Assembly: GCA_040357565.1 (NCBI GenBank) | Contig: JBDODJ010000051.1 | Source of the DNA: Cercozoa sp. M6MM | Lineage: Eukaryota; Protista; Endomyxa: Ascetosporea | DNA: 64,000 bases | Strand: one strand, 5' to 3' | In this document: positions 1-64,000 of the stretch, piece after piece | Layout of the letters: each line of letters begins with the position of its first letter | How positions within the stretch are numbered: position 1 is the first letter of the stretch | Program-made: the position numbers and the translations under genes | Notes under the pieces: generated by a model | What the model was told of the DNA's origin: nothing | The model's database searches: none | The model's input: the letters and a program-made list of their open reading frames with translations, nothing else

Positions 1-62
<62 letters not shown>
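1..62. repeat. (TG)n microsatellite
   Basis: Pure TG run at window start. Confidence 0.98.
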
Positions 63-63
<1 letters not shown>

Positions 64-199
64 TACTTTGACGTTCTAAATACTGCTTCCCAGGCAATCA
101 ACATGGGACACCTGTTTGAGTTTACGGCAGAGACCACTGTACGCGCCAACTTGTCCTACTTGGTGTGCTGTTGATGGTTGGGATTTAGTTGATTCGAGT

Positions 200-2779
200 G
201 ACGAAAGAAGACGATGAGACCACGATGCTGAAGGATTCCGAGTAATAAAATTGTCCCCTTTGATCTTGGATGTCTGTTGCTTTATTTTGTATTTGAGGTG
301 CTTGTGTAGCGAACCCAGCACTGTGCAAGAGTCTCCCCTCGCAGTTCAGGCCCGTCGGCAGTTCCGCATTCTCGTTTTTACGATTGCTGTACCTTTTGAT
401 TGTTTTTATTTGTTGGATTTTCAGTTTTGCTTTTTTGAGATGTTTGTGCGTGCTATTTAGTTTTCTTTCGCGCTCTTGTTCGCGTTGGCGGGTGTGCTGG
501 CTTCGTCATCGAGTGCGACGAGCGAATCGTATAGCGCTCCCATATACACAAATAAAATTTATGCGCAGATGCAATTACTTCTGCCAACTCATTGGGACGT
601 TTTTAATATCAGCATTGGCGATTTCGATGAGACGACGTATCTTTTGCTCTCGCAGGTAGCTTTTCCTTGTGCTTTTTAGTTTGTGTGGATGTGGTGTGTA
701 ACTGCAGACTCCAACAGCGAAAGCTTCAATCGAGCAGGTGCAGTTCAAGTTCAATATCAAAACGAGAGGCAAAAGAGTGTGTCTCTGGTGTCTGTCTTTT
801 TAGTTGGCGTTGGCTGCGACCTTGGGTGCAAGCATTCACCTCCTCGGTGCTGAGCATGGTAAGGTTTTGATCTCCGGGTTTAACTTGGGATATGTTTCCT
901 TACTTATCGACGTTTGTTTGAACTCTAGGCGGTACGGGTCCGACGAAGGTTAATCGCAATGGTTTCCACGATGCTCTGGGCTACGGACGCCAAGTTACCT
1001 TGTATGCTCTGGCAGTTGCTTGCTGTGTGCTTTCCTGCGTATATCGGTGACTGGTGCGAACAGGAACAACTCGATGCGTGCTGTGGAGCGAACTACGGTG
1101 ATGCAGCAGCTTTTGCGGCGTATCGACGTTGTTGCCGCTGAGAAATTGAGTGTACAGTTTCCTTCTCTGGATATGTTTGTTGTCTTGCTTGAATCGCCTC
1201 GCTGTAACGTTGCAGTTGGACGATGTTCTCGCCAATCTGGAGACGATAAATGAGACGGCCATGCACGTATACCACTTTCGTTTTTTGTCGGGTATGTTTC
1301 TCTATGTTAACGCAGATCTTTGACGAAGCTGACGCGATCGTTGACTATGCTTTCAAAAACGGAGCCGAGGATCCGAATGTAGAATTAAGGTTTAGTGTAT
1401 TGACGTGTTTTGACTGATGTTTGGTCTGAATGGATAATAAAAATTAGAATTGGAACGCCACACGCGGCGCGGAAATGATCGCGCTGCTGACACAGAACTC
1501 GAGTTTTGCCGTCGCTGTCAGTTCCGCTCAGCACTGGCTGGATGATCGCACGTCGCTGGCTGATGTCTTCTTTGCCGAGCAGCGTGACGAGGAGAAGAAA
1601 CGCGCTAACTGTACCGCCTTTTTCCCTTTGACAGCTGCTTGGGGAGTATTCTCTTTTTCTGGGCAGTGGTGCTGTCACTGGCGATCGTTGCTTCCGTGCT
1701 AACGATCGTTGCTGTTACTGTCACTGTTCTGGTAGTTTACGTTCGACCTGTCCTTGTTGGCTCGTTTGAGTACTTTCGCTCAAATGACCAGGGAGCGAAA
1801 CGAAGCGCCGCAACGAGCAGTCTCGAATTGCAGGGCGCTGTTTGGACATTCGATCGTGTTTGTGTGTTTGCTGCGTTCATTTTGTTGTGACTCTGTTGTT
1901 TTTGTTTCTTCATCCATCTCTCAATTTAGTGGAAGACAAGGAGTGTTTGGAAGTGCTGCTTGCGCATGCACGATCAAAACTCGTAACTTTTCATATCTTA
2001 TGTCTATCTTCCAACTAAGTTTAGCTATGTCTTTTGTTTAGTCGGAAGAGTGTGTGCAATACGTCTATGACACCAAGGCGATCAATTTACAGGTAGTCTG
2101 CAGCTTTCTCATTCATGAAGTTACAATCAGAGAAACGGCGATCCCTGTCATCTTAGTCTGCGAGACCAAGGATGAGCGACATTAGCTCTCTCATCGACCT
2201 GTACGTGAGAGAAAACAGCGAGCGCGAAGTGAACATCTCGTCCAGACAGGTGCGTTTCTCCCGTCAGCTGGTTCAATAAATGTCAATTTATGACTGACTT
2301 GACACCACGCACAGAGACGCGCAATCGTGCAAGAGTACGACGAGTGCAAGTCGAAACTGCGCAATGACGATGAAATCTCGGGAGAGCTGCTCGAGGCTCT
2401 GCGTGTCTCGGAAAAAGAGGTTACGAAATTGGTGCAGTCTGCTTTTAGTCTTTGTCGAACTTCGCTGACACTTCTGCTGCAAACAGGTGATGACTAATCT
2501 CTACAGCACTTTTCTGCAAAGCACCGGCTTCCTGGAGGTACTTGCTTCATCGCTTTATTGCTGTGGGATACGCTTTAACTTGTCTGCTGTGTGAAACCAC
2601 ACAGCTTGAAGAAAGAAGAAACGCCGAACTGGCCGAGACGCTTGCCGCTGTACACTGTGCTTTGTTTCCCACTGTTTCACTGTGACTCGCAGTGGTGTTT
2701 GCAGATGGAGGAGCACTCACCAATGTACGCGACGGTGACGGCCGACGGCACCAGTGTCGAGATGCACCAAGCACTATAG
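200..2779 (+). CDS. Single-pass membrane protein with C-terminal RGS domain (multi-exon; 5' end unresolved)
   Basis: Hydrophobic exon AVVLSLAIVASVLTIVAVTVTVLVVYV (~1665-1745), then spliced exons ECLEVLLAHARSKL/SEECVQYVYD, LIDLYVRENSEREVNISSRQ/RRAI and EKEVTKL/VMTNLYSTFLQSTGF matching RGS-box motifs (SEEN, EVNI, ME.DSYPRFL.S); stop TAG 2777-2779. Confidence 0.75.
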
Positions 2780-2891
2780 AAATTGCAACGCACGGCAAAT
2801 GCGTCGAATTAGTCTCACGCTCAGTTGCGCAGTACAACTGAATTACTGAATGAACGAATGGAACACAACGCGTAGCTCACCGGCGCCCCCA

Positions 2892-4162
2892 ATGATGAAT
2901 TTCCAAGAAATTGCCCACAGCTCCTCTCGATCAATTAGTGGGGAAAATGCCGCTAAAAAGCGCACTGTAAAGTCCCAACACACTATGGGCACAGGAAGAA
3001 GTAGGAGCGGCAGGCCAAGAGGCCAGCCGGATTTCGACATCCAAGATTGGTCTGGTTCGGCACTCGCCCCGCTGTTTTTGCAGACTGAACACTCGGATCT
3101 GCTGTTGCACGTCCTTGGATGTGCGATTCCCAGTATTTGTGTGGACTGCTTGTCATAGGTCCATGTTTTTTAAATCGATAGTCGCATGCGACTCGAGAGA
3201 GACCTTGGAGGCAGTATCGTTGACACATCGGTCACTGCACAACGCTCTGCTGTCTCCGGCAGCACAGTTGCGCGTGTGGCGTCCTTTTGTATACTTGCGA
3301 TTTACTTTCTTGCGTTATCTGGTTACTGTATGTCTGCATGTGTGTTATTTGAGTACAGGTGCAGAACGTCCAGAACACGGAGCTTGATGACCGCGACTTG
3401 CAAAAGGCATCGGTACCCCTGGTCATGGTTGGTTTATGTCGAGTGTACATGTGCGAACAGGAGGAAATCTTCACCGACTGGCGTGCATTCGCTCAGTACA
3501 TGGGTAGAAGACAAATGGTAGAAGGCATCAACGTGCCGGACATCGAGAACTGTGGTATGCTGCTGCCTCCGGTGGCTGATACTATGTCGCAAGCTACTCC
3601 ACTCACGGCGAGTCACTTTGTGCGCGCGTCACCCTCGGCGTACCTTTTCCCCCACAACTCGCAAGTACAATTTTATTGTAGGTATTTGTTATGCAGAGAA
3701 CTTCCGAAAGGCTTGCATTGGCACTTCCGGTGTCCACTTAAAGTGTCTCGTCTGCAGCCCGAGAACTTTGACCATCTGGTACGTTGCATTTTATTATAAT
3801 TTACATTTGCCGAACCCCAATGCGCTCTGTTTCAGATCGCAACAGAAGCGACCGGTCCTGTTAAGTTCGATTGTTACGCGTGCAAGCGCAAAGGTTCCTC
3901 TGTTCACATGTGTGTGTATTGTTGGTATAGATTATGCTTCCGCTAGCAATTGTTTTGTGTGTGAGCAGTCAAACTCGTCTCGTCGCGTCGTGAGTTGCAG
4001 CAGTGTGCTGAAGCCGGCGAGTGTGTCGTCTACGATCCAGCGCGGGTACTATCGCCAACTGCTAGTGTAGCATGCTTATGCGTGTTTTTGCAGAACTGGC
4101 TCAACACTATGGGACCGGAGCCGATGGTGGGCCTACCGGCACCGCCGCCTCCTGTCCGTTAA
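2892..4162 (+). CDS. Hypothetical protein, multi-exon
   Basis: Protein-like exons (EEIFTDWRAFAQYMGRRQMVEGINVPDIENCG; LHWHFRCPLKVSRLQPENFDHL) bounded by GT/AG introns; no family recognised; ends approximate. Confidence 0.5.
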
Positions 4163-4254
4163 GTTCCCACCGGCGCAATGAATAGTATTAACGACCAAGT
4201 GCGAGTGTTTCCGCGCCCGTCGTTCGTTAATACGTACGATAGATAGCGTGACGT

Positions 4255-4457
4255 GGGCATGGCGGGGTTTTTCGACGCAAAATCAGAATCTATAAAATAC
4301 CTTTGGTATCGGCCTGGGAAAGGCACAAAAGAGAGAGAGGGCTTTTCTTAAAAGTTAACAGGCCCCGGAAGGCCTAAAAGCCCAGAACTAGGACCTGATT
4401 AGCATCTAATAAAAGCTTCTGGGAGTTCGTTTTGCCTCGAAAAACCCCGCCATACCC
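4255..4457. mobile_element. Mutator-like MITE (203 bp)
   Basis: 28-bp TIRs 4255-4282 and 4430-4457 (26/28 match, GGG...CCC ends); flanking 9-bp imperfect direct repeat GCGTGACGT/GCGTGGCGA; no ORF. Confidence 0.75.
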
Positions 4458-4703
4458 GCGTGGCGATACTTGACTGATACTGCACTGTAAACTTACGGTA
4501 TGGTACACGGCACACGGACACGCCGCGCCCGCATTGCATAGGTACGATCGGATTGGGTACCGTAAGGCTGTGACTGAATGAACCGCAAGTCAGTCGAGTG
4601 CGGTGCGCTTAACGTACTTGTCACGGACGCTCAAGGTAGTTCGGTTATCTACTCAATGAATGTACTTTAAATTTACTTGTCTCAGCGAAGCGAGCTGTTT
4701 GGG

Positions 4704-5515
4704 TCAGTCCGCCTGCGAGTCAACGTCGGAGTCCGAAAAATTAAATTCGTCATCATCGCGGACCAGCAGCGAAGATTCCCTTGCGTTCTGAAATTGATCT
4801 TGAGGCGTTGCGAGTCGGGGTGACTCCACCTTTCCGAGATGCTCTGTGTTTTCTGAATCCGCTGCCTCGACGTTCAAATCGTTCGCCTGGGCCACCTTCG
4901 CGGAATGAGCTGTCGCTTGGAAGTTTCTATGCGAAGCTTCGTCACTGCTGAGCGAAACTGGTGATTTGCGCCAGTCGGCGTTGTCATTTCCAAGCGCGCC
5001 GATCGCTCGCAACAGCACAATGTCCTCTTCACTGCTGTTGCTTCGCCCTTCAAAATCCACGCATTCTTCTGCTTCCTTTCGATGGAGTTCGTGCAATCTT
5101 TGCTGCCTGGACAGAAACTGTCCCAACGCTTGTTCGTGCTGCTGTGCTGAATGTCCGTGCAAAGCTTGGTTGATGTGACGCAACAATCTGTCGCACTTTC
5201 TTTTTTGTGCTTCGACATGTCTTGCCTTTTGGTCGCACTAAAATATGTTTCAGTAAAATGTACAAGAGGTTGAAACAAAAGAACTCGAGGTTGCAAGACA
5301 GTAGATAGTACAGTACTCGCAAATACAGTACCTTACGAAGTGCGCTGTTCTTGAATTTCTCCACACTGTGTCGAACTGCAATCAAACTGGGTTCAGTTCA
5401 GTTGGAACTTAAAAGAAAAGATCTCACGATGTGCTATACTCGTGTTTCGAGCGTCTGCTGCGACAGCAAGTTGCTGATTGAGGCGTTTAAGTTCACCTTC
5501 AAGCTCTAAAGACAT
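4704..5515 (-). CDS. Hypothetical coiled-coil protein with acidic C-terminus
   Basis: First exon MSLELEGELKRLNQQLAVAADARN; 160-codon terminal ORF 4704-5186. Confidence 0.55.
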
Positions 5516-5660
5516 CCTGGCAAACAGTACCCTGCCACAGGACGCTGTCGTCAATTTTGAAGTCGCCGGTTTTCTTGTGCCACGAAAATGCGAAAATGAA
5601 ACTACCAAAATCCAGCTCTGGGAGGGCAGTATCGGAGCAGAGGATTGATTCCGACGACTA

Positions 5661-8103
5661 ATGGATGGAGTTTTGCGTATCCGACCCAAATCTAGCATCT
5701 CAAGAGCGTCTTGTCCGCGTGGCATGCAAGCTCCGTCGGGCCACAGTGACCGACGCATTATTGTTCGCGTTGGTAAAAGCAGCTTTTCTGAGGATATTTA
5801 CCGACACGACAGTTAACCAAATTTAAGAATGCTTGATTTGCACAGATTTCGAAAAACACTGCCTGACACAAAACATACGCGAGAACGGGTGGATTCTCGA
5901 CTCAAGCGGCAGTTCGGACAATTGGAACATTTTCTGGGCCACCGTGGGCTCTGTTCGCAACCTTTTCAATCCAGATCGCACAGAGCGTCACTCATTTGCG
6001 CGACTGAACGAAGATCAGTTCGTGAATCATTTTCCGAACAGCTATGAGTTGGTGCACTTTCTTATGACTCACTGGACAGTTTCAACGCAAACTGACCCAA
6101 ACAATAATTGATAGTGTCGCAAAGACTGCATGGTGAAGAATATCAAACGTTTCAAAAAGCATTGTGAGAGAGAGAAGGTACTTTAGTTTCTATTGTTTGA
6201 GCGAGGCATACCCTGAATGCAAACATCTTGTCGAATACAGACGATGCCGCAAGAACTGGAGCAGCTTCTGAACTCACTCGGCAGTTGGCGCCTGCCTGTT
6301 TCCCAACGAAACGCACTGCAGCACCAAACTGCGATGGGACGCGAGTTCTCAAGCAGATGCTCGGTTCTGTCTGGTCTCAGCAAGCGCAAGAAGCGCAGTA
6401 TTCTCGAAGAGTCGGCTTCAAACAGCACGACGAACTCGTGCGTGTCGTTACCGATCAATGAGGGTAATTACTGGTATAATAGTTTGTTTTCCATACAGTT
6501 AATATCCAGTCTTTGTTGTTTGAATAGGCGAAACGCATGCCCAAATACCGATAAGTTTGCTAAAGATCATTCCGACAACGTTCTCGCTTCCGTCAGAGTA
6601 CTCACTGTTCACCGAGGAGTACCGTCGTTCGCCTTCTTCGATCAAGTGGATTGTGAAACCCGTCAATGGCGCCCAAGGCTCCGGAATTCGTACTTTTCTT
6701 CTTCGAAAACTGTCCTGTATTATTGAACTGCTTATTTTAGACATTGCGCGCTCCATTACGAGCATTCGCAAGTGGATTCAGTCCCGTTGGGCACTTCATG
6801 CTATCGGTGGTACCCTTTCATACGAGGCGTTCCTCACTTGTATCATATATTGCAGCAGGCAACACAAACGGTTCAGCGCATCTCTACTGCGGTGCCTCGC
6901 TTGGAAGCGGCATGACGATTGCTCCGCAGCAACGCGATTTTGGTCAGTTTAAGTTGTCGTATCTTGTTTGTATAGATTGAACTTACCGTACCTTGTGCTC
7001 GTAGTGTGCCAGAAGTATATCGACAAACCGTACACACTTGGTGGCAAAAAGTTCGGTACAATTTACACTCGGTTTTGTTTGTGCTAGTATCCAAAGCAGA
7101 AGAATATGAAATCAGACTTGCGACTGTATGCGCTGGTGACGTCGTACCGCCCGCTGCAGCTGTGGATGTATCTGGACGGGTTTTGCCGCTTCAGTGGCAC
7201 GAAATACTCCTCTGCTTCGGACACATTGAGCAACGATGCGATGCACCTCACAAACGGTATCGTGCCCCTCAAACTGAAAAGGCTGTGTGGTAACAACTCA
7301 CACTCGCACGACAGTCGCGGTGCAGAAACGAAGTGGAGAACAGTTCAACTCGCGGCACGGACAAAAGTGGCGACTTGAGAACTTGGAGTTGTATCTGGTA
7401 TGCGACGTGTCATCTAAGCCACTAAAAAGATAGGTTTGCTGACACAGAACCAAAGTCTCGGAGCACCCGTGTGGCAGCACGTGTGGCAACAGATTCAAGT
7501 GATCGTAGCGACGTCGATATACTCGGTGCAGTCGTCGATGATCAACGACCGGCACTGCTTCGAACTTTACGTAATTTTCTGCCGTTCCTTTCTCTAGCTG
7601 AGCTCTCGTGAACTCTGATTCGAGTAGGGGTACGACATCCTGCTGGACCAAGACCTTCGTCCGTGGCTTTTGGAAGTGAATTCGAGTCCGTCTTTGTCTT
7701 CGACGACGTTGGAGGATCGTTGCATGAAACGAGCGTTGCTGCGCGACACCTTCGAGATTGTGTCGCGAACTTTGCGCGAAAACACTCGCCGGGGCAGTCT
7801 CAACAACAGCGGCATTTCTTGTGCAACACCTTTCGCCCTGTGTCGGTAATTTCTATTGGATACGCCGCAAAGTGCATCACCTCGAGGTTCATTTCTGGCC
7901 AAATCTGTCTGTCTGTTCAGTCGGGGAACACGCGTTGGCGACTTTGAGTTGCTCATCAACGAGCACGTGCATCGTCAGGTATTCCATCTGCTTCTTTGCA
8001 CGAGCATAGACTAAAAACTGTGGGTTTGCAAGCGTAGCGAGAGCAACGTCGCTCGTCCAACAGTAACACCTCGCTGCGCTACGTGCGCGATGGCTGGAAG
8101 TAG
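5661..8103 (+). CDS. TTLL1: Tubulin polyglutamylase TTLL1-like
   Basis: Spliced motifs [97 protein letters not shown]; ends ...DGWK*. Confidence 0.92.
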
Positions 8104-8389
8104 GCCGGTCATGTAGTATTTAATTAGTCCGCCAAGCGTTCGAGTCGAGTACAGTGCATTCGATTTTTAGTACATTTTCGCATCGAAACTAGCGTACTGC
8201 GCTGTAATGTCGCGTACAGTAGGCACCAGCGTAACGAACTGATCATGAACGCAATCGATACCGCCTAAGTGACGTTAACTGAAGCACTGACGTGCATGAC
8301 TTACACGACCGTATACGATAGGAAAATTTGTACGCTAGCGTAAGTTACCAGCGTACCGATCCGATCAACGCAACTGATTCGGCTCAAAC

Positions 8390-16784
<8,395 letters not shown>

Positions 16785-16884
16785 AACCAACGCCACGCGC
16801 GCAAAGGAGCGTGCCCAAGCGTTTCTCTTTCCAACAGCATTTCTTTTGTTTTGACTTGTTTCATTACAACACACGCACATCACA

Positions 16885-18256
<1,372 letters not shown>

Positions 18257-19092
18257 ACCCTCGGCGGCCACCGGCCACCCACTGTTCCGGCGTTCCCCAC
18301 TTGCTGTCCTGTGCTGCTTTGGTCGCTGCGTGTAGTAGTTTTTCGTTTTCTTGTTTGCTTGTACAGTTGTTACTGCGGCTTAATGGCCTCCACTCCAACT
18401 TCAGTTAGAGTCTGCAGATCCTTTCGTTTACTGACGTGACTATCTGCCTCCTCCGGCTCCAGATCCCTCGCTGGGCTTGGTCGACGGTATAGGCCCCAAG
18501 GTCGATCTCGGCGTGTCAGTTAACTTTCGCTATTGCTCTCGTTCTTTTGTCTCATAGTTGCCATTTTAGTGCTTCTCGGTGCCCGGCTGTATCGTACTGC
18601 TAGTGGCACACTTAGGAATACGTTAGCGAATCCGGGAGACCTAAAGAAGTCCTTTTCCAACTCCAGTTAAAGATTAACGTTCAGTCGGTCGTCTGTTTAA
18701 AAAAGTTGGCAGTCGGTGCTCAGCGCATGTTCTGGACTACGGCCATATGCCGGCTTGTGAACCCCAGGGCAGCTACTGTAAACTGTAACTGTCTTCGTCT
18801 GAATGAACAACTTGGTTTCAATTAATCTGCCGACCAGTTGCGTTGCCGTAGATTTCCAAGCGCAACCCGAAATCTGCGTAAACTGACAAAGTCCGAATGC
18901 AAGACACCCTCTGCAAGCGGCGGGTGCTCACGCGCAACGGATTCACTCAAAAACGAGAGAGTCGTGTGTTTAAAGACTGTAGTTTGGCACAGGTAGCAAA
19001 GCTCTGGCCCTGCTTAGCTGACGTTGTGCCCTGAAGACTTGTTGAAAAGAAATCTCTCCTTTGGGAGTTGCCAACCTTGTGACTTGAAACTG

Positions 19093-19784
19093 ATGAAATT
19101 GCTTCTCGGGATCTCGCTTCTGGGCACCGCTGCTGCTGCAGGTATCGTTGAGCTTTCGGTTTAGCCGATCCGATGCATGTTTAACAAGGGGCTTGTTGTT
19201 CAGCAGCAGTGCCGGATTTGGCGGATTTGTTCTCACCGCAAGAACTCGCTGGCATGCGGCGTGAGCATGCAAGACTCCAGGCCGAGTTCCAAGTGCAACA
19301 GCAAGCATTCCAGGCTCAAAAGGATAACGCAATTCAAGCCTTGGATGTTAATCAAGCTTGCAAGACAGCGCTAGATTCAGCAATCGTCCCGGGTGACAGC
19401 TTGACAACTACGGTAAATTACAAAAGACCATTACTGGTGCTTACAGTTTATTGTAACATTAACTTGTGGCGTGGCTATAGTTGCAAAACGTGCAAACTGT
19501 CCTCAACAGTCCGCAGTGCACTCGAGGCGTCAACCGTGCTGAGGCAGAAATGTATGGTGCTGCCGTGGTCAATGCCGCCTTCCCGCCGCGTGCGACAGAG
19601 GCACAGGCACTGCCTCGGAGAGGTCTGCAACCTCCTCTCGGTTTTCCTCCTCCCGGTCCTCCTCCTCTCGGTCCTTCTCCTCCCGGTCCTCCTCCTCCCG
19701 GTCCTCCTACTCCCGGTCCTCCTCCTCCCGGTCCTCCTCATCGCCGAGAAGAACCTCCGCAGGTAGTGTCTGCTGTGCTGTGTG

Positions 19785-19838
<54 letters not shown>

Positions 19839-19848
19839 NNNNNNNNNN

Positions 19849-19896
<48 letters not shown>

Positions 19897-21790
19897 GCAC
19901 TTGTTTTTCTGGAACAGGAACTGCTCACACCACCGAGACGTCCACCTCCAGTTCAACCCGTTGCCCCGCGAGTAGAGCGATACCCTGCCCCAACGGTTCC
20001 TTAGTTTAGCCTCTTGCATCTCCTGCCTTTAGTTTGTATCCGGTGTGTGTTGTTCTACAGGCCGTCGAGGCTGAGCCCGAGGAGGAAGCAGTCACTCCTC
20101 TATTTGCCACGGTACGCGAGTTGGAGGTACACACACTCCGGGTCTTTCCTGTGACACATGTCTCTCAATTTGCCTACAGACGGAGGAACCTGCGACACCT
20201 GTACAGGTGACTCCTGAGCCGGAGGTACTTCCGACCTCACTCTCTGTGACTGTACTCCTCTTGAGTTCAGCTGTGTGTATGTGACTCAGAGAGAACGCGA
20301 AGAAATGCGACGACTCTTGGTTCAGAGAGAGCCAGTTCTTACGGAGCAGCAACGCCTTGGAGAGTACCATGAACGCGCCGCCCGAAAATGGAACATCGAC
20401 AGCGACCGAGCTGCCCAAACTGCCAATGCTGGCTTCAATCAGTTGCACGAACTTGCGGAACAACTTGACCATCCAGGTCAAGAATTCCACCAGAAAATCG
20501 ACACGATGATCACAGACTTCACAAAGCGACTGGACGAACTGCGGGAAAAAGTGAGAATGTCCGTGGTGGCAAATACACAACGCATGGTGGACTTTATTAT
20601 CGACCAATGGACGCAAGACCTGCAGCAGTGGCAGAACGACGCTAGAACTGCTCAGGAGGCACTGTACGAAGAGTTGGAACAAGCACTTCAAGCCCAGGTA
20701 ATTTGTATCACAGACTAGACCTTTGTGTCGACATCTCTGAACTCTGTTGAGACAGGAAGAACACAAGTCGGCGAGATTCCCGGTTCCTTGCTACTGTCAC
20801 TTTTCGTCGACCCTGACCCAAGCCGACCCTTCTTTTTTTTTACTCTGTTGGTTCTGTAGGTTGTACGCGACTTGGGACCTGAGTTGGTACACACAGACTC
20901 TGTCACCTTTGTAGGTGCATTCATTTCGTTGTTGACTACAGAGAGAGGGGCCGCCCGCTGGAACCGGCGCCGTCCCAGTAAGTCTCCTCTTTGAAACTGC
21001 CCACCATGAAACATGAAATGAACATGGGATTGCAGTGGGAGCCGACATCGCGTCATGCTCGTGAAACAAGACCAGCAGAATTAGTACTGTCCTTACTTCC
21101 TTCATGTTGTTACTATCACAATGTACCATCACGGTGGCTGCAGGAACGAGAACGTCTCGACCGGGAGAAACTTGAACTCGCAGAGGACATGGCTGCATTC
21201 GATGCTCGCATGCGCACAGAGTTGGAGACACATGCAGCTCGACTCCCTGCGACACCAATTGAACAAGTGACTCCTGAAGCCGCAGTACCCTGGCTACCTG
21301 CCGCGCCTCGAAAACCGGTACCTGCGACCTCCCTCTTTGTGACTGTGTCAGATGCAACAACTCACAACTTAGCCTCAAACAACACAACGTCCTCCCACAC
21401 TCGAAGTGGTACCCATGCTAGTAAGTTTATTCTGTCGTGTATGAAATTGATTGATTGAATGTAGGGAACACCTGAATTCGCACCTCGTGTACTCTCAGTT
21501 TTGCTGAAGGGTGTAATTTTCAAAGAAGAGTGTCTGTTTGTGGGACTCACAGTTGAGTCTGACTCCTTCCACGATCACCACTGTACTCTAACTTACTGTG
21601 GCGTATGTCTTGACCCTACCTGCTGTCTCACAGGAAGGCGAGGTTCCTCCTGCTGCGACTGGAACCCCGACCACAGTGAGTCTTTCTCCATCATTCGTTG
21701 TTGTGTGTTTACACCGCATTGTTTTTTGCAGGCGACTTCGACCCCCGAAAGCTCGCCTGCGTCTTTCCCCGGAGTAACTTGAGAACCATC

Positions 21791-21840
<50 letters not shown>

Positions 21841-21850
21841 NNNNNNNNNN

Positions 21851-21942
<92 letters not shown>

Positions 21943-24900
21943 GCACCAGGCGCCTTCAGCTTTTGAAAGACTGACTGAGAGTCCGTTGCCCTCGGAAGAA
22001 GAAGAGACTTGGAAATATGAGGAAGAAGAGGTACTGCTGAACTCAAAGAACTCGATTCTACCTGACACATTTTAAACTGGGACCGCTCAGTGGCCCGTGG
22101 AGCAAGAAGAAAGAGAACTGGCACGTGCCGAAAAAGATCAGTTGGACCTCACCTTGCGAACCTGCTATGGCGAAGTTGTCGTTGCATACGATAAAGCCAG
22201 AGCGCGCACACAGCGTGCGGTTGAAGGTCTCGCCGGCATGCCGCGTCTACTGCCTGAGGTATAATTTACACTCACTTTGTGGTCAGACTGTACACTTCTC
22301 TTTCTTAGGAAGAAGTTGCGCACGTTGAACAACAACTGCAACAGCTGCAGCAGCAAGTGGAACGAAGCTTTGAAGGTCTCAAACGGGAGCAAGAAGCGCA
22401 GTTATTAGACCTGCTTCGCCAAATTCAGCAAGCTCAAACCCAGGTACGATAGCTTCCTCTAACTTGACCAGTCAAACTGATCTATTTTGCGTCCTCAGGA
22501 TGACACTCAACGATTGCGAGCTTTAGCTGACAACATGTGCCGTGCTGCCGAATTCAAAGTGCATCAGCTGGAAGACAACCTCCGTGCTGCTACAGAAGAC
22601 TTTAGACAAAACTTGCAGCGCCTTATCGAAGCTGCTCGTCAGCGAGAGGTGCCTTTTACTCTCCAAACAAGCCATGGACATTGTATACAATTGAGCTGAC
22701 TGGACAGCTTGCCGAACAAGCTGCACTGCGCCGACAGGTTGAACAGCTCCGACAAAAGCAGCTGCAAGGACCCACTCCCGCCCGAGCCGCCGAAGAACTC
22801 GCTCGTGCCGAAGCAGAACTCGCTGCATTCGATGCAGAACAAGCGCATCGAGCAGCAGAAGCAGAGGCAATTGAAGCAGCAGCCGTCCGCGCGGAGGAAA
22901 TACAACAAGAAATGGCTAAGACCATTGCAACAGAGGCTGAAACACGAGCTGAGCTGGAGCAAGAACAACGTCTTGCGGCTGCAACTTTTGGTCAAATTCA
23001 AGCACAACGCGGCCTTCTCGAACGTGAACAACGAGCGGAACAAGTCCAACGCAAACAGAAGCAGTTGCAGTTCCTGCTGCGACAGGAAGAAGAAAGAAAG
23101 CAAGCCGAAGAAGAACGTGCCGCACGTCTGCGTGGACTGCTACAACCTCCGACTCCTCCAGTCGCACCTCAGGCACCTGAGGCACCTGTACAATTACCAT
23201 TCCTGGGGCTATTTCGGTACTTTTGCACATATAATCTAAACAGGAGCTAGCGCCTACCGGTGCACCTGTCGCTGCATACCCAACACTGGTGCGCGACGTG
23301 TCGGTACAGTCCATCAGTCCTTCGTCTGTCTTTTCTTTAAGCAGCATCGTCAGTCCTGCGTGCATTATAATCAGGTTAAAATGGAAGAAGCAACGACACC
23401 ACGTACTACTGAAGGCCCTGCCGGACCGCCTGCTGTTCCTGTGGTATTGATCCACACACAGGAGATTGTTTTGATACCGTATGTGCGTGTCAGGCCGAAC
23501 CAGTGGTGCCTGCGCCTGTCGCAGAAACACCTGCAGTCCCAGCAACCGGCGTTCCATCACCCGTACTCTTTTTTTTTTTTTGTTGATGAACTTCCAGTTC
23601 AGTCGCCTGTTTGAGTGTGTCTGTGGCTGCAGGAGAAACAAGCTGAGATTGAAGACATCATGCGCCAGCTCGTGGTTAATTTTATCCTTCAACTTTCCAA
23701 AGACGAGCACTTGATGTAGGAACACGTCGCTGCACTGCCTCCCGAGCGGATCATTCACGGTCCCGAGAAGGTTCCCCCGGTCACACCTCCGACATCGAGA
23801 GCTCCTGTAGTATCCCACTTGCTGTGCACAATACCTGTCTCTCTTTCTGTCTCTTACAGTGTGTATGTGTGCCCCGGTGTGTTCTCTGAGCAGTCTCCCA
23901 CAGGGGAGGTACTTTATTCTCTTGTATGCACCCCCAGCAGCTTGTTTATAAACGTGTACTTGAAAAGAGACCCTCACATCGCTTGCCCAAACGACAAGCT
24001 GAAGCTCTGAGAGGACCTGCTGCACAAGATGAACTCCAAGAGCGACTGCGCCACGCTGAACAAGCCGCAACGGCAGTGGGAGAAGCCGAGATTGAAGCCT
24101 TGGTATCTAAATTTTAGATGTTATTTTCTTTATTGTGTGGCGGTCTTTAAATTTACATTTGTCGCATACAATAATATTCAGCTGCTTTATCAAAAACTAC
24201 ATTATTGTATATTCATTACCGTTTTTCGGCAGCAACGACAAGCAGAGCTGGAACAGCATCTGCTTCAGGTCACACTGACTGAATTGGAACGAATCAAGGC
24301 TGCAGCGGCAGCAAAAGAAGTCGAGATTCTGCCACTACTGCAGCAGCTTCCTCAGCAGGTAAGGCGTTTGGTTTCTCGGGCATTCACTACTACCCTGTGT
24401 TTCTGTGTGTTGGCAGTTTCAAGCAGTTGTTCAACAAGAACTGGACAGTCTAATTCGAGAAATCAACCAAGCTGTCGAACAACATCAAACCCAACCACTC
24501 GATCAGTTGCGCACCGAATTTGAACAGTCGCCAGAGCAGTTCGAGGCGACTGTCCAAGAAGCGATGGAACAACTGGCGAATCTCGAGCGACGCTGTGTCC
24601 GAGCACTGGAAGAATTGAAGCAACGGGTTCTTGGCACTTTGGTAAATTCAACCTCTGAACCACAAGCTATACGTTGAACCCACATTCGTTATTCGTTTGC
24701 AGCAAGGCGTTAAAGAACTTCGTGAACGCACTCGAAACCACAAGGCGAGAGTTCTGCAAGAACTCGAAACGGCACTGCAAAGTCACATTGGGGGCATGAA
24801 GGCTCGCCTTACAGAACCGCAGGTCCCTTTCACTTCTTTCTCCACTGCTTGCACTTCCTTCAATTTGAGAGCACTGCGTATCCCGGCATGATGTTTGACT

Positions 24901-25535
24901 TTTTGGCAGACGGGTGCAACTCCCGAGCGGCAGGCAGCACTGGAGGCAATGCAGCAGCAGTTTGGAGAACAGAACACTGCAATGAATCAACGCATTGAAG
25001 AAACACGTGCCATGCTCGAGCAGCGTACTGCGCAGCTGGCTGCCGAAGTACTTTGCCGACTTCACTTTGAAGCTGTTATTATTATTTGTCCGGCAGGATG
25101 AAGCTGCTGAAGTCATCCGACAACTGGAAGAACTGCACACGGAGGCGATGACTTTGATGCGAGCCCAGCACGAAGCACTAATGAAGCTGCTCGAACCTGT
25201 ACCCCGACTCTTGTGTGTGCGTGAGTGTGTGTGTGTGCGTGTGTGTGTGTGCGTGTGTGTGTGTGTGTGCGTGCGTGCGTGTGTGTCACTTGACGACGTG
25301 TCTGCATGGGTAGGAAGTGGAGGTAGAGGAAGAAGAGGAGGAAGAGGAAGAAGAGGAAGGAGAGGAGAAAGAAGAGGAAGGAGAGGAGAAAGAAGAGCCA
25401 GAGGTGCCTCCTCCGGCAGCCCCTCCGGCAGCAGCCCCTCCAGCAGCCACTCCAGCTCGCCGATGGGGCTTCACGGACCTCCCTCGAGCGGCCCTCTCGA
25501 CACTGACGTTTGGCTGGGTGCGACCTCCAGCATAG
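19093..25535 (+). CDS. Large secreted Pro/Thr-rich and coiled-coil protein, ~35 exons including micro-exons
   Basis: Signal peptide MKLLLGISLLGTAAAA; (PPPGP)n tract; Q/E-rich helical blocks; continuous frame can be built through GT-AG introns to ...RAALSTLTFGWVRPPA*. Confidence 0.75.
19780..19894. repeat. Intronic (TG)n microsatellite with 10-N assembly gap (19839-19848)
   Basis: Direct observation. Confidence 0.97.
21792..21936. repeat. Intronic (CA)n microsatellite with 10-N assembly gap (21841-21850)
   Basis: Direct observation. Confidence 0.97.
25212..25286. repeat. Imperfect intronic (TG)n/(TGCG)n microsatellite
   Basis: Direct observation. Confidence 0.95.
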
Positions 25536-25811
25536 TCGCTGAAGTCTTGATGGACACCGACATTATCGAACACTCACATCAGTTCTTTGACATGGCGCTA
25601 AGCTGAGTAAAAAAAAAAGAAGCGCTAACACCCCACATCACATTTTAGCACACACGGACACGCACGCCCTCTTTCCGTCAAAGTAAGAGGATGATCAAAA
25701 CCGCCGTTAAAAAAAAAAGAAACGCCCATTCTGGTATTTTCTGAAGCTGGAAGTGTGCTCAATCACTACATTCTGACAGCTGTCCACCAGCGGAGGTGTG
25801 CAGCAGCAGCC

Positions 25812-27220
25812 ATGGGTCTCGTGAGCTCTCGTCGTTTCCGTCCCGATCGGGTTGCAGACGGTTCGAGTTCCGATCAAAATCAATCGGCACATCACACCAC
25901 TGCCGCTGGCAGGTGGGACTCTTTGGTCGGCAGTTGGCAGAATCCCCTAGACGCAAAGGCACCAGCTGACTCAGATGGCGTGCTAGTGCTCGGCAGCTGC
26001 CAGTCGTAACTTGCCTTTACACAATAGGCTGAATTGAGTCAAATCACGTTTTTATCCCCCAGCGGCCGCGAGTGTTTTGTGAATCTCGTGCGGCGTCGCT
26101 CGCTGCTGCAGGCTCCATGCGAGCTGCCTCCGTCGCCAGTGTGTGGTAGAACACAGCTACATTCACAGACCGTACCCGAAGCAGTACGTCTTTTGTACAG
26201 CCGTGGAAACGCCGCGAGTCGAGCTTGAGTCGCACGAACTGCCCAGTTTGGGGTACAGCAAAAACAGTACACGTGAACAGCGTGCCCATTTTGTGAGTGT
26301 TTAGTGGGTTCTTTGCGCACGCTCGCATCCCTGAAGAAGTAGTCCGCAACACTGCCAGTTGCGGCGTCGTTTTCACGGTAGAGCTCGAGCGAAAGAAAAA
26401 CTGGTGCAGAAATTGATTGGCGGATTTTGGATTTGCAGATCGACTCAGCAGCAGCGATGAAGTGCAATCGAAATTCGCCGCGAAACGTAGCACAATTGCG
26501 AGCTCAGATGATAGAGTTTGCGCGCAGTGACGCTGCTGCCAGGGTGCCCATCGTTGTGGCACTTTTCAACGCCTACCCAAACGAGCGAAAGGCCTTGAAG
26601 TTTGCATGCCAAGAACTGTACAATTGTACCACTGTTCTCAAGCTGCTTTGTAACAGAGTTTTTGATGTGCAGTAAGCTCTCTGCGTTGGCGAAACGAGTG
26701 TGTGCACCTTTACTTTGCCTCGTCATCCGCGAGTCGGAAAATGTAGCCACGTGCCTGTTGAAAACGAGTTTGAATTCCCCTTAATCTTGTCTGCATGCAG
26801 GTCGCTAAACAGTTCGATTTTACCTCACGCCGAAGCTCTGCCGAAAGTGTTCGCCGAGCAGTGTCGTGGTTGCAGGTACAGTCGTGGCTTTTAGTGTAAT
26901 TTAGTTTAACATCACAGGGACTTCACGGCAATAAATAGAACCCCTTAAGGCGATTTCGGTCGTCCTACGATGACTTTAGCGATATCCTGCGCGACTGGTT
27001 GCACCAGCAGCAAAGCGACTCGGACACTGAAACTGACAAAAAAAGCCGATTCAGCGCCAAACTTGACGTCGTGCTGTCGCTAGTGGCGGATTTTGCTGAA
27101 GGCGAAGCGTCGCAGTTCTGCCAGTTTCGTCACGACGGTACAATGCGTTTCTCGACATTATCCGCGCAGACGAGGCACCGACACGCGTTTGCCGTCGCTG
27201 TTGGTGCCGAGGATTACTAA
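25812..27220 (+). CDS. Hypothetical protein, multi-exon
   Basis: Protein-like exons (QLRAQMIEFARSDAAARVPIVVALFNAYPNERKALKFACQEL; SYDDFSDILRDWLHQQ...AVGAEDY*); start uncertain. Confidence 0.5.
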
Positions 27221-27540
27221 TCAGTTGCCCTCGTTTCAGAATCTGGCCGGATTGGCGTACTGTAGGGCCGTGAGTCTGGCAAAAATGCTTCTCCTTTAAA
27301 CTGAATGCACTCAATGCACGGCAGCGCGTGTGCAAGCGACGGGTTTTAAGCTTTGAAATTGAATGATTAAAACTCTGGTTTAGATTACTTCCCAGTATTC
27401 GCATAAATTTCTGTGTGAAAACAGCATCCACGCACTTGTACGCTGAGGCACGCTGAGACAAGGTACAGACAGTGTCGATTGCCAAACGAGACTTTGCTTC
27501 AGCCGGGTTGCGTTAAATTTGCAGAGCACGAAGAAACCCG

Positions 27541-28175
27541 ATGAAAATACATGTGTTGCTTGCGCTAATGAGCGTCGCGGTGGTGAGAGTAGGCGCTGCT
27601 GACGAAGAGCAGGTGAGAGTAGGCGCTGTCACTCCAGCCGAATCGGACACCGCTCCATTTCGCGCCCCAAGCCCAACGACGGTACAAAATACAGTCTGGC
27701 CTTGATACTTTAAGACCTAACTTGTACTGCCAATACGTATTGTAGTCCTCCGAGGTGGGCACGAGTACTACGTACGTCGGACTGGAAAAGGAAGAGCGTC
27801 CACTGAAATCGGCCCTAAAGCCCATACAAACAGATATGGTACAGCCTGTAGAGTGCTTTCCCGACATACTGTATACTGTAAACCTCTAACTGTATTTCTC
27901 CCACTGGCGTACAACAGCCTGCGGAAGCACGACAGCAGAAGAAGAGCGTTCGCTTCCAGTTGCAGCCAGAGACGGCCGCGTCGCAAACCGCTGAAACTAA
28001 ACCCCGGTCCGAACCAGAGGCGCAAGGCGTCAGCGCGCATACTCCAGCTCAAGCAGTCGAGGAGGCTGAGGAAACTCCGAGTCCCGCGCCGGCGTTGAGT
28101 TGGCGAGAATACGGCCAACGCGCGCTGTCGAGCATAACGTTTGGCTGGGTGCCTCCACCGCGCGCACTAGTGTAG
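27541..28175 (+). CDS. Small secreted disordered protein (~163 aa) with SILK-like and RVxF motifs; exons 27541-27681, 27746-27838, 27918-28175
   Basis: MKIHVLLALMSVAVVRVGA signal peptide; two phase-0 GTAC..AG introns; PLKSALKP, KKSVRF; ends QRALSSITFGWVPPPRALV*. Confidence 0.75.
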
Positions 28176-28577
28176 TCACTGCTGACTTTTTCAGTTTAAG
28201 TTAATTATCTGACTGGAGGTTGAACTGGAAACCGACGCGAATCAATGGTTTTAACTTCTAGTAAGTACTCGGGCTCGATTGGACTTAAAATGGCCGGACG
28301 CGAGTGAAAGTCCGTTGTACTGAAAGGAAATACTCTAGATCCAGAATGGGTACTACTCAGTAAATATAAAAATTATATAAACTTTTATCTATGCATGCAT
28401 CGCATACGTGTACCGCAGGACTGGCACAGGGGAACTACCGCTAGCGTAGTACGTAAATTGCATAGTTGGTTTCTTAGCAGACTGAACTAACTACGCTAAC
28501 TAAGACCAGCGCGGTCTGCGGTGTGGTGTACTGTACGGTATCGTATGTTTCGTTTCCGATCCATCGCATCACATGTC

Positions 28578-29523
28578 TTAGGCAAAGTCGGCGTTGGCAA
28601 CGAGGATGATCGAGACGATGAGACCGAAAAGACCGAGAGCGCTGCCAAAGATCTCCACAATGAGCATTTTCACAAACAGCGACGGTTCCTACAGATAGTC
28701 ATCCTTGTGCTTGTGCGAAAAGTTCTAAAATAGAGTCATCTACCTGCGCATCGGCCAAAGCACAGCCGGCACCAGTGACGCCGATCGAGACACTGCATAT
28801 GCGTACGAAGGACAGAAATGAAAGGGAGGGGGTAAAGCAGCAAAGCACAGCGTACCCGCAAACAAAGTTTGACAGACCGACGACGAGTCCGGCAAAGAAA
28901 GACGCGTAGCCTGTGTGCAAGGAGGGGGTATGAAAGCCAAAAATTAAGCAAGAAGGAAGAAAATGAGGTGATCTCTACCCGCACGCAGTTGCTGCTGGAA
29001 CTTGTGTTCGTACAATAGATCACTCGGGTCCAGCACAGAGGCACCTGAAAGACAGTACACACTAGGTATGATAACATACCCCCTATCAGTCACACAGAAC
29101 AGTTTAAAACGGACCAGAAGTGCGAGTGTAGATGATGATGGCCATGATGAGACCAAAGATAGCGCAGGCTTCGCAGAAGATGATGCTAATGATGTTCTTG
29201 TTCCTACACGCAGGATAATTTCGTTCGGCAGCCTGACCTCAAAGTAGAGCAGACTCACTTGATTCGAGGTGCCTTCACTGCGGCACCCATCAGACTCGGC
29301 GACGTCAGCAAGATGCCCCTGCATAAACAAAGCAACAACACGATCATCATTGGCGTTTGCTGTCAACAAAATGGTCAATCGAATTGCCGATCAGATATTG
29401 TGCGAACCATGCTGCGCCTCCGACAGCTGCTGCAACCGACAGAAACACTCCCAGGTACGCCCAGAAGTATGGGGAGATCGACAGAAACGCGTCTCCCCAT
29501 GTTCGTTCGTCCAGCAAAATCAT
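28578..29523 (-). CDS. VMA16: V-type H+-ATPase proteolipid subunit c'' (ATP6V0B/Vma16 family)
   Basis: [98 protein letters not shown]. Confidence 0.95.
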
Positions 29524-29705
29524 TACGACACTGGCCGAGGTGCTGCCTATGTGTCCTGATAGCTACACACCCACAGATATATGTGTGTGCACGTCAGTGC
29601 TCAGTCCCAGAACATTTTAAATTTTGCCTAGCGCTCCAGCCGGGAGCTGTTGCCGATCGCCTCGCTGCGGCGCAAATCAGGGCTATCCACGCGCGGGTTG
29701 GCGCC

Positions 29706-32700
29706 ATGAAACCCTCTACAGCCGCGTCAGCGGCGGCTGCTGCGTCATTCGGCGCATTTTTCTGGAGTGGCCGGCGCCGAGCGTCGGCTCCCAGTGTAGT
29801 TGCAGGTACTTGTTATTGTGCTCATGAACATACGCGATTGTGCAAAAATCGTGCGGCACCAGATGATTCTTGGCTCCTGATCACTCTGTTTGATTGGATC
29901 CGCAGTGCCGCACTTGAGTATGAAGGAGACGGATGCGCTGTTCGAGGCGATTGAAATGCGCTCGCGTCATGAGGTACATGAGGGCTGTTTGGCTGTGATT
30001 TGACATTGATTCTGTGGGATGAACCTAGGTGCTCGGCAAGCACACGCAACTCGGCTTTCGGACGCGTTTCCGCCGCATTTTGCTGGTATTCAAAACATTA
30101 ACAGGTCATCGTTTCCGCTTCGGGTATTTTAAAGTCTTAATTCAGCAAAACAAGGAGAAAGCAACTGCTCGAGATGCGAAGTTGCACAATGCGACGCTTG
30201 CTTTCTTGGTACATTTTTGTATGTGTTTCCATCAATTAGTCCTCTCTCCCTCCTTCCTTCCTTTACTTAAAACGTTGGCACAGGCGCAATTCGCTCGTCT
30301 GTGCGATGAAGCTTACCTGTAAAGTGTCAGCTAAAACTGAAATCAACGGAAGCTTATTTTTGTGGGTTGTTTTTGTTTTCGAAGTGAGAGAGACCTGGCG
30401 GCACTGGTGGAACTCGTGCGACAGTTTGCACGCTCGCTCGGAGTGCAAGACAAGGACTCCCTCAAGCAACAAAACAAGCGCCGGCCGCACCGAGTCAGTT
30501 TGCTGCCGCGAAGTGAGCCCTTCGACAATATGGCTCAGATTCTCGAACTTTTGCCGCTACGAACGAAAGCGCAAGTCGCGCGACTCGCTCTCATGGTTCC
30601 TTTTTGTTTTTGCTCTTTGTGGCCTTTCTAAATACAAGCCTATTTCACTTCTTTGTGCAGAAACATAATCTTGCACTGGCAACGGCCATGATTCTCGCTG
30701 ATATGCGCGATCTCGGTCCAGGTGATTCCTGTGTTTTGGGTGTTATTAGTGTTTGTACACTTGGACGTGTTTTGCACACTCGGACAGAACGCGGGCTGTC
30801 CGATTCGAGGATTTACGACTCACTGAGCGAGGCAAAACGACTGCGTCTGGTCGAGTACATGCTGGAAAAAGGACACGCTCGAGCGGCCTGGCATTTGCTG
30901 CTCGCACAGGTTATTTTAGCTCCTTTATTCTTTGTTCTTTAACCCTGTAACTTGCCTCTGTTCGTAGGAACTCGACATTCGCAAAATCGACAATCTGCGA
31001 AATCGCACGCTTCAATGTATGTCGAGTATTTTCTTCTGCTGTCTGACATATTACAGTTACCCCCCCCCCCCCCCAGTGGTCGGCGATGAGAGAGAAGGCG
31101 AAGCGCGTGTCGAGGCACTCATGGCAACTCTCAAAAGCAGCAGTTCGAAAGAGCCAAGTGTCGACGTGGCACGTGTCTTAGTGTCTGTCATCACAAAGCA
31201 CGCACACACCATCAAGCACGCCAACAACGACTCGTCCTCATCCGTCTTGTCACTCTTCGTACCTTATGTTTACTTCTCCCGACAAGAAGCTTTTTTATCA
31301 CGTTTCTGCCATCAACAGACGGCGCTGAAAGCTGTGGAATTACATGTGAACGACATGTACAGTTTTTTATTCACCTGAGTTAATTGTATGAAGACACCAA
31401 CATATCTGTAGTGGTCGAGAACACTTCCGTGACGCCATTGATAGCTGCTCGAGCTTCTTTCTCACCTTCTACGTAACTTGCTTCGGGTCTGAACATACCA
31501 ATCCCGCACACACACACTCTTTAAAAATAGGCGACACAACTGAGTATGAACGCCTCGCATGCGAAAGGCAAGGCCGGCTTCTTCCGCACGGAATTCGATG
31601 TACCACTTGTGTTTCAAACTAGACAGCTCAAAAAATGCAATACCTCTGTACAGGATCTGCGACGCATGTTCGCCTTGTTCTTGTGGCAGTACGAAGTGCC
31701 GCAACAACATATCAAACAACGAATGATCGCTTGGTACTCTTTTCCAATTTGTATGTGATTAAATGAATTTTCTATCCACAGGGAAGACATCAAAGCACTC
31801 AATGTCACTGCTGACACGGTTCAAACCTGCATGGACCTTGCGGTACACTTCTCTGTGTGTTTGATTACTTTTGTTATTGACGCCCGTTTAATCGCAGAAA
31901 GGCGACACTGAGCTGCAGAAACGCGTGTTTGCTGACCTGATGGCGGGTGTTATGGTGCCACGCCAAGACTTACGCGTGGAGCGACTCATGCGCAAGCTTC
32001 CAGAATTGCCAGATGGAGCTGCGGAAACCTTTGCCGACACTCTTGGTATTCCTCAATCTTCAGCGTTGCCCTTGAAGGCCAACTCTTACCTTTAAACTCT
32101 TTAGTTCGAGTACTCTGCACACACGGTTACGTTCCATTTTTCTTCAAATCTGCTGCCGACTTGTTCCAAGCGGTGCATTGTCTTAATTAGCTATCCTCGA
32201 AGTCATTTTTTGTGGTCTGTACAGCTACTTTCGCGTGTGGAAAGCAACGACGAACGTCAAAGAATCGTCGATAATTTCTCCAAGAAGCTTCGTGTGTTCC
32301 TGGCGACCGTAACGAATTGTTTCTCTGAAAATGATTTAAATCTTACTGAGTTTTTTACAGGGCACAGAATTCTTCAAGAACAGCGTAAACTCCTCTTCTA
32401 TTTTTATTTTTTATTTTCTTTAATGTTATGCTTGATGCTTGTGTCACAGAGGGACGGCAAGTCGCAAGCTGCACCGCTGGATCGACGCGCTGTTGCGCTG
32501 GCGCTGCAGCGTCGCGTGGACGGTCTCGATGTGCGGCAACTCTTGTCGCCGCTGCCGTTGGACTGCGCTTCTGACGAGTCGAGCGGCTCGGATTTCGTTC
32601 TTGATGCGACTGCTCAGATCGTGTGGCTACTCACCGGCGAGGTGAGTTCTCTCTCCTGTTCCTTTGTACCTTGTTTTACTTTCGCTGTATGTATTCAGGA

Positions 32701-34267
32701 GTTTGTAAAAGACAACGTGCACTCGCAGTTCTCGATCTCGTATGCTGTGCTTTTGTTTTTTGTGCACATGCTGGAAACTGCCGTGTGTTGGCAGACCACG
32801 ACAGCACGTGCACCAGTTGATTCCGACATCACAGGTCTTCGAAGCCGAACTCGCCGATCTCGCCCTGTACCGCCTGTCGATTGTTTGCATGTCTTGCATT
32901 TTTCGTTGTTTCCTGCAGGCATAGCGCAATGGCGATGCGCTACAGCGCTTCGAAAGCCGAGCATACGATTTTCCGGCAGGTAACCTTTCCTTGTTTTCCG
33001 CATTCTCAATTTCGCGAGTTGGTGTGTTCAGGGTTTGCTAACGCAACTCACGCGTCTGTTGCGGCTTTCTGCAACAAGCAAAAACGTGGTAGCATCGATC
33101 TTAGACTTTGAATTTAGTTGACGGTATGATCTTATTTTCCCGTAGAACATACAAGAAAATTGCGTGGCCGAAATCGCTCAAGTTTTGCAGACGTCGCTTT
33201 CACTCTCGTACAACTTTCTTTCTTGTATCTTATGAGTTGAATGATATACACTTTTTCCAAACAGGAAGACTGCCGTGCGAAAACTCTGTGTTGAACTCTT
33301 GTATTTTGGTATTTTTACTTGATCGACAAAAACAAATTTGTTCACAGAACAACTTGGTTCGCTGATTCGGTTTTTATTTGCAGGCGCACCGAAAGCAAGA
33401 GTTTCTCGGCTTCGTGATGAACTCTTGAGACATTCCCCGGGTATTGCGTACAGTATGAGAGTCGTTTGAGTGTTCTCCAGTCCACACTTGCAGAGAGCGA
33501 CGTTTCGGAACAGTTGGCTCAGTTGCACGAGAGCGTCATTTCTGGCACACTGTATACTTCGCTTTCAACTTTTAATTACTCCTAAGGCTTTCGTCTTGCA
33601 AATGCTTCGTTTTGTTTTCGCAGCGATAAATCGGCGGCTTGGCGTCTCGCCCGTCTTTCACAGCGACAGTTTTTGCAGTTTCACGCTTCGTTCTCAGACG
33701 GTGCTTTTTCTTTTATGTTTGGAACTCCACGAAATAATCGTTTGATCGTTCAAACAGAAAACCAAGTGCAAGCTTACTCACATCCACAGAATGCATCGGT
33801 ACATTCTCTCGTTCGTGATTCGTATCTTTATCAAGCAAGAGCTTGTTTGATGACTGTGCTTAGGCGCTGATTCGATTGGCAGCGCGGACGCAATCGATGG
33901 ACGTTTGCAGCCTGTATCCTTTTGTTTCTGGTCTCTGTTTGTTAGTTTTCTTATGTGAGGTGTGTTCAACCAGCCTAAAGACTATCTGGGAAGCTCCGAT
34001 TGAAGATCCACACGAGCAAGTATCCTTGCTGAACGCGCTGATTTCGATCGTTGCTGTCACTGACGGTGATGACGAAACTGACGGTGAGAATGATGACGAG
34101 AATGACTCTGAAAATGACGGCGGTGACGGCATCAATGACGGCATTAACGGCAGTTTGACCTTGCTGCCATTGACACGTGTGTACTCGCTTGCCGTTCTGA
34201 GTGGTCACCTGGCACGTCACTGGCAACTCCCGCTGCGCGAACGGTAGCTGACCCCCTGCCCCACATA

Positions 34268-34365
<98 letters not shown>

Positions 34366-37011
34366 GTTATGTTATGTTATGTTATGTTATGTTATGTTAT
34401 GTTTGTTATGTCTGTGAACAGCGAAAGATTAGCAAAGCATCTGCTCAAGTTCCTGCCGCGGTCTGGTCGACAGGTAAGATCTTCCCCTGTGTGTACACTC
34501 TTAAATGTGCTCACTTGTGTTGATGCAGGATGAACTCGTGGTGTTGGCGCGTTACATTTTGCAGCAATGTGGCGTCTCTGTGCTTGGTACCCTCCTACCT
34601 ATGTGTTCTGTTGTACAAGCACACGTGTCTCTTGGTACAGAGGAATCGCACGACCTCTTCTTGGCCGCTGCGTTGAACCGTGTCACCATTTCACTGTACT
34701 CTTGTTAGTCACACAGATACTCCAGCATGGTTTGTACGCGAACTGTTGACGTGTAGACCGCCTTCTTTAGCCGCCGCTCGCAGGAGAATGTACTACTTTC
34801 TTTCACCTGTCCAGTTGATGGTCACTTGATTGATAATAGATGCATTACTGTACTTGCAGAAAGATCGATTCGGCGACGGCTGCGGCAACGAAACTCGCCG
34901 TGCTCGCCTCGCGAGGTGCGTTCCTCCTCAGTCCCTCACGCTGTCTTTTTTTTTTGTCACTTCAATTTTGCTTTCGGAAACAGAGGAAGGCGCGGACGAG
35001 TGGTTGCGAGTCGCGCTGCGCTGCCTGGATCAGCCGTTGAATGCTCTGTGGGACCACTCGGACGACAGCTCGAATGACGGCACGGATCCGGACTGTCGGC
35101 TAAGCATTGAGAATGCCAATGATGCCGCTATTGCTCACGCAGAACTCGAGTAGCTCGTACTTTACTCAACGAAACAAAATACTTAAAAGTCGTCGATCGA
35201 TCCGATCGGGTTGCGTAATTTAGAGGCAGTGGTGTGACCCTTGAGTATTATGATACGCCGGCACGCTCTTGCGCACGTGCGCTCGTCGTTCTGTCGACTT
35301 CTGACGGCGCAGGATGTGCTGCAGCACGTGGCCCAAAATGTACGTCCAGTGTTGGTCATAATCTAGTGTGCCGTACGGACTCGGGTCTTTGGTTTGGGCA
35401 GAAAACCGTCCCAAACTACGTGGCCTCGGCAGATGATGTACTGAACCTGGACCGCCAGGTGTTGTGTGGGTTCTACCGCGACGCGCAGCTTGAGAGCGAG
35501 TTGCTGGAACAGCTGCCGGCGTTGTGCACAGTGACCAACACGATGCCTGCCCTCACTGGTACAGTTAGTACGTTTTGTATTAAATTCGTTTGTCGAGTGA
35601 GCGATGTAGGACAAGTGCACAACAACGCACCGTCGATTCCGTCGTTTTTGGCCGCACTCGGAGCCTCTCGTATCAAAAATAGTGATGCCGCGCTTTGCTG
35701 GATCTATTGCACTATGGATTTGCAGAAACTCACCGCTCATTTGCGGAGTTTGTGGAATACCTGGCTCTCTTTGACGTGGACAACTTGATTGCTCGGTTTG
35801 TTGTTTGTGCCGAGTTCTGAGTATTCGTACCGATACGTGTGGCGTGTTGTACAGAGGTGTTTCTGTGTCGAGTTCGAATATCTTATGCCTGCTGCCGGTA
35901 GATTCGAATTTCGTTGCTGTCCTACGCTACTCTTGATGTTCTTGTTGGAATGTAAATACAGTCGAACCTGCTGCCGTCGGTTATTGCGCAAGGTCTGGTG
36001 CTTCTCGCACACGAACTAGGTAGCTTTCTACTTCAGCAGAGTGTTTGACAAAGTCACATCTGTTGATATAGACCAAGAGGCGTGGAGCGAGCAGGCAGAG
36101 CAAGTTCGAGAATTCATCCGTACTGCTTTTTATTTTGACTTGTGTTTCTAGCTGTATCCGACCTATCAACTACAGATGTGCACGTTTTCGATACGCTGTT
36201 TGACTACGAAACTGCAAAATCAGTTGCGCCTATTTGGGTATCTGGAATGCTTGATGTTATACTTTTGAGCACAGAGTCACGCTGTTTTTGCGCCTTGTAG
36301 GAACGAGGAAATTGGCAGAATGAAACAGAAACAGACCGACATTTTGAGGAGTTTTTGGAGCACGGACCTCTGTTTTTGGTGCACCCAAATGCTTTTTCAA
36401 TCCATGCCTGTCGAAGCATTCATGCGTGCTTTTTGGTGCTTAGACGCGAGTAGCGCAGCTTGTGGGCGTTTTCAACGCCACTGGCGACATCAGGTATCCG
36501 TCTGTAGATGATGGTCGAGTTTTCTTTCTCAGGATTTTGCCAACAGGTGTCTGCGAGCATTGCTGCGAATCGCTGCCGAAGATGATGCTGCTCCAGCGTA
36601 TAAGTGCACTTTGCATGGGCAAGCGCAAACAATATTTTCTTACAGAGAGGCAGCGCAAATCAGCGATGACGCAGCAGGGGCGCTATTTCTGGCGTTGCAA
36701 AGCGACCCAGAAATGTCGCAGCGACTCGCAGAGGATTCTGACTTGCCATCACAGCAGGCCACCTTGCTCGCCAACATCATGCGGGAAATCACTGCTGACA
36801 GCAACCAAGTCAACGAGAACGCGCCACAACTCTACTTTTCTCTGTGCGGCCTCCCGTCCGACGTCCGAGTGCAGCAGCAGTGGGCTCAGTGGTACGAGCA
36901 ACGCTTCTGTGCCGAAGCGGACGCCGAGTTCCGCGCCATTGAGCGCGAGTCGCTGGGACATTTGCTCGAACTCGCGGATGATGTGGAGGACTCCGACTCT
37001 CTCGCACAGTG
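29706..37011 (+). CDS. Large Leu-rich helical (HEAT/ARM-like) hypothetical protein, many short exons; may be more than one gene
   Basis: Dozens of Leu-rich exons separated by 45-70 nt GT-AG introns; acidic loop ~34065-34140; terminal exon to ...EDSDSLAQ*. Confidence 0.55.
34270..34410. repeat. Compound intronic microsatellite (TG)n + (GTTAT)n
   Basis: Direct observation. Confidence 0.97.
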
Positions 37012-37395
37012 ATTACGAATTCGACGTACGGTACACCCGAGTCTCCGTCAGTCTGGTCAAAGGGCGGATTGGCTGGGCGTTTTTGAACTGCATGTAGGCG
37101 TTGTGGGCCTTCTTAAGTTTCCTTGACGAACTGGTTATTAACCCTTGGGTTTCTAGCATGTGTAGGTAGTTACTGTACCCCCTAGCATGTAGATAGGCGA
37201 GGTAGCTACTGTACGATACCCCCCCCCCCCCAGCATGTTACTTATTTAATCTCAGACGATCGCGTCGGATGTGTATTCGATTTTCCCCTGCGATGATGAA
37301 ACGAAAGACCAAAGAAAATTAAAGTAAACGCCTTGTAATACGAGCTAGTCGACAGTAGGAGTCGTTAGGTCGTTACACCGTGCCGCCAAGGGCGG

Positions 37396-40121
37396 TTAGG
37401 CCTTACTTTGGAGTCGCATCATGTCAAAGTAGCTGTTTTGAAGCAGCGCGACCTCTCCGCGTATTCTCGTCAGCTCGATTTCGTAGTCTTCGCATTTCTT
37501 GCTGTACTCTCGAAGCTCAGCTCGCATACCCTACAGTAAATCCCCCACCAAGGTTAGATAGTTCACCACGCCTGGGCAACAGTATCAGTCTATTAGATGA
37601 TACCTTGTGCTGAGCACGCTTATCGTGCCAAGCTTGCACGTACAGTCGCAGTTGTTCGCGCGCTTCGTGACCAGGTTGCTTTGCGATGACTTTTCGCAGT
37701 TCAATATAGTCGGCTTCCTTGCGTACGAGTCGTTTTTCCGCAGCACGGAAATCGCTGTCGTGACGCACCAGAGCACGTGTGAGCCGACCCGACCTGCGAA
37801 TCAAGTCGTAGCGCTGCTCGTCTTGATCGCGCAGCTTGCGCCATCGATGAACATTGAGGGGACGGTTTAGTTCTTCGCGGAGTCGCTGCACCTTCAATCT
37901 CATACTCGTCACCTGGGTTTGCAAAGAATCACGATGCTCGTTGAGTTTTCGAAACTCGGAGAAGTGAGGATCCATCTGCTCGTATTTGTCGCTCAACTCG
38001 TCTCGCTTGACTTCCAATGCAATCAGTTCGCGCTGCTTCTCGCGAAATTGTGCTTCACCCTTCATGAAGAGCGACTGTTGTAAACGAAGCTTCTCGTAGC
38101 AGTCACCAAGTTCTGAGTCGCGTGCGTTGAGTTGCACCAGGAGAACTCGAATTTCGTTCTCCACGAGTTTTAGCTGTTGTTCTTCGTGAGCGTGTTCAGT
38201 CTGCCCTTCTTTCAAAACGTCGCGCATGCTACTTATGGCATGCGTACGATCTCGTGTCACTTCTTGGGCTTGTCTCATTTTGTCTTTAAGCTCTTGAAGC
38301 CGCTGCTGAAGTGAGTTGATTTCGCCGTTGATTCGCTCGACTGCAAAGTGCTCGCTAATAAAACCAGCGTCCTTTTCGTTCAATTCCTGTTTCGTGAAAG
38401 CTATTTGCTGCTTCAAATGCTTGTGTTCGAGCTCGTATCTCGATTGTGACGCTCTCTGCTGGACCATTTGCTCAAGGTATTGATCCCTGAGAACACAAGG
38501 GACGTTCCACACATATATCCTTCGAGCAAGGTCGGTGTCGGTACCGATCCTTGCGCAGAGCATCGACAAGTTGACTCTGTTGAGAGAGCTGTTTGTTCTT
38601 TTCGTCGATCAAGTGTGTTAGCTTTAATTGATCCGATTCACACAGACGCATGCGTTGCTCGGCTTTGGCGAGGCGGACATCCATGACAGCCTCTTCTTCT
38701 TCCTTCTGAAGAATGTTGTCTCCTTCTTCCTCCAGCGCAGTGGCCAGCTGCTGACACCCTCGTGTGGCATTCCAAAGTTCTCGCTGGAGAGAGCTCTGAA
38801 TATTCTTGCCCATTCGAACGCGTGTTGCTTGAGCTTCAAGTTCGCGTACGGCAACGCTCTGTGCATCTCGTGCAACAGCTTCGTCGCGTATCACTGTGTT
38901 CAACCTTCGTTCCAGCTGTGTCGCCGCAGATTCAACTTCGTGAAGGTCGCTTTGGGCTTGCGAACTTTGTTTTGAGAGTTCCTTTACGGAGACACTCAAG
39001 CGAGAAAGTTCTGCATCCAACTTGCCTGTTGCTCGAACCATGAGACTTAGCGCCTTTCGCTCCACTTCGAGTTCTTTCCTCACCTTTCGTTGTACCGATT
39101 GTCTTGCGGCTTTTTCTTGCTCAAGCTGCTTCACATCTTCACGCGCCGCAGAGAGATTGACACGGAGTTCCGAGTTCTCGAGCTCTAAGCCCTCCTTCTC
39201 TTTCGACACGAGTTGTATTGAGGCGCTGACGTTCGTCTTCTTGTTTTGTATCTCGATGAGCTTGCCACGAAAGTCGACGAACTGTGTTTGGAGACGTTCC
39301 TGAGCTTCGACGGCTTCCGTCCTGTCGCGATTCAACTCGTCGATAGTACGAGCCAATTCTTCGGCCCGAGACTCAAACTTCCGTAGCAGTTGCACATCCT
39401 TTGGGATCACGGACTGAGCTTTTCGCAAGTCTGCCTTGAGCAAAGCTAGGTCGCTGCTTAACTTTGCGGACTCTTCTTCAAGATTTGCCACTGCGTCGGC
39501 CCTCTTTTTAAACAGCACGCGCGCTTCGGTCAACAAGCTACGCTGAGCATCACGGCTGGCAGCTGCCTGCTTTTGCTCTTCTTCAAGAGCTTCGATTTTC
39601 TTACTTCCTTCTCGCTCGAAATCCTCGTGGCATTTTTCATGTTGTGTTTGAAGGTCCACCAACGACTTTCGCAGGTTCGAAATGTTGTCAAGTGTGCCGG
39701 TTATTTCTTCGCTCATCTGAAGTTTCTTGTCCCCAATGTTCTTGCGCTCTTTCTCTGCGTCTGCAAATTCCTCGTTTATGGACGCAAGCATTGCTTTACA
39801 CTCCTCTTTTTGCTTCTGGAGTGATTGTGTCAGATCCAACAGCTCACGGCACTTCGCAACAAAGCGTGACTCCGAGTCGTGCGACTTGCGAAGTGCGTTT
39901 TGAAGCTTCTCCATCTCGCGCACATACAGTCCAAGTCGCTGGGAGGTGCTCGGGTCACGCACTGTGACGACGAAGCGTTCTTCGATTTCGCGTATTCGCA
40001 GTAACTCATCTTCGCCGATCTGCGAGGTCGATACCGAGGTGCCAGTGGCGAAACTCGAACGTGTTCCGGAACTGCTTTCACCCGAAGGGTGCGCGACAGA
40101 GCGCTCGCCCTCTGCTGACAT
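37396..40121 (-). CDS. CFAP58: Cilia- and flagella-associated protein 58-like coiled-coil protein (2 introns; first 38487-38544)
   Basis: LREELNRPLNVHRWRKL and YIELRKVIAKQPGHEAREQLRLY match the CFAP58 C-terminal signature; long coiled coil. Confidence 0.85.
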
Positions 40122-41270
40122 GCGTTGCTGTAGTGTGCTAGTGAAGCTTTACAGCGCTAGAAGTTTCAAACTTTAGTCAGTCCGAGCATTTCTTCCCTTC
40201 AGAGAAACGCTGAAGGGGGAGGGGTGCCTTCTGTCGGTCGACTTAAAAATACTTATTAAATGCCCTCCCTCCGTCGTTTATTATACAGCAACAGTCAGTT
40301 ACCGTCGGCTATTTTAGTACGCAAGCTTGTACGCGATTAATGTGGCAAAGGTCAGCAACGAGAGGACGTGAAAGCCGACATCTGAAAGGAAGCACACCAA
40401 GGAGGCAGCTATATCAGCCATAAATATAAGAACAATATTTTACATACCAATCAACGCTGCAGTGCAGTGGTTTTTTCGGTCGCGCATCGGCCAAATTGCA
40501 TCAACGAACTTGAAAGCAACGTCGACGACTGCGAATCCTCCCGCGAGAGCAAACGGCGATGCCGTCGTTGAGGCAGCCTGCCCGGAACGCAGTTTTTAAT
40601 TTAAAGACAATTTGTTGCAGTTTAAAGTGTTTTACTGTGACAGCGAACGCCTGGAACGCCACTGCATGAGCGACAAGAGTGCAAATATTGTTCTTCTTGC
40701 GGTACATGTGCCGAATCTTCAGTTTTTCCGGGCTCTGTTTTCAGTATCCACTTTGATCTCATATCTACGTTTTTAACCATCCACTTGAAACTGAAGGGAG
40801 CCTACGTGAGCTGCGCGGTGCCAAGCATTGTGAAGCAGCAAGTGATACCAAACATACGCAATGCCCATCGTGCATGTCGGAGCAACCAAGAATCCTACGC
40901 ATCGCAATCACCGATATCTAGAAGACTGTGATGCAGTTTAAGTTTTGCTTTTCAGTTGCTAAACTGAAAGCGATAAATTTACTGTACATTTACCGGGAAG
41001 AGGGAGCAGAGACGACATTCTCGAGATTTACTGGAGAGATGGTGTACTGTTCGGGACTGCAACGCGAGAGTCAGCGTTAAATGCTACCATTCAGTTTCAA
41101 CAGCCTTGTTTACTAGTTTTTTTATATTTCCACTCCAGGTGTGCAAGACGGGGTTGGCACGTCGTTGATCTCGCTGGAAACCGAATAAAGCAATTTTAAT
41201 GACAAACATGAAATTGAATTAAAGAGTTTTGGAATGCAGATTATCCTAAGGGCTTGAAGGTGATTGCTTT

Positions 41271-41476
41271 CTCCTGGGAGGTTTCATAAAAGCTCAATTC
41301 AATTGTTTCTCCTGGGAGGTTTTCGTGCAATATGCTCGATGAATTTCACATTAGCCCATCTCGAAACTGTCGATGACATGCGAGGTTGGTGATTTGTTGA
41401 GATATCGCGAGTATTTAATCGAAGAAATAGCGATGTTGATTTAAATTTAAAGCTCTCATGAAAAACCTCCCTGGAG
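41271..41476. mobile_element. Possible decayed MITE
   Basis: CTCCTGGGAGGTTT at 41271 and 41309 (direct) and an imperfect inverted copy at ~41451-41476. Confidence 0.35.
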
Positions 41477-41878
41477 TTGAACCAGTGCGGCAGTTTGGTC
41501 AGTTGGAGAGAAACGTTGCGGAAGTCTCCGCCAGACGTACCACAACTGACGCTAAAGCGTGTGCTAGGAGAACCCACTCAGACGTTGGCTTGGAATATTG
41601 TTTGCAATCGCGACTCAGTTTCACTTCGGTTCTTCGGGAGCTTTTCTTCTTGAATTACGGAGTTTGTGCGATATCCGAATCGTGAAAGGAGGACAGAAAT
41701 CCGGCGATCTTTGAACGGTCAGTTAGTGTGACAACGACAAAGCGACTGTCTCTCGTCTGGCTCCAAAGTGGTACCCCCTGAAACATCCAGTTTTTACCAG
41801 TGAGTTTCGCGAAACGGCGGTTTCAGACTCAACTTGAACTGACACAGCTTGGGTGAGAGGGTATGGGATTGGTGTAGA

Positions 41879-44800
41879 ATGCTGCTCATACTCTCGTTGC
41901 TGCTGGTGCATACAGCACAGGCGCAGTCATGCAACTGTGCCGACACGTGTGCAATTCGCACGGACAATGTGATGATCCCGACGCACTCAGCGACGTGCCT
42001 TGTCGATGCTGGTTGTGCTGAAGGCACCGCGCTGCCCAACGGGTCCAGCTGGCGCTTTTGCGGTGTCTAAGCCTCTAAACTTCCTTGAGTTCTGGCATAA
42101 GCCTATTTTTCGCTGGCAGGTCTAAGCGCGGACACTGAGCGTGCCGCGTGTGCCTGCAGTGATTCCTTTAGCGGACCGGCCGATGTATCCGAACGCGGCG
42201 CCTGCAGCACTCATGGTTTTGGCAATGATGAGGTAAACTTACTTCTTAGCTCAAGCCTAGACTAAGCTAAACTTGACAATAAATCAAACGAATTCATAAT
42301 CTTACGACGACAAAGGCCGACTGGTGCTATGTCTGGGCACCCGGGCAGTGCAGCAGCGCGGCTTCGTCCGGTTGGCGAGCAGGTGCCGCCTGGCGCGAGG
42401 TAAATTTAGCTCACTTGAATGACTGTTACATTCTAACAAAGCAGTGATGTTTAGTGTGATCCGATACTGGAGCAACCTCCGGCTCAAGCTCATGACGGCG
42501 GCAACAATGGCAATGCCGACGATCCTGTAGTTTAGACTGCTTTCTGTCGATTATATTCTCATCATATCGAGTCAAGCATTGAATCCTGCCTTTTCCCAGT
42601 GTCGTTGCGTCTCGCAATCGGACCCTGTGGCCAATGGAATTCTCCTACAGCAACGCTTGGGTACAAAGAAAATTGAGATTATATCAGTATCAAAAGATAG
42701 GGTTGGTTTTGGTACGTGCAGGATGCAACTCGCATGCTACGGGCACGCTGCCCTTCTGCTACGTGAAAGGCTCGGCCCAAGAGTGTCCGACTGCTGTCGC
42801 AAGTGCGTGGATTCAAGGTACTCTATTATGGTACCCCTACTTGTGAGATAAGCAAGTTCAATATTACTTTAGGCATTGCATGGCGCAACTGCAATCCTGC
42901 GATCGACAACGGTGGCAGCATCAGTACAACAACGGCAACAACGACAACAACGACAACAACAGCGACAACAACAACTGCTGCTCCCGTCAGTTTACTTTTG
43001 AGTTATTCCCTTGGGAGGGGGTAATACTAAGCGTATACAGACAACACCTCCAACAAACGATGCCTGCACGTGTTCCTCGGAGGCACAACCCTTTAGCAAC
43101 GGAATCGACATTCGTCCGTACCCTTGTTTGACCCCCTGTTTCAAGTATACAACGGAAACACGTATTTGGTAGACGCGTGGGTTGTGCGAGTCACACAACA
43201 GGCGTGCTGCCCTTCTGCTACGTGCAAGGTACGCAGTGTGCCGCTGCTTCTGCCTCTGGGTGGAGACAGGGCACCTTCTGGCGCAACTGCGACCCTGCGG
43301 TGGACAATAATGGCGGCAACAACGGCGGCGGTAATAATGGAGGAGGCAATAATGGAGGAGGCAATAATGGTGGTGGTAGTAATGGAGGTAACTGCGACAC
43401 GCGCTACCGTCGTCAGTGGCGTCGACTGTCGTCGCAGCAACAAATCGAAGTGGTCGACACAATTCGCGACTTCCGACAGCGCGGCGATTGGGCTCGATTC
43501 CAGCGCATCCACGCCTCGCTCAACAACGCACTGCAAGCACACGGCACCTCGCTCTTCCTGCCGTGGCACCGCTGGTTCGTGCACGAGTTCGAAAGCTCAG
43601 TTCGCAACCTCGACTCGCGATACGCTTGCTTCTCCATGCCTTACTGGGACTGGTACACCGTACGACACACAAACAGAGACAATTACTTTCTCAATTCTCA
43701 ATGAACTAATGAACTGCAAATAGGACTCTCGACGCAGGAAGTGAACAGTTCTCGCCGGTAAACTTTAGTTTTTGTTTGCTTTTAGTGCTTTAGTTTCGGC
43801 CAGAATTGACATGTGCGTCCAACTGCAGCTTTTCGCAAGCAGTGCTTTCGGCGGCAATTCATTCGGCGCATGCTCTGTAAACAATGCTGTCAATGAAACG
43901 ACATCTGTAAAGCACATACCATGCACGTACTCTTGATTGTAGACTGCCAGTTGGGCGGCAAGTCGCTGCGTAACACGCAACTTTAACAATGGCGTGCGTT
44001 TCGCCAGTGCCGGCGAGGTGGCCAATGTCATCACGCAGCAGACGCAGTGGCTCACGTTTGCACCTCGAGTCGAGTTGCAGCACAACCTGCCGCACGAGTT
44101 CATTGGTGGCGACATGTCGACTTTGTACCAATACCATCCAGGCTTTATTTCAAATCAATACTGATACAGTGCTTTCAACTGAGTAAACTGAATCCTGCTA
44201 CTTCCAAATTGAGTGAGTAAATTGCTAATTCTCAGTGAATCGGCCAACGACGTTCTGTTCTTCTTGCATCACTCGATGGTGGACATGCTGTTCGCACTGT
44301 GGCAGGTGTGTCACAGCTACGACGGGTTGGGTGGGCCCATTCTACTCTGTTGATTTAGTTAAACTACTACACGGTGTAAAGTAAGTTTACATGTGGTTTT
44401 GTAGAACCGTCGCAACTGACGCAAACGCACTTTGCCGCCTCCTTCAACGGCGGCACTGACGATCGAATCGATCGCGCCATGCCCTTCGCTTCGACCGGTG
44501 GTGAGGCCGGTTTGCTCGAGGTGACTCCGCGAGACATGTGGCGCAACGACCGCGACCCGCTCCGCGTGGTCTACGAAGGCGGCGATCTGCTGCGACATGC
44601 CACCATCCAGCGCATCTGCGGCACGCGAGTGGCCTCCTCGCCCTTCTTTGATGTCGCTTCACTTGGTAACACTGATCAATCTCTTTCAGTACTCACCTTT
44701 AACTGTGATTGTAACTTCCCAGGTGGACAAGTCTCGCGTGGTGAGGCACCCGAAATCGCTTTCTCACTCCGCTCAGTCGCAACTTTGTAAATTATCTCCT

Positions 44801-45280
44801 GCACTTTTTCGCTCTTTCCGTGGGCTTGTGTAAAATCAAACATGTGCACTTTCGGCAGTGAAACGGCGGCTGCGGCTACGTCATCAAGCGCTGAGATGGG
44901 AACGGTTGCTGCCATTCTGGCTCGCATCGACTGCAACGTTTTGGGCTCTGGTACCCTGCCTTTGTTTTCTTGTGAGTGAGTGGGAGGAATTGAAATTGGG
45001 TCCTTGAACAGAAGCTTTGATGTCGCTGAGTGAACATCGTGCTGCACTTATGCACATGACAAAGGAGGTACACAAAATCACTGTACCTTTTTGAGGCTGT
45101 GATATGTACTGTACCTTGCAGGAAATGGACGCGATGCTGACTGAGCACTGTCGAAAAGACTCGACCGAGATGCAGGTACTTGTCTCCGTTTGTCACTTAT
45201 GATACCGTAATAGTCCACTTTAATCAACCCTGGTACTCTTGTAGAGCATCATGCGACGGACAATTGATCTTGTCGAATAA
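41879..45280 (+). CDS. Secreted tyrosinase (type-3 copper) with four N-terminal Cys-rich repeats
   Basis: Signal MLLILSLLLVHTAQA; CuA RFQRIH..QAHGTSLFLPWHRWFV..PYWDW; CuB HNLPHEFIGGDM..SANDVLFFLHHSMVDMLFALWQ; Thr and (NNGGG)n linkers. Confidence 0.92.
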
Positions 45281-45472
45281 ATTACAAACTGAACTGACGG
45301 AGTCAACTGACTTATCAACATGAAAGCTGGCATACTGTGAGACACCGGAATGACTAAACGCGTACCACGCGCCAGGGAGCACTTTATACTTCAAATTAAC
45401 TGTGAACTTAAAGCTAGTATAGCTAGTACTAGTACCGACCTGTCCCGATAAACCGGGCCGACTCTAACTGCT

Positions 45473-47464
45473 TCAGTATAACGGCACGAGCTGCAGTGTA
45501 ATCTGTAGCGTCGGTTCGAAGGGCGGTTCCAGTCCACGCGCGAAAGCATCTTCGTCGGTCAGACGACGCGTGAGTGTCTGAAAAGCTTCGTTGTCGCGAT
45601 AAGTCCAAGTGCCCCAGTGGAACACGGCTTCGTGCGGTCTGCTGGGACTGATGATATGTAAGCAACCGTCGCTGCCTCCAACCACGAGTTGTCCTGCATC
45701 TGGGAGTGCGAGAACACAGCGAGCAGCCGACGGAGTCGTGATGCAATTGATGATGGCACCTGAGTCACCATGCCACAGCGTCAAACCACGTCGACCGGTG
45801 CCCACGATGACGTTGTTGCAGTGACACAACTCGCGTGTCGACGGACTGCTCGTGCACCAGAAGGCAGAGTCCATCAGTTCACTTTCTTCCGAGTCGACAT
45901 CACTGACTCGAGTGGTCTGAGCCATCGTCAATCGCTCCGCGAGGAAAGGATCATCGACGAAACCGCGCGAGTTGAGTGCTTCTGTCAGCTCGTGTCCGGT
46001 GTAGCCGTGATACCGAAACGCTTCGATCGCGGCAACGAAACGTCCTTCGCTGAGCAAACCTTTCGCCAGATCGATTCCTTCTTCCTTCGCTGCTGCGCTT
46101 TCTTTTTTCTGAAAAACCGAGTATGACGCCATCAGTGCTGCTTTATTCAAGCAAAAGCACGAACTACCTTGTTCGGATCGCTTGACAGTTCAAACACGTG
46201 CGTGTGTGCCGAACGGAACGAGGCGATCACTTTGTCTCCTCTCTCCGAGAAGCATGCAAAGTCACATGATGCTGCTGGACTGCTCAAACAAACGTGTTCG
46301 TTACCAGTAGGAGAGATAGTGCAAGGTACAGCTTGGGATATCGCGTGCGTCGCCGACCAAACCGATGGTGCCACGGCAGCAAAGTGCGACACGAGCTGCG
46401 ACGCGAATCGAAAATGCGAACTGCGCCGTCATCAACAGCAGCAGCTATCTCAAAAGAGTGAGACGACGTTCGCACAGAGTTTATTGCTGCCTTTCGAAGT
46501 CTTCCTCCTGAGCAATTTCATTTTTTCCAACAACTTTCAGTTGCCCAAAATCAATCAGTCAGAAGTTAAAACGAGCGATTTTTGGGAAATTGAACAAAGC
46601 AAAACTAACCATTCTCAGACGCAGCAAAATGATTGACGACATTTTGATCTTCGGCATCGAAAATGGCCTCGATTCGTCCTGTTCTTCCATCCGCGCGGCT
46701 GAAGAAACTTGTTTGTTTGCAAACAACTTTGTCATGATAAGATAAATTTAAATTCACCAAACTGTTCCGTTGTCACATGCAAGAAGAACAACATTCTCAT
46801 CAAAAGAAGTGATATCGTTGACCCTGCAGAAAACACAGTCGTTTGAGGTTTAAAGCTGTTTAAAGACCAGAAAACAAAATGCCCATCAGTTGCAGCTTTC
46901 CACTTGGTTAAAGTTCCCGTTTCGAGCTCTGTTTCGACACTAATAGGGCCTCTATCTTAGATCAAAACTGTTAAAATCAAAGACATACAGAATGCCATCG
47001 AAATCGCCACTGAGAACGGTAGTTTCGCGAAGAAAGTCAACTGCATCAACCCCATGCTCGTGCTACAAGAACCTGGAAGATACGAGAGATGTTTGATGCT
47101 GAGGCAAAAGACAATTTACGGCGGTGTTCAGCGTTCCAAGGTTTAAATGTCGTGTGTCCAATGCGTCTGAAACACTCAGTTTTCCGTCACTCGAAGCAGC
47201 GACTCTAGAAGACAGGACTTTTCGTTGCTCAAATCGACTCAGTTTTGGTGTTTTTACAACAGAGGCGCCGTGCGGCGATTCAGCGCCAGTCGGTTGATTT
47301 TGCCTCTGTGGACTCTGGCCGTGCGAGTCAAACACAGTCGCGCTGACCACTGGAGCAAACGGCTCAGCCCACAACATCAAAAAGCACCTGGCTGGCACAC
47401 GAAAAAGACAAATCACCCAGTCAGACGGCAGCGAATGATCAAAACTGTCTCTTCGATTCAACAT
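45473..47464 (-). CDS. WD40-repeat protein with TPR-like insert, WDTC1/DCAF-like
   Basis: Exons VHRGKINRLAL, HEHGVDAVDFL..VLSGDFDG, EIAAAVDDGAVRIFDSR, FACFSERGDKVIASFRSAHTHVFEL, helix GIDLAKGLLSEGRFVAAIEAF, LVVGGSDGCLHII. Confidence 0.65.
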
Positions 47465-47654
47465 GCGTCTATTCTGAACTATTGTGCACAGTGTCACGTT
47501 AAACGAGCTATCGGCACGACGTCACTACTAAAATTACCACACAAGAGGTTGATTTACTTGACAACAAAATTGTTTTCTCTATCGCAGGCTACAACTACAG
47601 GGCAGACGCTTCGTTGATGTGACACGCTTTGTTGGATAGACTTTATGTTTTTAA

Positions 47655-48785
47655 ATGTCTTTTGGTCACGAGAAGGACGTGCTGACGGAAATCTCACAAG
47701 TATTGCCAGTGGAGGGACGGTTTTGTGCACCATGCAGCGTCGAACTGGCGTGCCATGAGCCTCGCGACGCTGTACAACTTGCATTTTTCTTGATTTTTGC
47801 TATGCAGGTATAGGTTGATTTCTGCAGAGAAATCGCCTGCTCTACGCGCTTGTTGCTTCCACAATGTACGTGATGATTTTTTCGAGACCACGTGGTATCA
47901 AAAATACGCTGCAACGTCTGCTGCAGAAAGCGAGGAGGCGACGTTTTGTGGCTAAATTTTGGCGAATTGAGTTTCAAACGCTTGTTTGACCTGATTGACG
48001 CGGACACCGACTTGCTCCAAGTAGCGTTTCTTGAAACCTTGAAACAACATTTGTGAAACTGAAGATCAGAAGCACTTGCACGTGATTCCTGTGCACTCGC
48101 TGCCTGCGGTAGTACCACATGACTCAAAGCGTCTGTGAATGTGACGTTTTACTTGCTTGAACAGGTTTGCGCAGTGTTGCGGCAATTGCGACAATATCTA
48201 AAAAATGAAAGCAGCGGACAAGCAGGCGTTTTCGCAGGCAGATTCCAGACACTTCGGCTTCTCGTTTTAGAGGTACTGACTTGAGGAAATTTTATACGAA
48301 ACTGACGCGAATTTAAAATATCTGTTTTATGCAGGAGTTTTCGCCTGTGGCTCGTAACGCACGCAGCATCGCGGTCGCTGCCGGGAAAACTGACGCGCGG
48401 CAACGCTTTCGAGGCGAAGAACTGGTTCTGGGTCTGCTAGCTGCACTCAGTCTGCGAATGTTTAGATGTGTTTAGGGCGACGATTTGCGAGCTTTGTTGT
48501 CGCAATTGCGTGCCCTTAACAGAGTGCCCGTAATCTTCACGACGACGATCCTCCAGCGAGACGAAGGTCACCCTCTGGGTCCCACTTGGGACGCAATTGC
48601 ACAGGTTCCATTACCACCAGTCTGCAGGTGTGTTATGGTGCATCTTTTTTGTACAGATTCGACTGCACGTGCGCGACTCAAGTAGACATGAGGGCGGAGT
48701 GGTCGTTTCTGTTGACACATCACCCTACCAGGCAAAAGGCACCAAGGTCCTGTTGGATGAAACCACACTCGGTCCTGAGCTCTAG
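47655..48785 (+). CDS. Divergent RAD51-paralogue-like (RecA-fold) protein
   Basis: Spliced LLLP..KRGGDVLWLNFGELSFKRL, HLHVIPVHSL, Walker-B-like LRLLVLE, VPVIFTT, HPLGPTWDAIAQIRLHV, SVDTSPYQ follow RAD51D/XRCC2 motif order. Confidence 0.6.
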
Positions 48786-49057
48786 CTGTTCATCTTAATT
48801 AATTGTAACAACACGTAGCGCAGTACACAGCAGCTGGACCAGCTGCCAGTCTGCGCCTGCTGTCCTTTTTGTTCGGTGTTGGTCGTGCGTGATCTTTTCT
48901 GCTCCTGGACTACCGGTCCAGAGAATCCCACACTGCTGTAGTTCTGAGTTCTCGCGTGCCTGTGACCGTGTGTATGCAACAGTGCACGCATTAGAGACGC
49001 GTGTGCAGAGAAAAGAGCGAGTAGTGCATTTTGAAAGACCACTGAAACGCGTGCCGG

Positions 49058-49958
49058 ATGTTCCTTGTAGCGACGACTCTGTTGCTTGTTGTGCTGGCGT
49101 TGTTTGCGCCCGCGCGTGCTGCTTCCTGGTAAAATCTCGCTTAGAATGTTTCGCGTCGTCCGCGCGGAGCAAACAAGCTGGATCTTGACTAAAATAATTG
49201 CAATACACTTGTTCTGGTCTGCAGTGAGGAGCTCACTGCACTTTCGGAAAATGCCGGCAAGCTGGACCAAGTCGAGCTCTGGTAGGATTTTGCGGCTTTG
49301 CAACCTAGTTTCGTTTCGACTTTTGTTTTCGTGCTGTAGGCACCAACAAATGATCGGTGACTGTCTGAGTCGCTGCATCCAGAAGATGGAGGAAGATCGC
49401 GACGACAAGAAGACCTGCAAGTGCAAGGACGAGAAGGACGACTTTGACGATGTGTTCTTCAAGGAAGATGCGAACGATGGTATGTTTTCATGTCCAAGAT
49501 GTGCGTGCTTTTTCCGTTTTAACTTGATTAAGTGTTTCTATTGCAGACTGGCGATTCTACTGCGAGACGGCCAAGTTCACGACTTCTGGCAAGCGCGAGG
49601 TGCCGCTGTTCTGCTTGACGTGAGTTCTTCGCTGTTGCTTGTGAGTCAAAGTTTTGTTGTGTGCAGATCACGCTCAAGTACTACCCTGTGGCTCTGCGCG
49701 AGTGCAACAGCATCGACTTGCGCGTGGAGCACTGCCGTGCCGCTAACATCCGCGCTGCGCTTGCCTCTGGCTCCAACATTGAGTACCCACAGTCACAACG
49801 CCTATGTAGTGATATTATCTGACTTGTTGTGTAGCCCGGAGGAGATTGAAATCAAGGATTGCAAGCCGACCACCGTCGCTATCGTTTTCATCGTTATTGG
49901 TTCGCTCGTCGGTGTCGCACTCATCGGTCTTGGCGTCTACAAGTTCAAGAACAAGTGA
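49058..49958 (+). CDS. Small Cys-rich type I membrane (surface) protein
   Basis: Signal MFLVATTLLLVVLALFAPARA; Cys-rich ectodomain; TM TVAIVFIVIGSLVGVALIGLGVY; tail KFKNK*. Confidence 0.75.
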
Positions 49959-50379
49959 GTTGCATGCGAAGGTTCGAAACGTTCGGAACGACTGACTCCA
50001 TTCGTCTCGTTTTTCCTTTTGCTGTACCGCACTAAGCCTTCACTTAGTTACGTTAGTTCGTTAGTTGAGTCTGTACGGAACCGACGCAACTCCTACGTCA
50101 GTTCCCAGCGCCACAGCGCAGCTAGGCGAGGGTGGGTCGAAAGTGCATGGCCATCTACCGCCAGCTATGGTAGGCCCGTCCAGCTCCCCTTTGACGTTCC
50201 CCAGACGACGGATTGATTCCGTAGTCGGTGCGTAGCGGGCTGTAGTTTGATAGTAACCTCGAATCAACATACATCACCGGAAATATGTTTCTCAAGGTCC
50301 GTCGCTATGGGCGTCATGATCACACTACAGCACGTCGCCTGAGACTGCATGCATTCCAGCGCGTCTTTAACCTCGTGTC

Positions 50380-53086
50380 CTACGGCAGCAGACTATTGTT
50401 AACGCGTACGCCAGGGTTCTCGGTGTCATCGTCAAGATCGATTTCGAAGTCATTGTCGCTCCTGTCGCCTCGTGCCTCAATGTAACGCCGCGGTTCTTGG
50501 CTGTCTTCGACGTTGTCAAGCGCATCGGCGACGGCTTCGAGCTGAGCATCAGTGAACCCGCCTCCCGAAGCACGTGCCTGTTGCAGACGCAGCATGTGCA
50601 AGGCGGCCTATGGAACTCAATGTGAGTTGACACAGTCGAACGTATGGGAGTACTGGTACATTCACTTGTCGTTGCTCGGTCGAGTTTTTGCGCATCTGAA
50701 CGCACATGTAGACGAGCGCGCAGACCACCACGAGTGCCAGCAGTCCTGTCAACATGCATATGGAAAATAAACACTCCGTTTAATGGGCCGAAGGAAGCTG
50801 CAGCACCGAGAGCACTGCTCAGTCCAGCGATGAGCTTGCTGTCCGTGTTGTTTTTTGGCGCATCTAGGGGGCAAAGTCAGAAGTACTAACAAAGAGGAAA
50901 ACAGGTCTAAATCACCTCGCTCCACAGTATCGTCGTTCACTCCAAATGACGGCAGCAACGTCGATCCGTCTTCAGTTGTCGTAAAAGAACACTCACAGGA
51001 GGGAAAGAAGCTGCAAGTACCCGGCGACACGGCAACGAGTTTCGTGCCTCGCACTCGCGGGTCTACGGTACCGGTACCGATGTGCACCTCGTATTGCATA
51101 CTGAAAAGGGACAAGCGTTATCTCAATTTTACCGTTGCCGAGCGGAGAAGCAACGGTGCCGCTCAAGTCGCGCAACAACAGAGCCACTACATCTGCAGAC
51201 AGAGGCATTTTTTTCTCTTGCTGAGCAGAGAAAAACTGTGCTACCATCGGCGTCGGCGAGAGGCGTGGTCTTGACGAGCAGGTCAAAGTGACTGCCTGCA
51301 ATGACGTCGTTGTTGCCGTTTGAAATATCGGCCACAACGAACAGTTCGCGCGGCAGACCAGCTTCAATAATAAATCAAAGGTACAGGGAGGGGGTAAGGG
51401 AAGGCAAAGATGCCATACCGTCCGCGAAGGCATCCAACACGGTCTGCTGCACCATAAACTTTTCAAACTCGGTCAGAGCCGAGAAACCCGTGCCTTGAGT
51501 TGTGTCTACAAAGGTAATACATCATTTAGTAAAACCCTTAATTTCGATATTTACCACCAGAATTTTCACTGTTCATGAGTGCATCTTCGTTGAGGATCAA
51601 GCGAATGCGAACATCTTGCGTTGTGAAACACGCGCCGGTGCGACAAGTTCCCGGCAGCGTCGTTATCACATCCGTGCACTATGTCCATATATACACTCTG
51701 TGTGTTAAAGTAGACTTCATGAGGTACAAGGTACGGCATCGCCCTCACTGAGTGCCTGGCAAGCATCCCGTACGGAACATGCTGCGCCGCGGTAGCCGTT
51801 CCGACAGTCGCAGCGACCGAAACATGCGCCTCTCTGATAGCAAACACCCTAGGTATCTACAGCATACACTGGACACAGGTACCTCCAAACCGCCGCAAAT
51901 ACGGCCTTGAGAATCACGTGGGCACGAGTCGGAATTGTACTGCACACTGAGTGCTAAGACAAGCCTTTAAAAGGAAGCACAAAGAGAGACGTACCACTTT
52001 AACCGGCAGCGATGTCGGAGGAGACTGCATTCCGAGCACGTCACTCACTCGTACCGTCAGCGAGTAGGCGAAGACGCCGTCTTCTTCCTGTTGTAAGGAA
52101 GGGTACCCTTCAGGCAGAAGAAAAAGAGAAGGAACGTACCGTCTTGCCTGCAGTGTTTGGAACTGCCCGAATGATTAAATCGCCCGTGTCAATGTTGACT
52201 TCCACTGCGGACACAAGAAGCACAAGTAATCGAGGGGATGAAACACGTTCAAAAGAAGGTACGAAAGGCTGCAGCGTCTCCTCCGATCACAGTGTATCGC
52301 ATCTATTGGATTTAGGGTGAACCTACTACGTCAAGGAAGTGGACGAACGACAGAGAGAGAAGGAGATACACTGTCAGAATCGGGGTCGCTCGCGATGATC
52401 TTGGAGACCACCGTGCCCATTGGAAGTGTCGAGTGCAGACGTACTGTTCTCACCTGTACGACTACCCAAACACAGCACATGCTACACTCCTTTGCCCGAT
52501 GATTTGTAGGGGTATACTTGGTGCTTCGTTGGCATCCTGTACGAGAATGTCCTGCTGCAACGTCAGTTTCGGCGTCGAGGAGGAACTGTCTGTCACGTCC
52601 ACTTGCAAGCTCTACCAGTGGGGATGTATCATACTAATATTGGAAGATAAAACAGCGAAGGAAATAAGAAGAGTACCAGTAGGGGTGCAGCCTCGTGGTT
52701 TAGACCTGCAGAGCCCACGCGCACTTCGCCGTTCAACTCGATCACAAGCACTCCCTAAACGGAACGAATCCAATAAAAGGAAGTAACTTTCAATGAACCC
52801 GGACTCTGGTCAGATAGCTCTACCAAAGCAGTTCCGCCACGCACGCGATACACTGCAGTGGCTTCGTCAATTTGCGCTTTGGCCTGTTTCGTCCCAACAT
52901 TGCAAAATTCAGTTGAGTGTTTAGTTTTTATTTTACAGTTCCAGGCATGGATTTGGACAGATCGACGATGAGCGAGCCCGGAGCAGCAAGCTCACTCACC
53001 GATACTTCTGACATTGTCACAAGTGTGGCAGTCACCAGCGACGCTCGCAGCAGCACCACATAGGCAAACGCCGTATGCAGCAGCAT
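50380..53086 (-). CDS. Cadherin-repeat + EGF-like single-pass membrane protein
   Basis: Signal MLLHTAFAYVVLLRASLVTA; VSVSELAAPGSLIV, LNHE, ILVQDANEAP, GTVVSKIIASDPDS, VNIDTGDLII; EGF CPRDSQGRICGG..CFGRCDCRNGYRGAACS; TM LLALVVVCALVYMCV; acidic tail. Confidence 0.75.
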
Positions 53087-53457
53087 CTCCACTCGACTCA
53101 GCTGATGATAATATGACACTCGACTTTCGGGAGTGTATTTGCGTCCGTCAGCTTACCTAATTTAGTAAGCAAGATCCCTGGTGCAGTTGAGCAGGTAACA
53201 TTGAATACCAATCTCATTCTCACTTGCGCAGCGTTTCTTCGGAACTGAAACGCGATGAAAGATAAGAATCCGAACTGCGCTGTGCGTCGCCCGCGTATGG
53301 TAGGCCAACCGGGCTGCAATGAAAATAATGTGAGTATAGTTTTCTCTGTTCTAATTTAGCGTAGGCTGTAAATTAAACCGAGCAGAACGGAAATGAACGG
53401 CAGAATCTGGAATTTAGACTGACTTAAATCAAATAAACCGACGACGCGAAACGTCGA

Positions 53458-54402
53458 CTATGCTTCGACGACCACAGAGGCAGCGTCTCTTGTCGCAGCT
53501 GACTCAACGGCAGGTTTTGGCCTGGGCCTCCGGTGAGCAGCAGCGTGCCGGTAACTCAGCGGCGGCCACGAGGCAGAGGCCGTCTCGGCACGCGATGTCA
53601 CACGGTGCAACCTCACGGCTTGCACGATCACGCAAAGCATCAAAAGTGCAAGTGGAACCGCCAGCAGAGCTGTCTGAGGTCTGCACAAGTTGTTCTCAGC
53701 ATAAGCAATGGCTACAGTAAAAGTGAGCACAATACATCAACGACGACGCGATGATGCATCCAATAGTCGTGAGTGCCGAAGGAGCCACCACAATCGCGAA
53801 ACTGCCACAAACAATGCTGCTTGTGCAAACAAAAACGGCAACACACCGTGTGTACCTCCGGATGTCGTATTGCACAAAGATAAACGAGATGCAGGTTGCG
53901 CAGTAACAAATGAAAAGTGGCAACGCCACCAGGAAGAAAATGCCTTCGTCCAGCGAGGTTCCAGGTAGAAAGAAGGAGAGGATCGACAGTGTGATCCTAA
54001 ATGACCAGATACAGTTAGTTGCTTAACAAAAAGCAACACTTACAGCAACAATGCTCCTTCGGCCAGAACAACGCCAATCAAGACTACAGAAAAAGTATAA
54101 AGGCATAGAAGCTCTGAAGGTTGAAGGAAAGTTACGGTTGCGAAGAGAGCGCTTTCGATCCGAGTACAAGTCCCTCATCTCATCGGGAACTGTGATGATC
54201 AGTCGCGAGAATATGGCGCCCTTCTTGATCACCAAGTAGTTGGCCACAAATGGCGCGAGAAAGACACAAGCGAGCATCAAAAAACAGCTGCAAGGAATGA
54301 GAAGAAAATCGAATATAAAAAACTGAAAATGACGAAAGCGTCAGTTTACACCACTGCAATAGCTTTCGACGAAGAGTTCGAGCAGTTTTCGGTGCATTGC
54401 AT
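53458..54402 (-). CDS. Hypothetical ~4-TM membrane protein
   Basis: Hydrophobic exons AIAVVCFLMLACVFLAPFV, IFFLVALPLFICYCATCISFIFV, CVAVFVCTSSIVCGSFAIVVAP, ALLAVPLALLMLCVIVQAV. Confidence 0.55.
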
Positions 54403-54419
54403 GGCAGTACAGTGCGTTG

Positions 54420-55470
54420 TTAGACCGTCCACTGCAAGGTTAAACCATTCGAGTCACTCCTCGCATAGTTAAGCAGGAGTGTACGAGGTCGGATCCACTG
54501 CGTCGTTTTGTCTGAATACAAAATGAAACTCGACAAACTCGTAACTTGTTGTGTGCAATGCAATAATTTACCATCGGAGGCGTGTGACTCGTCATAAACG
54601 TCGAACTGGCGTCGTGAAGACAGCTGCACGACCCGTTTCTCTCCGTCGACAGCTCCAGTGAGGTTGGCCGATTTCTAAAGCAGCGAAACTTCTGTCAATG
54701 GCACATGCCCCCCACCAGCGTAGGTACAGGAACTGGCAGCAGTGTCGACCAATCCACATCTGAGTGTGCTGCATCTCCTCTGAACACAAAAAATGAATTA
54801 CTTCGACGGAAGTAATTTATATATAGCTGAACTTGAAACTACGAGAAAGTGACTGCAAGGTGCCAGTTCGCACCAGTTTTGACTCGCACATGCCGTTTCG
54901 AGTCGTCCCACGAACTGAACGACCCTTTTTTGTCTGATTCTGCACGACAGAAATATCAGGCAGGAAGGTTCTGCCGCGTATCGGCCGATAAGTAACAACA
55001 ACAATAAAATACGAGGAAGGTTCTGCCGGTGCAGGTCCAGGGGTACTCCTGCTTTCGCTCCAGCAGAAACTGCAGCAGCACCTTCTTCGGGCACCCAAAC
55101 AGATAGTGCATTTCGCGGAGCACAGCGCGGAGGTGACCCAACTGCTCCTCCGTGGCTTCCACTGCACCACCTCCAGCAGGCATGGGTTGCACTGCCAAAG
55201 GCGTAAAGATCAGTTTAATCGGGCCACCTGGAGTCCCCCAGGGCACTACTCTGCGCTTGCTACCGCTGTGATACAAGGCCGCCGCAGGCAGCCTCTTGGA
55301 GCGCCGGCAGCAAAAATAAGCAAAGTTATCACATGGTTGTACGACATTTGAACGACACCGATGTCACTAGAAACCATTTTGGGGTATCTGAGCGACTTCC
55401 TGGCCTCTGGGGTAAAAGTTTGTCAAAAAGCATGGACCAGTCCCGGGGGATCAGCATCGCCAACACCATA
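54420..55470 (-). CDS. Possible hypothetical protein
   Basis: Protein-like exon ATEEQLGHLRAVLREMHYLFGCPKKVLLQFLLERKQ plus intron-like spacers; structure unresolved. Confidence 0.3.
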
Positions 55471-55726
55471 AAAAATTGCAATTTCTCGACACACCACGAC
55501 TCTCCGGGGCGCTACTGTAGTTAACTTTAATCGGGTTTACTGCGCTTGTAAAAGAGGTGGCATCGGAACCCCATCGCGATCTCGGTTCAAGTTGTGGGTT
55601 CTGTGTTGTAGCAAATTTTTGGAATCCCCGTTGCGTATGAGACAAATGGACGAGGGTACTGTTCTTTCATGGAGCAAATTTGCCGTAGCCATTTTTCCGC
55701 TCACTCGATGTGATGTCTGAGAGAGT

Positions 55727-58700
55727 TCACCAGAATACGAAGAAGGACTTGATTGACGCCAGCATGGACTGACCGATCGAGAGAACGAGACCGGGCGCAA
55801 GTTGCACAAGCAGCACCCCGCCCAGGACGAGTGCCAGCACAACACAAATCACTGTGAGCAGTCCGCCACCGATCAGCTGTCGCAGCATCGAGAACGGGTT
55901 CAGACTCCACTTGAATCGTCCTATGTCAGTCATTTGTGTCACATACGCATTGGAAGCTGTTCGCACCGTACAGTGAGAAACGAACACACCAGGGGGCTTG
56001 GGCAAGTGCGGGTGCTCGTTTGGCGCACTTCGACCGAAGCCTGCCGGTAGCGTGGTTTCTGCCATCAGCACGGGCATGCACTCGAGCGACACTTGCAACT
56101 GCGCAAGCAATCTCTCTGCCTATGCTCGTAAGCAAAGAACAGCTCGGGACCTCAGCACGCGAGTCGTCGTATTTTGGGTGTCGCAAATCCTTCAACCACA
56201 AGCAGCGCTTTGATCCTCTATGAATGTGCAAACAATTCAACCGCACACTTGAGGGTTGAGTCGAAACACACCCGCCGAAAGCAAAAACCGAAGTCTCAGC
56301 GCAGACGAGCGCAACGACATCGTCCTTCTTCCTACAGACAGTAAGAACATACTACCCAATTCACGAATGCTCGTTCTGTGACACTGTAGAATACCGAGCA
56401 ACATGCATGAGTTTACTCAGCGTCAATGTGGTCTCACTAATCGCTCGGTCTGACCCGACCTACCAGAACTTCCGACTGGACACGATTACTTGACAGAAAG
56501 ACCTGAGTGGACACTACCTTTTTGTCCCAAAGTTGAATGCGCAAACGAGGTGGAATACGAGTAGGCAATCCCAGGCGCCATCGCATGCGGTAATTGAACT
56601 GCAAAACCAAAACGAACTGAAGTGAACTGGATTGCTTAAGTCCAAAATCTATAAATAATGTTCATAGTATACTGTAAGTTAGACAAGAGTACAACTCAAC
56701 ATACACTGGCCTTTCCACCCGAGGCACGCCAGTGCACGTCTCTGCCTCATAAAAGTTGAGTCTCTGGTTGAAACACGGCTTCAAAGCAAATAAAAGCGCA
56801 CTTACGTTCGCTGTCGCGCGGGCGAGAACTCCTCGCGCAGCGCGTCCTCGTCAACGTCAAGTTCGCACGTGACGTACCTGCGAACGGCGCACAGTGTTGT
56901 TTTTTAGTTCGTGCAGATGGTAGCCAGAGAGTTAGTTTACAAGTCAGCGCGCCGAGTGAGACTGCCCCGCACCGCCACATCTGATTTACATGTCAAGGTT
57001 GGTGAGGTGTGCAAGAAGAGCCTACACGAGTACTGCAGTATAGTACTTTTGGCCTGCCAAACGACCATGCGGAGTTCGAAATCTTGCGCCTGCGCTGGCG
57101 AGATGTCTGTCGCTGTCACACATACGCACATACACACACACATACAATATATATATATATATATATAAGTAGAGTACGCGGAGTGGCCTGTGCCTCGGCC
57201 GGCGTCATCAATTCAATGAAACACTGCAGACGACCTTGCGCGTGCGAGCTCCGTGGCGCTAACAAAGGACGCTGCTCGAGTGGCTTTGGGCTCAGTTTCC
57301 TGTCGTTTCATGGTACAGGTCCAGAAACCCAAAGAGGTAAAGTCAATCGTACTGCCACTCGGGCGAAAACCACAAATCCTCCAGATCCACGGTGGTCGAG
57401 CCGATCAGTTCGTCTTTTGTTGAAAGCAACCCGCTGAACAAGAGTATCACTTAATAAAGATAAGAGGCAGAACGAAAGGTTAAATGATACCCTCCGACAG
57501 CGTCCATGACAGCGAGGTCGAGTTGTCCGTCACCCGGCAGTTGCAGCGGCAGTTCTAGCACCTCACGGAACTCCGGGTCGGTTGTGTGTCGCAGTCGACG
57601 CTCGCGTGTGCTGATCTCCTTCTTGCCGCACCTCATTACTGTGTGTGAGATTGAAGTTTGTGTTTGGTACTAATTGATACCAAGACAGGGGGCGCATAGT
57701 CAGTTGGTACCAAGGTAGGGATCACACGTGCCACCAGGTCGCCGTGCCGCCAGTCCGCGTGCCCGTATGACGTAGGCGCGCAGTACGACAGTCTCCGGAG
57801 TCAACAGAGGTCCCTGTATCAGTAGCATTCCAGTCACAGAGGAACTGCTTTCCTCCGAAACAGTAGTACCGTGTCGATACTGAGTTCGTCCTCGCGGTGC
57901 CGTGTCATAGCGAAGAGACACTTCATGACACCAAGCTGGCGCCGCTGCTGCTCGCTGAACCTGGCGCGTTCATCGATCTCCTTGCCTACAGTATGAGGAG
58001 GAGACACGCGTGGTTGGTACCACTTGACACGTTGCCAGTCGAAGGAAGAATCGCTACCAGCACTGCCGGTCAGCAGAGCGGCCGACAGGAAGGGCGGCGG
58101 CGGCAGCACCTCGGACAGCGCCGCCTCCAGGACGCTGCGGCCGCGCATCCACTGCTCATCCTCTTCCTCTTCCTCCTCTTCCTCGTGATCAGAGTGGTCA
58201 CTCGAGTACTCGCCACTAATGCCACTCAAGTGGTCACTTGACTGGTCACTCGTTGATACATCGGTCATTGCGTCAATATCGATCACGGTGGCCTCCTTGC
58301 TCTCCTCTGTACAAATACACACAGATTATGGTTTTACCACCTGGCTACAAGGCCGCAGTAGTACCTGTACTTGAGGTGTACGTGTCGAAAGTGAGCGTCC
58401 AATCTGACGATCGAAAAGACTCGATTTCTGCAAACCACATTCCCTTAAGTAGATACAAAAGCACAAACGTCCAAACGTACCAGAGGAGGAGACGAAGGAC
58501 ATATCGCCGCGTGCACTGGCGCCTTCGAGAACGTCTGCGCGTTCGCGCCGACGCAGCTCGGCCACGGCGCTGTCGACGACGGCTTCCTCGCCGCTCTCGT
58601 GACTGCGCGATTCGATCTGGGGGGGGGGGGGTGGGGGATAGTGGGTGGCGGTAAATTAACAGCTGAGTTACATCCTCGCGTTCCTCAGGCGTTTCTTCGT

Positions 58701-61700
58701 GCACATCGAGCGATTCCACGACTGTCCATTTGTACATAGATGTGAGTTCATTTGGACAGACCAGTCACTCTATTTGTACCGCCATTCAATGAGGCCGTGC
58801 GACCATGTTCGTCGGGAACGAACTGCGCCAGCGGAATGAAGGTGCGGGCCACCACGCGCTCCACTCCTCTGTAGAGAGGAGAATAGGATAAAAATAGAAG
58901 GGTAGAGTAGAAGGGGACACAGTTTGAGCACGTGATCAATCACGTGCACTTCGAGAACGGGCGAGAAACGCCGTCGCGTCGGCACGAGCAGCGGGAACTT
59001 GAGCACCTCGAGAATGTTGGCGTTGCTCACCGACGGAGAAGCACTCGCCTGCGTGTCCAGCACTGCGCCGTCCGGTGCTATCACCTGCGGGTAAACAGGA
59101 ATAAACAGAGGTACATAGCGGGTTCACACGGGGAAAGAGGGTAAAGAGGTAAAGAGGGGTAAAAAGGGGTAAAGAGGGCGTATGCGGGGGGGGGGGGCGC
59201 CCGAGTCTACCCGGACAGAGAGTTTGCGCAGCGAGATGCTTTGATGTTGCACTCCGCGCAGTCCCAGAATCACCTGTCATGCACATCTGACCCCTTACCC
59301 CTATCCCATATATTGGTACCAAATGTAGCCACTGTAGTCGCATAGGCGGTCGCAGAGCAGGCATCAAAGGCGGCCCAGACATGTCCATTTGTGCCGTACC
59401 TGTTGGAACACTTAAGGGTGCGATCTCTCTCTCGTCCAGGAGGAGAAACGACGCCAACACGGATCCACGTGGAAGTGCTGCATCACGACGGCGCAGCGGC
59501 AGCCAGCGCGGCATCGGCGCCGCACGCAGCAACAGAGACGCGTCGCGTCGCAACTGCTCCGCCGTCAGGTAGCCCTCCTCTGCCTCCATTTCGTCCTCTG
59601 TGATAGTGGCAAAGGGAGTAAACAGGAGAACAAACAGGGGGATAAACGGGGGGAGATAACAACGATAACGGAGAAGAATGACAGGGCTCACCTTCGAGAG
59701 CGGCAGCGTCCGCGCGGAAGACGACAAGTCGCTTGCGCGCACGCAGCGCCGTCACCAGCGGCAGACGTAGTTCGCCCAGAGTCACGTCGCCTGTCTCTGC
59801 AGACGCGGCACACTTACCCCCATCTCCACTTTACCTCCCCCTTTACTTTCATACCTCCACCAGCAGACAAAGCGACAAGTTTGATGTCAGGTGCAAAGGC
59901 CAGTGGCACCGGCAGTGCGACGGAGAGTTGCAGCACCTGAAACCACAGCGGGTTCACCGAGTCGCTTACGTAGACCGTCTGTGCCGAGGCGGTGCCGCAT
60001 CGGACCACGAGGTAGGCGTCGCTGGTCCCGTTTGCCTTGGCTGCCGGCAGTCCGCGTGCGTGCCATACTGCAGATACATCCTCCTTATATCAAAATATAC
60101 ATTACACTTGTATAGATATGTTCATACATATATATCCATATATAGAGATATAGATACACTGAGATATGTTCATTTATACACCATATATGTATACATGCAT
60201 ACATACATCAACATATATAATATATATAGAATATACCCCTCCTACCATAGGCTCGCAGGAGGAAACGTTGCATCTGCGGCATGCCAAGATTCGCGTCTAA
60301 CAGCGGCGGCATCGGCACTTGCTCCGCTTCCTGTCCGAAGAGAGGGATAAAGGATATAGAGTAAAAGCGAGGGGGGGGTAAAATTACCTCCACCTCCAGC
60401 GGATGCTCCACGAAGCGCACGCGCAGCTGCGTCAAAGCACCGCGCAGCGCGGCCTCGGACAGCGGCACCCACTTCTCCTTGGTCACCGTGTCCCTTTCCT
60501 CTGGGGTAACAGGGGTAACAGGGAGTAACAGAAGAAACAGGGTAACGGGGGGGGGGGGGGTTAAAACGGGATGAAACTCCATACCACCCAACCGACAGGC
60601 GGACGACAGCAACACGTCGCTCAGATTCCACTCGACGAAGCCGAGCGATCGATCGTTTCTACAGAGGGTAAGGGAGTACCAGCGAGTAAAGGAAAGAAGA
60701 GGTAAAGGAGGGAGTAAAGAGAGGTAAGAGGGGTAAGGGGGCAAATGGGGGCAAAGAGGGGTAAGCTCAAACAGCGACTCAATATACGCTTCCGGTGTGC
60801 CGTTGACGGCGTCAAAAAACTCTACTCGCAGTCGTGTCTCTGGTGCTGAAGTGACAAAGGGTACACGAGGGGTTAAATGGGGAAGAACGGCGTTAAAGGG
60901 GTAAAGAGGGAGGCAAAAAAGGGTCGGTCAACAAAGAGGGGCAAAGAGGAGGGTAAGAGGGGGTAAAAAGAAAATAAAGTAAGGGGTAAACACACCAAAC
61001 GGAGCAACGTCTTCAAAGACAGCGCCATCTTCCGGCCACGCCATTGCTTCCTGACGTCCGTGCGGACGTGGCTACAAATACAACTTGCCTCACGTGACTC
61101 CCGTAAGAAAACAGATCCACCAAACTGTACCTCGAACAAGTGGCAGTAGTTCAACTGTTCCGATTCTAACTCCGCGTCCTCTTTTAACCAAAGGAGGTAA
61201 AAAGGGGTAATAAGTGAAGAGCTGGGGTAAAGGGAGTAAAGGACAAACAGCAAAAGAAACCCACCGCCCGGAAAAAACACTTTTGCGAATTCTTTCGCGT
61301 GTTTCGACTTTTTCCGTTCTTTTCGCTTTTTCTGCTTTCTTTTGGGGCAAGTGGAGGATAAAAGTGGTAAAAGAGGGGAGTAAAGGTGGGTAGGGGGGTA
61401 AAATGGATAAAAAGGGGTAATATGATTAGGGCAGTACATGTTGAGTGCCTTCCGCAGTGTGTTGGGACGCTGGAACAAACGTGCCGTAGCATACACTGCC
61501 GTTACACGGCCTGGAATGCACCTGGTAGGGGCAAAGGGGAGTAAACGAAGGAAGTAAAGGAGGCGGGGTAAGAACAGCTACAATCGCCGCGAGCGCAGCA
61601 GAAATATTTTGAGTGTTCCGCGACGCAAATCGACGGCCGAAATCGCTCGTGTTTCTGCCTGTTTCGACAGACTTCAGGGGGGTACAAGGGGGTAAAAGGG

Positions 61701-64000
61701 GTAAAAGAGCTAAAGGGGTAAGCAAGAGGTTGACGGGGTAAACAGGCGGTAAACGTACTCATTGTCGCCATAGATAACTTGAAGCAGAGGCAGATTTTGC
61801 GGCAGAAACGGCCGATTCAACGCGATCGCTGCCGTCGACGGTTGCTTCCTTTGGTACTGTGGGGGATAAACAAGAGGGCAAAAAGGGCGTAAAGGGGTAA
61901 AAAGAGAAGTCAACAAGTATTGTACATCCGAGAGACGCGAGGCACGCAACGACATCAAGGCTGCCCCCGCAAACACCTGAGGCGGGGGGGGTAAGAGGGG
62001 GTAAGGGCAAGAGGGGCAAGAGGGGGTAAGGGTAAGAGGGGTAGAGGGGTAAGGGTAAGAGGGGTAAAGGGGGTAAGGGTAAGAGGGGTAGAGGGGGGAC
62101 GAGGGGGTAGGGCCAAGACCGACCACATGTTCGGCAGCAGGCTCGGCCTTGTCGTTCGAGAATTCGCGCCACTGCCGTCACACAACCGAATTTTACTCCA
62201 CTCCCCCTACCTCCAACACAAAGAAGCCCTACCTGAGGCGGCGACGGAGCATGAGCCGGAGCCTGTCGGATCAGTCGGCTCAACGGCACACGTAAAAATG
62301 ACTGTCGACCCGTCTGCTCCGTCGCCAGGTAGCTGCACCACCGGACCGAACGGGGAAAGGAAGTAAAGGGGGTAAAATGAGGTCAAAAGTGGGGTAGAAT
62401 AAGGTAAACGGGGCGTAGGTGGGGATTAAAGGGGGCGAGTAAAAAGGGGTAAAAAGGAGGCTCAAAGGTAGGTAAAAAGCGGGGTAAAATTGGGGTAAAA
62501 AGGGGCAAAACTATGCGTACACAAACACGTCAGGACACTGCGAGACATCTTTTGGCAGAGTAACCACCACACCGTCCTGTGTTTGTCCAAACTGTCCCTG
62601 TGCCTGTTCAAACTGTCCTTCTCCAGGTTGTCCCTGGTCCGGTCCAGCCTGTTCCTGACCTGATCCGATGGACCGACCGACCAGGGCGAAACCGCCTTGT
62701 GTCTGCAGCACCGGCGAGCGCCACAGCTGACCGCCGCACGTCAGTTGCACCTACAGTGCGTTACCCCCTGTTCACCCCCCCCCCCCCCTGTTTCCCCTCT
62801 CCCCTGTGTACCAGAGCAGGCGAGGTCATGATCTCTCCGACGGCGTAGACGTCGCAAATGATGACATATGTGTCCTGCTCCGGTGCCGTGTCCCACTCGG
62901 ACATCTACGCTTTACCCCCTTATCCCCCTGTGCTCCTCTTTATCCCTCCTTCCTTGACCCCGATAGCCCCAGTGAGTATTACAGGTGTGTCAGAGAGACG
63001 CGCGATTTCACTGACGGCAGGTTCCGGATTCAGCACTTCCTCTGCTCATACAGGAGGTGCAGGGGTCAGTAATAGCAATAGGGGGTATGGGGGGTATAAA
63101 TGGCGTACCCATCTCGCATCGCAGCAGAACACGACCGCGGAAAGCCGTGCCTCCTGTTCACAAACAGGGGTACTTACCCCTTCTAGTTAGCCATCAGAAA
63201 CACACCGACGTTGCCGACGTTCATGGCGAAAGCGCGTCGTTGCGTTGCTCCACCTTCGGCGCTATTCAGGGAAGGGGATTCGGGGTCAACAGGGTGAACG
63301 GGTGGAGGAGGATAAACAGGGGATGAACTGGGGTCAATATGGGTTAACAGGGTAGACTGGGGGTAAATACGGAGTAAAATGGAAATAAACAGGAAGTAAG
63401 TAAACGGGGGAAGGTAAAAGCGCCTACTTGGACGGCTGCTGTCCGATGGGCGCGCCGTAAAAGTTAAGCCATCGTGGCGACAGTTTCCACTGTAAAAATA
63501 GCCACTGAGTCCAGGGTCTAGTTCAGCCAGTGCAGCAGCACGGTAGTACCTTTTGTTTAAGGATACGGTAGTCCAGAAATCCAGCAGCGACCGGAACACT
63601 TTCGTAGGCCGATCGTTGTGCCACTAGCGCCAGCTTAAGTCGCCTGCCAACATGGGTCGGGAGTAAACAGGGGGATAAACAGGGAGTAAACAGGGAGTAA
63701 ACAGGGAGTAAACAGGGTAAATAGGGGATAAACAGTGGGTAAAGACCTCTGTAACTGAGGCTCTGTGACAGGCATCGACAGTCGCAACAGTGGCGACAGA
63801 TTGCCTTTATTCTGAACACTCAGAGAGGGTAAAGAAGGGGTAATAAAAGAGAGTAAAGAGGATGGCAAAGAGGAGGTAAAGTAGGGGCGAAGGATATATA
63901 AGGGAAAGGTACCGCCTCGATCGCGCCAGCCGGAGCAGGCGGCGTGCGTACCATCTCACCCTAAACTTGGGTAAAAGTGGTGAAGGGGTTAAAAAAAAGG
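55727..64000 (-). CDS. Ferlin-family multi-C2 tail-anchored protein (5' end beyond window)
   Basis: C2 motifs GLPAAKANGTSDAYLVVRCG..SVNPLWFQVL, VLRAYVIRARGL..GTCDPYL, FELRMVVWQAK..TDVHWR; C-terminus PAGFGRSAPNEHPHLPKPP-GRFKWSLNPF + TM. Confidence 0.88.
59100..64000. repeat. Degenerate GGGGTAAA/TTTACCCC repeats filling most ferlin introns
   Basis: E.g. 60665-60765, 61350-61425, 61985-62110, 62355-62510, 63655-63745; reverse orientation at ~59815-59855 and 62760-62960. Confidence 0.9.

What the first reader, a model, noticed from the sequence alone, without database searches (positions are those of the whole stretch)
19413..25313. Micro-exon gene architecture: ~33 consecutive phase-0 introns with symmetric 15-90 nt exons
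Seen: after the phase-1 intron following the signal peptide, every intron I could place is phase 0. Micro-exons: 20061-20111 (51 nt), 20180-20224 (45), 20756-20782 (27), 20860-20886 (27), 20942-20977 (36), 21036-21083 (48), 21373-21408 (36), 21465-21488 (24), 21553-21582 (30), 21634-21675 (42), 21732-21773 (42), 23244-23303 (60), 23633-23674 (42), 23894-23908 (15). All are multiples of 3 and most encode P/T/E-rich peptides. Neighbours (TTLL1, CFAP58, VMA16) have mixed phases. Known analogy: Schistosoma micro-exon genes diversify secreted proteins by skipping symmetric exons. Inference: combinatorial isoform generation in a protist secreted protein.
Basis: partly seen in the sequence, partly recalled or inferred. 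Interest (0 to 1): 0.8.

Follow-up and report, generated by a model that had tools for sequence, protein, structure and literature searches.

The report
Amoeba gene of all-symmetric exon modules
A marine amoeba has a large gene for a predicted secreted protein in which 33 introns in a row fall between codons, so every internal piece could be copied or dropped without breaking the frame; it likely grew by copying exon-plus-intron units, and the worm-style exon skipping that was proposed is untested.

Summary
The phase-0 run is real. My 35-exon model (19093-25535, 1343 aa, predicted signal peptide) has one phase-1 intron, then 33 phase-0 introns. NCBI's model for Cercozoa sp. M6MM (now Lemnamoeba sinaloensis, Rhizaria) has 19 of these junctions letter for letter. 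Neighbouring genes have 47% phase 0 (106 of 224), so chance is about 2e-11; a proto-splice null predicts 34%. 'Micro-exon gene' overstates it: median exon 78 nt against 68.5 in neighbours, exons of 36 nt or less make 4.8% of the coding sequence, introns are about 60 nt, and splice sites are not weak. Small exons encode Pro/Thr spacers, large ones predicted helices. Evidence favours modular growth at DNA level: exon 6 plus intron 6 is homologous to the end of exon 12 plus intron 12; a paralog has the same signal peptide, two copies of the exon-7 three-helix module and no exon 2; an adjacent three-exon, phase-0 gene shares the C-terminal motif. Skipping is neither shown nor excluded, as no RNA could be read. 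The 3' third may be a separate gene. This scan noted similar symmetric-exon arrays before in two other genomes.

The parts
19093..25535 (+). Whole gene model: 35 exons, 4032 nt CDS, 1343 aa, acidic (pI 4.8), no hydrophobic segment after the N-terminus
19093..19141 (+). Exon 1: predicted signal peptide (judged by eye and by hydropathy; no SignalP run), followed by the only phase-1 intron (19142-19203)
   Evidence: 14 of 15 residues identical to the N-terminus of paralog P0002
19204..19412 (+). Exon 2 (phase 1-0), Gln/Ala-rich; no counterpart found in paralog P0002
   Evidence: no relative among proteins of 122-2000 aa
19481..20224 (+). Exons 3-6 (19481-19762, 19918-19995, 20061-20111, 20180-20224): Pro-rich spacer with 15-nt GPP-type repeats in exon 3; intron 3 holds a TG repeat and an assembly gap
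   Evidence: exon 4 aligns to P0002 (z 4.4); not in the NCBI model
20180..20253 (+). Exon 6 plus start of intron 6: homologous to the end of exon 12 plus start of intron 12 (about 21245-21346)
   Evidence: 26 of 30 nt across the donor; top of 630 intron pairs and top of 595 exon-peptide pairs
20290..20697 (+). Exon 7 (408 nt): one predicted three-helix bundle; two tandem copies of it in paralog P0002
   Evidence: pLDDT 88.8, pTM 0.74; 53% and 49% identity to P0002
20756..21083 (+). Small-exon cluster 1: exons 8-11 (27, 27, 36, 48 nt), predicted mostly disordered linker
   Evidence: identical to NCBI model; pLDDT mostly under 50
21144..21317 (+). Exon 12: predicted helix plus Pro-rich tail
21373..22030 (+). 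Small-exon cluster 2: exons 13-18 (36, 24, 30, 42, 42, 81 nt), Pro/Thr/Ser-rich predicted disordered spacer; intron 17 holds a CA repeat and a gap
   Evidence: identical to NCBI model; my parser offers other frames for exons 16-17
22091..23187 (+). Exons 19-22 (168, 135, 150, 480 nt): long predicted helices
23244..23674 (+). Exons 23-26 (60, 69, 69, 42 nt): Pro-rich spacer and a short helix
23675..23719 (+). Intron 26, 45 nt, the weakest link: the NCBI model reads into it and stops at its last codon
   Evidence: posterior 0.78-0.86; shortest background intron 46 nt
23720..23908 (+). Exons 27 (87 nt) and 28 (15 nt, doubtful); the end of exon 27 resembles the end of exon 22 across the donor
23968..25198 (+). 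Exons 29-34 (102-225 nt): Glu/Gln/Ala/Leu-rich, likely helical module, also present in at least two other contigs of run X1
   Evidence: alignments start or stop at the splice sites of exons 30, 31 and 34; composition; not folded
25314..25535 (+). Exon 35: poly-Glu, Pro/Ala tract and a C-terminal Trp-bearing motif shared with the small neighbour
   Evidence: (76% over 38 nt)
27541..28175 (+). Small family member: three exons (27541-27681, 27746-27838, 27918-28175), both introns phase 0, hydrophobic N-terminus, same C-terminal motif
   Evidence: NCBI protein P0003 (MHM6MM_002423) matches all three exons but starts at the second Met

Best explanation
This gene for a predicted secreted protein has 33 consecutive phase-0 introns, most likely because it was built by copying, deleting and reshuffling whole exon-plus-intron units at the DNA level from phase-0 founders. 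Steps: (1) shown: uniform phase, one exon-plus-intron duplicate inside the gene, and paralogs that share exon-sized modules in different number and combination; (2) inferred: unequal crossing-over inside introns changes module number without frameshift, so the family varies the length of its Pro/Thr spacers and the count of its helical bundles; (3) inferred: the gene is young or purged of out-of-phase introns, as none is seen after intron 1; (4) predicted: the product is an acidic rod of helical bundles and disordered spacers with a conserved C-terminal motif, likely an extracellular coat, adhesive or scaffold protein (about 35% for that function); (5) inferred: splicing is mostly constitutive, with skipping as tolerated noise.
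For: Exon 6/intron 6 matches exon 12/intron 12. The intron pair alone is not beyond background (2 of 3237 neighbour pairs score as high), but the same pair is also the top exon-peptide pair, collinear across the donor. Weaker pairs: ends of exons 22/27, exons 10/16, starts of 20/34 and 26/30. Paralog P0002 has the exon-1 and exon-4 equivalents, no exon-2 match, and two copies of the exon-7 module, both ending at the residue where exon 7 ends. Exon 7 folds alone as a bundle. At least two other contigs carry the exon 30-34 module, with similarity ending at splice sites. The adjacent gene shares the last motif and is also phase 0. Small exons map to low-confidence coil, large ones to helices. Runs of symmetric exons in disordered proteins arise by internal duplication in humans (PMC3632108, abstract and section 16).
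Against: Only one of 630 intron pairs and a few exon pairs show homology, so most exons have no traceable duplicate. The paralog's DNA was not read: its exon borders are inferred from protein and it is a partial model. The start of its second repeat aligns 12 residues inside exon 7. Intron density (8.4 per kb) is near the neighbours' (9.2 per kb), so later intron gain should have broken the run unless the gene is young or under selection, which this account has to assume. The function is not tested.
Confidence: 0.55

Rival explanations
1. MEG-like variation: selection keeps every intron at phase 0 because the small spacer exons are skipped in combinations, giving a pool of secreted isoforms.
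For: Every exon from 3 to 34 is skippable in frame. Exons of 36 nt or less are in excess (7 of 33 against 10 of 238, p 0.002). No out-of-phase intron despite high intron density. Exon 31 differs from a paralog contig at 25 replacement and 6 silent sites, pN/pS 1.2 (classified by hand), which fits fast evolution. In the rhizarian Bigelowiella natans skipping goes with short exons and short introns (PMC6142364, passages). The strain came from fish gills (PMC11069148, section 13).
Against: Splice sites of small exons are not weak and skips need introns of 144 nt or more. The public model includes all 18 exons between 7 and 26. Skipping does not explain phase 0 around the 120-480 nt helical exons as simply. 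Frame-preserving skipping is mostly an animal trait and was reported absent in B. natans (PMC6142364, passages). pN/pS does not differ from 1 (p 0.81), so relaxation fits too.
Confidence: 0.25
2. Error tolerance: in a highly expressed secreted gene with many short exons, introns that would shift the frame on noisy skipping are purged, with no use made of the isoforms.
For: 3n exons are enriched in long, highly expressed genes (PMC6142364, passage). Neighbour introns in Glu/Gln/Ala/Pro/Arg/Thr-rich context are 57% phase 0 (44 of 77), and one neighbour has 15 of 21.
Against: At 57% a run of 33 is expected 5e-4 times per genome. PI3K (54 introns) and the 49-intron neighbour show no such purge. 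Expression was not measured.
Confidence: 0.12
3. Sequence-context bias, chance, or an artefact of choosing splice sites that keep one frame.
For: 14 of 33 junctions lack an annotated match; exons 16-17 and 28 have other parses; background phases come from my own self-trained parser; the NCBI model may be ab initio at this locus.
Against: The proto-splice null gives 34% phase 0 here and favours phase 1. A phase-blind parser and the NCBI model agree on phase 0. The 19 annotated junctions alone give p 7e-7, about 0.04 expected runs per genome.
Confidence: 0.04
4. The locus is two genes, or one gene with a short form, split at intron 26; the phase-0 runs would then be 24 and up to 8 long. This concerns the structure and is compatible with the best explanation.
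For: The NCBI model stops inside the 45-nt intron 26, shorter than all 215 background introns. No annotated protein holding exon 35 was found. An in-frame ATG lies at 23926.
Against: Posterior for splicing is 0.78-0.86, plus a 48-nt alternative donor. Exon 27 continues in frame and resembles the end of exon 22. No signal peptide or intergenic gap precedes exon 29. The NCBI model is also cut at its 5' end, judged by the paralog's N-terminus.
Confidence: 0.2

Closest known systems
Schistosoma micro-exon genes (MEGs)
   Same: Signal peptide, runs of symmetric short exons, lineage-specific family, signs of fast evolution, organism found on an animal host.
   Different: MEG exons are 6-81 nt, mostly 15 nt, with introns of 0.1-5 kb and proteins up to 189 aa (10.1101/2023.06.21.545858, passages). 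Here the median exon is 78 nt, introns are about 60 nt, the protein is 1343 aa, and exons of 81 nt or less give 20% of the CDS. Skipping is shown for MEGs and untested here.
Vertebrate SCPP genes (caseins, enamel and dentin matrix proteins)
   Same: Secreted, acidic or Pro/Gln-rich, fast-diverging family defined by gene structure with mostly phase-0 introns (PMC9122587, passages). Growth by exon duplication and skipping of small casein exons is recalled, not read.
   Different: No homology or synteny was found or is expected. The intron after the signal peptide is phase 1 here. Large predicted helical bundles alternate with the spacers. Fam20C-type phosphorylation was not examined.
Disordered proteins built from successive symmetric exons by internal duplication (PMC3632108); collagen genes (recalled)
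   Same: Successive same-phase exons, disorder in the small ones, traces of internal duplication.
   Different: Here the phase also holds across folded-looking, non-repetitive helical exons, in a short-intron protist genome, and most exons have lost detectable similarity to one another.
Exchangeable apolipoprotein-like and spectrin-like helical bundles
   Same: Exon 7 is a predicted three-helix bundle that is tandemly repeated in the paralog; weak Pfam Apolipoprotein scores (E 0.005 and 0.004, about 17 bits against a cut-off of 90).
   Different: No Foldseek match at E 0.001 or better; best Z 12 with unrelated bundles tied; Atlas score 0.78. A common arrangement only.

Membership tests
Schistosoma MEG | N-terminal signal peptide | tested here: met
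   Hydrophobic 16-residue exon 1, the only hydropathy peak, conserved in P0002; no dedicated predictor was run
Schistosoma MEG | Internal exons symmetric (3n, same phase) | tested here: met
   32 of 33 internal exons are 0-0
Schistosoma MEG | Most of the coding region made of very small exons | tested here: not met
   Exons of 36 nt or less 4.8%, 51 or less 11.5%, 81 or less 20.4% of the CDS; size distribution like neighbours, p 0.96
Schistosoma MEG | Long flanking introns (0.1-5 kb) | tested here: not met
   Median 60 nt, range 45-176, two with assembly gaps
Schistosoma MEG | Isoform pools by exon skipping | not testable with these tools
   No RNA holder listed
Schistosoma MEG | Sequence homology, platyhelminth distribution | tested here: not met
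   Only M6MM proteins were hit; the organism is a rhizarian
SCPP | Secreted, acidic or P/Q-rich, phase-0 introns | tested here: met
   pI 4.8; E 194, P 137, Q 126 of 1343
SCPP | Descent from SPARC/SPARCL1 and cluster synteny | tested here: not met
   No Pfam family at E 0.01 for P0001 or P0003; no non-M6MM hit; neighbours are actin, PI3K, TTL-family and others
SCPP | SxE phosphorylation and calcium binding | not tested
   Not examined
Apolipoprotein or spectrin repeat | Profile or fold match above noise | tested here: inconclusive

The most novel reading that the evidence does not exclude
A rhizarian amoeba from fish gills has independently evolved a family of fast-evolving secreted proteins whose spacer length and helical-module count are varied both by exon shuffling between paralogs and by combinatorial in-frame skipping, which would be MEG-like protein variation under 60-nt introns, where such skipping is not expected.
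Probability: 0.2. Interest if true: 0.75.

Novelty: new variant of a known kind. Interest (0 to 1): 0.42.

Why it matters
Uniform-phase modular genes are known mainly from animals. This is a clear case in Rhizaria, in a genome with 13 introns per gene and no known source for them (PMC13746701, passages). It gives a compact test of whether frame-preserving skipping can work with 60-nt introns, using RNA that is already published. It also shows exon-plus-intron duplication as one local source of introns in this genome. The public models of this gene and its small neighbour lack their predicted signal peptides, so a secretome count built on them would miss both.

Tried and rejected
No whole genome is held for this window, so the background is the 64-kb window only. 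The run search listed no RNA holder, which is no evidence on expression. Runs X2 and X3 laid nothing on 19900-21790. Exon 2 found no relative among 36 candidates of 122-2000 aa. The C-terminal profile found only P0003 among 7995 candidates scored. P0001 against 1.84 billion representatives gave itself and P0002 only. Pfam, solved structures by sequence, Foldseek, VIA-align and two Atlas searches (best 0.78 and 0.87) named no family. The full-length fold has pTM 0.37 and was used only for helix against coil. Rejected: proto-splice bias; composition bias; introns formed from in-frame coding sequence (only 6 of 34 are 3n, two of the 34 with gap-filled lengths); weak splice sites at small exons. 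The locus tags were not in the four text supplements of PMC11069148; the supplements of PMC13746701 were not seen and may hold a better model. Paper searches: Rhizaria + micro-exon + exon skipping gave 0 papers; searches listed none on this gene. Most subscription papers are outside the library.
Full report
Observation. The 14 listed exons are at the stated places with canonical borders. My full model has 35 exons: 19093-19141, 19204-19412, 19481-19762, 19918-19995, 20061-20111, 20180-20224, 20290-20697, 20756-20782, 20860-20886, 20942-20977, 21036-21083, 21144-21317, 21373-21408, 21465-21488, 21553-21582, 21634-21675, 21732-21773, 21950-22030, 22091-22258, 22309-22443, 22499-22648, 22708-23187, 23244-23303, 23375-23443, 23494-23562, 23633-23674, 23720-23806, 23894-23908, 23968-24102, 24233-24358, 24417-24641, 24703-24822, 24910-25047, 25097-25198, 25314-25535. 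It gives 1343 residues with no internal stop, one phase-1 intron and 33 phase-0 introns, all GT-AG.

Organism and independent model. Exon 7 hits one protein, P0001, named MHM6MM_002419 of Cercozoa sp. M6MM, at 100% identity. That strain is now Lemnamoeba sinaloensis (Apofilosa, Rhizaria), with 13 introns per gene, mean intron 82 bp and abundant AC:GT repeats (PMC13746701: abstract, passages, sections 11 and 34 read). It was isolated from fish gills, and its annotation used funannotate with RNA-trained predictors (PMC11069148: abstract, passages, sections 13 and 15 read). P0001 reproduces exons 7-26 exactly, 19 of 19 junctions, begins at an internal Met in exon 7 and reads into intron 26 to a stop. 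Whether reads cover this particular model is unknown. Exons 1-6 and 27-35 have no annotated match.

Chance. I wrote a gene parser with no phase prior and self-trained it on 15 neighbour regions, seeded in the first round with exons 7-26, actin and VMA16, the target then being dropped. Eleven of 33 neighbour exons scanned from these models hit the expected Pfam families in the predicted frame (TTL, PI3K, CFAP58, tyrosinase, EGF, C2), as did one actin exon; one CFAP58 exon hit only generic coiled-coil families and 21 hit nothing. Background phases are 106:61:57 for 224 introns (38 low-posterior introns dropped; all 262 give 120:77:65). A run of 33 has p 2e-11 (2e-9 at the upper 95% bound), and the longest neighbour run is 7. 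Trained on neighbours only, the parser of 30 or 32 of 35 target introns phase 0. A proto-splice null predicts 34% phase 0 for this sequence. Introns in similar residue context are 57% phase 0, still 5e-4 expected runs per genome. The run is real and needs a cause.

Are they micro-exons? Only in part. Internal exons have median 78 nt against 68.5 in 238 neighbour exons (p 0.96); 7 of 33 are 36 nt or less against 10 of 238 (p 0.002). These 7 make 4.8% of the CDS. MEGs have 6-81 nt exons, mostly 15 nt, introns of 0.1-5 kb and proteins up to 189 aa (10.1101/2023.06.21.545858, passages), and most of their coding region is such exons (PMC4350168, passages). This gene is not a MEG by those criteria.

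Protein. The only hydrophobic stretch is the N-terminal one; mass 149 kDa, pI 4.8, no N-glycosylation motif. In the model of P0001 the small-exon clusters are mostly low-confidence coil and the large exons long helices. Exon 7 alone folds as a three-helix bundle with pLDDT 88.8, but fold searches give only generic bundles. No family was named. An extracellular scaffold, coat or adhesive role is my inference from this anatomy, about 35%.

Family and duplication. P0002 (MHM6MM_002419's only relative among 1.84 billion representatives; MHM6MM_006340, partial) shares the signal peptide (14 of 15) and an exon-4-like stretch, shows no exon-2 match, and has two tandem copies of the exon-7 module at 53% and 49% identity, each ending where exon 7 ends. 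Its DNA was not read. Contigs of run X1, which may be the source of this DNA, include two other sequences matching exons 30-34, with similarity starting or ending at splice sites (24229, 24404, 24645, 25092) and not extending through the introns; I read them as paralogs. One differs from exon 31 at 31 listed sites, 25 replacement and 6 silent by hand count, with no stop or gap. With 142 and 41 sites this is pN/pS 1.2, not different from 1 (p 0.81) but above 0.3 (p 6e-4). That copy could be relaxed or dead. Inside the gene, exon 6 and the start of intron 6 match the end of exon 12 and the start of intron 12 (26 of 30 nt). This is the best of 630 intron pairs, a score reached by 2 of 3237 neighbour pairs (the repeat-rich C2 gene left out), so not significant alone. 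It is also the best of 595 exon-peptide pairs. No other intron pair stands out. A three-exon gene at 27541-28175 has two phase-0 introns and the same C-terminal motif, and its exons match NCBI's MHM6MM_002423.

Skipping. Nothing here tests it directly. Against it: normal splice-site scores at small exons, genome-typical intron lengths, and skips that need at least 144 nt when 8 of 215 background introns reach 120 nt. Across 65 eukaryotes skipping goes with weak sites and long flanking introns, and frame-preserving enrichment is mostly animal; yet in the rhizarian B. natans skipping goes with short introns (PMC6142364, passages), so the architecture does not forbid it. For it: the excess of tiny exons, the lack of any out-of-phase intron at near-normal intron density (8.4 against 9.2 per kb), and the fast-evolving paralog exon.

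Verdict. Real and far beyond chance. Best read as a lineage-specific modular family of predicted secreted proteins grown by duplication and reshuffling of 0-0 exons (0.55), as described for disordered human proteins (PMC3632108, abstract and section 16) and resembling SCPP gene structure (PMC9122587, passages). MEG-like skipping is a live rival (0.25). My searches found no paper on such a gene in Rhizaria. The scan has noted similar arrays in a fungus and in another protist, which I did not check. Interest 0.42; 0.75 if skipping is shown.

Noticed in passing
window 27541-28175 (+): Small gene with a hydrophobic N-terminus and two phase-0 introns that shares the C-terminal motif of the large gene; NCBI's model starts at the second Met and loses most of the likely signal peptide.
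   Followed up: partly
window 41879-45280 (+): Predicted secreted tyrosinase-domain gene (Pfam PF00264) with N-terminal Cys/Trp-rich repeats, a Thr-rich linker and a Gly/Asn-rich linker; introns of mixed phase (8/7/4), so a signal peptide alone does not bring phase 0.
   Followed up: partly
window 37396-40121 (-): CFAP58-like gene has only 2 introns in 865 codons (exons of 1577 and 883 nt) in a window averaging 9 introns per kb. With the TTL-family gene it hints at flagellar genes in an organism described as a lobose amoeba.
   Followed up: no
window 80-2875 (+): 5'-partial membrane protein gene with 15 of 21 predicted introns in phase 0 and a run of 7; its C-terminal part looks RGS-like by eye (recalled; no Pfam hit for the two exons scanned).
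   Followed up: no
window 16885-18255 (+): Actin gene with three phase-0 introns and strongly C/G-ending codons, directly upstream of the target gene.
   Followed up: partly
window 50325-53086 (-): Predicted signal-peptide, cadherin-like (by eye, recalled), EGF (PF23106) and transmembrane protein; 9 phase-0, 10 phase-1 and no phase-2 introns.
   Followed up: no
window 56802-64000 (-): Multi-C2 (ferlin-like, label recalled) gene whose longer introns carry short G-rich repeats on the + strand resembling the TAA[G]n motif reported for this genome; similar repeats occur near 15610-15730 in a PI3K intron.
   Followed up: no
whole window: The commonest donor is GTAC (95 of 215 neighbour introns, 16 of 34 in the target), ahead of GTAA.
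   Followed up: no
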